DNA from: Actinomycetota bacterium
GTDB lineage: Bacteria > Actinomycetota > Humimicrobiia > Humimicrobiales > Humimicrobiaceae
Direction of reading: 5' to 3'
Assembly (NCBI GenBank): GCA_051744345.1
Contig: JBNJCW010000003.1
Coordinates: forward strand, 196-64,195
Length of the DNA: 64,000 bases
How positions within the stretch are numbered: the first letter of the stretch is position 1; every line of letters begins with the position of its first letter. Shown here in pieces: positions 1 to 64,000 of this stretch. The notes beneath the pieces are model-generated. The model had not been told where the DNA came from, did not search any database, and was given only the letters and a program-made list of their open reading frames with translations. A program made the position numbers and the translations under genes.

Positions 1-1065
1 TTTAAGACTTACTTTTGTTGCTCTTTGTCTACCAGTTGTACCAGTCATTGATGTTATTATTTTACTTCTAAATTTTGGATATTTTAGTACATAAAATAAA
101 AAAAATTTATTAATATTCTTACAGAAAATTGGAAAAACCTCAGTCGTAGCTAAAGCAAAACCATTAGAGATCTTATCTGGAACAATACCTTGTTTTTCAT
201 TTTCTAAAGATGGAGTAATTTTAGCTAAAAGGATGTCGCCACTCTCACAGTAAGTGAAGCTCTTAACATTATTAATTGGACGAATTTCAAAAGTAGTGAA
301 TATATTAGAATCTGGTATTTTTTCCATAGGAATAAAAGCAACCTTATCAAAACCATTAATTCTCCTATTACCTCTGATTTCTATTATAGATTCGTCTCCT
401 AATTTAACTAATTTCCATTCTTCTGGAAGCCTACCTATTTCTGTTTCTTTATATTCTTTATGTCCAATTCCCTCAGTTAGAAGCTTCTTCATCAAGCCTT
501 TTTTTAATTGATTAGCCTTAGTTATGTATCTATCTACTTCTTCAATAGTTTTATCAACAGATGATAGTATTTCTGCTATTTTATTCTGTTCAGGAAGAGG
601 AGGAATTATTATTTTGAAATTTTCTAATTCTTTCTTTGTTATAGCTTTAAACGTAGAACCTCTAGATATGGAATCTAATAATTTCTTTGAATATTTAAGA
701 TAGTAAAAAAGAAACAAGAACCTTACTTTTTTATCTTTCACTCTTATTGCTGCTAAGCCCCTGCCAATGCAGCTTTTATGTAAAGCAATGTTTATATCTC
801 CTACTGGAGCTCTAACAGACAATAATAAATCATTTTTTTCTGCAATTTTTATAGGGCTGGAGCACCAGTAAACAGGATCTGGGTATATTTCTTTAAATTC
901 AGATTTACCTTGTAGAAAAGGTAATCCAACACCTTTCTTATTATATGTTAAAGATGGGGGAGATTGTCCCATAATTAAATTTACATAATTATCATTTCCT
1001 AAGGTAATTATCCTCCATTTTTCTGGTATATAATTATTCTGTTTTTTTTTAAATTCGTCACTCAT
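1..1065 (-). CDS. hsdS: Type I restriction-modification specificity subunit HsdS (5' part; ORF continues beyond window start)
   Basis: Hand translation of the minus strand from ATG at 1065-1063 gives MSDEFKKKQNNYIPEKWRIITLGNDNYVNLIMGQSPPSLTYNKKGVGLPFLQGKSEF... and later ...IIPPLPEQNKIAEIL.... These are classic HsdS target-recognition-domain and central conserved-region motifs. There is no in-window stop, which is why it is missing from the ORF track. Confidence 0.8.
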   Translation of the reverse strand, partial: MSDEFKKKQNNYIPEKWRIITLGNDNYVNLIMGQSPPSLTYNKKGVGLPFLQGKSEFKEIYPDPVYWCSSPIKIAEKNDLLLSVRAPVGDINIALHKSCIGRGLAAIRVKDKKVRFLFLFYYLKYSKKLLDSISRGSTFKAITKKELENFKIIIPPLPEQNKIAEILSSVDKTIEEVDRYITKANQLKKGLMKKLLTEGIGHKEYKETEIGRLPEEWKLVKLGDESIIEIRGNRRINGFDKVAFIPMEKIPDSNIFTTFEIRPINNVKSFTYCESGDILLAKITPSLENEKQGIVPDKISNGFALATTEVFPIFCKNINKFFLFYVLKYPKFRSKIITSMTGTTGRQRATKVSLK

Positions 1066-1227
1066 ATTTATGGCTTACATTAAAAATTAAAATTTAACCT
1101 CTTCTTTTCTATAGTTTTTTGCTTTTTAGTCTAATAATTAGTACTGATAATTATTATCTAAATTTATAGTTACCACCTATTCTATTTTAAACTCTTTAAT
1201 ATCTATTTATATTTCGCAAACAACCTT

Positions 1228-1258
1228 TTGACAACTTATTGACAACTTTTTTGACAAC
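1228..1258 (+). repeat. Three direct TTGACAAC repeats spaced 11-12 bp, between the fic stop and the hsdS start
   Basis: TTGACAAC occurs at 1228-1235, 1239-1246 and 1251-1258. The roughly helical-turn spacing is consistent with a regulator binding array or overlapping -35-like elements. Confidence 0.4.
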
Positions 1259-1265
1259 CAATAAT

Positions 1266-2303
1266 CTAAACTAAAATATAATGTGCCCCCTTTTTCTTTC
1301 CTTTTAATTCTACAACTCCTAAATTTACCAACTTATTCATTTCTTTTAATGCAGCCTGCCGTGATACTCCGAACATACCAGCAATATCTGTAGATGTTGC
1401 TTTATCATTTTTTAGTATAAATTCTACAATATTCATTTGTCTCTCTGTAAGGGCTATTTGTCCTTTTTCCTTTAAATATTTAATATCTTTACTGAGTCCT
1501 ATTACTCTATCTGTTATTGCTTTAATGCTTACTGCTACCCCTTCAGTAAAGTATTCCAGCCATGCTGTAAGATCAATGCTTTTTTTATCAACACTCTCAA
1601 GTGCCTTATAATAACTTGCCCTATTACTATCATAGTAATCATCTAAAGCAAAAAATCTTTTGGTATCAAATCCCCTTTTATATAAAACAAGGGTCGCCAT
1701 AATTCTAGCTGTTCTACCATTTCCATCTACAAAAGGGTGAATCCTTACAATCTCATAGTGTGTAATTCCCCCATGTAAAACTGGATCAATTTCCAAAGTT
1801 TTATCTGAATTGCACCAGTTTAAGAAATTATTCAACAATAGTGGAACTTCATTAAAAGAAGGTGGTCTAAATACTACTTCACCTGTAATTCTGTTTCCTA
1901 CAACAACTTCACAATTCCGAAGTGAACCTTCGTACTCGGGACTTTCCAATGTTTCATTTGTTACTATTTTATGAATCTTAAGAAAATCTTTTTCTGTTAA
2001 GAACTCCTTCTTTACAAGATCGGGTATTATTTCCAACGCTTCAATGTAATTTAAAACTTCTTGTTTGTCTTTTCTCCTGACCATTATATCTCTACCATTT
2101 GCCAGATCACTTACTTCCTCAAAAGAAAGAGGATTCCCCTCAATAGCGGTAGATGAATGAGCACTTCTGATTAAAGCTTCTCTTCTCAATTTAACTTCCC
2201 ATTTTGGAATCAAAGGGGAGTTCATTATTATAGTTTTATTTTCTGCTATTAGTGTTAAATTTTTAACTATTTTATTTGTGTACTTAAAATTGGGCTTAAA
2301 CAT
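1266..2303 (-). CDS. Fic/DOC family protein (AMPylation-type Fic motif), with a C-terminal HTH-like tail
   Basis: 345 aa ORF containing HPFVDGNGRTAR, the canonical Fic motif HPFx[DE]GNGR. It overlaps the end of hsdM by 8 nt and sits between hsdM and hsdS. Confidence 0.8.
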   Translation of the reverse strand: MFKPNFKYTNKIVKNLTLIAENKTIIMNSPLIPKWEVKLRREALIRSAHSSTAIEGNPLSFEEVSDLANGRDIMVRRKDKQEVLNYIEALEIIPDLVKKEFLTEKDFLKIHKIVTNETLESPEYEGSLRNCEVVVGNRITGEVVFRPPSFNEVPLLLNNFLNWCNSDKTLEIDPVLHGGITHYEIVRIHPFVDGNGRTARIMATLVLYKRGFDTKRFFALDDYYDSNRASYYKALESVDKKSIDLTAWLEYFTEGVAVSIKAITDRVIGLSKDIKYLKEKGQIALTERQMNIVEFILKNDKATSTDIAGMFGVSRQAALKEMNKLVNLGVVELKGKKKGAHYILV

Positions 2304-4080
2304 CGTCTATCCCCAGTTCATTAAGATAATTTGCAATCTTTTTTTCATTCTCCGATAAATTTTGATTTATATTTTTTATATCTTTCCACTCACTAGCTAT
2401 ATCTATTTCTTCAACTTCTTCTTCTGGATAGACATATAGAGTCACATTGAGATTATAGTCATTTTCTTTTATCTTCTCTTTTTCTATAAGCTGGGAAAAT
2501 CCTTTTAATTCCCCATTATTCTTATATGCTTTTACTATTTTATCTATATTTTTCTCTCCCAGACAGTTAAGCTTTCTTACTTCTGGGTGGCTCTCATATT
2601 CTTCGCTGGCATTTATAAATTGAACCATACCCTTTTTAAATTCAGGTTTATTTTTGTTTAAAACAATTATGGCTCCTGGAGCTCCTGTATTATAAAAAAG
2701 CTTTTCTGGCAGAAGAATAATTGTTTCTATTAAATCATTTTCAACCATCTTTGATCTTATTACTTTTTCTTTGCCCATTCTAAACAGGCACCCATTATCT
2801 ATTACTACTCCGACTTTCCCCATTTCTTCCTCTGCTGATGCTAGCATATGCTGTATCCATGCCCAGTCTGCAGATTGTCTGGGAGAGAAACCAAAACTAA
2901 ACCGCTTAGACCAGAATTCTCCTTTTCTCAGAACTTCTTCATCGTATCCATCCTGATTCCATGGGGGATTTGCTATAACAATATCAAACGTTTCTATTTC
3001 ACCTGAATCATTTATAAATTTGGGAGAATTTAATGTATCTCCATAAGCAATTTTTGCATTTCTTATGTCATGAATGTTTAAATTCATTTTAGCTAGGGCC
3101 ATTGTTTTATGGTTTGCTTCCTGCCCATATAGAAAAAGCTTATTTGCAGAATCCTTCCCCAAGTTATCTTTTAAGTACCTGTATGAACTTATAAGCATCC
3201 CTCCCGAACCACAGGCAGGGTCATAAACACTCTGCCCTGGTTTTGGATCAAGCATTTCAACAATCAGTTTTATAACTTCTCTTGCTGTATATACCTCTCC
3301 TTCCTTAGCTTTCTGGGGGGCAAAATATCTTAATATCCATTCATAAGCATCACCAAGAATATCTGGAGAAACATTATGGAGTGACTTTTCACTGAAAAGT
3401 TCAATCAGTTGTCTTAGGATCTCGGCATTTTCTTTACTTGTTGTAAATTGAACAAAATCTATATTTTCAAATACAATTTTTAAATCTGAATTTGTATCAG
3501 CAATAGCTTTCATTGCAGCAGAAAAATTTTCTGGAATTCTTGCAGGATCTTTTTTTCTTAAATTATCCCATAAAAACTCTTCGGGAATATTATAGTCATG
3601 ATAAGCAGAATTTCTTGCTTCTTTTCTAGCTTCTTCTTTACTAAGACCATCAGCAATAGCTTCATCATATGCAGTTTTAAATTCTTTTTCCCATTTATCG
3701 CTCATTCTCTTATAGAAAAGAAGCACTAATATAAAGGTGTAATCAACTCTTGTTCTTATAAGATCTGCTGCAGATTTTAATATTCGTTCCAGCTCTCCCC
3801 TGGTTAATTTTTTCTTATCAAGTGACAGAGTATTAGAAATCATATCTTTCTTGCTTTTTAGTTTATAAATTCTTTTTCTGGCATCATCTGGATCAAACTC
3901 AACTTCAAGCATTCCTGCTTTTCTGAGCTCAGATAAAATTACCACAACTTCGTTTTTTGTATCTTTTATACCATTTATTCCTTGGTTAAGTTTGTTAGCT
4001 GCTTCCCCAAGAGGGAAGGGAGATGATTGAAATGATTGCCACAAGATGTCATATCTTTTATTGATCCAGTCTGGTAACAT
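2296..4080 (-). CDS. hsdM: Type I restriction-modification N6-adenine DNA methyltransferase HsdM
   Basis: 594 aa. It has the IANPPW (NPPW catalytic) motif, the SAM-binding DPACGSGGML motif and an N-terminal HsdM_N-like region. Confidence 0.9.
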   Translation of the reverse strand: MLPDWINKRYDILWQSFQSSPFPLGEAANKLNQGINGIKDTKNEVVVILSELRKAGMLEVEFDPDDARKRIYKLKSKKDMISNTLSLDKKKLTRGELERILKSAADLIRTRVDYTFILVLLFYKRMSDKWEKEFKTAYDEAIADGLSKEEARKEARNSAYHDYNIPEEFLWDNLRKKDPARIPENFSAAMKAIADTNSDLKIVFENIDFVQFTTSKENAEILRQLIELFSEKSLHNVSPDILGDAYEWILRYFAPQKAKEGEVYTAREVIKLIVEMLDPKPGQSVYDPACGSGGMLISSYRYLKDNLGKDSANKLFLYGQEANHKTMALAKMNLNIHDIRNAKIAYGDTLNSPKFINDSGEIETFDIVIANPPWNQDGYDEEVLRKGEFWSKRFSFGFSPRQSADWAWIQHMLASAEEEMGKVGVVIDNGCLFRMGKEKVIRSKMVENDLIETIILLPEKLFYNTGAPGAIIVLNKNKPEFKKGMVQFINASEEYESHPEVRKLNCLGEKNIDKIVKAYKNNGELKGFSQLIEKEKIKENDYNLNVTLYVYPEEEVEEIDIASEWKDIKNINQNLSENEKKIANYLNELGIDDV

Positions 4081-4721
4081 GGTTATAAACTACTTTCTAG
4101 CTAAATAATAATTTACATAAGTTTATTTTAATAAACTTATTTTATAAGTTTGAATTTTGAAAGTCAATACAAACTATGAAATTATTTATTCAAAAATCAA
4201 TGGACTCCTCAAGTAGGCAATAATGTAGTAAATAAATTTAAGAAGTCCTTTGACTATGGGAGTGATAGCTATATGGGAGTTATAAAAAATTTTTAAATTT
4301 GTTTTGTTTCTAAGTTTATGAGTCTAGTTGTATAAAATTTAAAAATACTTGACTGTGTAAACAAGTATTAGATGTACGGTAATCGCATGAAATTTGAATG
4401 GGCCCTGAAAAAATGGATGGTTAAAACAAAAATAGGAATACCTTTTGAAAAAATTGTTTTCCATTTCTCTCAAAGAATTTATGGGAAGTAGCAGACCTTC
4501 CATAACAAAAGAAATATCCAGAGCAAAGAATATATTTTTTAATAGTTGATGATTACATTTATTTAGTTCCTAATGTAAAAGAACAATCATTTTTAGAGAT
4601 AAATAACAACCCCTTTATTTTTACTACTAATCTTATTAATATGATTATATTAATTGAATTAGTAATATATAAATGCTAAGATTTTTTCAGGTTGATTTGT
4701 AAACATACGGATTAGGAAATA

Positions 4722-6092
4722 TTGTCATCCTTTACACAGGAGGAGAGGACCATGACCTTAAAGGAAAAAATGAGGCTCTATACAACCAAGACGGCCATCA
4801 AGGGGGCATTGAAGGTACTTCCCCATATATCTGATGAGAGGTGGCTTTCCCTGGTTAAAGGCAGGATTTACAAGCCAAAGAAAAAAAATGAAATGGATTT
4901 TTTGGAAAACCTGCTGGTAAGCTTAAAGAATGCAGTCCTGAATGCTCCCCCTAGTGTCAGGGAGAAAGTGGTTATGAACCTTATCAACAATGCCATGATC
5001 CAGGGCCAGCCCAAAAGGCATGCCTTCGCCGAAAAATACGGCATCAATCCCCCCAACCACCTGGTGATAAGCCCCACCATGGCATGTAACCTGAAATGTT
5101 TTGGCTGCTATGCCTGGAAGTACCCCAAAAAAGATGTCCTGCCCTATGATGTATGCAACCGGATAATAGATGAGGCCAATGATATCGGCATCTACTTCTT
5201 TGTAATAACCGGCGGGGAGCCTTTCGCCTGGGAACATATTTACGACTTCCTGGAGACCCATAACGACTGTTTTTTCCAGATATACACCAATGGGCAGCTT
5301 ATCGACCAAGAAGCAGCAGAAAGGCTTTCTGAACTGGGCAATGCCATCCTGTGCATAAGCGTGGAAGGGCTGAGGGAAGAAACCGAAGCCAGGAGAGGTA
5401 AAGGAAGCTGGGATAAAATAATGGAAGCTATGGACCTGCTTAAGGAAAATGGGGTGCTTTTCGGATATTCAGTTACTGCAGTCAGGAACAACAATGAATT
5501 AATAGTAAGTGATGAGTTTATTGATTTCTTTGTAGAGAAAGGTTGTTTTCTGGGTTGGTACTTTAACTATATTCCTACCGGTAAAGACCCTGACCTTGAT
5601 CTTATGCCCACCCCGGAGCAGAGGGATTACAGGAGAAGAAGGGTGCTGGAACTGAGAAAAACCAAAAACCTCATCCCCATTGATTTCTGGAATGACGGAC
5701 CCCTGGTCCACGGATGCATGGCTGGGGGAAAGAACTATTTCCATATCAATGTTAACGGTGACGTGGAGCCATGCGTATTCATCCACTTTGCCGCAGATAA
5801 CATAAAAAACAAAAGCTTAACCGAAGTGATCACTTCAGATTTCTTCAAAGAATTCAGGAAAAGGCAGATGCAGTCCGACAACCACCTTAGGCCCTGCTGC
5901 ATAATCGACAATCCCCATGTTCTCAGGGAGGCAGTTGCCCAGACAGGGGCATACACGACCCATGAAGGTGCAGAGACTATGGTAACCAGCCTTGCAAAAT
6001 CCCTGGATGAGTACGGTGAAAAATATAAGGAGATAGCAAATAAGGCATGGGCTATGGAATATGTTCCCAAAGAAGATGAGGAGGCGGTCTAA
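4722..6092 (+). CDS. Radical SAM domain protein with a SPASM/twitch-like C-terminal Cys motif
   Basis: 456 aa. It has a CNLKCFGC (CX3CX2C) cluster at about residue 123. Downstream, GCMAGGKNYFHINVNGDVEPCVF and RPCCIIDNP resemble the start of a SPASM auxiliary-cluster region. An AGGAG ribosome-binding site lies upstream at about 4739. Confidence 0.75.
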   Translation: MSSFTQEERTMTLKEKMRLYTTKTAIKGALKVLPHISDERWLSLVKGRIYKPKKKNEMDFLENLLVSLKNAVLNAPPSVREKVVMNLINNAMIQGQPKRHAFAEKYGINPPNHLVISPTMACNLKCFGCYAWKYPKKDVLPYDVCNRIIDEANDIGIYFFVITGGEPFAWEHIYDFLETHNDCFFQIYTNGQLIDQEAAERLSELGNAILCISVEGLREETEARRGKGSWDKIMEAMDLLKENGVLFGYSVTAVRNNNELIVSDEFIDFFVEKGCFLGWYFNYIPTGKDPDLDLMPTPEQRDYRRRRVLELRKTKNLIPIDFWNDGPLVHGCMAGGKNYFHINVNGDVEPCVFIHFAADNIKNKSLTEVITSDFFKEFRKRQMQSDNHLRPCCIIDNPHVLREAVAQTGAYTTHEGAETMVTSLAKSLDEYGEKYKEIANKAWAMEYVPKEDEEAV

Positions 6093-6239
6093 ATAGATAC
6101 TGCACCCAGGCCCAGGAGGTTTCTTCACCTTAAATATGTTTACAGGATCTTCTTTCTGGAAGATTTCCTAAAAAGGATATGGTTTGACTGCCGTTCATGC
6201 GGGCAATGCATCCTAAGCACTACCGGTTTCGTCTGCCCC

Positions 6240-6602
6240 ATGAGGTGCCCTAAAAAGTTAAGGAACGGCATCTGCGGGGGTTCAAGTAAGGGCACGTGCG
6301 AGGTTGACCGTACCAAAAGATGCGTTTGGGAAGAAATATATGAGGGATCTAAAAGCCTGGACAGGATCCGGCTTCTGGATAAATTCCAAAAACCGGTAGA
6401 CTCTAGACTGCATAATACATCTTCGTTTGTAAACATGTTTGACAGAAGGATAGAAGGGATGAATATCATAGCAGAGGGAAAAGGCAGTAAGGTATGCCAG
6501 CTTATGAAGGTATTATCGCACCTGGTAAAAATAAGATGGAGAAAATTTCTGCATCCTTCAAGGTATCACCAGAAATACCCCAATCATTACCTGGGCGTAT
6601 AA
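6240..6602 (+). CDS. Cys-rich ORF with an MTHFR C-terminal-like motif (CPxxCPK...NGxCGG). It is in the same frame as the radical SAM gene and directly after that gene's TAA stop.
   Basis: ATG at 6240 gives MRCPKKLRNGICGGSSKGTCEV.... The frame is open back to 6093 with no ATG, giving ...RIWFDCRSCGQCILSTTGFVCPMRCPKK. It is separated from the radical SAM ORF only by the TAA at 6090-6092. Confidence 0.35.
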   Translation: MRCPKKLRNGICGGSSKGTCEVDRTKRCVWEEIYEGSKSLDRIRLLDKFQKPVDSRLHNTSSFVNMFDRRIEGMNIIAEGKGSKVCQLMKVLSHLVKIRWRKFLHPSRYHQKYPNHYLGV

Positions 6603-6638
6603 TAAATGCTTCCAGAACCTTAAGCTGTGCCAGCGGAT

Positions 6639-6986
6639 CTATTTTTCCTTTTCTGCGCCCTCTTCTACCAGATGGCATATGCCTGCCACGTATTTTATAT
6701 CCAGAACAAAGACGATACCCTCTCCGGGCTTGTTCAGGTTTCCTGCCTCAAGGATGGCATCCAGAACCTTTTTTGTAATTTCACAGTTTACCACAGTCAG
6801 CAGTATCTCCTTTTCCGGCTCAATAGGTATCCCCATAAGTTTGGATTTTTCATGTATGCCGGAGCCCCTTGCCGGAATTACAGTTCCCCCCTCTGCTCCC
6901 GCTTCCTTGGAAGCGGCCAGTATGGTTTCAGAAAAACCCCTTTTTACAATGGTAACAATCAGATCATGGTCTTCATAACATATCAT
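6639..6986 (-). CDS. P-II-like (GlnB superfamily) small regulatory protein
   Basis: 115 aa. IVTIVKRGFSETILAASKEAGAEGGTVIPARGSG aligns with the P-II fold, including a T-loop-like GxxVxxxRGxG. It lies directly downstream of two DUF1538-like membrane proteins. Confidence 0.55.
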   Translation of the reverse strand: MICYEDHDLIVTIVKRGFSETILAASKEAGAEGGTVIPARGSGIHEKSKLMGIPIEPEKEILLTVVNCEITKKVLDAILEAGNLNKPGEGIVFVLDIKYVAGICHLVEEGAEKEK

Positions 6987-6999
6987 TTATATAAACCTC

Positions 7000-7731
7000 C
7001 TACTCCTGTTTCCTTTCATTGATCCTGTAAAGCAGCCCCAGTATAACCACCGAAAGGATGGGGGCCAGGGCTACCAGGGAAATAAGTCCGAATCCGTCAG
7101 TTATAGCATCCCTTCCCTCCATTATATTAGCAGCCCCCACCGAAATAGCCATTATAAAGGTTACCGTCATGGGCCCGGTTGCCACTCCTCCCGAGTCAAA
7201 AGCAATAGCGGTAAAGGTGGGGCTTATAATTTTAGCCAGGGCTAAAGCCACCACATATCCCGGCAGTATGAAATAGGCCAGGTGGATACCCCAAAGGGTT
7301 CTGGCCATGGCCAGGGCAATGGATGCGGCAACCCCCAGGGAAATGGTAAACAGCATGGTCTTTTCCTGAATGTACCCGCTGGAAGCATTTTCCACTTCCT
7401 GGCAGAGTACCCTTACCGCTGGTTCAGCAATGGTTACCGTAAATCCCAGTATAAAACCTATGGGAATGAGAATCCACCTGTGGTTTAAGCTTCCCAGTAC
7501 TTCCCCTATCGTATTTCCGGTGGGAAGAAAACCTATATGCACACCGTAGAGAAACATAACCAGGCCAACAAAGGTTAGAAACATTCCCTTCATTATATTT
7601 TTTGCTTCCGTCCTAGGCAGTTTTAAAAAGAAAATCTGGTATATCAAAAAGATTACCATAAGCGGTATCAGCGCTATGGCTACCTCTATGATTATATCCA
7701 GGAGGCTGCGGAGGGCAAAAAAATCTTTCAT
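7000..7731 (-). CDS. DUF1538-like polytopic membrane protein
   Basis: 243 aa hydrophobic protein, paralogous to its neighbour, with an overlapping start and stop. Confidence 0.5.
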   Translation of the reverse strand: MKDFFALRSLLDIIIEVAIALIPLMVIFLIYQIFFLKLPRTEAKNIMKGMFLTFVGLVMFLYGVHIGFLPTGNTIGEVLGSLNHRWILIPIGFILGFTVTIAEPAVRVLCQEVENASSGYIQEKTMLFTISLGVAASIALAMARTLWGIHLAYFILPGYVVALALAKIISPTFTAIAFDSGGVATGPMTVTFIMAISVGAANIMEGRDAITDGFGLISLVALAPILSVVILGLLYRINERKQE

Positions 7732-8423
7732 CCGTATACCACTCCCAGAAGCATCACTGATATTACCGGCCCTATGGAAGCCAGCCCGATTAACCCAAAC
7801 CCATCAGCTATGCTGGAATTTCCGCCCAGTACTGAGGCAGTGCCCAAACCCAGGGATATGATGAAGGGGACAGTAACCGGGCCGGTGGTTACCCCTCCCG
7901 CATCAAAGGAAACAGGCAGAAAAGAAGCCGGAGTAAAAAATGATATAATGAAAACCACCAGATAACCCCCAAAAAGAAGGTAAGCTATGGGTACGCCCTT
8001 AATAATCCTGAACATGGCCAGAAGAACAAACAATCCAACCCCTGCTGCAATCACCGGTACCAGCATGTACCTGGTTATGGTGCCTCCTGAAACAATATCC
8101 ACCTGCTGGGATAGGACACGCACGTCCGGTTCAGCCACGGTTACCGAAAACCCCATTACAAATGCTATAACCAAAACCAGTATGGCTGACCCTTTCTTGG
8201 GAGTCTCCGCGCCTATCATCTCCCCGATGGGAATAAGCCCTATCTTTATTCCCCTCATAAATAAAAAGAAACCCCCCACAACCAAGAATGCTCCGAATAA
8301 AAACCTCAAAAATTCTATGGCAGGCATCTTTATGAGTGTGAATTGAAGAATAGTTACCGCTATTATTACCGGCCCTGCCGTCCTTAATATCTCCAGTATT
8401 ATTTCCTTATGCCTGGATAACAA
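7728..8423 (-). CDS. DUF1538-like polytopic membrane protein (paralog)
   Basis: 231 aa hydrophobic protein. Its stop overlaps the start of the next gene by 4 nt. Confidence 0.5.
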   Translation of the reverse strand: MLSRHKEIILEILRTAGPVIIAVTILQFTLIKMPAIEFLRFLFGAFLVVGGFFLFMRGIKIGLIPIGEMIGAETPKKGSAILVLVIAFVMGFSVTVAEPDVRVLSQQVDIVSGGTITRYMLVPVIAAGVGLFVLLAMFRIIKGVPIAYLLFGGYLVVFIISFFTPASFLPVSFDAGGVTTGPVTVPFIISLGLGTASVLGGNSSIADGFGLIGLASIGPVISVMLLGVVYG

Positions 8424-8542
8424 AACAATACCCTTTCCGTTTTATGCCTCTAAGCCTGGCTATGGATTTTTATAGTACCACAGCAGTTTTTTAATTACTA
8501 TGAGGCTTATTTTATTGAGTTTGCTGCCCATTCAAGGTTGGT

Positions 8543-8587
8543 CTTAAAAAGGTAAAGCGCATGCCTTAAACAGGTATGCGCTTTACC
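8543..8587 (-). terminator. Rho-independent terminator after hppA
   Basis: A perfect 12 bp inverted repeat GGTAAAGCGCAT/ATGCGCTTTACC (8551-8562 and 8576-8587) is followed on the minus strand by UUUUUAAGAC. Confidence 0.6.
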
Positions 8588-8594
8588 TGATACT

Positions 8595-10715
8595 CTAGAA
8601 ATGAAACAGCCTTCCAGATAGGTCTATTACCAGTATTGCGGTTTCAATGGAAACCACACCTATTAGCTTTATCAGTATATTCATGGAAGGCCCGGCGGTA
8701 TCCTTTAAGGGGTCTCCAACCGTATCCCCGATTACTGATGCTGCATGTTCAGGTGTGCCGCTTTTGCCTTCCTCTTCAATCTTTTTCTTGGCATTATCCA
8801 TGGCCCCGCCGGCATTGGTCATAAATATCGCCTGGCCGAAGCCTGAAAGCAGTGTACCTATTATAAGGGCTACCACTCCGCCCGGGCCCAGCAGTATTCC
8901 CACTATCACCGGTATGGTAAAAATCAGTATGCCCGGCACAATAATTCCCCTCTGGGCAGCCCTGGTTACAATGGTAATAAACGCTTTGGGGTCTCCCTTG
9001 CCCTTTCCTGCCATTATGTCTTTTATCTGGCTTCTGGCTTCAACCACCACCTTGTTGGCTGCCCTTCCTACTGCTCCCAGAAGAAGGGAGGTAAAAAGGA
9101 AGGGAAGGATTACCCCTACAAAAAGGCCAGCAAGTATCCTGGGGTCTTTCATAAAATCAAGCACCACCACTACATCAAACATCTCTATCTTGGAAAAATA
9201 TGCCTGGCCCAGTACCAGTGCGGTTATGGCCGCACTTCCGATAAGCAGCCCCTTTCCGATGGCCGCGGTGGTATTTCCTACCGCATCAAGCTTGTCGGTG
9301 GTCTTTCTTACCTGGGGTGGCAGTTCAGCCATCTCCGATATGCCTCCCGCATTATCCGCAATAGGCCCGTAAACATCAATGGCTATAACAAACGGGGATG
9401 TGGAGAGCATGGCTACTGCAGCAATAGCCACCCCGTAGAGCCCCATCTGGTAATTCTCGGTCCCTCCGGATATAAAGAAGCTAAAAAGCATTATAACTAT
9501 GATGGTTAGCGCAGGCAGAATGGTACTTTCCATTCCGTAAGCGATTCCGCTTACCACCAGAGTAGCCGGCCCTGATTTGGCGCTTTCTGCTATATTCCTG
9601 GTGGCCCTGTATTTGGCATCGGTATAGATAAGGGTAAAAAGGCCTATAAGGAATCCGGCGGCAAGGCCCCCTATGGAGGTATAGAAAAGGAAATTGTAGC
9701 CGGTGCCCATAATAAAGCGAACCGCAAAGAAAGCAAGTATTACCGTAGCCACCACGGTTATAAGAAGGCCCGAAAGTGTGGTAGAGGTAAGCAGGTTAAC
9801 CGTAGCGCTTTCCTTGTACCTCCCCACTATGGTTTTAATTATAAAGATAGCGATTATGGAGGCAAAAACGCCTGCGGTAGCTAAAATCATGGGCAGCACT
9901 ATGCTCTCCAGAATCAGGGGCGAATTCCTGAAGGCAAGGAAACCCAAAAACATGGAAGCTATAATAGCCCCCACCCAGGACTCGAAAGCATCCGCCTTCA
10001 TTCCTCCCACATCGCCTACATTGTCTCCCACATTATCGGCTATGGTGGCAGGGTTTCGGTAATCATCCTCCTTTAGCCCCGATTCCACCTTGCCCACATA
10101 ATCTGCGCCCATATCTGCAGCCTTGGTGAATATGCCTCCGCCTGTCCTCATGAAAAATGCAGCAAAGCTGGCACCGATTATAAAGGTTATAAGTACGGTC
10201 ACCACTTCATTTAAAACTTCTGCCTGGCCGGCGGCTGATCTGCCGTACCACCAGTAAAGGAGGTTGAACCAGAAGGCGGTATGAAAAAGGGCTACTGTAG
10301 CCAAAAGCAGGCCGGAAGAAGAAGCAGCGGTAAATGCTATATTCATTGCCGCCCCCAGCCCCCTTTCCTTGGCCGCATGGGTTACCCTGGAATTGGCAGC
10401 GGTAGAAATCAACATCCCCATATATCCTATAAGCAGGCTAAATCCCATACCGGTGGCAAAAGCAGGTATGGAGGCAAAGCTTAAGTAACCGAACCATACC
10501 ATCACCCCGAATATAGCAGCTAACACTACAAAGAATATGGATATGACCTTGAGCTGCTGGTTTAAGTATGCCCTACTTCCCTCAGATATGGCATTAGAAA
10601 TTTCTATCATCCTTTTGTCTCCCCTGCTGTGTTTGCTGACCAGGTACGCGAAAATTATGGCCAGCACCAGGGAAACAAAGGCTCCGATGAACGGCAGTAT
10701 CCTAATAAATAACAC
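8595..10715 (-). CDS. hppA: Membrane-bound proton/sodium-translocating pyrophosphatase (V-PPase)
   Basis: 706 aa polytopic protein with the DNVGDNVGD and GDTVGDPLKDT signatures. Confidence 0.9.
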   Translation of the reverse strand: MLFIRILPFIGAFVSLVLAIIFAYLVSKHSRGDKRMIEISNAISEGSRAYLNQQLKVISIFFVVLAAIFGVMVWFGYLSFASIPAFATGMGFSLLIGYMGMLISTAANSRVTHAAKERGLGAAMNIAFTAASSSGLLLATVALFHTAFWFNLLYWWYGRSAAGQAEVLNEVVTVLITFIIGASFAAFFMRTGGGIFTKAADMGADYVGKVESGLKEDDYRNPATIADNVGDNVGDVGGMKADAFESWVGAIIASMFLGFLAFRNSPLILESIVLPMILATAGVFASIIAIFIIKTIVGRYKESATVNLLTSTTLSGLLITVVATVILAFFAVRFIMGTGYNFLFYTSIGGLAAGFLIGLFTLIYTDAKYRATRNIAESAKSGPATLVVSGIAYGMESTILPALTIIVIMLFSFFISGGTENYQMGLYGVAIAAVAMLSTSPFVIAIDVYGPIADNAGGISEMAELPPQVRKTTDKLDAVGNTTAAIGKGLLIGSAAITALVLGQAYFSKIEMFDVVVVLDFMKDPRILAGLFVGVILPFLFTSLLLGAVGRAANKVVVEARSQIKDIMAGKGKGDPKAFITIVTRAAQRGIIVPGILIFTIPVIVGILLGPGGVVALIIGTLLSGFGQAIFMTNAGGAMDNAKKKIEEEGKSGTPEHAASVIGDTVGDPLKDTAGPSMNILIKLIGVVSIETAILVIDLSGRLFHF

Positions 10716-10904
10716 TGATAGCCTCCTAGACAGTTATTAATAATTGAATTCAACAATATATCGCAGCTAATTTTATACAAAACCTCTGTAATTATCAATC
10801 AAATTTTGACTCCTATTGTAGTAATCAGCCCTTTTTTTGGGAGATTTTTTCTTAGAAACCATCAGCGCTAAACAGCCTTTTTGTCCAGGGCTCATTATAA
10901 ATGC

Positions 10905-11978
10905 CTAACTGGTGACCGGACATTCTTCAAGCTCCAGGCTGATGGTAATGTAGCCGCCATCCCGGTAAACCCTTAAATGAATTTCCTGGCCACAATTTTT
11001 CCTAAGCAGCTGGGAAAGTATTTCAAAGGGAGCTTTAATCTCTTTTCCGTCAAATTCTACAATTATATCTCCCTGCCTTAATCCAGCATTGGCCGCCGGA
11101 GAGCCTTCAATCACACCCGTAACCAACACCCCGGATATTCCTGTGTCATTCTGGCCTAATTCTATACCCATATAAGGGATTCTCGCTCTCCCGTACTCAA
11201 TAATCTGCTCAGCTATATTTATTGCCGTATCAATAGGTATGGCAAAACCTATTCCCGCGCTGGCTCCGGAGGGTGAAATTCCCAGGGTGTTAATCCCTAT
11301 AACTTCCCCCCTTATATTTATTAACGGTCCTCCGCTATTCCCAGGATTAATAGCAGCATCAGTCTGAAGAGCATCCACAATGGGTAATTGGTCCGTAGAC
11401 ACCGGAACTATCCTCTCTTTCCCGCTGATAATTCCCAAGGTAGCTGTTTGCTGGATCCCGAAAGGACTGCCTACTGCAATTACAAGGTCTCCTACCTCCT
11501 GGTCTTCTATAGTGCCAAGTTTTGCAGCTTTCAAGCCTTCCAGTTCAATCCTTATAACGCCGACATCTGTGTCCCGGTTGTACCCAACCAACTGGGCCTC
11601 TGTTGCTGTACCGTCATTTAATGTAACCACCAATTCCTCCGCTTCAGATACCACATGGCTGTTGGTTAAGATATATCCTTGCTCATTTATTATCAATCCT
11701 GACCCTATGCCCTGCTGGAGCTCTTCCTGGCCTAATATGTTTTCTGTAACTACGCCCACCTGTATGCTAACCACAGAGGGCATGATTTCCTCTACCAAGC
11801 TACTTATTTTTGAATTGAATTCCTCCAGTATAAATTGGTTCGGCTCAGGATTTTCTGGACCAATTTCTGCATCATCGGATTGCTGGCCTTCTGGCAAAAA
11901 TTGAGGTGTGCAGGAAACAGTTAAAATCACCAGAATGGAAGCTGTTATTAAAAATATGTTCCTGGGTCCTTTTGTCAT
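10905..11978 (-). CDS. HtrA/DegP-family trypsin-like serine protease with a C-terminal PDZ domain
   Basis: 357 aa. It has an N-terminal signal/TM segment, a GNSGGPL catalytic serine motif and a PDZ-like C-terminus. Confidence 0.8.
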   Translation of the reverse strand: MTKGPRNIFLITASILVILTVSCTPQFLPEGQQSDDAEIGPENPEPNQFILEEFNSKISSLVEEIMPSVVSIQVGVVTENILGQEELQQGIGSGLIINEQGYILTNSHVVSEAEELVVTLNDGTATEAQLVGYNRDTDVGVIRIELEGLKAAKLGTIEDQEVGDLVIAVGSPFGIQQTATLGIISGKERIVPVSTDQLPIVDALQTDAAINPGNSGGPLINIRGEVIGINTLGISPSGASAGIGFAIPIDTAINIAEQIIEYGRARIPYMGIELGQNDTGISGVLVTGVIEGSPAANAGLRQGDIIVEFDGKEIKAPFEILSQLLRKNCGQEIHLRVYRDGGYITISLELEECPVTS

Positions 11979-12606
11979 TATGGCTGTTATAAAAATAATT
12001 TTAATATGCCCGTTTCATCTTACAGGCAAAAGCCTGCATGTGGAAAATATACCTTAATATATGGCCTACTCCAGTATTGCTCCCCTGGAAGCAGAAGATG
12101 CGTGCCGATTGTAAAATCAAAAGAAAATCCTTCTCTTTCCTTTTTTACTTAATAATAGGACATATTTAAAATAAAGAAAATTAAATTTTAGATACTGGCT
12201 TATTGGAAATATCGGGTTAAAAGATATGCAGTAGATCAGACCATAATCCTCCTACTATCTACTATTGGAAAAAGGTTAATATCTGGCAAATAATATGCCG
12301 GCTATGCAGAATAAGAGCCTAAAAAGCCCAGGCAGCAACTAAAGCCTCCTCCCATGTTTTGCTTCCAGAAGAATTTATGCTTACAAAACCCGCATTCTCC
12401 ACAATGTCGGGAGGGATCTTTACAATTTTTTCTTTCGTGCGTCTCTCTACATATTTTATAGACCGTTTACTTATTTCTGCAAGCACCACTTCAGCGGGGC
12501 TTCTTAACTTAGAAGATAGGGGTAAAGTATCTGCGCCCATGAATTGTTTCTGACCATGCAGCCGGATAGTAAAGAAAACCTATCCAGAAGCTATCCGGGA
12601 AATTAA

Positions 12607-14202
12607 CTAAAGGCTCTCTTTTTCTGAATTCTGTACATGCATTAGCCCGTAGACTATGCTGTCTTCCAGGGCCTGCCAGCTGGCTTCTATGATATTCCGG
12701 CTTACTCCTATGGTACCCCAGCTTTTTTCACCATCTGTGGATTCAATAAGCACCCTGACCACCGCAGCGGTTCCCTTCTTCTCATTTAATACCCTCACCT
12801 TGAAATCAAAAAGCTGGATTTTTTCAATTTCAGGATAGCAGTTAACTATAGCCTTCCTTAAAGCCTTATCCAGGGCGTTTACCGGGCCATTTCCTTCCGC
12901 AGTCTCGATAATTCGGCTCCCCCCTATATAAACCTTTACCGTGGCCTCCGAAAGCATCTTGCCGTCAGCCGTTTTCTCATTTAGCACCCTGAAGCTCTCC
13001 AGATTGAAAAATTTCTTCTTTGCCCCCACAACATCCCTTACCATAAGCTCAAAACTACCATCAGCTGCTTCAAACTGATAGCCCTCATGCTCCATATTCT
13101 GTATCCTGTTTAGAAGCTCTGATACCTTCTCCAGATCATTTTCCAGGTTTATGCCAAATTCTTTTGCTTTAAGGATGATAGACTTTTTGCCGGAAAGTTC
13201 CGATATAAGTATCTGGCGCGTATTTCCTACCAGTTCTGGCTCAACATGCTCAAAGGCCATGGATAATTTGCTCACTCCGCTGGCATGCATCCCTCCCTTA
13301 TGCGCAAAAGCGCTTTGCCCAACAAAAGGCTGGTGGTCGTCAGCTATCTGGTTAGCCACCTCGCTTACGAACCTTGCCAGGTTGGTGATATGCTTAAGGT
13401 TTCCTTCTTTTAAGCACTGCTTGCCCAGCTTTATTTCCAGGTTTGGAATTATCTGGCAAAGGTCGGCATTGCCGCACCTCTCACCATAACCGTTTATGGT
13501 GCCCTGCACCATTTTTACCCTGTCAACCTTCCCTACCGAATATACGGTATTGGCTACCGCGCACCCGCTGTCATTATGGAAATGCACACCCAGAGGAGTT
13601 TCTATCTTTCCTGACACTGTTTCCACAACCTCCAGCGCATCTCCAGGCAGGAAACCGCCATTGGTATCACATAATACAATAAAATCTGCACCCGCCTCTT
13701 CAGCTGCTTTCAGGGTTTTTACGGCATACTCGGGGTTTATCCTGTAACCGTCAAAGAAATGTTCCCCGTCAAATATTATCTCCGTAAAATACTTCTTTAA
13801 GTGCTGGATTGATTCATAAATCATATCCAGGTTATTCTCCAGGCTGGTCTCTATTACTTTTTCAACATGAAGTGAAGACGACTTACCGAATATGCATACG
13901 CTGTCAGCCTCTGATTCTACCAGAAGTTTAAGGTTTTCATCCTTTCCTACCACCGAATTCTTGTAACGGGTCCTCCCAAATGCAACTATCTTGGAATAGT
14001 CGTAATTCCTTTTTTTCAGGTGGCTGAACAATTCTTCATCCTTGGGATTGGAGGCCGGAAAGCCAACCTCTATATAATCGATGCCTATATAATTAAGCTT
14101 ATCTATAATTAAAAGCTTATCCCTTACGGACAATGATATGTCAGCACTCTGGCTTCCATCCCTTAAGGTTGTATCAAATACATATATCTTGTTTTCTTTC
14201 AT
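12607..14202 (-). CDS. cimA: (R)-citramalate synthase or long-form 2-isopropylmalate synthase (CimA-type)
   Basis: 531 aa. VFDTTLRDGSQS is the HMGL-like motif (DGSQ rather than DGEQ, which is CimA-like). It carries a C-terminal LeuA-dimer regulatory domain. Confidence 0.7.
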   Translation of the reverse strand: MKENKIYVFDTTLRDGSQSADISLSVRDKLLIIDKLNYIGIDYIEVGFPASNPKDEELFSHLKKRNYDYSKIVAFGRTRYKNSVVGKDENLKLLVESEADSVCIFGKSSSLHVEKVIETSLENNLDMIYESIQHLKKYFTEIIFDGEHFFDGYRINPEYAVKTLKAAEEAGADFIVLCDTNGGFLPGDALEVVETVSGKIETPLGVHFHNDSGCAVANTVYSVGKVDRVKMVQGTINGYGERCGNADLCQIIPNLEIKLGKQCLKEGNLKHITNLARFVSEVANQIADDHQPFVGQSAFAHKGGMHASGVSKLSMAFEHVEPELVGNTRQILISELSGKKSIILKAKEFGINLENDLEKVSELLNRIQNMEHEGYQFEAADGSFELMVRDVVGAKKKFFNLESFRVLNEKTADGKMLSEATVKVYIGGSRIIETAEGNGPVNALDKALRKAIVNCYPEIEKIQLFDFKVRVLNEKKGTAAVVRVLIESTDGEKSWGTIGVSRNIIEASWQALEDSIVYGLMHVQNSEKESL

Positions 14203-14347
14203 AAATTTTCTCCCATAAACAGTTGTCCTTTAATTATGCCCTGCTCTGTCAGGACTCAAAAACCACCCTACCCAAAAGCAAATCCATACACCGGCCTAAT
14301 AAAACACGGTCCCCGTGCATGGCCTGGCGCCTTACCCCTGAAGTAAT

Positions 14348-14842
14348 TTAGCCTGCCGTCTGCCTTTTTATAAAATTAATATAGCCTCCGCTTTCAATTA
14401 CTCCCTGTATAAAATCAGGCAGGGGATTAACCTTATAGACCCTGTTCTGGGTTAAATTTTTAATGGTTCCCTCACCTAGATCTACCTCCAACTCATCTCC
14501 TTCTATTATCTGCTGGGCGGCCTCCCTGCTCTGGAACACAGGCAGCCCGATATTGATGGCATTCCTAAAAAATATCCGGGCAAAAGAAGAAGCTATAATC
14601 AGCTTTACTCCGCTGGCTTTTATTGCAAGAGGGGCGTGCTCCCTGGATGAGCCGCAGCCAAAATTGGCTCCAGCCACCACAATTTTCCCCTGTTCAAGTT
14701 TCTTTTTGAAATCCTTATCCAGGTCTTCAAAACAGTGTGAGGCAAGTTCAACTTCATCACTGCTGTTAAGGTACCTGGCAGGAATTATCACATCGGTATC
14801 CACATTATGGCCATACTTTATGGCCCTGTCTTTTATTATCAT
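14348..14842 (-). CDS. leuD: 3-isopropylmalate dehydratase small subunit
   Basis: The ORF track gives a 233 aa ORF, but the conserved start is [25 protein letters not shown] at 14842. This ATG overlaps the leuC TGA (TGATG), leaving a 165 aa product. Confidence 0.8.
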
Positions 14843-16116
14843 CAAGCCACCTCCTCGGGGGTTGAAATACATCCGGTTACGGCAGAAGCAGCAGCCACCG
14901 CAGGCCCGCACAAATATACCTCGCTTTTTGGGTGGCCCATCCTGCCTACAAAATTCCTGTTGGTAGTAGATAAAGCTTTTTCCCCTTCCGCCAGTATCCC
15001 CATATGTCCGCCCAGGCAGGGACCGCAGGTAGGGGTGCTTACCACGCAACCTGCTTCCACAAATATCCTCAGGTAACCCTTCTGCATGGCTTCCAGGTAG
15101 ATATTCTGGGTTGCAGGTATAACTATAACTCTCAGCCCATCCTTAACCTTTTTGCCTTCCATTATCTCTGCAGCAACTTTTAAGTCCTCCATCCTCCCAT
15201 TGGTACAGGAGCCAATAACCACCTGGTCAATACAGGTGCCTTCAAGCTGGCATGCAGGCTTTGCGTTTGAAGGCAGGTGTGGTGTGGACACCTGCAGCTC
15301 AACCTGGCTGCAGTCTATCTCGTAAACCTTCTCATACGCAGCGTCAGGGTCGCTTCTGTATACGGTATACGGCCTGCGGGCCCTCTGTTTAAGGTATGCC
15401 TCGGTTACCTTATCTGCTTCCATTATCCCAAACTTGCCGCCCGCCTCGATTGCCATATTGGACATGGTAAACCTGGAATCCATGGAAAGTTTGCTAATTA
15501 CGGGGCCGGCAAATTCCATAGACCTGTAAAGGGCTCCGTCCACCCCTATCATTCCTATGGTGTAGAGTATGAGGTCTTTACCGGTTACCCAGGGCTTAAG
15601 CTTATTCTTATATATAAATTTTATGGTAGAGGGGATTCTGAACCAGAGCTTGCCGGTAGCCATGGCTACCGCTGCATCCGTACTCCCTACACCGGTAGAA
15701 GCTGCTCCCAGCGCCCCGTAAGTACAGGTATGCGAATCTGCCCCTACAATCAGGTCGCCAGCAACCACCAGCCCCTGCTCGGGCAGAAGGGCATGCTCGA
15801 TGCCCACCTTTCCTACCTCGAAATAGTTTGAAATGTTAAAACCCGAGGCAAATTCCCTTACCATCTTGCACTGCTGGGCTGACTTAATATCCTTATTGGG
15901 AGTAAAATGGTCAGGAACTATAACCACTTTTTCGGGATCGAAGACCCTGTCTACCCCTATTTTCTTAAATTCCTTTATGGCCAGGGGCATAGTTATATCG
16001 TTTCCCAGCACAATATCAAGGTCCGCATTTACTATCTCTCCCTCCTTCACATAATCCTTCCCGCAGTGTGCGGCCAGAATTTTCTGGGCAATAGTCTGGG
16101 GATTGTTTTGGCGCAA
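14842..16116 (-). CDS. leuC: 3-isopropylmalate dehydratase large subunit (short, archaeal/HACN-type, about 420 aa)
   Basis: 424 aa aconitase-family protein with Cys ligands in ...GSCTNGR... and ...CGPCLG.... Confidence 0.85.
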
Positions 16117-16132
16117 TTTGATCTCCTTTTAT

Positions 16133-17641
16133 CTATAAAGTTTCCATTATCCTGTTCATGGCATCCACATAAGCCTTTATGCTGGCTTCTATGATATCGG
16201 TACTGATTCCGCTTCCCATCACTTCGGTACCGTTAGAGCTTACCACAATCCTTACCGAACCTATGGCATCCTTACCTTCAGATACAGCCTCAATATTGTA
16301 ATCCACCAGCTGGGTTCCCAGGCCGGTTATTGAATCAATAGCCTTAAAGGAAGCATCCACCGGGCCGTCGCCGCATGCAGCCGCCTGGCACATCTTGCCT
16401 TCTATCTCCATGCCTATGGTTGCAGTAGCCTTGACATTGGTCCCGCTTACAACCTGGTAGAAATCAAGCTTGAAGTGCTGTGCAACCTCCCTTATCTCAT
16501 CTTCAACAATAGCTTTAAGGTCTTTATCGTTTATCTGGCCTTTCTTCTCTGCCAGAGCCTTGAAACGGTTAAATGCTTTTTCCAGATCTTCGCCCTCCAG
16601 CTTAAGGCCCAGCTCTTGAAGCCTTTTAACGAATGCATGCCGTCCGGAGTGCTTGCCCAGAACGAGCCTTGAAGACTTGACCCCGATATCTTCAGGTTTA
16701 ATTATTTCATAGGTTGACCTTTCCTTAAGCATGCCATCCTGATGTATGCCTGCCTCATGGATAAAGGCATTTTTTCCCACAATAGCTTTATTTGGTGCCA
16801 CCAGGTAGCCTGTAAGGTAGCGGACAAGGCTGCTGGTGCGCATTATCTCTCCCCTATTGATATCTGTATACACATCCAGGTTCTTTTTCCTGGTATCTAT
16901 AATCATTACTACCTCTTCCAGGGATGCGTTTCCTGCCCTCTCACCTATCCCGTTAACCGCACATTCAACCTGGCTGGCTCCCTTCTCCACAGCCATTATG
17001 GAATTGGCCACTGCCAATCCAAGGTCATCATGGCAGTGCACACTTATGATTACATCATCTATGCCCTCCACATTTTCGGTTAAATGCTGTATCAGCCTGG
17101 AAAACTCCCCCGGTATAGCATAACCCACTGTATCAGGTACATTTATTATCTTTGCCCCGCTTTTAATGGCAGTTTCAAAAAGCCTGCACAGGAAATCCCG
17201 GTCACTCCTGGTGGCATCCATAGCCGAAAATTCAACCAGATCCGTAAAGTTTCGGGCTCTTTTCACCGCCCGTCCGGCCATTTCCAGCGCCTGTTCCCTG
17301 GTCTTTTTAAACTGGTACTTAAGGTGTATATCCGAAGAGGATATAAAGGTATGTATAACCGGCTGGAAAGCGCCTTTAAGCGCCTGCCCGGCTGCATCTA
17401 TATCCTTGTCTACAGCCCTGGCGAGGGCAGCCACTCCTCTTCCCTTTATGCCTTTGGATATCTCTTTTACCGCTTCGAAATCACTGGCTGAAGAGATGGG
17501 AAAACCGGCTTCAATTATATCAACATTGAGCTTTTCCAGCTGGTGGGCAATCTCCAGCTTCTCCTTTACGTTTAAATGAATCCCCGGAGCCTGTTCTCCG
17601 TCCCTTAAAGTTGTATCAAATATATATATTTTCCTGGGCAT
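16133..17641 (-). CDS. leuA: 2-isopropylmalate synthase
   Basis: 502 aa with IFDTTLRDGEQAPG and HxH metal-binding motifs plus a C-terminal regulatory domain. Confidence 0.85.
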   Translation of the reverse strand: MPRKIYIFDTTLRDGEQAPGIHLNVKEKLEIAHQLEKLNVDIIEAGFPISSASDFEAVKEISKGIKGRGVAALARAVDKDIDAAGQALKGAFQPVIHTFISSSDIHLKYQFKKTREQALEMAGRAVKRARNFTDLVEFSAMDATRSDRDFLCRLFETAIKSGAKIINVPDTVGYAIPGEFSRLIQHLTENVEGIDDVIISVHCHDDLGLAVANSIMAVEKGASQVECAVNGIGERAGNASLEEVVMIIDTRKKNLDVYTDINRGEIMRTSSLVRYLTGYLVAPNKAIVGKNAFIHEAGIHQDGMLKERSTYEIIKPEDIGVKSSRLVLGKHSGRHAFVKRLQELGLKLEGEDLEKAFNRFKALAEKKGQINDKDLKAIVEDEIREVAQHFKLDFYQVVSGTNVKATATIGMEIEGKMCQAAACGDGPVDASFKAIDSITGLGTQLVDYNIEAVSEGKDAIGSVRIVVSSNGTEVMGSGISTDIIEASIKAYVDAMNRIMETL

Positions 17642-17658
17642 AATAAACCTGCCTGATA

Positions 17659-19245
17659 TTAATCCAAATTAACAATTTTTATATCCTTGAAACCCGACAG
17701 TTCCCTAAATTTTTCCAGCATCTCGGGGGTTACTTCTGCATCCAGATTAAGTCCCATCACCGCATCACCGCTTTTTTTCTTCCTTCCTACATGCATGGCG
17801 GCAATATTTACATTAAGCTGGCCAAAAGCCGTACCGATTTTGCCTATCTGGCCCGGTACATCCTTATACCTTAAAAAAGCCATATGCTTTGAAGGAACCA
17901 TATCCAGCTCAAATTCATCTATGCCAATAAACCTGGGCTGGTTTTTTTTGCCGGTAATGGTGCCCGATATGGAAAGGCTTTCTTCCTTCCCCTCGCCCTG
18001 TACGGTAATCAGGTTTAAAAAATCACTCGACTCGCTCCTTTTAACCTCTTCCACCTTCAGGCCGTTTTCCTGGGCTATCAAGCCCACATTTACCATGTTT
18101 GCCTCTCTGGAATATTTCCTTAGGATGTTTACCATTACCCTTGATTTTAATACCCTGGTATCATATTCAGAGACCTTCCCGCTGAATATTAATTTTATGG
18201 TCTCAAGATTTCCTTCAAAAAGCCCGGCAAAGAGTGTCCCCATATTATCGCAGAGCTCAAAATAGGGGGATATGGCTTCCATAATCTCCGGCCTAACCGA
18301 AGGAGCATTAACCGGAAAAGCCGGCGCGCGACCCTGGAGCATATCAATGACCTGCTCGGCAATAATGGTTCCTGCCCTGTTCTGGGCTTCAGCGGTGGAA
18401 GCACCCAGATGGGGGGTACACACCACCGAATCCAGTTCAAAGAGAGGAGAGCTTGTACAGGGTTCTTTCTCGTACACATCGATAGCTGCCCCTCCTATAT
18501 GGCCCTCTTTTATGGAATCAGCCAAATCCTTTTCCACTACAATGCCTCCTCTGGCCACATTGAGAAGTTTGGTACCCTTTTTCATCTTTTTCAATTCCTT
18601 GCTGTTAAACATGCCCACAGTATCCTTATTTTTAGGAAGGTGTATGGATATAAAATCAGATGAACTGTATATATCTTTTAGTTTATCCGCCTTCCGTATC
18701 CCCAGCTGCTTGAACCTTTCAGTGGATACAAAAGGGTCATAGGCTATTACATTCATTCCCAATCCCATAGCTTTCTTGGCAACCAGGCCTCCAATCTGGC
18801 CGAAACCAACGATGCCTAAGGTTTTGCCTTCTATCTCTATTCCCTTGAACTTGGATTTTTCCCACTTGCCTCCTTTAAGGGAACTGTCTGCAGAAGGAAT
18901 CTTTCGTACCAGAGCCAGCAGCAGCCCGATGGTGTGTTCGGCCACAGTTACCGCATTGCTGGCAGGAGCATTAACCACCACAATGCCTTTTTTGGTAGCA
19001 GCATCAAGGTCAACATTGTCCACCCCAATGCCCGCCCTTCCTATTATCTCCATATTGTCTGCATTACTGATTATATCTGCGGTCAGTTTGGTTGCGCTCC
19101 TTATGATAATAGCATTATAGCCGCCTATAACTTTCTTCAGCTCTTCTGCATCTATGCCCTTTAGCTCATCAACCGTAAAATGTTTTTCCAGTTTCTGCCT
19201 TGCTTCTGGGGAAATACCGTCAGTTATTAATATTTTTTTATTCAT
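17659..19245 (-). CDS. serA: D-3-phosphoglycerate dehydrogenase with a C-terminal ACT domain
   Basis: 528 aa. GIVGFGQIGG is the NAD-binding Rossmann motif, and the layout is the 2-hydroxyacid dehydrogenase type. Confidence 0.85.
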   Translation of the reverse strand: MNKKILITDGISPEARQKLEKHFTVDELKGIDAEELKKVIGGYNAIIIRSATKLTADIISNADNMEIIGRAGIGVDNVDLDAATKKGIVVVNAPASNAVTVAEHTIGLLLALVRKIPSADSSLKGGKWEKSKFKGIEIEGKTLGIVGFGQIGGLVAKKAMGLGMNVIAYDPFVSTERFKQLGIRKADKLKDIYSSSDFISIHLPKNKDTVGMFNSKELKKMKKGTKLLNVARGGIVVEKDLADSIKEGHIGGAAIDVYEKEPCTSSPLFELDSVVCTPHLGASTAEAQNRAGTIIAEQVIDMLQGRAPAFPVNAPSVRPEIMEAISPYFELCDNMGTLFAGLFEGNLETIKLIFSGKVSEYDTRVLKSRVMVNILRKYSREANMVNVGLIAQENGLKVEEVKRSESSDFLNLITVQGEGKEESLSISGTITGKKNQPRFIGIDEFELDMVPSKHMAFLRYKDVPGQIGKIGTAFGQLNVNIAAMHVGRKKKSGDAVMGLNLDAEVTPEMLEKFRELSGFKDIKIVNLD

Positions 19246-19258
19246 AGCCCATCACTTT

Positions 19259-20425
19259 CTAGTTTCCAAAGTAATTGTTTTCATAAAAGACCCTCTGGGC
19301 TTCAGCCACACCCGAGCCTACCTCCAGCTCAAAGCCCAGCTGCCTTAAAGCCATCTCCAGGCTGGATACTGCAGTTAAAACATCAAACATTCCGAACCAG
19401 CCCAGGTGGCCGATCCTGAAAATCTTTCCCTTAAGCTTGCCCTGGCCCCCGGCAATGGTTACCCCGTGCCTGGTCCGCATGATGGCAGTAAGCTCCTTGC
19501 CGTCAATCCCCCCGGGAACCATAACCGCAGTTACTGAATGGCCCCTGGCCTGGGGATCTTCCACCAGCAGCTTTAGCCCAATCTTTTCAACTGCCCTCTG
19601 GGTAGCCTCCGCAAGGATCTTATGCCTCCTGTATGATCCGGCAAGGCCTTCCTCAAGCAGAATATCCATAGCCTTATTGATGGCTACTATAATGGAAATA
19701 GCCGGGGTCCATGGAGTCTGGGGAGGGTTCCTCCTGGCTGCTTCCCTGGCATTGAGCAAATTAAAATAAAAACGGGGGGTATCAGACTTTTCAATAAGGC
19801 CCCATGCTTTCTGGCTCACACTTATAAAAGCCGCTCCCGTGGGGGCGCTTAAACCCTTCTGGGAACCTCCAATGACTATATCCATATTCCACTGGTCGGT
19901 CTTAAACTCGGAAGCGCCCAGACCGCTTATGGCATCCACAATGGTTATGGCATCATAATCCTTGACAATATTGCCTATGGCCTTTGCGTTATTTAAGACC
20001 CCGGTTGAGGTTTCACTGAATTGAAACATCACACCTTTTATAGCCGGATCTCCTTCCAGGGCCTCCTTTATATCCTCAGGATCTACCGCCTGGCCCCATT
20101 CATAATCAATTGAGGCAAGCTCCAGCCCGTACATCTTTGACAGCTTCTTAAACCTTTCACCAAAATTTCCCGCACTGGCTACCAGCACCTTGTCCCCCGG
20201 TGAAAAAGCATTGGTTACCGCCGCCTCCATTCCGCCGGTCCCGGAAGAGGTAAGTATAAATACATCATTTTGGGTATCCATAAGTTTCTTCAGCTTCTCT
20301 GTTGCAGCCGTAAAAATTTCTGAAAACTCGGGAGACCGGTGATGCATAAGCGGCCTGGCATGTTCCAGCAACACTTCCTCTGATATGGGTGTAGGTCCTG
20401 GCGTCATTATATATTTTTTAATCAT
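19259..20425 (-). CDS. Class V (AGXT-family) aminotransferase, probably phosphoserine aminotransferase
   Basis: 388 aa PLP-fold protein, with the PLP-lysine region around SQKGLSAPTG. Its position immediately downstream of serA suggests the SerC function. Confidence 0.65.
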   Translation of the reverse strand: MIKKYIMTPGPTPISEEVLLEHARPLMHHRSPEFSEIFTAATEKLKKLMDTQNDVFILTSSGTGGMEAAVTNAFSPGDKVLVASAGNFGERFKKLSKMYGLELASIDYEWGQAVDPEDIKEALEGDPAIKGVMFQFSETSTGVLNNAKAIGNIVKDYDAITIVDAISGLGASEFKTDQWNMDIVIGGSQKGLSAPTGAAFISVSQKAWGLIEKSDTPRFYFNLLNAREAARRNPPQTPWTPAISIIVAINKAMDILLEEGLAGSYRRHKILAEATQRAVEKIGLKLLVEDPQARGHSVTAVMVPGGIDGKELTAIMRTRHGVTIAGGQGKLKGKIFRIGHLGWFGMFDVLTAVSSLEMALRQLGFELEVGSGVAEAQRVFYENNYFGN

Positions 20426-20453
20426 TCTTGCTCCTCTCTACGGTCAAAACAAA

Positions 20454-20939
20454 TTATATCTTTTTACTGCCCCTGGTGCAGGCTATCTTCCCTGTCCTGG
20501 TAAGCTCCAGTATCCCGTAAGGCTCAAGCAGCTGGCATAATGCTTCCACCTTGCTCGAGGTGCCGGTAATCTCTATAAGCAGGGACTTCTTGGCCACATC
20601 AACTATGTTCGCCCTGAAAATATTCACTATTTCCAGTATTTCCGCCCTGTTCCCGGCATCGGTGGCCACCTTGATTAATACCAGTTCCCTCTCCACTATA
20701 TTTACCGGATCAAGTTCCTGTATTTTAAGCACATTTATGAGCTTGTACAGCTGCTTAACCACCTGCTCTATGCCCCGCTGGTCTGCCTGTACCACAATGG
20801 TTATCCTGGATATGCTCTTATCGTCTGTTGTGCCCACCGCAAGGCTGTCAATATTGAATCCCCTCCTGCTGAAGAGCCCTGCTATCTTGGCCAGAACCCC
20901 AGCCTTGTTTTCCACTAATACTGAGATTATATGATTCAT
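20454..20939 (-). CDS. ilvN: Acetolactate synthase small (regulatory) subunit
   Basis: 161 aa. MNHIISVLVENKAGVLAKIAGLFSRRGFNIDSLAV is an ACT-domain start typical of IlvH/IlvN. Confidence 0.8.
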   Translation of the reverse strand: MNHIISVLVENKAGVLAKIAGLFSRRGFNIDSLAVGTTDDKSISRITIVVQADQRGIEQVVKQLYKLINVLKIQELDPVNIVERELVLIKVATDAGNRAEILEIVNIFRANIVDVAKKSLLIEITGTSSKVEALCQLLEPYGILELTRTGKIACTRGSKKI

Positions 20940-20949
20940 TTATACCACC

Positions 20950-22653
20950 TTAATATTCCCATTCTAACATTTCGCTGATAGGTGCCCCCGGCGCAACCAT
21001 GGGATAAACATTCTCTTCGCTCTCTATCCAGAAATCAACTAAAACAGCATTGTCTATCTCCAGGGCTTTCTTTATGGCCCCCTCAACATCTTTTTTATCG
21101 GTTACCCTGATTCCGACACCTCCGTATGCCTCCATTAATTTAACAAAATCAACACACTCGCGGATACAGGTATGCGAATATCTTTTTTTAAAGAACAGTT
21201 CCTGCCACTGCCTTACCATCCCCAGATACCCGTTATTTAGAAGCATTATCTTTACCGGTATCTTGCTGCTAACCGCGGTAGCCATTTCCTGGGACACCAT
21301 CTGTATGCTCCCGTCCCCGGCGATATCTATTACCGTCTTATCCGGCCTTCCTGTCTTTGCACCTATGGCTGCGGGCAGGCCGAACCCCATAGTTCCCAGG
21401 CCGCCGGAAGAAATAAAGGTCCTGGGCTGCGTATACTTGTAGAACTGCGCCGCCCACATCTGGTTCTGGCCGACTTCGGTACATATTATGGCATTGCCCT
21501 CAGTAAGTTCATATATTTTTTCCACTATATAAGCGGGTTTGAGGTTAGGAGATTCCTTGTCATACATAAGGGGATATTTTTCCTTCAGTTCCATAAGGTA
21601 GGCAATCCAGGCCTTCTTTATTTCCACGCTCTTGTCATTATCCAGCTCAAAATACCTCTGTTGCAGGTCAGTCAAGACATCCTTGGCATTGCCCACAACC
21701 GGTATGGCTGTCTTTACAATCTTGCCTATCTCCGCCGGATCTATGTCTATATGTATAACTTCAGCATTTGGCGCAAAACCGCTTACCTTGCCTGTAACCC
21801 GGTCATCAAACCTGGCCCCGACCGCTATTATAAGGTCGGCCTCGGTAAAAGCCATATTTGCATACCTTGTTCCATGCATACCCGCCATATTAAGGGCCAG
21901 CGGATTGTCTTCAGGAAAAGACCCCATGCCCAGAAGCGAAGTGATAACCGGCAGTTTCGCTTTATGTGCAAACCGGGTAAGTATCTCGCTGGCCCCGGAG
22001 GATATAACCCCTCCTCCGGAGAAAATTACCGGCCTCCTGCTTTCAAATATCTTTCTGGCAGCCTGCTTTATCTGTTTCTGGTTACCCTTGTAGGTCGGCT
22101 TATAGCCCGGTAAATTTATCTCCCCTTCTGCCTTTTCATCAATCATTGCCTGGGATATGTCAACCGGTATATCAATAAGGACAGGGCCAGGTCTTCCCGT
22201 GGAAGCAATATAGAACGCCTCCTTTATGATAGAAGGCAGATTCTTTATGTCCTTTACCAGATAATTGTGCTTGGTTATGGGAGCAGTAATCCCGGTTATA
22301 TCAGCCTCCTGGAATGCATCTGTTCCTATCTCCGCCGTGGATACCTGGCCGGTTAGCGCCACTATGGGCACCGAATCCATATAAGCATTAGCGATTCCTG
22401 TAACCAGGTTTGTAGCCCCCGGCCCGGAAGTTGAAACACATACCCCGGTTTTACCCGTAGCCCGGGCATAACCATCGGCAGCATGGGAAGCTCCCTGCTC
22501 ATGCCTGACCAGTATATGCTTTATATCTGAATCAAAAAGGGTATCATAAAGGGGTATAACCTTTCCCCCGGGATAGCCGAATATCACTTCCACGCCTTCC
22601 TGCTTCAGGCACTTTATTATCATCTGTGCTCCAGTTATTTTACTCATAATCAA
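20950..22653 (-). CDS. ilvB: Acetolactate synthase large (catalytic) subunit
   Basis: 567 aa ThDP enzyme with the GDGS ThDP-binding motif. Confidence 0.9.
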   Translation of the reverse strand: MIMSKITGAQMIIKCLKQEGVEVIFGYPGGKVIPLYDTLFDSDIKHILVRHEQGASHAADGYARATGKTGVCVSTSGPGATNLVTGIANAYMDSVPIVALTGQVSTAEIGTDAFQEADITGITAPITKHNYLVKDIKNLPSIIKEAFYIASTGRPGPVLIDIPVDISQAMIDEKAEGEINLPGYKPTYKGNQKQIKQAARKIFESRRPVIFSGGGVISSGASEILTRFAHKAKLPVITSLLGMGSFPEDNPLALNMAGMHGTRYANMAFTEADLIIAVGARFDDRVTGKVSGFAPNAEVIHIDIDPAEIGKIVKTAIPVVGNAKDVLTDLQQRYFELDNDKSVEIKKAWIAYLMELKEKYPLMYDKESPNLKPAYIVEKIYELTEGNAIICTEVGQNQMWAAQFYKYTQPRTFISSGGLGTMGFGLPAAIGAKTGRPDKTVIDIAGDGSIQMVSQEMATAVSSKIPVKIMLLNNGYLGMVRQWQELFFKKRYSHTCIRECVDFVKLMEAYGGVGIRVTDKKDVEGAIKKALEIDNAVLVDFWIESEENVYPMVAPGAPISEMLEWEY

Positions 22654-22764
22654 CTCCTAATAAAATCGAGTTAGTAACAACTTTATAACAGTTTTGGTGA
22701 TTATAACATTTTATCCTGCATTTTCAATTACCAAAACCTGCAAAATTATTAAAAAAATATTAAT

Positions 22765-24423
22765 TTACTCCAGAACAGCGCCCCTGGCTGCAGAGGTTAC
22801 CATCTTTGCATACCTGGCCAGATACCCTTCATTAATCTTGGGCTCAGGAGGACTCCAAAAAGACAGCCTCCGTTTTATTTCATCCCCGTCCACCAGGAGG
22901 TTAATGCTGTTTTCCGGGATATCAATCTCTATTATATCCCCTTCTTCAACTATGCATATGGGGCCGCCGGCCTGAGCTTCAGGACAGATATGGCCTATGG
23001 ATGCCCCCTTGGTAGCTCCGGAAAACCTTCCGTCGGTTATAAGGGCAACTTCCCTATCCAGCCCGATGCCCGCTATGGCAGAAGTAGGGGAAAGCATCTC
23101 CCTCATGCCCGGGCCTCCCTTTGGCCCTTCATAACGGATAACCACCACATCTCCGCTCAAAACCTTTCCTGCCAGGATGGCTTCCATGACTTCTTCTTCA
23201 CTGCCGTAAACCCTGGCCTTTCCCTTGTGTTTTAGCATCGCCGGATCCACCGCAGACTTTTTAACCACACAGCCCTCCGGCGCCAGGTTGCCCCAGAGTA
23301 TTGCTATCCCTCCATCCTTTGAATACGGGTTTGAAACGCTTCTTATTACTTCACCGTTAGCTATTTTAGCCTCTCCAACATTATCCCTAACAGTGGTTCC
23401 GGTAACAGTCATCAGCTCTCCGTCTATAAGGTTATTCTGCAACAGCTCATTCATTACCGCCTCTATGCCGCCGGCAAAGTAAAGGTCCTCTATATGGAAA
23501 TCCCCTGCAGGGCTCAGCCTACAAAGGTTTGGTGTTTTTTTGCTCACCTGGTTAACCAGCTCCAATGAAAAATCTACCCCTGCTTCCCTGGCTATAGCCG
23601 GCAGATGCAGGACGGTATTGGTGGAACAACCCAGAGCCATATCTACAGAAAGAGCATTTATAACTGCCTGTTCATTAATAATATCTCTGGACCTTATATC
23701 CTTTTCCACCAGTTCCATGATCTTTGTGCCTGCCATCTTGGCCAATCTTATCCTTTTGGCCAGAACTGCAGGTATGGTGCCGTTGCCGGGAAGGGCAAGC
23801 CCTACGGCTTCGGACAAACAGTTCATGGAATTTGCAGTATACATTCCCGAACAGCTCCCGCAGGTAGGGCAGGCCTCTTCTTCCAGGCGGTATATATCCT
23901 CATCGCTGTAATCCCCGTTCCTGTATCTGCCAACTGCCTCAAAACAGCTGCCTAAATCAACTGTTCGGCCTTCAATATTTCCCGCCATCATGGGACCGCC
24001 GCTAATCACTACCGAAGGTATATTTAACCTGGCAGCAGCCATAAGCATTCCCGGGACAATCTTATCGCAATTGGGTATAAGCACCAGCCCGTCAAAGGGG
24101 TGGGCCATGGCTGTAGCCTCTATGCTGTCCGCTATTATTTCCCTGGTAGCCAGTGAGTATTTCATTCCCTTATGGTTCATGGCTATACCGTCACAAACCC
24201 CGATAGTGCCGAATTCCAAGGGTGTTCCGCCGGCAGCCCTTATCCCCGCCTTCACAGCTTCTGCTATCTTATCCAGATTAACATGGCCGGGGATAAGTTC
24301 ATTTACAGAATTGGCCACTCCGATCATTGGCCTGGATATTTCCTGGTCAGTAAGGCCGCAGGCCTTAAGCAGAGACCTGTGCGCCAATCTCTCAACACCT
24401 TTTTTCATATCATCGCTTCTCAA
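22765..24423 (-). CDS. ilvD: Dihydroxy-acid dehydratase
   Basis: 552 aa IlvD/EDD family protein with the CDGIAMNH... and CPTCGSC cluster motifs. Confidence 0.9.
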
Positions 24424-24727
24424 TTTGCCTCCCCGTTAAATTAAAAATATTAAAAAACCATAAACAGGTATACCTTTAATAATATAATAGGATTCAATAG
24501 TAAAGAAAGAAACTATCGGAAATCCTAATATCTAGGATAGGATACCGACTAGTAGCAAACAGACTAAGGAAATAATGACAATCACGGGCAGGCCAAAGCT
24601 AAGCCTTTCTGACGGCTCATATGAAAATAATCTATTTTTTATTGCCTTGCTGCCCATAATTTAAAGAATATTTAATTAACTTGTAATATTACCATAGTTA
24701 AAACAGGATAACAATACAAAATTACCA

Positions 24728-24762
24728 ACCAAAATAAGCAGGGCCGGCGCTAACCGGCCCTG
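24728..24762 (-). terminator. Rho-independent terminator after the secreted protease gene
   Basis: GC-rich hairpin CAGGGCCGG-cgctaa-CCGGCCCTG (24739-24762), followed on the minus strand by a U-rich run (CUUAUUUUGG). Confidence 0.5.
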
Positions 24763-24776
24763 TAACAAGACTAATC

Positions 24777-26273
24777 CTACTCCAGCTCATTTCCGCAATT
24801 GCTGCAGAACTTCTGGCCTTCTTCTGCTTCTTTTCCGCAGGATGGGCAGAACTTTTTACCCTCCCCGGGTTGTTCCTTTGCCTCCGGCTGTGTTTCCTGT
24901 TTTATCCCTTTTGCCGTCTCCCCTGGTTTTGGCGGAGCGTTTTTCTTCCTTACCACGACTACTACTATTATAATTATCGCTGCTATTATCAGCAATGGAA
25001 TTACTATAGCCAGCACGATAAGTATTATCCCCAGGGCAACCTGGCCGCCTTCCGTTTCTTCTTCTGCTGCTTCCTGGGCCGGCTGCGGTTCTTCTACAAC
25101 AGCTTCTTCTTCAAACGGGCTTTCTTCAAGCGCAACCTCTTCAGCTATTTCCACCTCAGTGACCGCGGGCTCCAGGGGCACATCCTCTCCCCTGTCTATC
25201 GCCGCCTGAGAATTCGCCTTATACTCCTGTGCAAGAAGGTTCCCCTGGCTCAAGTTGAGCACCGCATCAAAAAGCTTGATTGCCTCAGAATAATGCGACT
25301 GCCTGTACATGGCCAGTCCATTGGCAAAGTTTTCATCAACCATCCCCAGCTTGTTTTCCACTCCATTCCTGTTCATCATCTCTTTAATGTCGTTGCTGGG
25401 TCTAAGATAATTAATATTTTCAAGACCCATGGTAAGTATCCCTATAACCTCTCCCTGCTCGCTTAATACCGGTCCACCGCTATTGCCGGGGGCGGCGGTG
25501 CCGTCTACCTGCAGAACCTCGGTACCTGATACCATCTTCCTGGCACTGACAATCCCCGAGGTAATAGTAGGAGTCATTATGGATTCCCAGCTTATGTCTG
25601 CATTCCAGGGATACCCTATTATGGTAAGCGAATCCTGTATCTCTACCTTGGAAGAATCCCCTACAATAGCACTGGACAGTGACCTGCCGGTGGTAGGCTG
25701 GATCTTGAGTATGGCAATATCCCTCTGATCCCAGGGGCTGGAATCTATGAACTCCGCCCTTACATATGTATTGTCAGGGTTATCAGGCAGCCCTGCAGTA
25801 GCTGTGTTAAACTGTACCCATACTTCCCTGTCAGGCTCTGTCTTGTTCAGCCCCTCTACTTTAAAATTGTCATATATCCAGTTCCAGTCATTATCGGTAA
25901 GGTTAAAATAGTCGTCAGGATAAGTATCAAAAATATAGGCATCCAGTATGGCCCACTTTATATTAACATAGTCCTCCTCTATTACATGCGCAGCGGTTAC
26001 TATATGCCCGGTATCTGGATTCACCCCAAAGCCTGTTCCTCCAAAAGGTCCGTAGTAATACTGCTGGGACCAATCCTCAAAATCAGGGTCATACACATAT
26101 CCATAATACATGGTGGTTACATAGCATATGCTGGGCTGGGTAAGGATTACTTTATCCTTGGCAGTAAATTGATATTCTGCATCTTCATCCTGGGCAAATA
26201 AAGAAGATGAAAAGCTTAAAACAAAAACAAGGATGAAGACAAAAAGAAACAGTTTGGTAATGATTTTTCCCAT
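24777..26273 (-). CDS. Secreted trypsin-like serine protease with a TPR-like region, one C-terminal TM helix and a cytoplasmic double CxxC zinc ribbon
   Basis: 498 aa. Elements in order: an N-terminal signal peptide, a GNSGGPV serine-protease motif, an acidic linker, the TM helix GIILIVLAIVIPLLIIAAIIIIVVVVV, then KFCPSCGKEAEEGQKFCSNCGNELE. Confidence 0.7.
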   Translation of the reverse strand: MGKIITKLFLFVFILVFVLSFSSSLFAQDEDAEYQFTAKDKVILTQPSICYVTTMYYGYVYDPDFEDWSQQYYYGPFGGTGFGVNPDTGHIVTAAHVIEEDYVNIKWAILDAYIFDTYPDDYFNLTDNDWNWIYDNFKVEGLNKTEPDREVWVQFNTATAGLPDNPDNTYVRAEFIDSSPWDQRDIAILKIQPTTGRSLSSAIVGDSSKVEIQDSLTIIGYPWNADISWESIMTPTITSGIVSARKMVSGTEVLQVDGTAAPGNSGGPVLSEQGEVIGILTMGLENINYLRPSNDIKEMMNRNGVENKLGMVDENFANGLAMYRQSHYSEAIKLFDAVLNLSQGNLLAQEYKANSQAAIDRGEDVPLEPAVTEVEIAEEVALEESPFEEEAVVEEPQPAQEAAEEETEGGQVALGIILIVLAIVIPLLIIAAIIIIVVVVVRKKNAPPKPGETAKGIKQETQPEAKEQPGEGKKFCPSCGKEAEEGQKFCSNCGNELE

Positions 26274-26357
26274 ATTATTCTCCTGTTTTGATTATTATAT
26301 TTTAATTATACATCTCGAGTACATAAAGTCAATAAACTTTTAGAATTAATATCAATA

Positions 26358-27437
26358 TTATTCGCAATACTTTTTTCTATAAATTTCTATATATTTGTTT
26401 GAAGGCAGTATTTCAAACTCAATACGGTACCTAACTGTCTCCCCCGGCTCTATAAATTGGAGGTTTCCTTCCTTCCTCTCCACAGCCCTGCCCCTTGGCC
26501 AGCTGTTTGCAGGCTCGATTCCGCATACGTACTCGTCAGCTCCCATCATTTTCCACTGGATCAGGTTAGGAAGGCTTTCTTTTTTAAACCTTACCGCTAT
26601 CCCTATTCCCCTGTCATTATCAAATGCTGGGTTAACTATGGCTACATTAGCGTATCCGTCACTATCTGCCTCTATATCATGAAAGAAGCACTGCTCATTA
26701 TACCCGGTAACCGGCTCTATAAACCGATTAAAGCTGTCCCGGCCTTTCTTAGCCTCTTCGTCCCTGGGCCAAACCTTTGCTTCTGCTTCCAGAAGCTCTG
26801 AGGTGCTGTCAAGCACCGGAAAACCAATATTTATATGGTAGAGGACCATCAGCGGGGAAGCCTGGCTGCCGATATTTTCAATCTCGTCTTCCAGGAAAAC
26901 CTTTGGTTTTCCCATCCAGGTAGTTATCTTCCTGGAGAGCTCCAGCTTGGGCCCGAATACACTGGCCTCCCTTACTTTTCCCTGCACAAACATCTGGTAG
27001 TCGTCACCGTCCCATCTCCCGTCTGCGCAGACATTTGCTGCTGCCAGATTGGAAATCCTTCCATGGATGCCCAGCTCCTGGCCCCGGTCAACACTGGGAG
27101 CCCCCATATAAGTCAGGCCGCATGTGGTAAGCAGCCCGCCATAAAAAGTCCTCAGCCATTCCAAGCCACTGCTATCGTAATAGGCAGGAGACGTTTCCGG
27201 TACTGCAGACCTCCAGCCTATGGGCGCTGACTTATAGGAAAGGTATGATATATCCAGTCCCCGGTCAGCCAGTACAGTCATATCCAAGCCGCTTGGGCTC
27301 TTCAAATCTATGGCCCTTACCCCTTTCCTTAAACCGTCTGTAAACTGATATTCCTTAACCCCGCCCAGCTGGGAAATATCCCCTATCTTTCTAACCAGTT
27401 CTTTTTTACTGTAGCTTTTTCCAAAAACGTCCATCAC
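26358..27437 (-). CDS. Hypothetical protein, possibly DUF4432 or aldose-1-epimerase-like fold
   Basis: 359 aa soluble protein with no strong motif. Its start overlaps the bshA stop by 4 nt, so it is probably co-transcribed. Confidence 0.35.
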   Translation of the reverse strand: MMDVFGKSYSKKELVRKIGDISQLGGVKEYQFTDGLRKGVRAIDLKSPSGLDMTVLADRGLDISYLSYKSAPIGWRSAVPETSPAYYDSSGLEWLRTFYGGLLTTCGLTYMGAPSVDRGQELGIHGRISNLAAANVCADGRWDGDDYQMFVQGKVREASVFGPKLELSRKITTWMGKPKVFLEDEIENIGSQASPLMVLYHINIGFPVLDSTSELLEAEAKVWPRDEEAKKGRDSFNRFIEPVTGYNEQCFFHDIEADSDGYANVAIVNPAFDNDRGIGIAVRFKKESLPNLIQWKMMGADEYVCGIEPANSWPRGRAVERKEGNLQFIEPGETVRYRIEFEILPSNKYIEIYRKKYCE

Positions 27438-28552
27438 GGCCCTCCCTTATTTAAAATTTCTTCATAATATTGAACATACATGGGAACTATCCGGTTACTG
27501 TCAAAGTCTGTAGCCCTTTTTCTTGCCGCCTTGCTCATCCCTGCCCTCAAATTCGGGTCAGAAAGCACCTTTATGGCAGCCCTGGTCATGCCTTCCAGGT
27601 CATCAGGCAAAAATACATAACCGCAGCCATGGCCCTCTATTACTTCTTTTAAGCCCCCCACACTGGTACCTATTACCGGAACTCCGCAGGATAATGCCTC
27701 CAGTGACGCCAGCCCGAAACTCTCGCTTTTAGAAGGCTGCATGAATAAGTCCCCCATGCTCAAAAGGGGCACGATATCGTCCTGCCTGCCCGTAAAGCAA
27801 ACATAATCCTTAACCCCCAGCTGCTCAACCAGCTTCCTGCATTTACCCATCTCCGGCCCGTCACCAACCAGCATCAGCCTGCAGTCTAATTTATCCCTTA
27901 CCTTTTTAAACACCCTTATGATATTATCCACCCTTTTAACCGGCCTGAAATTGGAAATATGTATGATAAGCTTTTCGTCATTTTTAACAAAATCCATTCT
28001 CCTGGTTTTTCCCCTCTTGTATTTGGATGTATCCACAAAATTATAGATTACCTTCATATCTTTTTTTATATTAAAAATTCTGCCGGTGGCCTGTTTCAGG
28101 TAATCGGAAACACAGGTAATCCCGTCACTGTTCTCGATGCTGAACCTGGTAATATCATAGAAGGAGGCATGGTTTCCCACAATGGTAATATCCGTACCGT
28201 GAAGGGTGGTAACGAACCTTATCTTTCTGCTGGCTATCTTCTTGGCCAGGTAAGCAGAGGCGGCATGGGGTATCGCATAATGGACATGGAGTATATCCAG
28301 GCCTTCGGTATCCACAACTTCTGCCATCTTTGCGCCAAGTGACAGGGAGTAGGGAGGGTATTTAAACAGCGGGTACTCCAGGGTCTCTACCTCATGAAAA
28401 AAAATATTCTTGTAATAGGCGTTAAGCCTGAAAGGTAAACCGTAGCTTATAAAATGGACTACATGCCCCCTTTTAGCCAGCTCGATACCCAGTTCTGTGG
28501 CTACCGCCCCACTGCCTCCGTAGGTTGGATAACAGGTAATTCCTATCTTCAT
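27434..28552 (-). CDS. bshA: GT4 glycosyltransferase, BshA-like (N-acetyl-alpha-D-glucosaminyl L-malate synthase)
   Basis: 372 aa. The N-terminus MKIGITCYPTYGGSGAVATELGIELAKRGHVVHFISY closely resembles BshA N-termini. It carries the GT4 C-terminal E-x7-E region. Confidence 0.7.
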   Translation of the reverse strand: MKIGITCYPTYGGSGAVATELGIELAKRGHVVHFISYGLPFRLNAYYKNIFFHEVETLEYPLFKYPPYSLSLGAKMAEVVDTEGLDILHVHYAIPHAASAYLAKKIASRKIRFVTTLHGTDITIVGNHASFYDITRFSIENSDGITCVSDYLKQATGRIFNIKKDMKVIYNFVDTSKYKRGKTRRMDFVKNDEKLIIHISNFRPVKRVDNIIRVFKKVRDKLDCRLMLVGDGPEMGKCRKLVEQLGVKDYVCFTGRQDDIVPLLSMGDLFMQPSKSESFGLASLEALSCGVPVIGTSVGGLKEVIEGHGCGYVFLPDDLEGMTRAAIKVLSDPNLRAGMSKAARKRATDFDSNRIVPMYVQYYEEILNKGGP

Positions 28553-29265
28553 GTTTTTATATAGCTAAAAAATTCTAATGGATCGTCAACCTTGATATTA
28601 TGCTCAGCAAAGTAGGGCTCACCGTATTCTGCCATTATCTTGAGCCCGTGGCACTTGTCCCTGGTGGTGATAAGGTCCATAAAATACTTGGAAGATAACC
28701 GTGTCTGGGAATTCTTTTTAAATCTGCTGTGGATCTGGGACTGGTAGCTGGTTACCGCCTTCATCTTCTGCTCAAAATAATCAGAGATATCCACAATAAA
28801 GGCCGGCGTAAACTCATGGTGCATCATATAGCTGGCTACTACCTGGGGACGGTGTTTTTTTTGCCCTGTCTTCAATTTTTCCAGCCCGGAAGCAAACAGG
28901 CTGTCTTTTAACAGCTTATAGGAATTTTCATGGTCCGGATGGCGGTCTGTATGGTAGGGTATGATTGCCATTCGCGGCCTGTATTTCCTTATGGCCTTTA
29001 TTACTTTCTTCCTGCTCTGCAGGTCATTTACAATATTGCTATCTTCAAGCTTCAAATTATCCCTTAAGTCTAATCTGAGAATCTGTGTAGCTTTCCTGGT
29101 TTCTTCAGCCCTTACCTTGAGGTTGCCGTTGGTGGAAAGCTCTCCCAGGGTAAGGTCAATTATTCCTGTTTTGTATCCCTTATCCTTTAATTTTAACAGT
29201 AATCCCCCACAGCCCATTTCGGCATCATCGGGATGGGCACCAAAAGCAATTATATCTATATCCAT
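28549..29265 (-). CDS. bshB: LmbE/PIG-L family deacetylase, BshB-like
   Basis: 238 aa. MDIDIIAFGAHPDDAEMGCGG is the LmbE-family signature. Its stop overlaps the bshA start. Confidence 0.7.
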   Translation of the reverse strand: MDIDIIAFGAHPDDAEMGCGGLLLKLKDKGYKTGIIDLTLGELSTNGNLKVRAEETRKATQILRLDLRDNLKLEDSNIVNDLQSRKKVIKAIRKYRPRMAIIPYHTDRHPDHENSYKLLKDSLFASGLEKLKTGQKKHRPQVVASYMMHHEFTPAFIVDISDYFEQKMKAVTSYQSQIHSRFKKNSQTRLSSKYFMDLITTRDKCHGLKIMAEYGEPYFAEHNIKVDDPLEFFSYIKT

Positions 29266-29267
29266 TT

Positions 29268-30914
29268 TTACTTCACCTCTAAGAATTTATGTGTATAGTC
29301 AAAAGGTTCAAAAGAATCATACAGCCTGTCCAGCAGCTTAAAGTCATATTTATTCAGGTAATTGAAAAGGCTTATTCTCCTTTCCTGTAAATTGCCGTCA
29401 GGCAAAAGGTTTAACTTCAGCTTGTAAACTCCCTCACTTATATGCCTGTTCTGCTTCCTGTACTCGGAAAAAAGTTTGTTTTTAAGCACACCTGTCTCCT
29501 TTGACAGGTTCCTTTTTATCCGGTCAAAAGAGCTTGAAACATCCATCAGGTTTGAGAAAATTTCCTGTCTGGCCTTTTCTATCCTGTTAATTATATCATG
29601 GTTGAGCTCAGACACTATCCTTTCAATATCAAAATCCAGAAATTTTTTTAATACCATCTTTTCAACCTCTCCCGTGCTTTTGGAAAGCATACCATAGTCC
29701 AGCTGGTATTTTTCAAGAACTTTTTTTACCTTCTTCTCTACCAGGGTCGCCGAAAATCTGGGATATATAACCGGCAGTTTTTTTCCCCTATGATGGTAGA
29801 CATCCTTAAGCTGGGCAAAATAACTTACCTCTCCCGGCCCGCATACCGTAGCCAGAACCGGAAAAACGGTATCCTGTAAAAGAGGCCTTAGAACCACATT
29901 GGGACATAAAGCCCCTATATTTTCCCTGGCCATATCAGCCAGCAGGTCCGGACTATAGTTTCTCCCGCTGAGACGAAAACTTTTGTTTCTGTAAGTTATC
30001 CTGTTTCTTTTTCCACCAGAAGCAAAAAAGAAATTCAGGGTGTCCGGGCTGCTTTTAATCTGGGCATGGTAGCCCGCCTTTTCAAGTCTCCTGCCCGCAC
30101 TTTCAACCATAGCATTTACAGCCCCAAAATCCTCAATATCTGATTTTATAACCTCCCAGCCCAGACTCTTTATCCCTTCAAGAGCCGGGTCAATTATCAC
30201 CAGACCCCGGGCAGAAAAAAGCTTAAGCAGAACCGAAGAAAAAAGGTCGGCTGCCGTAAGGCCGTCTCCTTGGGATGCTTCCCGGATACAGCTGTTCAGA
30301 AAGCCGGTTATTTTTTCCCTGAAATCAGTAGGCGCAAGCTTATCCTTTAGCTTACTCAAAACCTGCATTGCCTGCCCGCGGCTAACCGAAAGATCTGAAA
30401 ACCTTATGCCCTCTTTTAAATCCCCCATAACCACATCCTCAATGTTTTCCCCTGAAAATACGCTTATGCTGTTGATCTGGCCGGTATTGCTGTCATCGGA
30501 TGCATTCCAGAAGCAGGGCACCACGTTTACATTTAACTGGTTTTGCAGGTATTCGGCCATCCTTATTACCGTAATAGCCTTATAGGTTAAAAACAGGGGC
30601 CCTCCGAAAAGTAAGGGCTGCTGCCCTCCAATAACCACCAATGAGCCCCTGTCCCCTAACTTTTCTATATTACTGATTGTTTCTTTGCCGCACCCCAGGC
30701 TTTGGTTATGTGCGGCAAGGATTTCCGAGAGTTTTTTCCTTAAGCTGTGATTATAATTTCGGGCTACCTCTTCTGCCCTTTTCCTGTAGCTATCAGCCAG
30801 CCTGTGGTCGAAACAATAGAATTGTTCCAGATTACCAAATTCAAACAGGTAATCATAAAACAGATTATTATAATAGAATTCCCTATCCGAACTGCCTTCC
30901 CTGATACCCTTCAC
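29268..30914 (-). CDS. bshC: Putative bacillithiol biosynthesis cysteine-adding enzyme BshC
   Basis: 548 aa, the size of BshC. Its C-terminus has ...LLPDGNLQERRISLFNYLNKYDF... (a QER region), and it sits immediately upstream of bshB-bshA. Confidence 0.55.
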   Translation of the reverse strand: MKGIREGSSDREFYYNNLFYDYLFEFGNLEQFYCFDHRLADSYRKRAEEVARNYNHSLRKKLSEILAAHNQSLGCGKETISNIEKLGDRGSLVVIGGQQPLLFGGPLFLTYKAITVIRMAEYLQNQLNVNVVPCFWNASDDSNTGQINSISVFSGENIEDVVMGDLKEGIRFSDLSVSRGQAMQVLSKLKDKLAPTDFREKITGFLNSCIREASQGDGLTAADLFSSVLLKLFSARGLVIIDPALEGIKSLGWEVIKSDIEDFGAVNAMVESAGRRLEKAGYHAQIKSSPDTLNFFFASGGKRNRITYRNKSFRLSGRNYSPDLLADMARENIGALCPNVVLRPLLQDTVFPVLATVCGPGEVSYFAQLKDVYHHRGKKLPVIYPRFSATLVEKKVKKVLEKYQLDYGMLSKSTGEVEKMVLKKFLDFDIERIVSELNHDIINRIEKARQEIFSNLMDVSSSFDRIKRNLSKETGVLKNKLFSEYRKQNRHISEGVYKLKLNLLPDGNLQERRISLFNYLNKYDFKLLDRLYDSFEPFDYTHKFLEVK

Positions 30915-30972
30915 CCTTTTACAATTTATTTAAAAATTATAATATACCATATAATACAATATACTAATTAAA

Positions 30973-32427
30973 ATGAATAATAGATTAAATAGAATAAGCC
31001 AGCACCTGAAAAACCCTCAGAATACAGGCCAGATAAAAGATGCGGATGCCGCCTCACAGGCAGGCTCAGCCTCCTGCAGGAACCTGGTAAAGTTCAGCGC
31101 TCAAATAAAGAAAAATACCATAGAGGATATAAGGTTTAAGGCTTTCGGCTGCGACTGGACCATAGCCTCTGCCAGCTACATTACTGCCCTGGCCAGAGGA
31201 AAAGGCCTCTGGGATGCAGCCAAAATAAGCATAGAAGACATCCAGCTTTATTTCGGCGCCATCCCCCGGCAGAAAATTCAGGCCGCCGCCTCTGTTATTG
31301 ATGCCTTTTCCGGGCTTATCTCAAGCTATGTATCCAAGAACACAAAAAACCTTTACCCCCTGGATTCAAACAGGGTCGCAGTAGCCATGAGCGGCGGAAT
31401 TGACAGCTCTGTTTCAGCTAAGATCCTGAAAGATAAAGGATATGATATCTTTGGGCTGACCATGAAGATTCTCCCCGATGCCCATGATTTCGAAGGCCAG
31501 GATAAGACCTGCTGCTCACCAACCGACATACGCCTGGCCAGAGAAGTTTGCTCCCATCTGGGTATCCCCCATTTTGTAATAGACCTTGTAAGCCAGTTTA
31601 AGCAAACCCTAATAGACGGTTTTTTAAACGAATACCTTCAAGGAAGGACCCCCAACCCCTGCGTGGACTGCAATAAATATATCAAGTTCGGGCAGCTTTT
31701 AGGAAAAGCTTTCATGCTGGGGGCAGCACATATGGCCAGCGGCCACTACTGCATACTGGAGAAAGCATCCGGGGACAGCCTGGCTATAAGGAAAGCCGTT
31801 GACCGTACCAAGGACCAGAGCTATATGCTGTGGAGACTCAGCCAGGACCAGCTCGAGCATATAAAATTTCCGCTGGGAAAATTCCACAAGCAAAAAATAA
31901 AGGATATGGGGAAAAGGTATTTTCCCTTTCTTGGAGAAAAACCCGAAAGCCAGGACATATGCTTTATCGGGGAGAAAGGATACCACCAGCTGCTCTCAGG
32001 TTACAGCATAGGTGAAGGAAAAATAGTCAATGGGCAGGGCAAAATACTGGGCACCCACAAGGGATACCCCTATTATACCATCGGCCAGAGAAAAGGCCTG
32101 GGCATAAGCCATAACAGGCCTCTGTATGTAAAAAAGATAATACCATCCGAAAATATTATTGTGGTTGGAGAAAAACAAGAGCTTTTGCAAAAGGAATTTA
32201 AGATTGGGGATATAAATTTTATCTCCGGAAAACCTCCAGCCGCAAGTTTTAATGCTCAGGTAATGATAAGGTATAAATTTGACCCTGCGCCAGCGGTTAT
32301 AAGAATGTCAGGCAAAAAAACAGCAATATGCATATTTGACCGGCCCCAGCCTGCCATTACCCCCGGGCAGTCAGCAGTTTTTTACCAGAATGATTTACTG
32401 CTGGGAGGAGGAATCATAGTTAAATAA
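30973..32427 (+). CDS. mnmA: tRNA 2-thiouridylase MnmA with an N-terminal IscU/NifU-like domain of about 125 aa
   Basis: 484 aa. Residues about 10-115 align with IscU (HLKNPQNTG..., [15 protein letters not shown]). Then come the PP-loop [15 protein letters not shown], the [12 protein letters not shown] CxxC and the [10 protein letters not shown] catalytic-Cys regions of MnmA. Confidence 0.8.
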
Positions 32428-33330
32428 TTGCGTGCTCAGGTACCTTTCTCCTCCGTCAGGAAGCACCACCACCAAATTCCCCTTTTCCTGCCCGGCAAGC
32501 TTCATCGCTGCCCACATAGCCGCCCCTGAAGATATTCCGGCGAGTATACCTTCTTCTTCAGCCAGCCTCCTTGCGGTATGTATGGCGTCCTCTTCAGTTA
32601 CAGTTACTGTCTTATCTATCAGGCTGATATCAAGGACCTCGGGTATAAAACCGGCCCCAATTCCCTGAATCTTATGCGGCCCCGGCTTTCCTCCGGAGAG
32701 CACGGGAGAAGCATGGGGCTCAACTGCCACCAGGCTGATATCGGGGTTTTTGCTTTTAAGGTAACGGCCGCATCCGGTTAATGTACCCCCGGTACCAATC
32801 CCGCACACCAGCAGGTCAACTGAGCCCTGCATCTGTTCCCATATCTCCACAGCAGTAGTTCTCTGGTGTATCGCAGGATTAGCCGGATTGCTGAACTGCT
32901 GGCATATAAACGAATTTTCCATATCTCCTGCCAGTTCTTTTGCCTTCTCAATTGCTCCTTTCATTCCCCCTTCCGGCGCAGTTAAAACAATTTCTGCACC
33001 CAGGGCAGCCAGTAATTTCCGCCTTTCTATGCTCATGCTTTCAGGCATGGTTAAAATAAGCCTGTAGCCCTTTACTGCACAGACAATGGCCAGTCCTATG
33101 CCGGTATTGCCGCTGGTAGGCTCGATTACCACCGTACCTTCAGTTATCTTTTTTTCCTTCTCCGCTGCCTCAACCATACTCAGGGCTATCCTGTCTTTTA
33201 CGCTTCCCCCGGGGTTAAAAGACTCCAATTTGGCAAAAATCGCTCCCCCTGCTCCCATTTTTTCTATACTGACCAAAGGCGTATTGCCGATGGTGTCAAG
33301 TATGTTTTTAACCCAGGCCATTTTAAACAT
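32395..33330 (-). CDS. cysK: Cysteine synthase A (O-acetylserine sulfhydrylase)
   Basis: 311 aa PLP enzyme. IGNTPLV...[14 protein letters not shown] contains the PLP-lysine motif. It overlaps the mnmA end convergently by 33 nt. Confidence 0.85.
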
Positions 33331-33352
33331 CCTTCCTTTTTTATCTTATTCC

Positions 33353-33901
33353 TTATTCAAATCTCTCTACCATATACCTGTATTTCTTATGTATAAGTTT
33401 TCTGTCAAATTCCCAGAAATCTTTTACCATTTCTTTGGTCTGGTCCTTGCTAAAATAGCCCAGGCATCTTCTGAACAGCCCCTGCTCCTCATGTCTGGCA
33501 TGCCGGGGAAGAAAACCGGCAAGTTTTCTCAATCCCTGATAAATATCATCAATCTCATCGGTAAACCCCCGGCTGTATTCCTCCCTGGCATGGGAAAGGG
33601 CGGCCACCATTTTTCTTTCATGCCCGTGCTCTTCTCTGAGATGGCTGATACTGACACTGTCTTCTGTGTTTATATCTTTGGAGCTTAAACAGTCAAAGAG
33701 CAGCTCCTCTTTTCCCTGATGACAGCCCCTGACGTATGCTTCTATAAAATCCACGATATTATCAATCAAGAAAAGGTTTGCGGTTGACCTCTCCTTTAAC
33801 CGGTCCAGTTCACTATCCATAATGGCATGCATTCTCAATATCAAATCATGCTCGCTTTTTAAGATACTTACAGGATCCATAATTTTCCTGGTTGAATACA
33901 A
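33353..33901 (-). CDS. Hemerythrin-like (HHE cation-binding) domain protein
   Basis: 182 aa with repeated H..E and H...E motifs (SEHDLI, EEHGHER, RHARHEE). Confidence 0.5.
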   Translation of the reverse strand: MYSTRKIMDPVSILKSEHDLILRMHAIMDSELDRLKERSTANLFLIDNIVDFIEAYVRGCHQGKEELLFDCLSSKDINTEDSVSISHLREEHGHERKMVAALSHAREEYSRGFTDEIDDIYQGLRKLAGFLPRHARHEEQGLFRRCLGYFSKDQTKEMVKDFWEFDRKLIHKKYRYMVERFE

Positions 33902-34119
33902 TAAACATAATTATATAATATACAAAATTTTTGAGTACCTCTATTTTCCAGACATACTTCCTTAAATTATAACGGGCAATCTGTTTGCAGGAGGCAGGAA
34001 TTTCTGCACGTCCGTAAACATTCAGACCAGCTCTGAACAAAGCCAACCTTGTAATTCCAGGCTTCTTGTTTTAATCCCAAAAAATTTTTAAACTGAAAAC
34101 AAATAATAAATGCAAAACA

Positions 34120-34698
34120 ATGGATAAATTACAGAATTATAAAAAGAAAAGGGACTTCAGTAAAACATTCGAGCCGCCGGGAGAAGCTAAAAGCAGTAAA
34201 AACGCGCTCATCTATGTAATACAGAAGCATAAGGCAAAAACACTCCATTATGACTTAAGGCTGGAAGTCTCAGGTGTGCTGAAATCCTGGGCAGTACCCA
34301 AGGGCCCCTCCACCGATCCTTCACAGAAAAAACTTGCATTGCCCACCGAAGACCATCCCCTTGACTATGCCTATTTTGAGGGCAGGATTCCTGAAGGCCA
34401 GTACGGCGCAGGTACGGTAATAGTTTGGGACAGGGGCCGCTACAAGAATCTAAAAGAAAATATATCCCCGGAGCAAGCTTTAGAGCAGGGAAAGTTTGAG
34501 GTTTTTATCGAAGGCCAGAAACTAAAAGGGGCATATGTCCTTCTAAGAACAGGCAAAAAAGATGAGCAGAACCCCAGATGGCTTTTTATAAAAATGAAAG
34601 ACCGGTATGCAGATGCCCGCAGGAATCCTACCAGCACAGAGCCGCAATCAGTTATAAGCGGAATGACTATTGAGGATTTGGAAAAAGAAAATGGGTGA
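34120..34698 (+). CDS. LigD 3'-phosphoesterase (PE) domain protein
   Basis: 192 aa. [18 protein letters not shown] is the LigD_PE signature. Confidence 0.75.
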
Positions 34699-35692
34699 GC
34701 AGATTTCACTCCAGGATATTTTAAGCCAGCAAGAGCTTGAAAAGACCAGGCAAGAAGAAATCCCAGAATTTTTTGAGCCAATGCTTGCTACCCTCACCAA
34801 AGATTATTTCAACCACAAATCCTGGATTTATGAAAGGAAGCTTGATGGGGAAAGAGCACTTGCCTTCTGCAGGGAGGGAAAAGTAAACCTTGCCTCGAGG
34901 AACAATAAGGACCTCAACCCCAGGTATCCCGAAATCGTCCGGGCATTGGAAAACTACAGCAAGGATTTTGTAATAGATGGTGAAATTGTAGCTTTCCGGG
35001 GAAACAAAACCAGTTTTGGAAAACTCCAGAAAAGGATGCATTCCTATCCGGAAGCCAAAGATTTTAAAATAAAGGTATATTATTATGTTTTTGATATAAT
35101 TTTTTTCCAGAACTTCAATTTAAGCAAGCTTGAGCTCACACAAAGGAAAAGAATACTTAAGAGAATCTTTGTTTTCAAACAGCCTGTCCGCTTCCTTGTC
35201 CACCGGAGGGAAAATGGAATTGCCTACTTCAGGCAAGCCTGCAGGAAAAGCTGGGAAGGCATTATAGCTAAGGACGGTTGCAGCACTTATGCGGGAGGCC
35301 GATCAAAGAAATGGCTTAAATTTAAATGCATAAACCGGCAGGAATTTGTGATAGGAGGTTATACCCGGCCCCAAAGCTCAAGGATTGGCTTTGGTGCGCT
35401 GCTCATAGGTTATTACAGCAACGGCAACCTGATCTACGCCGGGAAAACCGGAACCGGTTTTGATGATGAAACCCTTGGTTTCCTTAAAGAAAAATTTAAA
35501 AAACTCAAAGTCTCCCAGTCACCCTTCTTCCAGCCAGCAAAAATAAGGGATAAAGATGTCCGCTGGCTTAAACCGGTGCTGGTGTGTGAAGTAGGTTTTA
35601 CCGAATGGACCAGTGACGGCAAATTAAGGCATCCCCGCTACCTTGGCTTGAGGGAGGACAAAGATCCCCGGGAGGTAACCAAAGAAAGATGA
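34670..35692 (+). CDS. ATP-dependent DNA ligase (LigD ligase domain)
   Basis: 340 aa with the YERKLDGER motif-I lysine (KxDG). The start is either at 34670 or at the MGEQ at 34691 that overlaps the PE stop. Confidence 0.8.
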
Positions 35693-36585
35693 GCAAAAAA
35701 ACCTATAAATATGATGGCAAAAGGATAACCGTATCCAACCTTGAAAAAATATTTTATCCTGATAAGGGCTATACCAAAAAAGATATAATAGGCTACTACA
35801 TAAAAATTGCACAGGTCATCCTTCCGCACCTGAGAAACAGGCCGTTAAACATGCACAGGGCCCCGGACGGGCTGAAAGGAGAAAATTTTTACCAGCAGGA
35901 CATATCGGACTATTTTCCCCAATGGATAGACCGGATAAGCATAAGAAAAAAAGAGGGCGGAACAATAACCCACGTATTATGCAATAAAAAGGAAACCCTG
36001 CTCTACCTTGCCGGACAGGCAGTTATCACCATGCACGTCTGGCTCAGCACAACAGCTTATCTTAATAAACCCGACAAACTTTTATTTGACCTGGACCCCC
36101 CGCAGGACAGCGGATTTGAATCCGTGAAAAGGGGGGCATTGAAGCTGAAGGAATACTTTGACAGCTTTTCAGTGAAATCCTTCGTCATGACCACCGGCTC
36201 CAAGGGGCTCCATGTGGCAGTCCCCCTTGTACCCGAATATGAATTCGATGAAGTAAGGCTTGCTGCAAAGAAAATTGCAGCAAGCCTTACACGTAATTTC
36301 CCTGAATGTTTTACCACTGAACAGCCCAAAGCAAAAAGAGAGGGGAGGCTCTTTCTGGATTACCTGAGGAACTCCTACGGGCAGACCAGCGTCTGTCCCT
36401 ACTCGCTGAGGATACTTCCCCGTGCACCGGCAGCCACCCCCCTTGACTGGGAAGAATTAAAAAAGCCAGGCCTTAATGCCCGGACCTACCATCTGGGAAA
36501 TATCCCCAAAAGGCTTGGGCAGAAAAAAGATCCCTGGAAGGATTTCAATGAGCACAGGTTAAGCTTGAAAAAAATATCCAGATAA
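35689..36585 (+). CDS. LigD polymerase/primase (Prim-Pol) domain protein
   Basis: 298 aa LigD_Pol-like protein. Its ATG overlaps the ligase stop (ATGA). Confidence 0.75.
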   Translation: MSKKTYKYDGKRITVSNLEKIFYPDKGYTKKDIIGYYIKIAQVILPHLRNRPLNMHRAPDGLKGENFYQQDISDYFPQWIDRISIRKKEGGTITHVLCNKKETLLYLAGQAVITMHVWLSTTAYLNKPDKLLFDLDPPQDSGFESVKRGALKLKEYFDSFSVKSFVMTTGSKGLHVAVPLVPEYEFDEVRLAAKKIAASLTRNFPECFTTEQPKAKREGRLFLDYLRNSYGQTSVCPYSLRILPRAPAATPLDWEELKKPGLNARTYHLGNIPKRLGQKKDPWKDFNEHRLSLKKISR

Positions 36586-36687
36586 CTATGAAAAAGCGTG
36601 TTTGCAAAAAATACTGATAGATAATGTTATTATAAGATAGAAAGGTAATCTTTAATTTCCTGTCCGGCCCTACGGGAGGAATCCAGC

Positions 36688-36891
36688 ATGGAAAAAAAAT
36701 TAGACTACGACCAGCTGCTCTACCTCATAGAAGAGGCAGAAGCTCTAGAAACAAAAATAATAGAAATGCTTAAGGCCTCAGAAAATATGCCGGAGACCCG
36801 GAGAGGTAAATATTTTGATAAAATCAAGGAACTGGAAGCAAAAATATCCAATATCAAAATTTTTTTAGAGTCATACCTTAAACAGGATTAA
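36688..36891 (+). CDS. Small hypothetical coiled-coil protein
   Basis: 67 aa ORF with a plausible GGAGGAA ribosome-binding site 5 nt upstream; no recognisable domain. Confidence 0.3.
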   Translation: MEKKLDYDQLLYLIEEAEALETKIIEMLKASENMPETRRGKYFDKIKELEAKISNIKIFLESYLKQD

Positions 36892-37583
36892 AATGCTATC
36901 TGCATCCTTAACCCAAGTCCGTCTTTCTCTTCCCCTGGGGGCACAAACTGAAGTCCCTGCTTTCCTTTCCCGGCAGTTATGGCAAGTATGATGGCATCGG
37001 CTATATCATCATATGCTGCCATTCTCCTCCTGTATTTGTTTGCCGAATCAAGGTAAACCTTAAAAGCTTCAGGCTCGATATTTTTTATAATATCCAGCCT
37101 CTGCTTCCTGCCCCGGGAAGTTTTTTTATTACACAGTCCTATTTTTGAAAAACGTGTAAAGCAAATTTCCGGATGGGATTCATAGATTACCCCGGCTGCC
37201 TTCTTTTCTGCTGCCAGAAAATCATTTACCTCCCTGATTTTGGGTATCAGGTTAAAAGACTGCCTGGAAAGCTTCTTACCGCAGTAGGCATGATTTGTCC
37301 TGCTTGCCTGCCAGTAATCATCTATACCCAGAGCTTCCTTTACCGGTGGATTAAAAATTGTTGATTTCCTGCCGGGAGGAAGGAGCTTTCTGGCCAGCTT
37401 TTCGCAACGCCTCTTTCCATAAACACCAATGGGTATATCTATCAACACCAGCCCAAGCGCATTATTGTTTCTCCAGAAATCCGCTATGCCGGCATATAAT
37501 TCAGCTTTCCACCTAATGCCTGTATTTATAACCGCAAACCATCCGCCGCGGCAGCCGTCAATCCCGGCAAAGCTGTTATTCAT
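36888..37583 (-). CDS. DUF429 family protein
   Basis: 231 aa. The N-terminus FAGIDGCRGGWFAVI is characteristic of DUF429. Confidence 0.6.
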   Translation of the reverse strand: MNNSFAGIDGCRGGWFAVINTGIRWKAELYAGIADFWRNNNALGLVLIDIPIGVYGKRRCEKLARKLLPPGRKSTIFNPPVKEALGIDDYWQASRTNHAYCGKKLSRQSFNLIPKIREVNDFLAAEKKAAGVIYESHPEICFTRFSKIGLCNKKTSRGRKQRLDIIKNIEPEAFKVYLDSANKYRRRMAAYDDIADAIILAITAGKGKQGLQFVPPGEEKDGLGLRMQIAF

Positions 37584-37834
37584 TTTTTTATCTTCCCTTT
37601 ATCCCGCCGGGACCCAATACTTCTGCTGAATATAAAAACACCCATTGCATGCCAGAACAGGCCAAAACCCCATCCGCCGGCTACTATCAGAAACCAGTAG
37701 AAGCCGGGCGTGCTAAAAAAATTTACCAGCATAAGAATTACCATTACCACAATATAGGTAAAAAGATGGCTGTAAAATCCTTTTATTTCCTCTACCCTTT
37801 CCCTTGCCTTCAGATACTTTTCTTCTTCATCCAT
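37580..37834 (-). CDS. Small two-TM membrane protein (2TM-domain-like)
   Basis: 84 aa with two hydrophobic helices after a charged N-terminus. It overlaps its neighbours by 4 nt. Confidence 0.4.
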   Translation of the reverse strand: MDEEEKYLKARERVEEIKGFYSHLFTYIVVMVILMLVNFFSTPGFYWFLIVAGGWGFGLFWHAMGVFIFSRSIGSRRDKGKIKK

Positions 37835-37838
37835 AGGC

Positions 37839-38642
37839 CTAGGCTTTTATCCCGGTAGTATAGATTATAAATTTTATTAACCTTACCAGCGTGCCTATGC
37901 TCAGCCCGATTATTATTAGTACAAGTATTACCGTAACCACTGGATTCAATATATGGACAAGGTCTGCACCAGGTATAGCATTAAAATCAAAAGGAAATAT
38001 GGAAAGGAGAGTAGCCGCTGCTGCTATTCCGAATACATTGACAATTATATTTACTACCTGCCTGACACTGTAATGGTCTACTATTATCATCAGAATATTT
38101 CCAGCTGCAGAAAAAGCTACCGCAACAGTAAATATGGGCAGCCATAAGCGGAAATCATCTGTAAGCAGCGGATACCGGTTCCACACTCCTGCACCGTTTA
38201 TTGCCTCGTACTCGTAATAGGCTACGTACTCATAAAAAAAATTAAAAAATATCAGAAAAATTATGTTCCAGGCGATGGCCATGCTGTAGCCGGTAAGCCT
38301 GCCTCCCCTGCTCTCCTCTTCCTTTACAGCTGTTTCAGGGATTTCACTGCTTTTTTTTTCAGCCTCTGGCTGGCCGCCCTTTTTTTCTTCCTTGAAGGCT
38401 TCGCTGATGCTCTCACCAAACCTTTTGGCAGCATTGCCCACTTCCCGGAATTTTTGCCTTACCTCTTCATCTTTAAACCTGTCTCCGAATGCCTTTCCGG
38501 ACTCAGAAGCACTCCTGCCAAATTCCTTCGCTTTCTGTTTAAGCTTGGGGTCATTGAAAACCTTGGCAATGGCCTCCCCAAACTCCTCCATCATCTGGCC
38601 AAAACTCTCTCCAACATCCTTCTTTTTTTCGCCTTCAGCCAT
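37839..38642 (-). CDS. Hypothetical membrane protein with a Lys/Glu-rich N-terminal repeat region (K..FG[ED] repeats)
   Basis: 267 aa. The roughly 120 aa hydrophilic N-terminus has repeated KxFGE motifs and is followed by about 4 TM helices. Confidence 0.4.
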   Translation of the reverse strand: MAEGEKKKDVGESFGQMMEEFGEAIAKVFNDPKLKQKAKEFGRSASESGKAFGDRFKDEEVRQKFREVGNAAKRFGESISEAFKEEKKGGQPEAEKKSSEIPETAVKEEESRGGRLTGYSMAIAWNIIFLIFFNFFYEYVAYYEYEAINGAGVWNRYPLLTDDFRLWLPIFTVAVAFSAAGNILMIIVDHYSVRQVVNIIVNVFGIAAAATLLSIFPFDFNAIPGADLVHILNPVVTVILVLIIIGLSIGTLVRLIKFIIYTTGIKA

Positions 38643-38677
38643 CTTTTCTCCTTTCGGCTAATTTAGCTTGAACCGGT

Positions 38678-39343
38678 TTATTTAACCATATTTTTCTTCA
38701 GGTAGCAGGCTACCGCCTTGCCCAGCCGGGCATGGCTTTCTGCATCGTAGTGTATGCCATCAATATTGCTTGCCTTTATTATTCTGCCCACCTCCAAAAA
38801 GTAACATCCTTTCTGTGAGGCAACTTTTTTAAAATACTGGATCAGTTTCCTGGATTTTGGTTCGGCATCTTCAAACATCTGGGCAAACTCCGTTATCCTG
38901 CCCAGAGGAGGGGGACACATGAGCAAAACCTCAGGCCCCTTTCCATTGGGCCCTGCCTGACTGGCCTGTATAATATCTATAAGAGAACCAATCCCTAAAG
39001 CAATATCATATGGAGATACTGAAAACCTCTTTTTTAAATCATTGGTTCCCAGCATCAGCAGTACATAATCCAGCGGTGCATGGCTTTCCAGGCAAGGGAT
39101 AAGATAAGGCATCCCGTTTTTATGCTTTCCCTCCACCGGGTCATCAAATACGGTAGTCCTCCCGTTTAGGCCTTCCTCTATCACCTTAAAGCCATTTCCC
39201 AGCTCCCGCTGAAGTACTCCAGTCCACCTTTGCTGCCGGCCATAACGCAAATCCCCGGGTGTTATTCCCTCTTCTAAAATATCAAAGCCTACAGGCTTGC
39301 ACCCATAGGTATTGGAATCCCCATAACAAAGAATTGTCTTCAA
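38678..39343 (-). CDS. SGNH/GDSL hydrolase family protein
   Basis: 221 aa. MKTILCYGDSNTYG is the GDS(L) block I, and the catalytic DxxH lies near the C-terminus (IDGIHYD). Confidence 0.7.
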   Translation of the reverse strand: MKTILCYGDSNTYGCKPVGFDILEEGITPGDLRYGRQQRWTGVLQRELGNGFKVIEEGLNGRTTVFDDPVEGKHKNGMPYLIPCLESHAPLDYVLLMLGTNDLKKRFSVSPYDIALGIGSLIDIIQASQAGPNGKGPEVLLMCPPPLGRITEFAQMFEDAEPKSRKLIQYFKKVASQKGCYFLEVGRIIKASNIDGIHYDAESHARLGKAVACYLKKNMVK

Positions 39344-39359
39344 TTCATATCACCGCCAA

Positions 39360-40076
39360 TCAAACCTTTTTTAAGTCTTCCATAATTTGTTTTATATGGT
39401 TTCTCATGGCCATCTCCGAACCGCTAACATCCATGAGGCGTATCTTACGGTATATTTCCTTGTGCCACCTTATTCCCCTTTTAGGCGAGCCCGGAACCTT
39501 GGAAGTAGTCTTAATCCCCTCTATGAACAAATCAAATATAAAATTGAATATGCTGGCCAATACATTATTCCTGCTGCATTTGGCAATAGTACGGTGAAAT
39601 TCATAATCTTCAAGGTAGTAAAGTTCGTAATTTTTCTCTTTTAGATACTTTCTGGAGTTTTCCAGGTGTTTTTTCAATTTCTGAAGGTCGCAATTCCCTA
39701 CATTCTTGGTAGCTTCCTTTATGGCCTCGCTCTCTAAAATCATCCTTATCTTCAGCAGATCCAACAACTCATCCTTATCTAAAGAAACCCTTAAATTTAC
39801 AGGATTTAGTATTGATTCTAAAGAAATTGGTGATACATATGCGCCCTTTCCATGTTTTATGTCCACTATTTTAGACAGGCTTAAGGCCTGCATAGCTTCC
39901 CTTATGCAGCTCCTTCCAACTTTTAGTTTCCTGGAGAGTTCTCGCTGGGAATCAATCTTATCACCCGGTTTTAGCTCACCTTTTTTTATCTGGTATATTA
40001 TCTCATCGATTACTGCCTGTACCAGGCTTTTATTTTTTTCTGGTTTTATGTCTGTTATGCTCATAATTATGGTCAA
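39360..40076 (-). CDS. GntR-family transcriptional regulator (FadR-like C-terminal domain)
   Basis: 238 aa with an N-terminal winged helix-turn-helix ...GDKIDSQRELSRKLKVGRSCIREAMQAL. Confidence 0.75.
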   Translation of the reverse strand: MTIIMSITDIKPEKNKSLVQAVIDEIIYQIKKGELKPGDKIDSQRELSRKLKVGRSCIREAMQALSLSKIVDIKHGKGAYVSPISLESILNPVNLRVSLDKDELLDLLKIRMILESEAIKEATKNVGNCDLQKLKKHLENSRKYLKEKNYELYYLEDYEFHRTIAKCSRNNVLASIFNFIFDLFIEGIKTTSKVPGSPKRGIRWHKEIYRKIRLMDVSGSEMAMRNHIKQIMEDLKKV

Positions 40077-40145
40077 TAAATATTCTGTGATTAGTATACA
40101 AAAAATACCGCTTTTATAGAAGAGACCTATAATATTTTAACCATA

Positions 40146-40874
40146 TTAGATGTTCATGCAAAGACCGTCTTTAGCAATTTCTACATCTACCTTTCCTCCG
40201 GCATACTCCAGGAGTTTCTGGGCAAGTTTTTCTTTGTCCATGGTTACTATCTGTTTACCGCAATGGGTTATTATCAACTTCGGGATGCCGTATTTTATGC
40301 ACCAGCCAATTATGGTTTTTACCCTGGTATGGCCAAACAGCCTCCCCTCTTTTTTTCTCACCATATTGATGTTAAGGCTTGAACCGTCCGCAATAAGGGC
40401 ATCAGTTTCGGCAATCACTTCCCCCTTATCCTCTTTCGTATCAATAAGGTCCGGCGCATAAACTATCTTTTTATCTCCGGTTATTTTATAGCATACAGCA
40501 GGGCACCTTAAGGAATGTATAACATTGTAGGCAGTTATATTAAGACCGCCTATACTAAAGCTTTTTCCGGCATTGATTATCTTATAGCTTAAAGGCCTGT
40601 TTTTACTGTAACCGAGGGTTTCTCCGGTAAGATAGACAGGGATATTGACCCTTTTTTCATCCTCCAGGGTCCATATGTAATGGTCCGGATGGGCATGGGT
40701 TATAAGCAGGGCATCAAAGCTGTTAACTTCGCTATCCAGGGCCGGGTTATGCTTCTGCCCAAAATCGATTAATATATTTGCTCTGCCCGACTGGACAACC
40801 AGAGAAGAGTGGTACCTGTGGTATGGGCTGCTCTCTTCAATTTCACCCCTGGTTCCAGGAAAACGGAGAATCAT
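40146..40874 (-). CDS. MBL-fold metallo-hydrolase
   Basis: 242 aa with the HAHPDH motif. Confidence 0.65.
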   Translation of the reverse strand: MILRFPGTRGEIEESSPYHRYHSSLVVQSGRANILIDFGQKHNPALDSEVNSFDALLITHAHPDHYIWTLEDEKRVNIPVYLTGETLGYSKNRPLSYKIINAGKSFSIGGLNITAYNVIHSLRCPAVCYKITGDKKIVYAPDLIDTKEDKGEVIAETDALIADGSSLNINMVRKKEGRLFGHTRVKTIIGWCIKYGIPKLIITHCGKQIVTMDKEKLAQKLLEYAGGKVDVEIAKDGLCMNI

Positions 40875-40936
40875 CTTATATGTCCTGAAAATATTATAAG
40901 CATAGCAATGATTTTATCACAAAGATGACCCATTTA

Positions 40937-41578
40937 TTAATTTTTTTGCTTAAATTCTTCCCACTTGCCCAATATCTTAAGCACCTCTTCATCCGATACG
41001 TCATACCAGTTTTTATAGACCTGGGCTACAGCCCTGAAATTCACCGGCTTTTCCAGAACCACCACTTCATCAACCAGGCTTGATATTTCCCGGGCAGCTT
41101 CTGCGGAAGATACAGGCACTGCTACCACTATTTTGCCTACCCTCTGGTTACTGCAGTATTTTATAGAAGCGCGCATGGTTGAACCCATTGCCAGGCCGTC
41201 ATCTACCAGTATCACCGTTTTACCGGAGATATCCGGCAGCGGTTTTGATGCCCGCAGCTTGCTTATCCTTCTTTCTATTTCCTGGTATTGCTGCTCCTTG
41301 ATTTCTTCTATTTCCCCTGCAGCCAGCCAGGCAGATGCCTGGCTTATTATAAAGGTGCTGCCATCCTCTGAAATTGCGCCAAAGCCGGATTCAGGGTTAT
41401 GAGGAAATGGAAGCTTACGGGATATAAGCAAATTAAAATCAGCATTGAGGTATTTGGCTACTTCAAACCCCACCTCCACTCCTCCCTTGGGTATAGCCAG
41501 CACAACCACCCCTCTATCTTTATACTTCTCCAATGATTTTGCCAGTTTTCTGCCTGCATCTTTCCTGTCTTTGAACAA
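40937..41578 (-). CDS. Phosphoribosyltransferase-family protein
   Basis: 213 aa. VILVDDGLAMGSTM is a PRPP-binding motif. Confidence 0.6.
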   Translation of the reverse strand: MFKDRKDAGRKLAKSLEKYKDRGVVVLAIPKGGVEVGFEVAKYLNADFNLLISRKLPFPHNPESGFGAISEDGSTFIISQASAWLAAGEIEEIKEQQYQEIERRISKLRASKPLPDISGKTVILVDDGLAMGSTMRASIKYCSNQRVGKIVVAVPVSSAEAAREISSLVDEVVVLEKPVNFRAVAQVYKNWYDVSDEEVLKILGKWEEFKQKN

Positions 41579-41925
41579 TTCTACCTCCTCGCGGTATATT
41601 CCATTCCTGGATCAGGTATAACCTGGTACGCAAAGCAAATATTTAATGTAATTTTTACATCTAAGTATTTTTTTAAAAAGCTTATTTGCATCCGACACAC
41701 CTGCTGTTTCCGCAACCCTGTCTAAGCATACTATTAATATAATCTTTCCTTCTTTTATTATAATTTAGACGAAAACAGTATTCAATCATCAGAGGATTAG
41801 CAATACCAGGAATTTTTACGCCCGAAAGTAAACAGTGAGGTACCTATTATTTAGAAAATCATCCCATGCCCGGCAGCCATTTAAGTCCTCTAAACACCGC
41901 AAACACCTTATGCAAACAATTCAAA

Positions 41926-43161
41926 TCAGGGGTCCTGGAAGCCGAACCCTAACTTATGTTTACAGATATTGAATTTCTCAAACAGCTCATCCCTGCTCCT
42001 GCCCCCCAGATTTATAATCGCATACAGGTAGCTGCCAATATCCTGCATAAAACAGGACAGCCGCCTGCCCTGCTGGCCATATACCTCTATCCTTGCTTCA
42101 GGAAATAATTCTTTTACCTCTTCTACTTCCTGCGGCCCGGGTAATCTGGATACAATTTTGTCCCTGAATGTCCTTAATGCAAAACTGGAAGCAAAACCAT
42201 ATTTGCCCCGGTTAGACTTGATTGGTTTTTTGCCCAGGGCTATATCCAGCTGTATCTGGTATGTATTGGCTCCATTAACTTTTTCCATCAGGTCTGCAAA
42301 CTGCGAACACATCCGGGGATTGATCTCTATTATATTTAACTGTTTGCTTCTGGGGTTATAAATAAATTCAATATTGAATATGCCATTATCAAAACCTATG
42401 TGGTTAAGTGCTTTACGTGAAATATCTGCCATTTGCTGTTTAATTCTATCACTAACCCTGGAAGGATAATCGAAACGCTTAAAACTTATGGTATTCGGAT
42501 ACATTATTGAATCCGTTACTCCAATAACTTCAAACTTACCATTAAATATATAGCCCTCCAGGGTTGCCTGGCTGCCTTCCAAAAGCTTTTCTGCAATAAG
42601 GTAATTGCCGTCAAGGTTTAGCGGGGTGTAGGTTTCAATCAACTTGTTAAAAGGCTTCATGAAACCAGAAAAGTGGCATTTGCAGCTATCCAGGAAATCC
42701 ATGTACTGGCCATAGCTGTCAATCCTTCTTGCAAATATGGAAAAAAATGATTTAACTGGTTTTAGGAAAAAAGGCGGTTCCAAAGGAAGCCTTACGGCCT
42801 TAAATGGATCCACTAACTTAAATTCTGGTACTGCTCCGGGTACAACCTCTTTTTGATATAACCGGGAGTAATACTTATGCTGGCATAACATATTGGTTAA
42901 AATATCAAGCGAAGGAAGGTCCAGCTTCCGGGCAATTGCACTGGCAATAATTGAGCTGGGATAATCATGTGTGCCAATAACAGCTTCTATGTTTTCACAG
43001 CCTGCAAGGGCTGTGATTTTGTCCACAAAAGCTACAGGGTCAAAGCAACCCAGACTTTCCCTTGGGTTGCTTCCGGCAAACAAGAAATTATATTGACCTC
43101 CCAAACCAGGCAGTTCCCTGTAATCCCTTTGGGTAGGGCATACAACCAATACATTCTTCAT
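41926..43161 (-). CDS. ATP-grasp domain protein
   Basis: 411 aa. ...IEFIYNPRSKQLNIIEINPRM... is ATP-grasp core. Confidence 0.5.
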   Translation of the reverse strand: MKNVLVVCPTQRDYRELPGLGGQYNFLFAGSNPRESLGCFDPVAFVDKITALAGCENIEAVIGTHDYPSSIIASAIARKLDLPSLDILTNMLCQHKYYSRLYQKEVVPGAVPEFKLVDPFKAVRLPLEPPFFLKPVKSFFSIFARRIDSYGQYMDFLDSCKCHFSGFMKPFNKLIETYTPLNLDGNYLIAEKLLEGSQATLEGYIFNGKFEVIGVTDSIMYPNTISFKRFDYPSRVSDRIKQQMADISRKALNHIGFDNGIFNIEFIYNPRSKQLNIIEINPRMCSQFADLMEKVNGANTYQIQLDIALGKKPIKSNRGKYGFASSFALRTFRDKIVSRLPGPQEVEEVKELFPEARIEVYGQQGRRLSCFMQDIGSYLYAIINLGGRSRDELFEKFNICKHKLGFGFQDP

Positions 43162-43218
43162 TTGTGTACATCATAAATTAAAAAAAGAAAAATTTCTAAA
43201 AAAATATCATTTTTTATA

Positions 43219-43247
43219 TTGACATACTTCAATGATTTTGCTATATT
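43219..43247 (+). promoter_or_regulatory. Sigma70-type promoter (TTGACA - 17 nt - TATATT)
   Basis: Consensus -35 TTGACA at 43219-43224, a 17 nt spacer, and a -10 TATATT at 43242-43247, about 260 nt upstream of ilvE. Confidence 0.55.
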
Positions 43248-43253
43248 TAAAAT

Positions 43254-43430
43254 TGTCTCAGGGAAGGAGGCAACATCCGAAAATAGCTGAAATTAACTTC
43301 CGAAAGGAAGAAGTAAAGTAAGTTAAAGTTTCGGAAGTACCTAAGAAAAGTCCTGAGGCAAGACCCCAAGATGTTAAGTAGCCTAAGGGAAGCTAAGGCG
43401 AAAGATAACTTGGGGTTCTTTTTTTATCCC
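43254..43430 (+). ncRNA. Structured 5' leader or attenuator of ilvE; class unknown, not a recognisable T-box
   Basis: ACTTCCGAAA at about 43295 can pair either locally (CTTCC-GAAA-GGAAG hairpin) or with TTTCGGAAGT at about 43329. A terminator stem GACCCCAAG...CTTGGGGTT followed by TTCTTTTTTTAT ends about 75 nt before the ilvE ATG. Confidence 0.4.
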
Positions 43431-43504
43431 CCTTCATTTCAATTGCAAAAACAATTCAAAATAAGTAAAATATTAAAAATTAAATATTTATTAAGGGGCA
43501 GGCA

Positions 43505-44425
43505 ATGGATAAACCCGGATACGCTTTTTTTAATGGTAAGATTGTACCCATAAACCAGGCCAAGGTGGATATAAGAACCAATTCCTTACAGTATGGTACT
43601 GCTGTTTTTGAAGGAATAAGAAGTTACTGGAACCAGCAGGCGAAAAAAAGCTACATCTTCAGGATGGAAGATCACTTCAAGCGTTTTGCCGAAAGTGCTA
43701 AGATTTTAATGATAGAGCTGAAATACTCCATCGGGCAGTTATCTGAGATAACCATTGAACTTTTGAAGAAAGAAGGATACAGGGAAGATTCCTATATAAG
43801 GCCGTTTGCCTATAACAGCGGGCTGAACATAGGCCCCAAGCTGGTAGGTAACCCGCAGGATGTATTTATATACAGCATCCCCCTTGGAGATTATTTGGAA
43901 ACCAGCAAACCAATACATGTCTGTACCTCCTCCTGGACCAGGATCAGCGATAACAGCATCCCTCCCAGGGCCAAGATATCCGGGTCCTATGTTAACGCTG
44001 CTTTACAAAAGACAGAAGCCCTGCTTAACGGTTTTGATGAAGCAATTGTGCTGACCTCTGACGGCCAGCATGTCAGTGAAGGCAGTGCCATGAATATATT
44101 CATGGTTAGAAACGATACCCTGGTTACTCCCCCTATTGTAGATGACATACTTGAAGGGATAACCAGAAACTCGATTATAGAAATTGCTGACAATGAGCTG
44201 GGCCTGGAAGTGATACAGAGATCAATAGACCGCACGGAGCTATACACCGCCCATGAATTGTTTTTCTGCGGAACCGGCGCACAGATATCACCAATTGGCT
44301 CTGTTGACAAAAGGACTGTAGGTGAAGGCAGCATGGGGAAAATAACCAGAAAGCTGCAGGACCTTTATTTTAGGATAGTAAAAAATGAAATGGAAAAATA
44401 TTCCTCCTGGTGCACGGAAGTTTAA
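43505..44425 (+). CDS. ilvE: Branched-chain amino acid aminotransferase (class IV)
   Basis: 306 aa. Features are FFNGKIVP...QYGTAVFEGIRSY, the PLP-lysine region and a class IV fold. Confidence 0.85.
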   Translation: MDKPGYAFFNGKIVPINQAKVDIRTNSLQYGTAVFEGIRSYWNQQAKKSYIFRMEDHFKRFAESAKILMIELKYSIGQLSEITIELLKKEGYREDSYIRPFAYNSGLNIGPKLVGNPQDVFIYSIPLGDYLETSKPIHVCTSSWTRISDNSIPPRAKISGSYVNAALQKTEALLNGFDEAIVLTSDGQHVSEGSAMNIFMVRNDTLVTPPIVDDILEGITRNSIIEIADNELGLEVIQRSIDRTELYTAHELFFCGTGAQISPIGSVDKRTVGEGSMGKITRKLQDLYFRIVKNEMEKYSSWCTEV

Positions 44426-47400
44426 GGCATACAGAAATCCCTGTAGCCGCAATAACTGCATGATTTACCCCTATGGCGGTTAAATCGGCCAGCATTTATG
44501 CACTCAATCGCAGAGAGCAAAATGTCTTTAAAATCCGCAACAGCCTCCGGCTTAAAATGGTATTCGGAAACCGACAGATCTTCCATATAAAAAAGGCAGG
44601 CTTTGATTCGAAAGATACTGCACCCGTAAACATCCGAACAGGCCATGGCATAAGCTTTAAGTTGATTTATGTGGGTTGGGTTTTCCTTGAGCGGCTTTTT
44701 TGAAACCTTGTAATCAATTATCCTGTATTTTGCGCTTCCAAGATATTCGAGCCTATCTATTTTGGAAGTAATGATAAAATCATTAAGTTTATGGTAAATT
44801 AGCTGCTCCAGCCAGATCTTTTCTGTACCGGATAAATTAAAAAAAACACTTTGCATGTATCCCTCAGCATAGGGCTTTAAATTTTTTTGTTTGATGGCTG
44901 CCAGCAGCCTGTCCTTTCCCAAATCCTTATACATTACCTTAAGCCTGGTTATTTTTTCTATCAGGGAATGCACCTCTTCACCTTTTTTAAGGGATTGGCT
45001 GTATTTTTCGGGTATATTATGGATGTATTTGCATTCATAGAGTACCGGACACCGCACATAGGTCAAAAGGGAGGTAAGTGAGAAAACTCTCTGGCTCCTC
45101 TTTAGGCTGTCCCGGGCAGGGATATCTGTTTTTTGGGCTGCCGGCTTGACTCTGGCAGAATCTCTCAATAAATTTTCATTTGCTTTCTCCCAGTCTATAT
45201 CCGGGATATTGATTTTTTTGCCTCCTCCCAGGAATTTATAAAAATCATCTCTTGCAGCTTGCTTGTCTTCGCCATTAAAACCCATTGACTCAATACATCT
45301 TAAGCTCTCATTATCCAGTACTTTCAGATCTTTGGAGGCCAGCGCATCCATTATAAAGGGCACTATCTTTTTTTCGGACTTTCCTTGTGCCTGGTCATAA
45401 TGGTTCCGGTAGTCGCTGTGTGAGAGCACCAGCAGCCTTTTAGCTCTGCTGCAGGCTACATAAAATATCCTCCTTTCTTCCTCGGTCTTCATCTTCTTTA
45501 GCTCTTCTTTAAATGCTTTCTGGCTGGTGTATTCTTTTTTCCTGGCCCATACTTCATTATCCTTCCTGAGCTCGGCAGGCATACTGTATTTTTGGCTATC
45601 CCCCCTGCCCAGATAATCGTTTCTCCACAGCATAGGAAGAAAGACTGCGTCAAACTCCAGGCCTTTGGCTGCATGTATGCTCATTACCTTGACCGAATCC
45701 TCACCAGACAGCTCCAGTGATTCCGGTCCCTCAAAATCAGTTTTGGCAACCTCCCGGAGATAGGTATTAAAACTCTCTAGACTGCTCTCCCTGAAATTGT
45801 CCTCAAAATCATTGGTGATCTTTATCAAAGCCTCAATATTCTTAATCTTTTTTTTACAGCCCACATTAAAACTTGATTTAAGCTCATCCCTTAAGCCGCT
45901 ATGTTCATATATCAAGCTTACCAGCTCTCTCAGCCTCAGGCTGTATGATTTCCGGATATAATACTTAAGCTCGTTTAAAAAAGAAGATAACCTGTCCTTA
46001 GCTTCTTTGCTGATATGGGGATTGTGTATGCTTTTTTCTATTCCCCCTATCAGTCTGACCGGCTTGCCGTTTTTAAAATCCCTTTTAACGAAGAAAAGGT
46101 CCCGGTCACAAATCCTGTACCTATCCGATTTTAAAAGGTAAAACAGATATATTTCATCATACAGGTCATAGATTACATACAGCCAGGAGATTATGAAGAG
46201 TATCTCTTTTTCAAAGTAGAAGCTCTTACTGCCCACAATCTCATATTTTAAGCCACTGAGGTCCAGGTACCTGGTAACGGCATCAAATTTTTTCCGCCTG
46301 CAGAGTATGGCTATATTTTTCAGCCTCATCCCCTGTTCCCTGAGTTCTTTTATGGTGCCGGCAATCCTTTCAGCTTCCTGTTCATGGGTGGGACAGTAAA
46401 AAAATACTGCTTCTGATAGGGGGCTTTTTGGAGCTGGCTTTAACATTTTATCGAAACGGTTCTCATTAGCGGATATTATATTATTTATAACTCCTATAAT
46501 ACTCTTGCCCGACCTGAAATTAGTGGTCAGGTAGAAGTCCGAAACCCTGCTGCCCCTGAATGCTTCCCACCGGTGGAAATTGAGTATGTTCTCCACACAG
46601 GCGCCCCGGAAAGCATATATGCCCTGGTCGTCATCTCCAACCACCATTATGTTTACCTTTCGGTTATTCAATAGAGCCAGCAGGTATGCCTGGGCCATAT
46701 TCGTATCCTGGAACTCATCAACAAAAATATACCTGTACCTTTCCGTGTATTTATCTCTTACGGAAACATTGCTTTTCAGAAGGTTATAAGGGAGGTATAC
46801 CTGGTCCTGATAATCAATACAGTTGCCCTCCTTCTTTAGCTCCTCGTATTGGCGGTAGATAAAACAAAGCTCCCCCTGAAGGCTGACAGCCTGCTTTTCT
46901 TCTCTTAAAAGCGCAGCACTCTTATAATCTCCAAGGTACTCAAGGTAGTTTTCTACATAGTTTTCAAGATCCGGAGGGGTTATGAGGTTGTTTTTCAAGG
47001 TATCTATATAGGAGAGTATCTCCTGTACCGTTTTGCCCGGGGTCTTTCCTATATCCAGATACCTGAACTTATAATTTTTAAATATATCATATATAATCTG
47101 CCAGGTTTCTGCGCTGCTTAGCACCCTGAAGTCTTTACCCACCGATAGCTGGAGGCTGTTTTCCTTAACTATCTGGTTGCCAAAGGAATTAAAAGTATAA
47201 ATATCTATCCGGTCCGGCGAAATATCCTGTATGTTTTCTCTTATTCTGACCCTCATATTATCTGCTGCATTCCTGGTAAAGGTCAGGGCAAGAATTTCAG
47301 AGGGCCGGCACAAAGACTGCCTTAGCACACTTATTATTCCCCTGGTTATGACCCAGGTTTTCCCGGAGCCCGCACATGCAATTACCCTTTTAATATCAGC

Positions 47401-47481
47401 TTTGCCCTCTATTACCGCCTGCTGCTCTTCTGTTGGTTTTATCTCATCCATAGAACCCTTCACACAGTATTTTAAAATCAC
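44422..47481 (-). CDS. UvrD-type helicase fused to a C-terminal PD-(D/E)XK nuclease with a 4-Cys (AddB/Cas4-like) cluster; AddAB/AdnAB-like subunit
   Basis: 1019 aa. The Walker A is ACAGSGKTWV and motif II is FVDEFQDTN. The C-terminal region has CPVLYEC ... IIDYK ... CSYCGYRDFC. Confidence 0.75.
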   Translation of the reverse strand: MILKYCVKGSMDEIKPTEEQQAVIEGKADIKRVIACAGSGKTWVITRGIISVLRQSLCRPSEILALTFTRNAADNMRVRIRENIQDISPDRIDIYTFNSFGNQIVKENSLQLSVGKDFRVLSSAETWQIIYDIFKNYKFRYLDIGKTPGKTVQEILSYIDTLKNNLITPPDLENYVENYLEYLGDYKSAALLREEKQAVSLQGELCFIYRQYEELKKEGNCIDYQDQVYLPYNLLKSNVSVRDKYTERYRYIFVDEFQDTNMAQAYLLALLNNRKVNIMVVGDDDQGIYAFRGACVENILNFHRWEAFRGSRVSDFYLTTNFRSGKSIIGVINNIISANENRFDKMLKPAPKSPLSEAVFFYCPTHEQEAERIAGTIKELREQGMRLKNIAILCRRKKFDAVTRYLDLSGLKYEIVGSKSFYFEKEILFIISWLYVIYDLYDEIYLFYLLKSDRYRICDRDLFFVKRDFKNGKPVRLIGGIEKSIHNPHISKEAKDRLSSFLNELKYYIRKSYSLRLRELVSLIYEHSGLRDELKSSFNVGCKKKIKNIEALIKITNDFEDNFRESSLESFNTYLREVAKTDFEGPESLELSGEDSVKVMSIHAAKGLEFDAVFLPMLWRNDYLGRGDSQKYSMPAELRKDNEVWARKKEYTSQKAFKEELKKMKTEEERRIFYVACSRAKRLLVLSHSDYRNHYDQAQGKSEKKIVPFIMDALASKDLKVLDNESLRCIESMGFNGEDKQAARDDFYKFLGGGKKINIPDIDWEKANENLLRDSARVKPAAQKTDIPARDSLKRSQRVFSLTSLLTYVRCPVLYECKYIHNIPEKYSQSLKKGEEVHSLIEKITRLKVMYKDLGKDRLLAAIKQKNLKPYAEGYMQSVFFNLSGTEKIWLEQLIYHKLNDFIITSKIDRLEYLGSAKYRIIDYKVSKKPLKENPTHINQLKAYAMACSDVYGCSIFRIKACLFYMEDLSVSEYHFKPEAVADFKDILLSAIECINAGRFNRHRGKSCSYCGYRDFCMP

Positions 47482-50410
47482 AGTTCCGGCAGGAAAAGTA
47501 TTCCTGCCGGGGCGAAAAATTCTCTTTTTTTATCTCTCCTATAATTCCACCTAAAAGCATCCTCAAATCCTCTTCCCTGTAATAGGATGGCGGAAGTTCA
47601 GCTACCGGATTATCGCTGGAGAGGGAAATATATTTCAGCCTGATATTCTTATCCTTCAGAAAGTCAAGGCTGCTGCTGCAGGCCAGGGCCATCCTGTATA
47701 CCTTGAGCTGTATTTCTTCCCGTAAATCCCTGTCATAATATTTTTTTGAACCGGATTTGTAGTCTATAAGTTCAATCTCGTGGTCAGAGATCAGGTTTAT
47801 CTGGTCTATTCTCCCCTTTATTGTTTCTGAACCAAGCTTAAAGCTGAATTGCTGCTCAATAATTGATGACGCCGGATGGGGAGGCATAAGTTTTTGATAA
47901 AAATTCTTAAAATCAGCCAGTGCCTTTTTCCTATGCTCTTCCTTTAATGCCCTGAAACCAAAATCTGTCTGCCCGAACAGCTTATCTATGATGGCTTCCA
48001 TCTTCTCCCAGCTGTAATGCTTCTGCTGAAAAAACTCCTGGATTATCCGGTGGTAAAGGATGCCTATTACCAGGCTCAGGCTCTCAGGGGTCTCCGCCTT
48101 AAAATAGTAGCTGAATTTATACCTAAGGGGACACTGTCGGTAGGTATCCAGGGCACTGTACGAAAAGGATTGCTTAAATACATTAAAGGGGTTATTTTCA
48201 TTAACCGTAAACTGGATATTGTTCCACCATTTTTGCGGAGGATAATAATTATTCAGAAAAGCAATATATTTTTTAAGCTTATACCTTGAATATTTTAAAC
48301 CTGACATTTTCTTTGCGCTCAATACCAGGGCCCTCTTTCTGACCTGCCAGCAATTTGAGGAATCCGGGGTAAAGCGGCGTTTCTTCTTCTTAACCGGCAA
48401 GGCTGTGTTTTTCAAATCCAAAAAAAACGGGGAATGCTGCCTGGTCCGGTTAGAGGTTACAAACAAATATTTTTTTGCCCGGGTTAATCCCACATAAAGC
48501 AGCCTCCTCTCATCCTCCAGGTGCCTCTCCTTTAGTTCCTCCCTTTCATACTTTTTGTTTTGGCTAAAATAATTGAAAAGCTGGATATCGTAACTCTGGG
48601 GAAAATGGAAAGTTGCAGGTATATATTCCATATTGATAAAGGGTATGAATACCGCTTCAAACTCATGGCCCTTGCATTGATGGAAACTTAAAAGCCTTAC
48701 GCTGTCACTAGATGCAGGGGCAGTGCTTTTCTCTATCTCTTCTAAGAAATTGCTCTCCAGCATCCGGTCAAGAAAACTGAGGTATGATTCAATGCCTGTA
48801 TCCTCATTTGCCTCACTGAAGGCTTTGACACTGGCAAGAAAATCGCTTGGCCCGCTCCAATCCATATCTTTTTTTGCAGCCAGACCCACCCTGGCATCCT
48901 TTGCAAGGTTTAAAATAAAATCAAATACATCGCCTTGTCTCAATTTTTCAAATTCTTCTACAGCCTGCAGAAAACGCTTAATTTTAATAAGCTGCGGACC
49001 TTTGTCTTTTCCGCAAACCCTTGTTTTTAAAAAATCCAATATATTCGAAAAGCCGGTATCGGCCAAATATTCCCTGTATATTTTCTTAAAATAAAGGGGA
49101 TCTATCTCCAACACTGATGAAAGCAGGATGCTTTCCGCCAGAGAATCAACATCTTTATTTTCGGCTAACGGCCTTCTGAAAAGCCTTAAAAAATTCAACA
49201 TATACCTTACCATATTGTTGTCCAGAACAGTTCTGGAGCCGCTTCGCTGGAAAGGTACCCGGTTGTGGTTTAAGGCATTTTCAAGGATATGGGTTTCATA
49301 ACCCAGTCCCTTAATTATTATAGCCATTTCACCAAACTTTGAATTCCCAGCCCTAAGTTCCTTTATTTTCGCGCATACAAAGCTTGCCTCCTCAAGCATA
49401 TTAGGAAAATCTTTTACCCCGACCTCCCCGCCCGAGAAAGAAGAAACTGATTTTTTAGCCATCCTGTATTTGTTCTTGGCTATAAAATTTGAAGCAAGCT
49501 TATTTATATCCCTGCTGTTTCTAAAATTATGCTTAAGCCGTATTATATTTTTTGTCCTGCCATAAACCCGGTTGAAGCTCTCAGACATTGAGCCCCTGAA
49601 GCTATAGATTGATTCATCATCATTGCCGAAGAATATACAGTTATCCCTGGTTACAAGATCCACTATTTCCAGCTGTGCCCGGTTTAATTCCTGAAACTCG
49701 TCAACTATCACATAGTCATATCTCTTGCGGTATTTTTCCCTGATGTCATTGCTGTGCCCAAGCAGCCTGGCGGTATCCTGGAGAAGCAGCCCGTAATTGT
49801 AAAGGCCAAGCTGGCCAAGCTTTTTCATGTACCTGGAATATATCCCTGCAATTTCAGATAGGGTTCTGCTGAAATAAGGGCTGAGCCTGTCAGCCACCAC
49901 TTTCGGGGTAAGCAGGCTCTCCTGGGCACGGAGTATAAAATCAAAAACCTCCTGGACATAGCTATTGGCCGTAAAGCTGCTGCCCTGGACATATCTTGTG
50001 CTGACCGGATAATTCTTCTCATCCAGGCTGGACATAATTTCCGCCAGCAGGTTCCACTGCTGGGTGGAATTCAGGACAATAATATCTTCATCAAGGTTTT
50101 GAGGATTTCCGTTTATATTATCTGCAAGCCCGTATACCTTCAAATCCCTTAAAAAATCCAGGCAAAATGAATGAAAGGTACTTATGGGTATTTCCAGGGA
50201 GCTTTTTGGTGCTGATGCGGCACTCTCCTCCCTTATGATTTTGGCCCACCTGCGGTTAAAACAGAAAACAAGTATCTTCCCGGCATCTACTTTCTTTTCC
50301 TGGGTTAACCAGGTTAACACGCCTACCAGCATACGGCTTTTGCCCGTACCCGGAGGACCCACAATACAAACGCTGCCATCCTGGATTGCCTGTTTTAGTT
50401 TATTTAGCAT
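47444..50410 (-). CDS. Second UvrD-type helicase-nuclease subunit with a 4-Cys nuclease domain; partner of 44422-47481
   Basis: 988 aa. The Walker A is VGPPGTGKS and motif II is IVDEFQELN. The C-terminal region has YRQCPLRY ... IDYKSG ... CRNCDFKILC. Its 3' end overlaps the downstream gene by 38 nt. Confidence 0.75.
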   Translation of the reverse strand: MLNKLKQAIQDGSVCIVGPPGTGKSRMLVGVLTWLTQEKKVDAGKILVFCFNRRWAKIIREESAASAPKSSLEIPISTFHSFCLDFLRDLKVYGLADNINGNPQNLDEDIIVLNSTQQWNLLAEIMSSLDEKNYPVSTRYVQGSSFTANSYVQEVFDFILRAQESLLTPKVVADRLSPYFSRTLSEIAGIYSRYMKKLGQLGLYNYGLLLQDTARLLGHSNDIREKYRKRYDYVIVDEFQELNRAQLEIVDLVTRDNCIFFGNDDESIYSFRGSMSESFNRVYGRTKNIIRLKHNFRNSRDINKLASNFIAKNKYRMAKKSVSSFSGGEVGVKDFPNMLEEASFVCAKIKELRAGNSKFGEMAIIIKGLGYETHILENALNHNRVPFQRSGSRTVLDNNMVRYMLNFLRLFRRPLAENKDVDSLAESILLSSVLEIDPLYFKKIYREYLADTGFSNILDFLKTRVCGKDKGPQLIKIKRFLQAVEEFEKLRQGDVFDFILNLAKDARVGLAAKKDMDWSGPSDFLASVKAFSEANEDTGIESYLSFLDRMLESNFLEEIEKSTAPASSDSVRLLSFHQCKGHEFEAVFIPFINMEYIPATFHFPQSYDIQLFNYFSQNKKYEREELKERHLEDERRLLYVGLTRAKKYLFVTSNRTRQHSPFFLDLKNTALPVKKKKRRFTPDSSNCWQVRKRALVLSAKKMSGLKYSRYKLKKYIAFLNNYYPPQKWWNNIQFTVNENNPFNVFKQSFSYSALDTYRQCPLRYKFSYYFKAETPESLSLVIGILYHRIIQEFFQQKHYSWEKMEAIIDKLFGQTDFGFRALKEEHRKKALADFKNFYQKLMPPHPASSIIEQQFSFKLGSETIKGRIDQINLISDHEIELIDYKSGSKKYYDRDLREEIQLKVYRMALACSSSLDFLKDKNIRLKYISLSSDNPVAELPPSYYREEDLRMLLGGIIGEIKKENFSPRQEYFSCRNCDFKILCEGFYG

Positions 50411-50594
50411 TAATCTTTTTTAACTCAATGAGGATTTCCTTGAGCAGGGCAAGCTTAAGCCTCCTGTAATTTATATCACTGCTAAGCTTGGCCCATTTCC
50501 TGGGGTTGTCTTCAGGTATGTATTTATCCAGCTCCGATAATATATCACTCATAAACTGCCTTCCTTGCAAGATTTTATTTTCTGGTTAAAAACA

Positions 50595-51254
50595 TCAGCC
50601 AATAAATATTATGCCCATAGAAATCGCACTTTTTATCGAGCATGGGTCTGAAAGGCGGGATGCTACGGGATAAACATCCCAGCCTGCCCTTACTGCCAGC
50701 CGGAAAGCATCTATGCCCGCTCCCTCCATTGAAGGCCTGGCTTTTAAGGGAAACCTGCAGCGCCCGCTATCCAGAAACTGGCAGACCAGCCCGCTGCATA
50801 GTGCTGTCTTGCAGCCCCCTGCCGCAAAACCGGTGGAAAAATAGTATCCGTCATTATAGGCTCTTGATTCCACTGCACCCACTATATCATGAATTTTCCT
50901 CTGGTGTTTTTCGTGGCCTTTGAGCCACTTCTTTTGGTCTGAAAAATCTTCAACAGGCACAACATCATTCTTCACCAGAACAGCCCACCTGTACCTGGCG
51001 ATTACCTTTCTCATGGTTCCGATATCCGGAGTATAGGGAGGGCAATTGGGAGAGCTTGCATACAGATGGCAGCGGGGTACCATGCATTTAAGCCTGACCC
51101 TTTCATCTACCACTACCTGCCTGGCTGGGATAAGCCTGCTCTCATCGGCTCCCGCGGCCAGGGCAAACTCAAGGTACCGGCTCAAATCTTTTTTTGAGGG
51201 TCTTGCAGTGCTTACTTTTCTTGCCTTAAATTTTTTTTCCCAAATCATAATCAA
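50595..51254 (-). CDS. Predicted metal-binding protein (DUF2284-like, Cys-rich)
   Basis: 219 aa with the KCMVPRCHLYASSPNCPP Cys motif. The annotated start abuts the tRNA, so the true start may be an internal Met. Confidence 0.4.
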   Translation of the reverse strand: MIMIWEKKFKARKVSTARPSKKDLSRYLEFALAAGADESRLIPARQVVVDERVRLKCMVPRCHLYASSPNCPPYTPDIGTMRKVIARYRWAVLVKNDVVPVEDFSDQKKWLKGHEKHQRKIHDIVGAVESRAYNDGYYFSTGFAAGGCKTALCSGLVCQFLDSGRCRFPLKARPSMEGAGIDAFRLAVRAGWDVYPVASRLSDPCSIKSAISMGIIFIG

Positions 51255-51328
51255 TGGAGCGGGCTACGGGAATCGAACCCGCATCTTGAGCTTGGGAAGC
51301 TCATGTACTACCATTATACTAAGCCCGC
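51255..51328 (-). tRNA. tRNA-Gly (anticodon CCC)
   Basis: The reverse complement, GCGGGCTTAGTATAATGGTAGTACATGAGCTTCCCAAGCTCAAGATGCGGGTTCGATTCCCGTAGCCCGCTCCA, folds as a cloverleaf. It has a 7 bp acceptor stem, a TTCGATT T-loop, the anticodon loop TTCCCAA and an encoded CCA. Confidence 0.9.
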
Positions 51329-51332
51329 ATAT

Positions 51333-51932
51333 TTATTCCTGTATGTCTTCCTGTACTTGCTCTTCTACCTGCAATTCTTTCTGCTCTTTTTGTGCTTCCT
51401 TTATTTTTCCTTCTTTTAGGCCAACTATAGTCAGGTTTGTCTTTATTATTTTAATGCCTAATTTATTAGATGCAACATCCTGGGCAACATTTATTATTTC
51501 CTGCATTTTATTAGGGATATCTACCTCTTCGTTTAAATCAACCTGCATATTGTTTATTATCCCTTTTGGCTTGGGCTGTATCCTTATGCTGATATCCTCA
51601 ACCCCTCCAACTGCCTGCACAGAAGATTTAATTTGCTGGGCTATCGATTCAAGGGTTATCATTGCATTGCCTTCCTTTACCCGGTATATGGTAGCCACCC
51701 TGGGTTTTCTCCTGTAAAACTCCAGCAGGATTAAAAATATGCTTATGGCCAGAACAAAAAGCAGGGCCAGGGAAGAAACAAAGGGATTTATATCTACCCC
51801 GGGATTGAATATTCTCAAGGCTACATCAGACCACTTAAAATACCCCACAAACTCGTTAATTATCCCCACCGCAGAAACCACTGCCAGGAATAATAAGATT
51901 ATTATTATCACAATTTTATTAAAAATATTCAT
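51333..51932 (-). CDS. Asp23/Gls24-like protein with N-terminal membrane helices
   Basis: 199 aa. It has two N-terminal TM segments, and the C-terminal region ITLESIAQQIKSSVQAVGGVEDISIRI resembles the Asp23 core. Confidence 0.45.
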   Translation of the reverse strand: MNIFNKIVIIIILLFLAVVSAVGIINEFVGYFKWSDVALRIFNPGVDINPFVSSLALLFVLAISIFLILLEFYRRKPRVATIYRVKEGNAMITLESIAQQIKSSVQAVGGVEDISIRIQPKPKGIINNMQVDLNEEVDIPNKMQEIINVAQDVASNKLGIKIIKTNLTIVGLKEGKIKEAQKEQKELQVEEQVQEDIQE

Positions 51933-52061
51933 AAAATCACCTTGCCCATAAATGATATTGAGACTATAAGATTATAATAAAAGTAAAAAATTTAATAAAG
52001 TAATTTATTTTTCGCCAGAAAGAATGTATCATCTAAAGCTAATGTTATATAAAGGCATCGC

Positions 52062-52940
52062 ATGGATACATTAATTATTCTTAACCCTTCTTCTGCCATG
52101 GGGAAAACCCTCAAGGCAAAGCCTGCCATTGAAAGTGAGTTTAGAAAACTGGGCATGGATTTTGACCTGTATATAACCAAAAACTCACAGGATATTTTTG
52201 ATGCAGCCCACAGCAATATAGACAGTTATAATAATTTTGTGGCAGTTGGCGGAGACGGTACAGCGCATTATGTGGCCAATGCGCTGGCAGGCACCAATAA
52301 AAACCTGGGAATAATTCCCACAGGATCAGGGAATGACATCTCTGCTTATTTTAAGATACCCAGGGATATAAGCACCTGTTGCCGCATTATTAAACAGGGT
52401 GTTATCAAACGCATAGACATGGGACTTATAAACGGTAAGTACTACTACCTGGGGGTAGCAGGTTCAGGTTTTGATTCTGAAGTAAATGATCTGGCCAATA
52501 ACACCAGATTTCCAATAAGGGGAGCATCAAAATACAAATACGCTGTTTACAGCACGCTCATTACTTTCCGGTCAAGGGAATTCAACATAGATTATGACGG
52601 CAGCCATAAAAAATTTAACGGGATGATGATTGCTGTAACCAACCTTCCCAGCTACGGTGGAGGGATGAAGGTAACCCCCGATTCTGATCCCCTGGACGGA
52701 AAGCTGGATGTCTGCATTATAAAAAGGATGACAAAGGCCCATTTCATCAAGATATTCCCCACGGTTTTTGAAGGAAAGCATGTTAGAGACCCGCATGTGG
52801 AGCTGCTGAGGCTAGAAAAAATAAAGGTTGAATGCCCTGCTTATAGATTCAGCGTATTTGCAGACGGTGAATATATCTGCAAGCTTCCTGCCGAGTACAA
52901 AGTAATGCCCGGCATGCTTAACCTTATGGTCCCCGATTAA
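52062..52940 (+). CDS. dagK: Diacylglycerol/lipid kinase (DagK/YegS family)
   Basis: 292 aa. FVAVGGDGT is the catalytic motif. Confidence 0.8.
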   Translation: MDTLIILNPSSAMGKTLKAKPAIESEFRKLGMDFDLYITKNSQDIFDAAHSNIDSYNNFVAVGGDGTAHYVANALAGTNKNLGIIPTGSGNDISAYFKIPRDISTCCRIIKQGVIKRIDMGLINGKYYYLGVAGSGFDSEVNDLANNTRFPIRGASKYKYAVYSTLITFRSREFNIDYDGSHKKFNGMMIAVTNLPSYGGGMKVTPDSDPLDGKLDVCIIKRMTKAHFIKIFPTVFEGKHVRDPHVELLRLEKIKVECPAYRFSVFADGEYICKLPAEYKVMPGMLNLMVPD

Positions 52941-54106
52941 TACCTTGCCCACAGCCCATTGGTAAACACAAATACCGTCGAGGGCGGATCTATCCTGTTT
53001 CCGTTTGAATCAAATTCTATATGCCCTACTACCCCGTCATAGGATATACCCCATAGCTCATCCATAAAATCTCCCGGAAGTATGGAATTGGCCTTTTTCA
53101 TGGAACTTATAATGATATTGACCGCATCATAGGTATACGGGGCATATTTTCCAGGATTTATATCCTCTTCCATATCCATTTTTGCCGTATATGCATTATA
53201 TTTCCGCCAGAAATCAACCGCTTTCTTATCATCGGTGTACCTGGCTACTGGAGGAGCGTCGGCTATTACTGCCAGCAGCCCTTCAAGATTCTTTGAGTCA
53301 GCCAGTACGCTTATCTGATCATTCATTCCCAGCTCTTCGGTTACAAAACGGCCGTCAACTCCTGCTTCCCTGGCTTTGTCTATCAGGGCAGCCAGCTGGT
53401 CATATTCCATGCAGGCAAATATCATATCAGGGTTATCCAGAACGAGATTTTCGGCCAGGATATCATAGCCCTCACTGTTAAAGTCCATTGAATACCTCTT
53501 GTAGACCTCCAGTTCCCGGTCATTTAAAACATCTCCCAAATAGTCAACCAGATTCAGGGCATATTCGCTCCGGTTATCAATCACTACCAGCTTTTGCGGG
53601 TTCTGGTTAATTAGAAAACCGGCAATATTTTCCACTCTCTGGTTATTGTTTATTACCATCCTGAAAAAGTTATCCCCCACCCGGGAAAGCTCTTCCCCGT
53701 GGGCAGAGGGAGTAAGAATGGGTATATTGTATTCCCCATAAACCGGAATTGAAACCCTGGTGGTACCGTTAAATGCAGACCCTATAACTGCAGCCACATC
53801 CTGCTCTACCAATTCCTGTGCAGCTAAAAAAGCTTTTTCAGGATCCCCCTCATCATCCCTGCTTATTAAATTTATCTTATAGCTGAACCCCCCAATTTCA
53901 ACGGGAGAGAGTTCCGATACTGCTATGCCCGCACTGATTTTCTGGTCCAGCCCAAAGGCTTCATACTCTCCAGACAGAATAGTCTGGTTGCCTATTTTTA
54001 TAACCCTTTCCCTGGTTTCACAGGCTGAAAGATTGAGCAAAAGGGCTATAATTAAAAAAGTTAAACTGAATAAAACAAAAAATCCATCTCTTTTTTTAAA
54101 ACTCAT
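52937..54106 (-). CDS. ABC transporter substrate-binding protein, branched-chain amino acid (LivK/type I PBP) family; orphan
   Basis: 389 aa. It has an N-terminal signal/lipoprotein-like segment (LLNLSAC) and a type I periplasmic binding fold. No permease or ATPase gene is adjacent. Confidence 0.65.
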   Translation of the reverse strand: MSFKKRDGFFVLFSLTFLIIALLLNLSACETRERVIKIGNQTILSGEYEAFGLDQKISAGIAVSELSPVEIGGFSYKINLISRDDEGDPEKAFLAAQELVEQDVAAVIGSAFNGTTRVSIPVYGEYNIPILTPSAHGEELSRVGDNFFRMVINNNQRVENIAGFLINQNPQKLVVIDNRSEYALNLVDYLGDVLNDRELEVYKRYSMDFNSEGYDILAENLVLDNPDMIFACMEYDQLAALIDKAREAGVDGRFVTEELGMNDQISVLADSKNLEGLLAVIADAPPVARYTDDKKAVDFWRKYNAYTAKMDMEEDINPGKYAPYTYDAVNIIISSMKKANSILPGDFMDELWGISYDGVVGHIEFDSNGNRIDPPSTVFVFTNGLWARY

Positions 54107-54197
54107 ATGTTGACTACCCCATTTTTTTAATGATTATATCAGAAAAAAAAGAAATGATAATTCTTTTTGGCAAAAACTATGATAGAATTTAAATAAA

Positions 54198-55058
54198 TTG
54201 TTAACAGTAAACCCAGCTATGGACGCTTCTTGTTTATTAAATAATAAAAATGTTGAAAAGACTGCCAGCTACCTCGGGCAATTTCTAAGAGCAGATGTAG
54301 ATGCAGCCATAATTCTTGGTTCCTTTTTAAATAAGACAGCTGATTTCCTACCTTTTAGGCAAAAAATGGAGATAAGCATGGAAAGTATCCCCGGCTATTC
54401 CCTCCCTACCGTAAGCGGGCATAAAAAAGCCCTGTTTTCCGGAGTCCTGGGGGGAAAGAACCTAATGGTTTTTGGCGGAAGATGCCATTACTATGAAGGG
54501 TATTCGATGGGCCAGGTTGTTTTGCCGGTGGTTTTAGCTAAAAAATTCAATGCAAAGCATATAATTATCACCAATTCAGCCGGGGGGCTCAGCCAGGAAC
54601 TTGAAGAAGATGTGCTTATGCTGATAAAGGACCATATAAATATGATGTTTGACAATCCCCTGTTCGGCTACACATTCAGCCAGAAATACGATTATTTTCT
54701 GGATATGGGCCAGCCTTATAGTAAAAAAATAATGGATCTGGCCAGAACCACCGCCCGTAAAGCAAACATCCCCCTCAAGGCAGGTGTTTATGCCGGCATT
54801 AAGGGACCGGTTCTTGAAACCAGGACAGAAGCTGCTATGCTTAAAAAAATGGGGGCAGATGCTGTGGGTATGTCGACGGTCGCCGAGGCTATAATGGCCA
54901 ATTATCTGGACATGGAAGTACTGGGAATATCCCATATTAGGAATAGGGTATTTGATTCCGGGGATAAGAAATTCAAGCATTCAGAAGGAAATAAAAAAGA
55001 AACCAAAGCAGGTAAAATACTGTCTACACTAATTGAAGGTATAATAAAAGGATTATAA
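54198..55058 (+). CDS. punA: Purine nucleoside phosphorylase (PNP family 1)
   Basis: 286 aa. ...SGHKKALFSGVLGGKNLMVFGGRCHYYEGY... is the PNP-I signature region. Confidence 0.75.
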   Translation: MLTVNPAMDASCLLNNKNVEKTASYLGQFLRADVDAAIILGSFLNKTADFLPFRQKMEISMESIPGYSLPTVSGHKKALFSGVLGGKNLMVFGGRCHYYEGYSMGQVVLPVVLAKKFNAKHIIITNSAGGLSQELEEDVLMLIKDHINMMFDNPLFGYTFSQKYDYFLDMGQPYSKKIMDLARTTARKANIPLKAGVYAGIKGPVLETRTEAAMLKKMGADAVGMSTVAEAIMANYLDMEVLGISHIRNRVFDSGDKKFKHSEGNKKETKAGKILSTLIEGIIKGL

Positions 55059-55070
55059 TATTTTAAAGGA

Positions 55071-55925
55071 GTGAAAATGAGCGGTACTGCCATAGTTACA
55101 GACAGCACCTCGGATATACCTGCCGAACTGATAAAAAAGCATGATATTACCGTAGTCCCCTTATCAGTTATATTTGACAATGAAAGCTTTAAGGACGACA
55201 GAAAAGATTTGACTACAGCCCAGTTCTATGAAAAACTGAAAACATCCAAAAGCCTGCCCAAAACCGCACAGCCTTCTCCGGGTGATTTTTTTAAAACCTA
55301 TACCAGGCTGCTTGAGCAGTATGACAATATAATCTCAATCCATATCTCGGAAAAGATGTCGGGGACCATTGCTTCTGCAGAGATGGCCAGAAAAAAGATT
55401 GCTGATAAAAAAATTGAAATAATCGATTCCCAGCTGGTTCATATGCCTCTTGGTTTTCTGGTCCTGAAAGCAGCTCAGCTTGCCCAGGAGGGTAAAAGCT
55501 TTGATGAAATCATTGCCGAAGTAGAAGAGATGAAAGGAAAAATCAAAGCACTGTTTATACCCAGGACTCTTGAATACCTGCAAAAAGGGGGAAGGATTGG
55601 CAGGGCAAAATCCCTTATTGCGTCCCTGCTGGAAATAAAACCGGTACTCACCTTAAATTATGGTGAGGTATCCCAGTTTAAAACCACCAGGCGGTGGAAA
55701 CAGGCAAAAAGCGAACTTGTAGCTTCTATGAAAGATATGGCAGCAAACCCGCAAAACATGATTGTGTCTGTGGCAGATTCAGATACCAAAAGCGAAGGAG
55801 ATGAAATGAAGCAAAGAATAGAAGAGGCTTTTAAGCCTAAGCAAATTTTAAGGGTTGAGTTTGGATGTGTTCTGGGCACCCATATAGGCCCTGGTTCATT
55901 AGGAATAACTTTTTATGAAGATTAA
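55071..55925 (+). CDS. DegV family fatty-acid-binding protein
   Basis: 284 aa with an IVTDSTSDIP N-terminus, a tandem paralog of the next gene. It has a GGAGTGA ribosome-binding site. Confidence 0.85.
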   Translation: MKMSGTAIVTDSTSDIPAELIKKHDITVVPLSVIFDNESFKDDRKDLTTAQFYEKLKTSKSLPKTAQPSPGDFFKTYTRLLEQYDNIISIHISEKMSGTIASAEMARKKIADKKIEIIDSQLVHMPLGFLVLKAAQLAQEGKSFDEIIAEVEEMKGKIKALFIPRTLEYLQKGGRIGRAKSLIASLLEIKPVLTLNYGEVSQFKTTRRWKQAKSELVASMKDMAANPQNMIVSVADSDTKSEGDEMKQRIEEAFKPKQILRVEFGCVLGTHIGPGSLGITFYED

Positions 55926-55943
55926 TTAAAAAAAGGAGGAGAT

Positions 55944-56801
55944 ATGCCAAAAATAGCAATAGTTACCGACAGCACTTCAGATTTACCAAAAGATCTGGTA
56001 AGCACGTACAATATTACAGTGGTTCCTTTAACCGTAGCATTCAACAGTGAAGAAACTTATGTGGATGACGGCAAAGACATAACCACCAAACAATTTTACG
56101 ACAAGCTAAAAACTGCCAAAAAATTACCCACATCGGCACAGCCAACCCCAGCTGATTTCTTAAAAGCCTATAAGAAAATCTTTGAAGAAGGCTATGATTC
56201 CATAATATCCATACACATATCCCAGAAGATGTCAGGAACGCTTGCCTCCGCCCATGCCGCCAGAAAAGAACTCAAGGATAAAGATATAGAAGTAATAGAC
56301 TCCTATAATGTGCACATGCCCTGCGGGATAATTGTGCTTAGGGCCTCCCAGATGGCTCAAGAGGGAAAACCCAAGGAAGAGATACTGGAAAATGTATACC
56401 AGATAAGGGACAAGGTAAAAACCCTGTTCATACCCAAGACACTGGAATTCCTCCAGAAAGGCGGAAGAATTGGAAAAGCTAAGGGACTGGTTGCTTCACT
56501 GTTAGAAATCAAACCCATACTCACCATTGATTCCGGCGAAATATCCCAGTTTAAAACCACCAGGCGGTGGAACCAGGCCAAAAAAGAGCTTGTTAATTCA
56601 ATGAAAGGTTTGGTCAAAAACCCCGATAAGCTAACGGTAATAGTATCTGATTCAGACAATAAAGAGGAAGGCGACCAGCTTGCGGATACAATAAAGGACG
56701 AGTTTAACCCCAAAGAAATGATGCGTGCAGAAATAGGAGTAATTGTTGGCATCCATGTTGGCCCCGGAACCATCAGTTCCGTGTTTTATGAAGAAGACTG
56801 A
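55944..56801 (+). CDS. DegV family fatty-acid-binding protein (paralog)
   Basis: 285 aa with an IVTDSTSDLP N-terminus and an AGGAGG ribosome-binding site. Confidence 0.85.
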   Translation: MPKIAIVTDSTSDLPKDLVSTYNITVVPLTVAFNSEETYVDDGKDITTKQFYDKLKTAKKLPTSAQPTPADFLKAYKKIFEEGYDSIISIHISQKMSGTLASAHAARKELKDKDIEVIDSYNVHMPCGIIVLRASQMAQEGKPKEEILENVYQIRDKVKTLFIPKTLEFLQKGGRIGKAKGLVASLLEIKPILTIDSGEISQFKTTRRWNQAKKELVNSMKGLVKNPDKLTVIVSDSDNKEEGDQLADTIKDEFNPKEMMRAEIGVIVGIHVGPGTISSVFYEED

Positions 56802-57369
56802 TAAAAAGAAACTCAGGGAAAACATACAAAAAGCAAGAGACGGCCTTTCCCCGGAAAAGAGGCAGGAAAAAAGCCGGGAGATAGCGAATATTTTTTTTAA
56901 AAGCTCCTATTACCGGAAGGCCGGGGTTATTCTTGCCTACCACCCATTCAGGAGTGAAATAGATACAACTGCAGTCATAAGGAAAGCATTAACAGATAGA
57001 AAAAAGGTTATACTTCCCAGGGTTGAGCATAAACGGCTCAAACTTTACTATGTTCAAGACCCCAAATCCCAGCTTGAACCGGGAACATATGGTATAATGG
57101 AGCCGGTTAGAGACAAAAGTGTTCCGGCAGGATCAGCAGAAGTTGATCTGGCATTGGTACCGGGGGTAGCCTTTGACCGGAATATGAACCGGTTAGGTTA
57201 CGGCGGGGGATTTTATGACCGGCTCCTTCCCCGGCTTGACCCAGGGGTTAAAAAAGTTGCTTTATGCTTTAACCTCCAGCTGGTCCCAGAGGTACCTGCC
57301 CTTGAACATGATATTAAGATTGATGTAATAATAACTGAATTGGAGGAAATTATTGGCCAGAGAAAATAA
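56788..57369 (+). CDS. 5-formyltetrahydrofolate cyclo-ligase
   Basis: The conserved start is MKKTDKKKLRENI... at 56788, internal to the tracked ORF that begins at 56743. The 5-FCL family motif GYGGGFYD is present. Confidence 0.7.
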   Translation: MKKTDKKKLRENIQKARDGLSPEKRQEKSREIANIFFKSSYYRKAGVILAYHPFRSEIDTTAVIRKALTDRKKVILPRVEHKRLKLYYVQDPKSQLEPGTYGIMEPVRDKSVPAGSAEVDLALVPGVAFDRNMNRLGYGGGFYDRLLPRLDPGVKKVALCFNLQLVPEVPALEHDIKIDVIITELEEIIGQRK

Positions 57370-58072
57370 AATAGCCATACTGATACCCGCCTACAATGAA
57401 GAAAAATACATTGCCGAGGTTATCAAAAACTGCACAAAATTCTGTATGGATATAATCATTGTAAACGATGGGTCGGCCGATAGGACAGCCAGCATCATAA
57501 GGTCATTACCCCAGCCGGTAAGCTGCCGGATTATACTTATCGAGCATCCCAGAAACTGCGGCAAGGGCAAATCCCTGGTAACCGGGTTTAATTATATTGT
57601 TTCAGAAAATTACAAAGGGGTAATCACCATGGATGCAGACGGCCAGCATGACATAAATGAAATCCCCCATTTTATGGAGAAATTGGAGAATGAAAATCCG
57701 GACATTATAGTGGGCAACCGCCTGGACGATACGAAAGGTATGCCATTTATCAGGTTGGCAACCAATCTGTTTACTTCCTGGCTGATCTCGGTTATTGCCG
57801 GCAAGAAAATAAAAGATGTACAATCCGGATACCGTTATATAAATATGAAGGTGTTAAAGAATATTAAAATTGAAACCACAAATTTTGATACGGAACCGGA
57901 GATTTTGCTAAAAGCAGCCTGGCTAAACTACAATATAAGCAATATTCCCATAAGCACCATCTATCACAAAGACTTTGTAAGCCATGTTAACCCGGTTACT
58001 GATACAATAAAGTTTTTCAAACTTATTTTCAGGAGCCTGAGACAAAAGAGAAAGGTTTCATGCGCAAAATAG
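57353..58072 (+). CDS. Family 2 glycosyltransferase (DPM1/GtrB-like)
   Basis: 239 aa. Features are ILIPAYNEE, the DxD region and MDADGQHD. Confidence 0.8.
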   Translation: MARENKIAILIPAYNEEKYIAEVIKNCTKFCMDIIIVNDGSADRTASIIRSLPQPVSCRIILIEHPRNCGKGKSLVTGFNYIVSENYKGVITMDADGQHDINEIPHFMEKLENENPDIIVGNRLDDTKGMPFIRLATNLFTSWLISVIAGKKIKDVQSGYRYINMKVLKNIKIETTNFDTEPEILLKAAWLNYNISNIPISTIYHKDFVSHVNPVTDTIKFFKLIFRSLRQKRKVSCAK

Positions 58073-58507
58073 AAATAACCTGGGCCATACTATCCCGCAG
58101 CATCAACAAATACCTCAAACCCATAAGCCCTTTTTTACTTTCTATAAAAATACCTAAACCATAATTTTATCCAAGAGCTGAAATTTTATGGCTTTTTAAA
58201 AAAACAGCCTCAAGCAGCCCGGGCGGCTGTTGCCCTTATAACCAATGCACTGTTTAGGTTAAACGCCTATTGCTAATTGAATTACGCTAATTTAATTGAA
58301 CTAAGCTTGAAAGGAAAGGGCAGATGCAGATTATACATTAAATAAACCAGTATTTCTTATTCTCGCAAGCCTTGAATTAATTTTTGGCAGATTGTTCTAA
58401 CCCAAATTGCTATTGTAGAATGCATTATATATTGACAATTTAGCACAAGGTTAAGCTGGTTCCAATTTTATTTTAAATCTGTATAAAAAACAGGAGGTAA
58501 AAAAATC

Positions 58508-58903
58508 ATGAAATATGTAAAAAACATACAGTCTGTTGCCCCAGACCTTGACCCAAGATCCTTAAGAGACAGGGTTAAAAACAGGGATAAAGCTGTACTC
58601 CGGGATACCTATTACCTAATTAATCCCGATGATGAAGGCTGCAAGTCAAGAAGGCTAACCCTTGGCCATACCACTATCTACCCAACCGGGACCACTACAG
58701 GGCATAGCCATGAAGATATGGAAGAAGTCTATTATGTGGTTTTGGGCAGTGGAACCATGGTAGTAGGTGAAGATGAATACGAAGTAGAGCAGGGCGATGC
58801 ATTATACGTTCCTCCTGGTGTTTTCCATACCACCAAACAGGCAGGCAACCTTCCCCTTATAGTTGTATGGGTGACCTGCAAAATTGAACCTTCAGAAAGA
58901 TAA
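58508..58903 (+). CDS. Cupin domain protein
   Basis: 131 aa with the G(X)5HxH(X)n E cupin motifs GHSHEDMEE...G...LYVPPGVFH. Confidence 0.6.
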   Translation: MKYVKNIQSVAPDLDPRSLRDRVKNRDKAVLRDTYYLINPDDEGCKSRRLTLGHTTIYPTGTTTGHSHEDMEEVYYVVLGSGTMVVGEDEYEVEQGDALYVPPGVFHTTKQAGNLPLIVVWVTCKIEPSER

Positions 58904-58933
58904 AAGATTATTTTATTAAAAATACTAACAGGG

Positions 58934-59364
58934 ATTGTAAGATATGATCAGAAGTCCGATGCTAATTGGGGCAAATGGGTAGAAGCAGAAAGTAAAGATA
59001 AAATAGAAGTCTACAATCCGGCACTAGGAGAAGTGTTTGCCCAAGTTCCCAAAGCCCACACAGAAGATGTAGAAAAGGCCATAGATGCCGCTGATTCTGC
59101 TTTTAAAGAATGGTCGTCATTGTCTCCATTTTCCAGAGGCAGATATTTAAGGAAAGCCAGCTCTATAGCAGTCGAAAGGAAAGAAGAGATAGCCAAACTT
59201 ATGACCCAGGAATAGAAAAACCTTTTAAGGAAGCTCTCGGGGAGCTAGAAAAGGGGGTTCTGCCTGACCTTTCCCATAAAGAAATCTATACAGAGCTTTA
59301 TGAGGTATATAAATGCCTCTACCCTACCCTCAAGCCTACGTTTTGCAGGCTTTCGGAGATATGA
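58934..59364 (+). pseudogene. Aldehyde dehydrogenase remnant: N-terminal region only, frameshifted and truncated
   Basis: The ALDH-like N-terminus (...ANWGKWVEAESKDKIEVYNPALGEVFAQVPKAHTEDVEKAIDAADSAFKEWSSLSPFSRGRYLRKASSIAVERKEEIAKLMTQE) is split over two frames. An in-frame TAG falls in the ATG-containing frame, and the segment continues as ...IEKPFKEALGELEKGV in a third frame. No downstream catalytic domain follows. Confidence 0.6.
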
Positions 59365-59405
59365 GCTAAGGCCGCCGGAACATCCTTTCTGGCGGCTTCC
59401 ATAAT

Positions 59406-59927
59406 CTATCTGAATATAAAATACACTTCATAAATAATTCCAAAAACAAAAAGGAAGCATATCAGAGCCACGACACTGCCAATGATCATGCGTTTTCTGT
59501 GCTTGTTTTTTACAAAATACTCTCCAAGGCTTAGGGCTAAAACCCGGTAAAGAGCTTCAACTGATACCAGGATATAAACATCTAATGGAATGCTTCTGCC
59601 ATGGCGTATAATGCCTGTAAACAGGAATACCGCCAGGAAAAAACCAGTAATAAAACCTACCGGAATTGCCGCTTTCAGCCAGCCTAAACCAAAATAACCA
59701 AAAGTAGAAACCAGGTTCCCGAAGAAAACCACCAGTAAAATATAGGACATGCTCATCCCGGTTTCATATTCATGAATACCAAAAAAGGTTTGAAGGATTT
59801 TAAATCTTTCTATAAGTGTAACAGACTGCTCCCTGAATATATAAAAAAAACCGTAACCTGCAACTGCTCCCACAGCAGCAGCAGCCAAAACCAGCCCAAA
59901 TATCTTATGATACTCCTTCATTATCAT
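59406..59927 (-). CDS. Polytopic membrane protein (possibly SpoIIM/DUF95-like)
   Basis: 173 aa with 4-5 TM helices. It overlaps the 3' end of the HD-GYP gene by 4 nt. Confidence 0.4.
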   Translation of the reverse strand: MIMKEYHKIFGLVLAAAAVGAVAGYGFFYIFREQSVTLIERFKILQTFFGIHEYETGMSMSYILLVVFFGNLVSTFGYFGLGWLKAAIPVGFITGFFLAVFLFTGIIRHGRSIPLDVYILVSVEALYRVLALSLGEYFVKNKHRKRMIIGSVVALICFLFVFGIIYEVYFIFR

Positions 59928-61165
59928 AACCTGCTTTCAAGTATTTTAACCATGGCGTCAGTAACCTCTGCATCAAACTGAGTCCCCGCATTTTTTTTAA
60001 GCTCGCAGATGGCCTCCTCTTCAGTTAAAGCCCTGGTATAGGGCCTGTTTGTGGTCATCGCATCATATGAATCCGCAACACAGAGTATTTTAGCAAACAG
60101 CGGTATCTTATCCCCTTTTATCCCTCTGGGATATCCGCTCCCATCAATTTTTTCATGATGGTAAAGTATAGCTGTAGCAGCATCTTTTAAGAATGTTATC
60201 TCTTTTACTATCTCATAGCCAATTTCAGGATGTTTCTTAACTTCTATCCAATCCTTATCACTCAATGAACCAGGCTTATTAAGTACGGAAAGATCTACCT
60301 GAATCTTCCCGATATCATGCAAATTAGCCAGGTTTTTAATAATTTCTATATCATATTCATTTAACTTCAGCTCCCTTGCTATTTCTTCACTGTACTGGGC
60401 TACCCTTATGGAATGGCCGGCTGTATAGACATCCTTTGCCTCCATTATCTTTACAATCTGTAGAATACTGCTTAGTAAAGCCTTTCTTTCCTTAATCCTC
60501 AACAGGTAAGTATACTGGGCTATTATCAGGGGCAGGGAAGTAAAAATAAGGGTAAAAGGCCCATAGGTGCTGTACAAAAAAGAAATAGCTATAGCCATTA
60601 GGGTTAAAAATACATGAAATGGAATAAGCCAGGCAAAATTAAAAATCCATACATTGAAAAATCCGACAGACTCACTTAATGAGATTGCCCCCGTAGTTAG
60701 TATGGTATTAAAGAAGAAGAATACAAATGCACATAAAAAAATTGTTCCGATATTTGTAACAGATAAAAAGTTATTACTGTCTCTAGTAAAAAGCCTTTCA
60801 AAAATTATGCTGGAAAGTCCTATAGAAACCAGGTATTGCCCGGCATTGAAAAGATGTTTGTAGTAGGGGACTTTTTTTAAACAATCTTTAATATTGAAAA
60901 TAGATATTAAAGTAACTACAGCTGCAGTAGCTGGACCATAGATTATAAGGCTGGCCAGTGTTATTCCGAAATTAACTGATACGCTGCCAGTTTTTGGGAG
61001 TGGTGATGAAAGGTTGTCGGATGCAAAAACCAAAAACCCAAACAAAACCACTCCCAACCAGGAAACATTGCCATATTCATACAGGATATATCCCAACAAA
61101 AATATACCTATGAGAAATACGGCATACACATAAAACTGTAACGCCAGTTTCTTAGTATCGCTCAC
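59924..61165 (-). CDS. 7TM-receptor-linked HD-GYP phosphodiesterase (7TMR-HD type)
   Basis: 413 aa. An N-terminal polytopic domain of about 230 aa is followed by HD and HHEKIDGSGYPRG (HD-GYP) motifs. The TGGTATAAT-type -10 at about 61189-61197 is an extended -10. Confidence 0.8.
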   Translation of the reverse strand: MSDTKKLALQFYVYAVFLIGIFLLGYILYEYGNVSWLGVVLFGFLVFASDNLSSPLPKTGSVSVNFGITLASLIIYGPATAAVVTLISIFNIKDCLKKVPYYKHLFNAGQYLVSIGLSSIIFERLFTRDSNNFLSVTNIGTIFLCAFVFFFFNTILTTGAISLSESVGFFNVWIFNFAWLIPFHVFLTLMAIAISFLYSTYGPFTLIFTSLPLIIAQYTYLLRIKERKALLSSILQIVKIMEAKDVYTAGHSIRVAQYSEEIARELKLNEYDIEIIKNLANLHDIGKIQVDLSVLNKPGSLSDKDWIEVKKHPEIGYEIVKEITFLKDAATAILYHHEKIDGSGYPRGIKGDKIPLFAKILCVADSYDAMTTNRPYTRALTEEEAICELKKNAGTQFDAEVTDAMVKILESRL

Positions 61166-61228
61166 TAGTTTCCCTTTTTGATAAATATAAAAAATTATAC
61201 CAAAACAAGGCGATTTAATATAATTTTT

Positions 61229-61300
61229 CTACCACCTTACTGTTGAGCAAATACCTATAAGAGAACCAAGTGCTATCAGTATTCTCATTAACTTCCTCAT
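61229..61300 (-). CDS. Small hydrophobic peptide ORF (23 aa, MRKLMRILIALGSLIGICSTVRW), copy 1 of 3
   Basis: GGAGGTGA lies 6 nt upstream of the ATG, and a CATAAT -10-like element lies upstream. Copy 1 encodes the same peptide as copies 2 and 3 despite 4 nt differences, all synonymous third-position changes. Confidence 0.55.
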   Translation of the reverse strand: MRKLMRILIALGSLIGICSTVRW

Positions 61301-61341
61301 AACTTTTCACCTCCATTCTTCCTGTATTATGCATACCTTTT

Positions 61342-61413
61342 CTACCACCTTACTGTTGAGCAAATGCCAATAAGTGAGCCAAGTGCTATCAGTATTCTCA
61401 TTAACTTCCTCAT
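61342..61413 (-). CDS. Small hydrophobic peptide ORF, copy 2 of 3
   Basis: Identical peptide, with its own GGAGGTGA ribosome-binding site and CATAAT element inside the 113 bp repeat unit. Confidence 0.55.
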   Translation of the reverse strand: MRKLMRILIALGSLIGICSTVRW

Positions 61414-61454
61414 AACTTTTCACCTCCATTCTTCCTGTATTATGCATACCTTTT

Positions 61455-61526
61455 CTACCACCTTACTGTTGAGCAAATGCCAATAAGTGAGCCAAGTGCT
61501 ATCAGTATTCTCATTAACTTCCTCAT
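61455..61526 (-). CDS. Small hydrophobic peptide ORF, copy 3 of 3 (promoter-proximal)
   Basis: Identical to copy 2, with a GGAGGTGA ribosome-binding site. Its upstream region is unique rather than repeat-derived. Confidence 0.55.
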   Translation of the reverse strand: MRKLMRILIALGSLIGICSTVRW

Positions 61527-61726
61527 AACTTTTCACCTCCCCTGATAGCTAAATTTACAATTGTTCACCTTGATACCAGGCTTTTAAAATCTCAACATAT
61601 TCCACAAGATTCTCATAAAACACCAAAACCAATATGGTAATTATTAAAAATACTATTATGACTATTGACATTTTTTCCCAAATGCTAAGCCTTCTTTTTT
61701 TTGGTTCTTTCTCATACATTTTGCTT

Positions 61727-62119
61727 TCATACTGTATTTTTGGTTCTTTTTTCTATGAATTCCTGCAAACTGTTCTGGGGTATCCTCCAGGAACTCCTAC
61801 CCTCCCTTATCTTAAAACCCTTAAGCTCCCCCGTTTTAAGTAAGTTCCATATATTATCAACAGATAACTTGAGTATTTTTGCTACCTGCTCAGCGGTATA
61901 TAATACTGGTGCTTTTTCCTGTGCTGCTTGGGATAATTCTTGCTGGCCAACAAAACCATTAAGAAATTCTTCCAAGGCATCTTCGCTAATCCTTATTGCT
62001 TTACCCAGCCTTATTGCTGATAATTTTTTTAGCATAACCATCCTTATGATCTCCGATTCACTTATACCAACCAGTTCCGAAACTTCTTTGATGGTGTAAA
62101 GTTTTTTTTCATTTTCCAT
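61727..62119 (-). CDS. DNA-binding protein with two tandem excisionase/MerR-like (HTH_17-type) helix-turn-helix domains
   Basis: 130 aa. The two repeats are YTIKEVSELVGISESEIIRMV...IRLGKAIRI and YTAEQVAKILKLSVDNIWNLLKTGELKGFKIREGRSSWRI. Its start abuts the stop of the ATPase gene. Confidence 0.6.
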   Translation of the reverse strand: MENEKKLYTIKEVSELVGISESEIIRMVMLKKLSAIRLGKAIRISEDALEEFLNGFVGQQELSQAAQEKAPVLYTAEQVAKILKLSVDNIWNLLKTGELKGFKIREGRSSWRIPQNSLQEFIEKRTKNTV

Positions 62120-62120
62120 A

Positions 62121-63149
62121 TTAAATAGTCATTTCTCTTATAGCGGATATCTCTGCCTGCATATCCAGAAAACCAAAAAGGCCGTCTTTTCTCTCTATAA
62201 AAGATATCTCTCCCAAAACAGGAACATCCAGAGCATCCCTTAAGCCCTGTGTCCGGTTATTTTTCTTGCCAACCTTATTTATAACTGCAAACTTTTTCTG
62301 GGTTTCTGAAAGGAATTTATTAAATTTGTTTATCCTTTGAACAGCTGCTTTTTCTTCAGTCAATAATAGAATGGATTTAGTGGAAAGGTTCAAAGCCTCT
62401 AATACATGGTTATCATACCGATTTGGCAGATCACAGATAATATAGCCGTATTTCTTTCTTGCTGAATAAATAACTTCATAGAGCATGTTTAAGTCAAAAT
62501 TGTCACTTTGTTCAATGCTTAGAGGCGGCTGAAGTATATCTATATTAATTTTATTTAAGCTAATTATTGATTCCCACAGAGAAGCTGGGCTGTCTTCTAC
62601 AGCTTCTATAAAAACACTTAAATTGGGGACCATGGGTATATTAAGCCTGCTGGCAAGGTCTCCCTGCCCTTCACAGAAATTCAAATCAATTAAAAGTACT
62701 TCTACATTTTTCATCTTGCCTATCAGATATGCTATATTGAAAGCTATACTGGTTTTCCCAACTCCCCCTTGAACAGAATAGATAGATGTTACCTGCTGAT
62801 TTACTACCTTATATTTTTCTTTTTCATCTTCGAGGTTATCGATTAAATCAAGCACCCGTGCTAATTCATCCGGGTTACCAATTTCGTTTACCTGTATTCC
62901 GGCAGCATTGTTTTTGTTTCTTCCTGAAATTATTAATTCACTGGTAGTATTAGCCTGTATAAAATGCCTTACTTCCCTATAATTAGGTACATTCTCTTCT
63001 AGTATTATATAATCTGGCATATACTCCTGTATTATTGGTTCTATATTATTCATTCCAGTTATAAAAATCATATTAAAATTTTTAAGGCTTATATTTCTAC
63101 CTGTCTCAGTTATTTCCTTATTTTCTGTGATTATTATTATGAATTTCAA
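62121..63149 (-). CDS. ParA/MinD-superfamily ATPase with an N-terminal receiver-like domain of about 110 aa (CpaE/TadZ-like)
   Basis: 342 aa. SVQGGVGKTSIAFN is the deviant Walker A. The N-terminal region is receiver-like but has no obvious phospho-acceptor context. Confidence 0.6.
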   Translation of the reverse strand: MKFIIIITENKEITETGRNISLKNFNMIFITGMNNIEPIIQEYMPDYIILEENVPNYREVRHFIQANTTSELIISGRNKNNAAGIQVNEIGNPDELARVLDLIDNLEDEKEKYKVVNQQVTSIYSVQGGVGKTSIAFNIAYLIGKMKNVEVLLIDLNFCEGQGDLASRLNIPMVPNLSVFIEAVEDSPASLWESIISLNKINIDILQPPLSIEQSDNFDLNMLYEVIYSARKKYGYIICDLPNRYDNHVLEALNLSTKSILLLTEEKAAVQRINKFNKFLSETQKKFAVINKVGKKNNRTQGLRDALDVPVLGEISFIERKDGLFGFLDMQAEISAIREMTI

Positions 63150-63380
63150 TATTTTATGTTTTATTATAGTATTTTATCATTCTTTACTTTTTAATACTTG
63201 TAGAATAATTATATTACTTTGGTTAATATAATACATACACAGTTTTAATTTGTCAATTTGGTACTTTATGGCATATAAATATTTATTATTGGTTATAGCC
63301 TTATGTTTAACCATTAATAATGCTAAATAGTTAATAAAGGCTATAATATCTTATTAAGATGGTTATGAAGGTTTTTTTGA

Positions 63381-63650
63381 CTAATTACTTAGTAGTTTTC
63401 TTTTAATATTAACTGTAGAGGGATATTTTATTGATATTTTCTTGTATCTGGACTTTTTACCAGACACTATAGCAATATTGCTTTTGGGTATTTTCAATTT
63501 GTCTGATATAAGCCTAACGAGATCTTTGTTGGCCTCCCCTTTTTGTGGCGGCGAGGCTACCCTTACCTTGATATAATCCCCATGTAATCCATCAATATTG
63601 TTAACAGATGAACCAGGTTTAACTAAGAAATTAATAATTTCACTGTTCAT
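63381..63650 (-). CDS. DUF167 (YggU-like) protein
   Basis: The conserved core is ...FLVKPGSSVNNIDGLHGDYIKVRVASPPQKGEANKDLVRLISDKLKIPKSNIAIVSGKKSRYKKI. The start was taken at the internal Met at 63650 rather than the tracked 63695. Confidence 0.6.
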   Translation of the reverse strand: MNSEIINFLVKPGSSVNNIDGLHGDYIKVRVASPPQKGEANKDLVRLISDKLKIPKSNIAIVSGKKSRYKKISIKYPSTVNIKRKLLSN

Positions 63651-63996
63651 CAGTTTTAAAAAAATCGTCAATAATATCCGGATTAGCGATGTCAATATTC
63701 TTTCTCTTCCTGTCCATAGTGAAATCTTTTTCTTCTTTTTCCTCTTCTATTTCTTCTTTCTCTTCTTCTGTTTCCGGCTCTTTTGCTTCTTCTGTTTCCT
63801 CCGGCTCTTTTGCTTCCAATTCTTCTGAAGATTCCTGCCTGCCTTGTTCTGGTTCTTCAGCTTCCGGATTACTTTCTTCCTGCCCAGACTCCTCTGTCAT
63901 TTGCACTGATTCTTCTGGTTCAGCCTTTACGCCTTCTGATATTTCAAATCCTTCCATATTCTTTAAAGACTCTTCCAGATATTGTTTAAGTCCCAT
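63640..63996 (-). CDS. Hypothetical highly acidic (Glu-rich) protein
   Basis: 118 aa ORF ending ...NIDIANPDIIDDFFKTDEQ. It is low-complexity E/K-rich with no recognisable domain, and its ATG at 63996 lies near the window end. Confidence 0.3.
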   Translation of the reverse strand: MGLKQYLEESLKNMEGFEISEGVKAEPEESVQMTEESGQEESNPEAEEPEQGRQESSEELEAKEPEETEEAKEPETEEEKEEIEEEKEEKDFTMDRKRKNIDIANPDIIDDFFKTDEQ

Positions 63997-64000
63997 ATAT

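Follow-up and report, generated by a model that had tools for sequence, protein, structure and literature searches.

The window, by which we mean the whole 64,000-nt stretch of DNA that was analysed, carries on its plus strand a radical SAM/SPASM gene and, directly behind its stop codon, an open reading frame (ORF) for a cysteine-rich protein resembling MetV. The coordinates of these genes and of the features around their junction are collected in Table 1. The upstream ORF starts at ATG 4752, or alternatively at TTG 4722, and ends at 6092. Pfam searches of its product revealed a Radical_SAM domain (E = 1.2e-23) and a SPASM domain (E = 9.2e-09), the latter complete at residues 322–382 (profile positions 1–63 of 67), and the CX3CX2C motif is present as CNLKCFGC at residue 112. 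The motif, both domains and full length were thus all found, which places the protein among the radical SAM/SPASM enzymes. More than 100 orthologs of 442–455 aa were identified (120 best listed), with 70–82% identity, and the acidic C-terminal tail (...AW.EEY.P.EEE..AV) was common to all 11 orthologs that were read. The gene neighbours of these orthologs differ between loci. In addition, no NCBIfam equivalog reached its cut-off for the protein, and a PDB sequence search returned generic radical SAM matches only. A homolog of Mss, a membrane-spanning lipid synthase, has been reported for Humimicrobiia (PMC11868695), and the window protein might be that homolog.

The frame of the radical SAM gene stays open beyond its TAA, as the sequence-only reading had described, from 6093 to a TAA at 6600–6602 that is followed by a second TAA, and encodes IDTAPRPRRFLHLKYVYRIFFLEDFLKRIWFDCRSCGQCILSTTGFVCPMRCPKKLRNGICGGSSKGTCEV... 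The Pfam profile PF12225 (MTHFR_C/DUF5981) matched this translation with an E value of 3.9e-27 (score 94.2 bits, cut-off 23; profile positions 14–93 of 95). This result bears out the earlier proposal that the cysteine array is MTHFR_C-like, whereas the resemblance to the distal half of a SPASM domain, proposed alongside it, was not recovered, as no SPASM (PF13186) match was obtained for 6093–6602 at E ≤ 1. In a 14-sequence alignment of the family, Cys33, 36, 39, 48, 52, 61, 69 and 77 are invariant. A total of 39 homologs, mostly of 177 aa, cover 96–99% of the 169-aa query. Nothing in NCBIfam matched the ORF, a PDB sequence search with the family profile gave no match, and the AF2 model built from the 14-sequence alignment was unusable (pLDDT 43.6, pTM 0.30).

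MetV, the small FeS/Zn subunit of the acetogen MetVF methylenetetrahydrofolate reductases, is described in the literature (PMC8760232) as a protein with zinc and FeS, for which two [4Fe-4S] clusters have been predicted. The window ORF shares with MetV the PF12225 core and the CxxCxxC...CPxxC...CGG...C...C array. A link to metF is seen in the Humimicrobiia orthologs L015 and L023–L027 only, where the 177-aa gene directly follows metF. In contrast to MetV, the window gene has no metF within 64 kb (no match to MetF, PF02219, anywhere in the window), and most orthologous loci have unrelated neighbours such as biotin carboxylase, ETF and nuclease genes. The 177-aa family also differs from MetV in the parts that lie outside the Pfam model, namely a conserved P.P+K..H....Y N-terminus of its own, in which P5, P7, K9, H12 and Y17 are invariant or nearly so in the 14-sequence alignment, and a family-specific C-terminal tail of ~65 aa. 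Taken at sequence level, the ORF is that of a real PF12225 protein, presumably an FeS/Zn protein, of a family found in Humimicrobiia-like Actinomycetota.

Table 1. Genes and sequence features at the radical SAM/MetV-like junction (positions in the window)
Feature	Coordinates	Strand	Remarks
GGAGG, Shine-Dalgarno of radical SAM gene	4739–4743	+	8 nt 5' of ATG 4752; read from sequence
Radical SAM/SPASM gene	4752–6092	+	446 aa, complete, native TAA stop; NCBI MGM0365073.1 (exact protein match)
GAGGAGG (GGAGG 6080–6084), possible Shine-Dalgarno	6078–6084	+	In last radical SAM codons; 8 nt before ATA 6093
TAA, genuine radical SAM stop	6090–6092	+	At family-typical C-terminus; TAA of L001 one residue later
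MetV-like PF12225 gene	6093–6602	+	169 codons + stop; Pfam domain at residues 25–103 (~6165–6401)
ATA, proposed near-cognate start	6093–6095	+	Directly abuts stop (TAA-ATA); inferred
Antisense ORF, considered spurious	6140–6469	−	109 aa; opposite conserved, selected coding frame
ATA of NCBI annotation	6177–6179	+	Predicted start of MGM0365074.1 (141 aa, 'MWFDC...'); P0001 sequence
Sole in-frame ATG	6240–6242	+	Internal Met50, family-invariant, not a start
Convergent P-II-like gene	6639–6986	−	Pfam P-II E = 3.9e-09; closes two-gene plus-strand unit

The antisense ORF that had been noted across the MetV-like reading frame is indeed present, and a Pfam search with its translation gave no match. 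Two DUF1538 genes lie downstream of the P-II-like gene, likewise on the minus strand. No promoter-like site was found 5' of the MetV-like ORF inside the radical SAM gene.

The start of the MetV-like gene is the unusual feature of the locus. No in-frame ATG, GTG or TTG precedes position 6240, and hence no canonical restart codon (AUG, GUG or UUG) for a coupled gene pair was found before that point. As had been recognized earlier, ATG 6240 is the only in-frame ATG and lies within the cysteine motif, after Cys33, 36, 39 and 48 of the eight conserved cysteines; because these four would be cut off, it is not the true start. By contrast, all of the 42 other MetV-like loci have an ATG, or a GTG in L006, 5' of the conserved PKPRK block, and none of them has this radical SAM gene upstream. 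The ortholog comparison gave what the sequence-only reading had named as refuting a fusion, two genes that are consistently separate, although their starts are ATG or GTG and not the conserved non-ATG codon it had envisaged. The conservation of P5, P7, K9, H12 and Y17 places the start at or before 6105, and within that limit table 11 allows no start codon other than ATA 6093. Judged from these residues, the MetV-like protein most likely begins at ATA 6093, and among the four alternatives offered previously it is the non-ATG start that the evidence favours. The NCBI start at ATA 6177 probably cuts 28 residues from the protein, and a gene-caller model of the ORF comprises 120 aa from ATG 6240.

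AUA is a poor initiator, against which IF3 discriminates. Initiation at AUA, AUU, AUC and CUG amounts to ~0.02–3% of that at AUG in E. coli (10.1101/063800). The GGAGG located 8 nt upstream of ATA 6093 suggests translational coupling, and its spacing repeats the GGAGG-N8-start geometry of the radical SAM gene itself (4739/4752 for the gene, 6080/6093 for the junction). However, the junction GGAGG belongs to the codons for the acidic tail (..EDEEAV), which orthologs share even when partnerless; it is therefore older than the pairing and cannot count as separate evidence for a start. Reinitiation coupling needs overlap or near-zero spacing (PMC10666635); the stop-to-start distance at the window junction is 0 nt (TAA 6090–6092, ATA 6093–6095), within the spacing of coupled pairs. 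Shine-Dalgarno statistics across the window ORFs were qualitative only, because the first-start calls were unreliable. A second AGGAGG at 6114–6119, whose L001 counterpart reads CCAAAAAAG, was rejected as the Shine-Dalgarno of an internal start, with no near-cognate codon at usable spacing. A frameshift from ATG 6136, in the +1 frame and 16 nt after this AGGAGG, was also rejected: a stop is reached after only 11 codons, and an equivalent ATG is missing from L001.

The same gene order is present in a second genome, L001, in which the radical SAM and PF12225 proteins share 86% and 78% amino-acid identity, respectively, with those of the window. L001 also has no ATG, GTG or TTG until the internal Met of the MetV-like ORF, and among the MetV-like loci compared a canonical start is missing only in the window and L001. 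The codons of L001 that align with the ATGs of its relatives now read AAT and AAG. With the radical SAM stop of L001 at 1518–1520, its MetV-like ORF follows the frame of position 1520, an offset of 2, and overlaps the TAA with an ATA (ATAA) or an ATT (TAATT), at a distance of −4 or −1 nt. Several AT-rich near-cognate codons occur there, and no homologous start can be pinned down. Relative to L001, the window has a ~57–60 nt deletion just after the radical SAM stop, which accounts for the shared reading frame; given adjacency, a shared frame arises with a 1 in 3 chance and thus has no statistical weight.

Seven radical SAM ortholog look-ups, one genome scan and one metagenome scan detected the radical SAM–MetV-like order in no other genomes than L001 and a degraded allele, L056–58, so the intact arrangement was seen in two genomes only (the window and L001). 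The allele L056–58 is near-identical to L001 (95–99% nucleotide identity in the flanks), with 482 nt of the MetV-like ORF deleted and the radical SAM gene truncated. This finding suggests that the locus is dispensable in some strains.

Selection on the MetV-like ORF was evaluated by comparing the window with L001, between which synonymous sites are saturated (pS 0.78). The 45 codons preceding ATG 6240 gave a pN of 0.046, and the 24 conserved-block codons (6105–6176) preceding ATA 6177 a pN of 0.069 against a pS of 0.79. None of the 52 positions with at least 95% conservation was altered in either genome, the pN to three outgroups (0.25–0.30 for the window and L001) was the same in the ATG-bearing sisters L002, L039 and L040, and signs of a pseudogene (raised pN, lost invariant residues, frameshifts, stops) were found in neither ORF. 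The MetV-like ORF is under continued purifying selection, its N-terminal region included, although the signal sums over the entire divergence time and would miss function lost recently and separately in the two lineages. A recent relaxation of this kind, invisible to pairwise pN/pS, would apply if the ORF were a young pseudogene, its start lost independently in the window and L001 after relocation, and now untranslated with disruptions yet to accumulate. The lack of a canonical start ahead of the internal Met in both genomes, the AAT and AAG of L001, the deleted N-terminal extension of the window, and the internal deletion and truncated radical SAM gene of L056–58 would all agree with such decay. 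We nevertheless regard it as unlikely, though still a serious rival, because two recent independent start losses combined with intact ORFs of 169 and 189 codons in AT-rich DNA are unparsimonious, the invariant residues are unchanged, the nonsynonymous distance to the outgroups is not above that of the sisters, and strong constraint lies precisely upstream of every alternative start. Moreover, the radical SAM gene is also destroyed in L056–58, indicating loss of the whole locus rather than decay specific to the MetV-like ORF. The same upstream constraint makes it doubtful that a functional gene starts further downstream, at ATA 6177, ATC 6147, CTG 6156 or ATG 6240. In favour of such a start, NCBI annotates ATA 6177, the codons ATC 6147 and ATA 6177 match ATT and ATA in L001, and the Pfam match begins only at residue 25. 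However, residues 5–28 (the block of low pN) are family-conserved (P5, P7, K9, H12, Y17, E23, K27), no GGAGG lies at workable spacing for any of the four codons, and a start at ATG 6240 would drop four of the eight invariant cysteines.

The remaining explanations concern the TAA itself. A base-call or assembly error, whereby the true sequence would be TAA-ATG (G at 6095) or the TAA really a sense codon, could be suspected from the MAG contig as source and from the single base that separates ATA from ATG. It is very improbable, however, since L001, from an independent sample and assembler, likewise has no canonical start, the TAA lies exactly at the family-typical radical SAM C-terminus, and the site is outside homopolymer runs. 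A recent nonsense mutation splitting a fusion protein, which the sequence-only reading had raised together with an error at the TAA, did not hold up either: all 120 top-ranking radical SAM orthologs listed end at 442–455 aa, the 11 that were read share one tail, the PF12225 orthologs stand alone at ~177 aa, and a complete SPASM domain already belongs to the radical SAM protein. The locus does resemble programmed readthrough and nonsense-split fusions in having two ORFs in one frame with a single stop and zero spacer between them, and the two genes are neighbours in both diverged genomes, as would befit programmed UAA readthrough into a radical SAM–MetV fusion. In L001, however, the genes are in different frames, the in-frame arrangement expected of programmed readthrough is not kept, and a −1 frameshift would be needed, for which no slippery heptamer was found in the overlap at 1481–1517. 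Furthermore, when the best 150 of 1329 PF12225 representatives were listed and 10 multi-domain ones run against Pfam, none of these 10 was fused to a radical SAM domain (partners were MTHFR, B12-binding, pterin-binding, or none), and both families are complete alone. The RNA at the window junction has a minimum free energy of −18.2 kcal/mol, compared with an average of −20.8 for shuffled versions (z = 0.80); it is not more structured than they are and offers no stable stimulatory structure after the stop. UAA is also generally the least leaky bacterial stop codon. Programmed readthrough is the most improbable of the explanations considered, the low-level readthrough proposed earlier is not supported either, and on sequence comparison the radical SAM and MetV-like genes are best regarded as two ordinary separate genes, with neither a split nor a read-through fusion.

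It is moderately probable, from the evidence above, that the locus forms a two-gene unit in which a functional MetV-like gene starts at the near-cognate AUA 6093 and is coupled to the radical SAM gene by termination–reinitiation. Relocation of the MetV-like gene to its place right after the radical SAM gene would have happened in an ancestor shared by the window and L001, and the canonical ATG of the relocated gene would have been lost subsequently. In the window, the ~57–60 nt deletion would then have removed the variable N-terminal extension and accidentally set both genes in one frame. The MetV-like protein would now be made by initiation at AUA 6093, aided by the GGAGG inside the radical SAM tail, with ribosomes that terminate at the abutting UAA reinitiating at this codon, and its output is expected to be low.

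This two-gene unit was compared with known cases of near-cognate initiation and of coupling. Near-cognate starts (AUU, AUC, AUA), such as that of infC, share with the MetV-like gene a table-11 start codon preceded at 8 nt by a strong GGAGG; one such infC, on the related contig L054 (radical SAM protein P0046, 79% identity), has the arrangement GGAGG-N8-ATC and was likewise truncated by the gene caller. Unlike infC, the MetV-like gene has no known autoregulatory logic, and within its family two genomes alone show the non-AUG state, the remaining orthologs starting with ATG or GTG. Termination–reinitiation junctions (ATGA, TAATG) have stop-start distances like those of the window (0 nt) and L001 (−4 or −1 nt), and likewise carry the Shine-Dalgarno inside the upstream gene. 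In contrast to these junctions, the putatively coupled pair has a restart codon other than AUG, GUG or UUG, and the radical SAM/MetV-like pairing is young and rare, with no conserved operon.

A further, speculative reading is that the two gene products have become a translationally coupled heteromeric pair in this sub-lineage. Restarting at AUA would then hold the MetV-like FeS/Zn protein at a low, fixed ratio to the radical SAM enzyme, which it would serve as a dedicated partner in electron transfer, much as MetV serves MetF. The pair persists in two genomes between which synonymous sites are saturated, the loss in the L056–58 allele struck both genes, and complex subunits are over-represented among abutting or overlapping gene pairs (PMC10666635). 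These observations lend weak support to the idea, which we consider a long shot.

Overall, the result is mostly ordinary, and the only oddity is a MetV-like gene without a normal start. The result matters chiefly for annotation: the locus involves neither recoding nor a broken fusion, and both existing models, the deposited one of 141 aa from ATA 6177 and the gene caller's of 120 aa from ATG 6240, probably truncate the conserved N-terminus. Moreover, it provides a clean natural case of purifying selection without an AUG, GUG or UUG start in two well-diverged genomes, exactly at a stop/start junction and, if confirmed experimentally, would be a useful case for the relaxation of start-codon stringency during termination–reinitiation. 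The 177-aa Humimicrobiia MetV-like family, mostly unlinked from metF, may merit study in the C1 metabolism of anaerobic Actinomycetota.

The radical SAM gene and the Cys-rich ORF behind it share one frame interrupted by a single TAA, exactly as the sequence-only reading described, and the opposite-strand ORF that it noted also exists, though without a family match. On the sequence evidence, the two same-strand ORFs are two genes. The upstream protein contains a Pfam Radical_SAM domain (E 1.2e-23), a CX3CX2C motif at residue 112 and a complete SPASM domain (residues 322–382, profile 1–63 of 67); no NCBIfam equivalog reaches its cut-off for this protein. A search of the database yielded over 5,000 matches, of which the best 120 span 442–455 aa at 70–82% identity. 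All 11 orthologs whose C-termini were read end in a common acidic tail (...AWAEEYEPEEEEEEAV), and the window protein ends in ...AWAMEYVPKEDEEAV. The ortholog lengths and the common tail indicated that TAA 6090 is the native stop of the radical SAM gene. Its orthologs have widely differing neighbours (mnmA, infC, a glycosylase and others); at locus L046, a plain mnmA follows the ortholog. At L047, an ortholog (80% identity) has MTHFR (PF02219) fragments of 107 and 159 aa upstream of it in divergent orientation; these may represent a split or degraded metF beside this radical SAM family. Homologs of Mss, a radical SAM membrane-spanning lipid synthase, have been reported in Humimicrobiia MAGs (PMC11868695); the highly conserved 446-aa protein of the window may be one of them.

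The downstream translation matched Pfam PF12225 (MTHFR_C/DUF5981; 94 bits, E 3.9e-27, residues 25–103) and showed no SPASM similarity in Pfam, so that the earlier likeness to MTHFR_C held and the likeness to a distal SPASM half fell away. PF12225 represents the fold of MetV, the small subunit of methylene-THF reductases of the MetVF type. MetV has been described as an FeS- and Zn-containing protein with two predicted [4Fe-4S] clusters (PMC8760232). Nearly all of 39 homologs are 177 aa long and span 96–99% of the 169-aa query. In a subset of Humimicrobiia-like orthologous loci (L015, L023–L027), the 177-aa gene has metF as its immediate upstream neighbour, which speaks for a MetV-like role of this family. 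Most loci have unrelated neighbours, no metF was found in the 64-kb window, and sequence search found no solved homolog; the specific function of the window protein is inferred. At most other loci (e.g. L006 and L011), pyruvate/oxaloacetate carboxylase-type and biotin carboxylase genes come before the 177-aa gene, and in L006 it is followed by ETF beta/alpha.

PF12225 ortholog loci were then compared (36 genome loci, six metagenome loci and L045). Every ortholog other than those of the window and its relative L001 carries an ATG or, in L006, a GTG ahead of a conserved PKPRK..H....Y block, and this radical SAM gene is absent from their fetched flanks. Moreover, 1,329 PF12225 relatives emerged when 1.84 billion representatives were searched with a profile. 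Pfam analysis of ten multi-domain proteins among the top 150 showed MTHFR or B12-binding domains in six (in one of them together with a pterin-binding domain) and no second domain in the other four; a radical SAM domain was absent from all ten. Because the radical SAM gene has its native stop and the PF12225 orthologs stand alone, the proposals of a recoded TAA and of a split fusion protein were refuted, and a radical SAM–MetV fusion made by readthrough of the shared frame is scarcely credible.

The origin of the shared frame was traced using L001 (Logan SRR11917416), which has the same gene order (amino acid identity 86% for the radical SAM protein and 78% for the PF12225 protein). There, the radical SAM stop is TAA 1518–1520, and the PF12225 frame is shifted by 2 and open from 1481, with no ATG, GTG or TTG before the internal Met. 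L001 retains a Lys-rich N-terminal extension of ~19 residues resembling that of its closest ATG-bearing relatives (P0002, P0017 and L040), with AAT and AAG where these align their ATGs. The window lost this extension through a ~57–60 nt deletion directly after the radical SAM stop, which puts the conserved core four codons past the TAA, incidentally in the radical SAM frame. Since the shared frame came with this deletion and the L001 frames differ, the single-frame arrangement is a lineage-specific accident rather than a conserved feature.

P5, P7, K9, H12 and Y17 of the MetV-like protein are invariant or nearly so across the family, and its start must therefore be at or before 6105. No ATG, GTG or TTG precedes ATG 6240 in this frame from 6093; the available triplets are ATA, GAT, ACT and GCA, and the sole table-11 initiator is ATA 6093, which abuts the TAA exactly 8 nt behind GGAGG (6080–6084). 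The same GGAGG-N8-start geometry occurs at the ATG of the radical SAM gene. In L001, which has GGAGG at 1502–1506, the stop is overlapped by ATA (1517–1519) and ATT (1520–1522), giving ATAA and TAATT, near-cognate versions of ATGA and TAATG, the classic overlaps. In addition, near-cognate starts have a positive control within this group in L054, a related contig with a radical SAM protein (P0046) at 79% identity to that of the window: its infC (2200–2725) has no canonical start at the true N-terminus, which begins at GGAGG-N8-ATC (2219) and encodes IVKRIRLNEEIRVP..., and the gene caller began at internal ATG 2261 (154 aa).

We infer from sequence that AUA 6093 most likely initiates the MetV-like protein at a low level, aided by the Shine-Dalgarno GGAGG and by ribosomes terminating at the adjacent UAA. 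In E. coli, AUA, AUU, AUC and CUG initiate at about 0.02–3% of AUG (10.1101/063800). Published work also shows that termination-reinitiation depends on overlapping stop and start sites or on a spacing close to zero (PMC10666635). No promoter-like site precedes the ORF, and the RNA at the junction is unstructured (z 0.80). The conserved acidic tail encodes the junction GGAGG, which is thus not independent evidence for a start; pre-existing there, it made the junction a permissive landing site. A base-call error behind the missing initiator is very unlikely, and the L001 frame also has none. The annotated downstream near-cognate start is an unlikely alternative: the NCBI model MGM0365074.1 omits 28 residues, mostly family-conserved and under purifying selection.

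Window and L001 ORFs were compared by nonsynonymous (pN) and synonymous (pS) differences. Synonymous sites are saturated (pS 0.78), and pN is 0.129 overall, 0.046 over the 45 codons that precede ATG 6240 and 0.069 over the 24 that precede the NCBI start. Of the 52 positions with 95% conservation or more across 31 further orthologs, none is changed in either sequence. The nonsynonymous distances of the two sequences to three outgroups (0.25–0.30) cannot be told apart from those of L002, L039 and L040, sisters that carry an ATG. All these measures integrate over long divergence, and a very recent inactivation could escape them. These results indicate protein-level selection on the N-terminal region, and the evidence points to continued constraint with no sign of relaxation. 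A young pseudogene is given a low, though not negligible, probability. L056–58, degraded alleles near-identical to L001 (95–99% nucleotide identity in flanks), lack 482 nt of the MetV-like ORF, and their radical SAM gene, which adjoins a Y2 transposase, is missing 438 nt at its 5' end; of the MetV-like ORF, ~17 codons remain from the start and ~13 from the end, with a C9 run where the deletion left its scar. The locus is thus expendable in some strains. A PIN/VapB pair lies downstream, as at the L001 locus.

Coordinates of the junction features, related loci and other genes
Feature	Location	Strand	Remark
Radical SAM ORF	ATG 4752 to TAA 6090-6092	+	read from sequence
GGAGG of radical SAM gene	4739-4743	+	8 nt before ATG 4752
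MetV-like ORF	open 6093 to TAA 6600-6602	+	frame identical to that of radical SAM ORF
Antisense ORF	6140-6469	-	present; no family match
MGM0365073.1			NCBI; radical SAM, 446 aa; exact match to window protein
MGM0365074.1	6177-6602; starts ATA 6177		NCBI; 'methylenetetrahydrofolate reductase C-terminal domain-containing protein', 141 aa
Degraded L001-locus allele	L056:4001-5030 (also L057, L058)		radical SAM cut to 281 aa
MTHFR fragments	L047:1-882		
metF, then metV-like gene	L026: 2999-3892, then 3947-4480		example of this order
Fic/DOC-HTH and HsdM genes	1266-4080	-	directly upstream of radical SAM promoter region
P-II-like gene (115 aa), two DUF1538 genes	6639-8423	-	
H+-pyrophosphatase gene	8595-10715	-	
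NifU-like/MnmA gene	30973-32427	+	484 aa
Two helicase-nuclease genes	44422-50410	-	~1,000 aa each

Elsewhere in the window, there is an overlap between the Fic/DOC-HTH gene and the 3' end of the gene for HsdM, a type I restriction-modification methylase. Two DUF1538 membrane-protein genes in tandem precede the small P-II-like gene, and the three look like a conserved P-II/DUF1538 module; the H+-pyrophosphatase gene lies on that strand too, still further upstream. One protein joins a NifU-like scaffold domain at its N-terminus to a full MnmA tRNA 2-thiouridylase, and two overlapping genes with UvrD-helicase and PD-(D/E)XK nuclease domains look like an AddA/AddB-type or AdnA/AdnB-type pair.

Both NCBI models, MGM0365073.1 and MGM0365074.1, belong to a single contig, 64,977 nt long, from an Actinomycetota MAG. 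The observation is real as sequence, and what stands is a probable non-AUG start abutting a stop in two related genomes, together with a public annotation that likely truncates the MetV-like N-terminus.

Follow-up and report, generated by a model that had tools for sequence, protein, structure and literature searches.

Gene organisation at the locus

The window, meaning the whole 64,000 nucleotide stretch of DNA that was analysed, contains a tandem array of a very short gene, lying 63 nt upstream of a co-oriented gene for a predicted MASE9-HD-GYP phosphodiesterase (Table 1). The initial annotation had described three tandem 113 bp repeats here, and these were recovered by Tandem Repeats Finder (period 113, 2.8 copies, 98% matches, score 604), with three ORFs on the minus strand. 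All three copies, here A, B and C, encode one and the same peptide, and the strong Shine-Dalgarno (SD) sequence that had been claimed 6 nt before each ATG is present at all three sites. A 35 nt probe taken from the ORF start has 3 matches, against 0.00 expected from shuffles.

Table 1. Positions of the features at and around the microprotein array.
Feature	Position	Strand	Description
mem173	59406..59927	(-)	173-aa multi-pass membrane protein; no family; start overlaps HD-GYP stop by 4 nt
MASE9-HD-GYP gene	59924..61165	(-)	413 aa, GTG start; predicted membrane c-di-GMP phosphodiesterase
Array/HD-GYP spacer	61166..61228	(-)	Most conserved non-coding stretch of the locus
TATATTT	61183-61189		Within the array/HD-GYP spacer
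TGGTATAAT	61194-61202		Extended -10 type; within the array/HD-GYP spacer
Tandem array	61225..61540	(-)	113-bp unit x 2.8; unit of 41-nt spacer with SD and 72-nt ORF
Microprotein gene copy C	61229..61300	(-)	HD-GYP-proximal; SD GGAGGTGA at 61307-61314
CATAAT	61326-61331		
Microprotein gene copy B	61342..61413	(-)	Nucleotides identical to copy A; SD GGAGGTGA at 61420-61427
CATAAT	61439-61444		
Microprotein gene copy A	61455..61526	(-)	HD-GYP-distal; 23 aa, MRKLMRILIALGSLIGICSTVRW; HMM score 56.5 bits
Copy A SD, GGAGGTGA	61533-61540	(-)	
mem54	61555..61719	(-)	54-aa single-pass membrane ORF; directly upstream of array
2 x HTH_17 protein	61727-62119	(-)	Pfam assignment
ParA/MinD-like ATPase	62121-63149	(-)	Pfam assignment
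Promoter-like site	63228-63256		TTGACA-17-TATTAT, 11/12; strong

Copy C differs from copies A and B at ORF positions 36, 39, 45 and 48. As had been noticed at the outset, each of these is a synonymous third-position change. Because only 24.7% of the possible substitutions in the 23-codon ORF are synonymous, the probability of four out of four being so is 0.0038. At all four positions copy C has the nucleotide found in the copies of the closest relative (L188). Comparison of the gene with that of this relative gives 4 nucleotide differences, all synonymous, while identity in the inter-copy spacer is only 68%. The overlapping ORFs of 38–46 aa in the +1 frame are not conserved, this frame being open in 0 of 29 orthologous sequences, and were rejected.

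Each unit had also been taken for a self-contained mini-gene with its own CATAAT -10 element. The CATAAT is present in the sequence, but the promoter scan does not report it and it has no conserved counterpart in other arrays, the 41 nt inter-copy spacer of the closest relative included. Inter-copy spacers, which range from 30 to 102 nt, have only the SD in common. A promoter in each unit was therefore rejected. The long-range inverted repeat seen around the unit in Bacillota is absent from the window, where only chance-level 7-mers occur. Predicted folding gives the array RNA no more structure than its shuffles have (z = +1.57), and the centroid fold leaves the SDs free.

The other genes at the locus are less constant. 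The stop codon of mem54 is 28 nt from the start of copy A. This ORF matches nothing in Pfam or NCBIfam and is shared by some members of the lineage (44–51% identity by tblastn; L003, L008, L015 and L028); in close relatives the gene call gives it 52 aa. It is outside the invariant pair of microprotein and HD-GYP genes. The HTH_17 and ParA-like genes, which have a strong promoter-like site in front of them, may be co-transcribed with the array. This link is not obligate: both genes are absent upstream in five loci (L010, L013, L026, L027 and L029) in which the pair is retained. On the other side, mem173 is usually conserved downstream of the HD-GYP gene in Humimicrobiia, and DUF5317 holds that position in other phyla. 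No similarity between mem173 and DUF5317 was detected.

A coding sequence under purifying selection

The microprotein gene has 23–24 codons in all homologues examined, with the exception of degenerate extra copies in multi-copy arrays (L029 and L030). Across 29 distinct orthologous sequences the three codon positions have entropies of 0.64/0.40/1.41. Synonymous sites are close to saturated, and dN/dS comes to ~0.26. The SD is kept among homologues while the flanking sequence diverges. No frameshifted homologue of the gene was found, and a search of Rfam for a known non-coding element was without a match. From this pattern of substitution the array ORFs are a genuine protein-coding gene under purifying selection, which bears out the original proposal more strongly than was possible from the three copies in the window.

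Among 83 variants of the peptide the near-invariant residues are L8, L11, G12 (A in 11), S13, L14, G16, I17, V21, R22 and W23, while Cys occupies position 18 in 38 variants and Ala does so in 43. The hydrophobic core takes up 17–18 residues of the 23, and the peptide is, as judged from its sequence, a single-pass membrane microprotein. The peptide matches nothing in Pfam or NCBIfam, also with the threshold relaxed to E <= 10. When 10 variants, extended forms and the overlapping 46-aa frame among them, were looked up as exact sequences in a collection of 15 billion proteins, there were 0 matches, and the microprotein DNA pattern has no match in viral contigs.

The partner gene and the spacer that precedes it

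The 413-aa product of the downstream gene matches HD_5 (PF13487; 2.1e-36) and HD (7.9e-22) in Pfam, and its N-terminal region matches MASE9 (PF20972; 6.7e-09, 36.4 bits against a cut-off of 24.3). The motifs H283 D284, H336 H337 E338 and G344 Y345 P346 are invariant in 21 orthologues. With an N-terminal MASE9 domain and HD, HHE and GYP motifs, the protein is by domain assignment a MASE9-HD-GYP phosphodiesterase. The array had been placed upstream of a co-oriented 7TM HD-GYP receptor; the position, the orientation and the HD-GYP domain hold, while the membrane domain is MASE9, for which 8 predicted transmembrane segments have been described. The external loops of MASE9 are short and poorly conserved. 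It is a recognised sensor domain with no ligand known, and those who described it proposed that ligands are bound within the membrane. The only member studied is HdgA of Streptomyces, where no phenotype was seen and 'activating signals missing' was the explanation offered.

The spacer between array and HD-GYP gene contains an extended -10 type sequence and a TATATTT (Table 1), and its MFE fold also shows an AT-rich hairpin with a T-run behind it. The spacer is 92–98% identical in relatives whose inter-copy spacers are 64–72% identical, and TGnTATAAT with CTATATTT is found again in most Humimicrobiia loci. A promoter or terminator role is suggested by these features, and the HD-GYP gene, which has a weak SD before its GTG, probably has its own promoter there. 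Since this conserved promoter-like element lies between the two, the array and the HD-GYP gene may be separate transcription units.

Linkage and copy number within the lineage

All 25 of the assessable orthologous HD-GYP loci in genomes have 1–3 co-oriented copies of the microprotein gene upstream. A scan of metagenomes with a DNA pattern, made without reference to context, found 104 true microprotein loci. Of these, 88 have enough downstream sequence to be assessed, and in 70 of the 88 an HD-GYP gene starts within about 60–115 nt of the microprotein. Homologues of the peptide do then adjoin HD-GYP genes, which was the check proposed for a pairing of peptide and membrane receptor.

Copy number at these loci is polymorphic, with 1, 2, 3 and 4 copies in 72, 28, 3 and 1 loci respectively. 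Two contigs that encode an identical HD-GYP protein differ by exactly one 113 nt unit.

Linkage across phyla

The pair is not confined to Humimicrobiia. At 19 of 19 distant MASE9-HD-GYP loci there is a co-oriented upstream ORF of 24–29 aa with a similar architecture: a basic N-terminus, one transmembrane helix, a small-residue motif and a [FVW]-[KR]-[WP] tail. These loci come from Chloroflexota (11), Bacillota, a Caldatribacteriota (Atribacterota) MAG and an Ignavibacteriales MAG; the described MASE9 examples of Thermotoga and Streptomyces are not among them. The cultured Bacillota with the pair are Natranaerobius thermophilus, Thermovenabulum gondwanense, Desulfosporosinus nitroreducens and Thermovorax subterraneus. 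Where measured, the distant enzymes are 28–37% identical to that of the window, and among those checked the MASE9 domain was confirmed by Pfam. No such ORF precedes any of the 34 control HD-GYP loci, which lack a MASE9-type N-terminus.

Homology between the peptide family of the window and the peptides of the other phyla is weakly suggested. In reciprocal profile searches the peptides make up 21 of the top 25 among 7,309 ORFs, with individual HMM E-values of 0.03–6. Alignment of the Humimicrobiia and Chloroflexota peptides with hhalign gives a probability of 1.4%, and homology of these two groups is therefore not demonstrable in that way.

As in the window, a hairpin and T-run come between the small ORF and the HD-GYP start, immediately ahead of the latter, in Chloroflexota, where the hairpin is strong and covarying with GGAGG/CCTCC arms, and in Bacillota and Atribacterota. 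How many residues follow the conserved basic residue differs from lineage to lineage. Rfam gave nothing relevant for the Chloroflexota and Bacillota loci. The gene pair of microprotein and MASE9-HD-GYP is recurrent in four to five bacterial phyla. This lends support to the peptide and membrane-receptor pair that was first proposed, and it points to a dedicated small partner of the sensor enzyme rather than to a toxin-antitoxin locus.

Stand-alone copies and a possible general role

Copies of the peptide gene are also found away from HD-GYP genes, with 11 of the 88 metagenome loci beside a small gene, p77, which has no Pfam family, and 7 of the 88 elsewhere. These stand-alone units have their own extended -10 (TGTTATAAT), a leader of ~125 nt and a terminator-like hairpin, and Rfam gave nothing relevant for them. 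Their neighbourhoods are p77 with an hspR-dnaK-hsp20-dnaJ operon, or other contexts; some have a divergent ABC exporter pair upstream, and transposases or an AbiE/methyltransferase island occur near a few. Base-pairing by the leader takes in the SD and AUG (87% of cells paired, against 48–63% when slid), which suggests conditional translation. Two loci (L185 and L120) retain the array with other genes in the HD-GYP position. The peptide is therefore not needed only in cis, and additional or different partners are possible.

These observations would fit a membrane microprotein with a general or stress-related role, such as altering membrane properties or acting with some other partner, next to MASE9-HD-GYP through co-regulation or shared physiology and not through direct binding. 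We regard this as unlikely, because co-regulation alone would not easily maintain an adjacency that is seen in all of the distant MASE9 loci and in none of the controls. Outside Humimicrobiia, furthermore, only HD-GYP-linked copies were seen, the search there having covered the loci themselves.

Toxin, leader peptide and pheromone interpretations

The initial annotation likened the array to type I toxin-antitoxin loci (Ibs/Sib, Ldr/Rdl, Zor/Orz, Fst), in which each unit would encode a membrane-damaging peptide and an antisense RNA. There is a likeness: the ORF is tiny, hydrophobic and unannotated, has a good SD, and occurs in tandem units and in dispersed copies, several to a genome, with the few near transposases or the AbiE/methyltransferase island noted above. 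The stand-alone leader, too, hides SD and AUG in the way that long leaders do in many type I toxin mRNAs. In the array, however, the SDs are free and the RNA is no more structured than shuffles, such sequestration being confined to stand-alone units outside the window. Neither the window nor the stand-alone units match an antitoxin or toxin-associated RNA in Rfam. The promoter scan finds 12 promoter-like sites where 15.7 are expected, the units having none on the plus strand, and the array is without a terminator-like site, so that an excess of either on the opposite strand is not seen. Inter-copy spacers are 30–56 nt in most arrays with only the SD conserved, so that a conserved antisense gene would hardly fit between copies, and third codon positions vary freely. 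The strict synteny with one partner gene across phyla is a further difference; to our knowledge, known type I loci are not vertically conserved in this manner. A type I array is therefore improbable.

A cis-acting leader peptide or uORF is quite improbable; its translation would act, by way of the hairpin behind it, on how the HD-GYP gene is transcribed or translated. The order of small ORF, hairpin and T-run before the HD-GYP gene in the window, and the hairpins in like position in Chloroflexota and in Bacillota and Atribacterota, are in keeping with it. Against this, the entire peptide is conserved as a predicted transmembrane helix and not merely in regulatory codons, and neither tandem multiplication nor stand-alone genes with unrelated downstream genes are expected of leaders. 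The variable length of the tail beyond the conserved basic residue is unlike known termination-arrest peptides, and in Chloroflexota the stop codon is about 45 nt before the hairpin. The end of a 23-aa chain lies inside the ribosomal tunnel, therefore the nascent peptide cannot report membrane insertion.

A secreted signalling peptide had been suggested as well. The form considered was an exported or processed precursor (SHP/PrgQ/ComS-like, AgrD-like or derived from a lipoprotein signal) sensed externally by the HD-GYP receptor. The basic N-terminus, hydrophobic core and C-terminal Trp do resemble short hydrophobic pheromone precursors, which are similar to the peptide in size and shape, and the exporter pair beside some stand-alone copies would fit. 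This is nonetheless the most improbable of the interpretations: about half of the variants have Ala in place of the Cys of CSTVRW, which rules out a lipobox or thiolactone in ICSTVRW, no AgrB, Eep/PptAB-type, radical-SAM or peptidase-ABC gene for export, processing or modification is in the neighbourhood, the sequence is conserved across orders and not diversifying into pherotypes, and the external loops of MASE9 offer little conserved surface. A Flp/Tad pilin, considered on account of the ParA/CpaE-like neighbour, was rejected since there is no G/XXXXEY motif, no pilin family match and no CpaF/TadB/TadC among the neighbours of the array, which comprise only the ParA-like, HTH_17 and HD-GYP genes and membrane ORFs.

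A proposed role for the microprotein

On balance we favour the interpretation that the array consists of three individually translated copies of a membrane microprotein, which would serve the MASE9 phosphodiesterase as a partner or modulator within the membrane and be amplified for dosage. The basic N-terminus would face the cytoplasm. The predicted helix has a face of small residues, G12-x3-G16-x3-T/S20, and the Val-Arg-Trp end may be an interfacial anchor. Most probably the helix would pack, within the bilayer, onto the transmembrane bundle of MASE9 and serve as an accessory subunit or modulator, setting how active or how stable the phosphodiesterase is. The triplication may be a recent and unstable dosage amplification, arising through unequal recombination or gene conversion, that would raise the output of microprotein relative to an enzyme with a weak SD and a GTG start.

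A further reading, which is conceivable but doubtful, takes the microprotein to be an in-membrane signal read by MASE9. Its abundance would be set by tandem dosage together with the separately controlled stand-alone copy, whose SD and start are masked by the conserved leader and which often lies beside the hspR-dnaK heat-shock operon, and the HD-GYP domain would convert this abundance into a change in c-di-GMP.

As a candidate small partner of a membrane protein, the microprotein shares several features with known small transmembrane modulators or subunits: fewer than 50 aa, one transmembrane helix as far as its composition allows this to be judged, purifying selection and adjacency to a specific membrane partner. 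In MgrB-PhoQ and SafA-PhoQ, a single-pass protein of <50 aa, likewise overlooked by annotation, works within the membrane on a multi-pass or membrane-anchored sensor, whose cytoplasmic output domain it tunes. No sequence similarity is known. The mgrB gene does not adjoin phoQ, and part of MgrB functions in the periplasm and contains cysteines. Here the partner would be a MASE9 c-di-GMP phosphodiesterase and not a histidine kinase, and the gene, which is tandemly amplified, keeps close linkage to that of the partner in several phyla. KdpF (KdpFABC), CydX (CydABX) and AcrZ (AcrZ-AcrB) are also single transmembrane helices of 20–50 aa. KdpF and CydX are encoded beside the large membrane protein that they bind, with synteny kept over long distances. 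The partners of these three are transporters or oxidases rather than signalling enzymes, however, and their genes are single-copy, without a separately regulated stand-alone copy. A likeness in gene arrangement is offered by the staphylococcal psm-alpha operon, which has several tandem ORFs of ~20 codons, each with an SD, that were long missed by gene callers. PSMs are amphipathic, secreted and Agr-controlled, whereas the peptide described here is a uniformly hydrophobic, predicted transmembrane helix with flanking anchors, paired with a membrane sensor enzyme.

Significance

The microprotein gene is a further case of the annotation gap, in that a functional microprotein has been overlooked by gene callers, and its arrays put rapid copy-number change on display. 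The conserved single-helix gene upstream is a concrete candidate interactor for the functionally orphan MASE9 domain, and the presence of the pair in cultured organisms makes experiments feasible. Should the microprotein prove to be the signal itself, an orphan sensor domain of wide distribution, spanning four to five phyla, would have a genetically encoded peptide ligand.

Tandem peptide genes in the window

Tandem Repeats Finder scores the array at 604, with a 113 bp period, 2.8 copies, and 98% matches. The array contains three ORFs for one and the same peptide, each having the Shine-Dalgarno (SD) sequence GGAGGTGA 6 nt 5' of its ATG. A 35-nt ORF probe matched three times in the window and not once in 100 shuffles. 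There is no nucleotide difference between the distal two copies and their 41-nt spacers, while the proximal copy has substitutions at ORF positions 36, 39, 45, and 48, all of them third-position and synonymous. Synonymous changes make up only 24.7% of the possible ORF substitutions, which gives a probability of 0.0038 that all four would be silent. The repeat structure and the silent differences described in the initial annotation are thus upheld.

The array ends 63 nt 5' of a co-oriented gene encoding a predicted 413-aa membrane c-di-GMP phosphodiesterase, with Pfam matches to the membrane sensor domain MASE9 and to HD_5/HD. Its HD, HHE, and GYP motifs do not vary among orthologues. At the other end, the array starts 28 nt past mem54, an ORF for a 54-aa membrane protein, which makes co-transcription with the genes 5' of the array plausible; a strong promoter-like site is present 5' of the ParA-like gene. 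Structure in the array RNA is not above that of shuffles (z = +1.57) and the SDs are free. Scanning for promoter- and terminator-like sites found no excess and no per-unit site on the opposite strand of the array, indicating that per-unit promoter or antisense signals are lacking. The CATAAT motif proposed as the -10 of each unit is present, but has no promoter support and is missing from the 68% identical inter-copy spacer of the closest relative; the ORF has four differences from this relative, all synonymous.

Identity in the 63-nt spacer reaches 98% with the closest relative and is 92-94% with more distant ones, compared with only 74-94% for the ORFs and 64-72% for the inter-copy spacers. 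The spacer contains TGGTATAAT followed by TATATTT, a pattern found again in most Humimicrobiia loci, and an AT-rich hairpin followed by a T-run is also predicted there. This spacer may be the promoter/operator of the HD-GYP gene, a terminator after the array, or both.

An acidic 118-aa ORF fragment is found at the window edge. Its counterpart in relatives (L188/L190) is a DivIVA Pfam match followed by a DUF167/YggU gene, and the locus is therefore just 3' of division-cluster-type genes. Genes for a ParA/MinD-like ATPase and for a protein with two HTH_17 domains adjoin it as well.

Locations of features in the window and in comparison loci (L-numbers), with micro-ORF sequences from other phyla
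Feature	Location	Strand	Sequence or remark
Tandem array	61225-61540	minus	
Peptide ORF	61455-61526	minus	MRKLMRILIALGSLIGICSTVRW
Peptide ORF	61342-61413	minus	MRKLMRILIALGSLIGICSTVRW
Peptide ORF	61229-61300	minus	MRKLMRILIALGSLIGICSTVRW
Spacer	61166-61228	minus	63 nt
HD-GYP gene	59924-61165	minus	
Promoter-like site	63228-63256		
ORF fragment	63381-63996	minus	
Two-copy array	L188:2190-2515		
Single copy	L189:1300-1515		
Arrays without HD-GYP	L185:2514-2719, L120:1063-1155		
Hakubellales-type arrays	L027:3647-3718, L029:3489-3551 (middle copy)		three copies
Stand-alone, subgroup B	L119:7015-7356	minus	example
Mini-ORF	L037:3677-3709, L055:3686-3718, L065:3390-3422		Chloroflexota
Hairpin spacer	L037:3800-3865		Chloroflexota example
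Leader and micro-ORF	L193:1225-1450		example
Split gene annotations	NZ_CP144220.1, 33269-35067 (L187)		
28-aa micro-ORF	L187:2185-2268		
Micro-ORF, Natranaerobius thermophilus			MNKVVLILVTLLGVVLAGGASFTWGGGG (cultured)
Micro-ORF, Thermovenabulum gondwanense			MRINDTLVKIILALFALVLAGGANLKLGP (cultured)
Micro-ORF, Desulfosporosinus nitroreducens			MSKLLKAISVLVTLVLAGGATFKW (cultured)
Micro-ORF, Thermovorax subterraneus			MKINATLLKILLALMALVLAGGANYRLG (cultured)
Micro-ORF, Caldatribacteriota			MKINKAKLISFLISVMALLLAGGAKFKW (MAG)
Micro-ORF, Ignavibacteriales			MSRIYRVVLALLALVLAGGANFQWR (MAG)
Micro-ORF, Peptococcaceae			MKAKFFKVASALLALLLAGGAGWRW (MAG)

Conservation of the peptide

A protein identical to the HD-GYP protein of the window is annotated in an Actinomycetota bacterium MAG, and its relatives include hundreds of orthologues at 64-89% identity. 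A one-genome-per-species scan identified orthologous loci in Candidatus Humimicrobiales/Humimicrobiaceae MAGs and also matched Candidatus Hakubella thermalkaliphila, from a separate Actinomycetota order, at 44% identity. An HMM built on the first peptides found detected one to three co-oriented copies 5' of the HD-GYP gene in every orthologous locus with enough upstream sequence (25 out of 25), and no further copy elsewhere, either there or in the whole 64-kb window.

The ORF has 23 codons, except in one clade where a terminal Gly makes it 24. For 29 distinct nucleotide sequences, entropies by codon position were 0.64/0.40/1.41, mean pS was 0.74 versus a pN of 0.235, and pairs of moderate divergence had a median dN/dS of 0.26. 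None of the 29 has the overlapping +1 frame open, and conservation 5' of the ORF is restricted to the SD. At the level of sequence, this shows that the peptide gene is real and under constraint, in agreement with the purifying selection first proposed from the window.

Near-invariant residues in 83 distinct variants are L8, L11, G12 (Ala in 11), S13, L14, G16, I17, V21, R22, and W23. By inspection, the peptide appears to have a basic N-terminus, a single hydrophobic helix, one face of which has a small-xxx-small arrangement, and Val-Arg-Trp at the C-terminus. Because the Cys at position 18 is variable (Cys in 38 variants, Ala in 43), a lipobox or thiolactone role is ruled out. No Pfam or NCBIfam model matches the peptide, and a look-up of ten variants among 15 billion proteins found none of them. 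For one member, the 29-aa T. gondwanense peptide, a gene caller had predicted the gene and no family was assigned.

Linkage and copy number

In five loci (L010, L013, L026, L027, and L029) the synteny of the ParA-like, double-HTH_17, and mem54 genes is lost; all retain the peptide/HD-GYP pair. When metagenome contigs were scanned without regard to context, a degenerate DNA pattern for the peptide matched 106 stretches, 104 of them true members. The initial annotation had proposed checking whether homologues adjoin HD-GYP genes: they do at all 25 genome loci, and the HD-GYP gene is the next feature downstream at 70 of the 88 metagenome loci with at least 300 nt of 3' sequence. The next feature is an unknown small gene, p77, often followed by hspR-dnaK-hsp20-dnaJ, at 11 loci and something else at 7. 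These seven include copies near transposases or an AbiE/methyltransferase island, and two arrays (L185 and L120) in which secreted-protein genes replace HD-GYP; the L185 array has two copies and the usual ParA/HTH/mem54 genes 5'. Rearrangement has therefore separated the pair in one population or more.

One, two, three, and four copies are found in 72, 28, 3, and 1 metagenome loci, although some copies may be missed at contig ends. The spacers between copies are 30-102 nt in length and have nothing in common except the SD. In the closest relatives, with HD-GYP proteins at 80-89% identity, one or two copies are present, at a period of 113-115 nt. Loci L188 (two copies) and L189 (one) differ by exactly one 113-nt unit, yet their HD-GYP proteins are identical to each other (89% identical to that of the window), therefore copy number is polymorphic within a population. 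The middle copy of the Hakubellales-type arrays has an ATA start or degenerate sequence, which suggests that some duplicates there are decaying.

Stand-alone copies

Peptide genes away from HD-GYP share a perfect extended -10, TGTTATAAT, approximately 135 nt 5' of the ATG, a conserved leader of approximately 125 nt, and a terminator-like hairpin 3' of the stop. In the RNAalifold prediction, the SD and AUG are bound by a leader box, TTCATAGCA..ACCT, with 87% of cells in pairs, versus 48-63% when slid, and compensatory changes at three pairs. No Rfam family matches these units. Two leader subgroups, A (L083, L095, L096, L107, L129, L132, L136, L142, L146, and L173) and B (L088, L119, L145, L160, and L168), encode the same peptide, although about a dozen nucleotide differences, each of them synonymous, separate their ORFs. 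Often p77 (75-77 aa) and the hspR-dnaK-hsp20-dnaJ operon adjoin these copies. The peptide would also be made from this independent transcript, the translation of which is probably gated, and is therefore not merely a leader for HD-GYP. One possibility is that the RNA leader controls translation in the manner of a thermosensor or by another gate.

Loci in other phyla

A first distant set, of full-length enzyme relatives at 28-37% identity, has 12 loci, 11 from Chloroflexota (Chloroflexia, Limnocylindrales, and Anaerolineaceae) and one from a Bacillota MAG, MAG taxonomy being that of the submitters' labels. Pfam confirmed the MASE9 domain in those enzymes that were checked. All 12 have a co-oriented ORF 50-100 nt 5' of the enzyme gene. 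In the Chloroflexota this ORF has 29 codons without exception, the pattern M.xR..R...(TM)..LAGGAGVRP[VLIF], and coding-type entropies (1.05/0.78/1.52). Automatic criteria found the micro-ORF at 10 of these 12 MASE9 loci (12 by inspection) versus 0 of 34 HD-GYP loci without that N-terminus, a comparison from which the MASE9 genes of Thermotoga and Streptomyces were left out. At each of seven more loci, an ORF of 24-29 codons with an SD in front of it stops 44-111 nt 5' of a MASE9-HD-GYP gene.

Tails of ..AGGATFKW and ..AGGAGWRW are intermediate between ..IGICSTVRW of the window and ..AGGAGVRPV of the Chloroflexota. Cross-phylum homology is formally weak (hhalign 1.4%). With an 'LAGGA' HMM, Humimicrobiia peptides were 21 of the top 25 matches among 7,309 six-frame ORFs, and in the reverse profile search a true micro-ORF ranks first. 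Gene order in the other phyla is a ~215-aa unknown protein, the micro-ORF, MASE9-HD-GYP, and DUF5317; the 173-aa membrane protein in the last position in the window has no detected similarity to DUF5317. These comparisons indicate that the pair is conserved in four to five phyla, as labelled in the records, and that it is specific to MASE9-type HD-GYP genes.

Other features were seen at these loci. A conserved Chloroflexota 10-codon mini-ORF, MEPN(K/Q/R)(N/G)TK(A/V/I/S)(W/F), ends 0-12 nt 5' of the micro-ORF (equivalents in L036, L038, L045, L053, L054, and L067) and could represent either a uORF in the leader or an RNA motif that is conserved. Chloroflexota micro-ORF/HD-GYP spacers (L036-L067) contain a conserved TTAGTAC box and a strong hairpin, AGTATGGAGGCGCC-N4-GGCGCCTCCATACT, with compensatory changes; this hairpin, with GGAGG in its 5' and CCTCC in its 3' arm, stops a few nt short of the start codon of HD-GYP. 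A recurring leader motif, GAGCGAAGCG...TAGCGG, is 5' of the micro-ORF in Bacillota, Atribacterota, and Ignavibacteriales (L187, L193-L197, and L035), and exact 10-16-nt inverted repeats (shuffled mean ~7 nt) enclose leader and ORF, followed by a T-run. These repeats could form a long-range stem that closes the unit, or could act as a processing site or as the halves of a split terminator. Neither the hairpin nor the leader units had an Rfam match. On the N. thermophilus plasmid, MASE9-HD-GYP and DUF5317 are each annotated as two overlapping pieces, which may be frameshifts or sequencing errors, and the micro-ORF has no annotation in the RefSeq record.

A candidate partner for MASE9

MASE9 is an 8-TM sensor domain as defined by Galperin and Chou, who proposed that its ligand is bound within the membrane. 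HdgA, the sole member studied, had no phenotype. Neither the defining paper nor the HdgA paper mentions a small ORF upstream, and no description of the peptide or its pairing was found in the literature searched.

Since the pair is conserved across phyla and the small-residue helix face fits packing, a MASE9-partner model is best supported. Packed against the MASE9 bundle, the microprotein helix would modulate the phosphodiesterase or be one of its accessory subunits, and the triplication in the window, recent and unstable, would raise its dosage. This reading is modestly favoured; topology, binding to MASE9, any influence on activity, and what dosage means are inferred, all evidence being comparative. 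The peptide and membrane receptor pair envisaged initially is supported as a gene pairing, at 25 of 25 loci plus those in other phyla versus 0 of 34 controls.

Stand-alone copies and arrays without HD-GYP would also be expected of a general or stress microprotein linked through co-regulation only, which is rather unlikely given the adjacency to MASE9-HD-GYP across phyla. The type I toxin/antisense array first suggested is improbable: the architecture is superficially alike and the SD is masked in the stand-alone copy, but no antisense signal was found in the sequence, most spacers leave no room for a conserved antisense gene, the array SDs are unmasked, and the patchy distribution expected of type I loci is not seen. 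A cis-acting leader peptide would fit the hairpin before HD-GYP in several lineages, but whole-length conservation, tandem and stand-alone copies, and variable tail length make it quite improbable. An exported pheromone is highly improbable, the Cys not being conserved, processing or export genes being absent, and the sequence being conserved rather than diversifying.

The peptides are a new family of putative small transmembrane partner proteins. The microprotein is potentially a genetically encoded in-membrane ligand for the orphan sensor domain MASE9.
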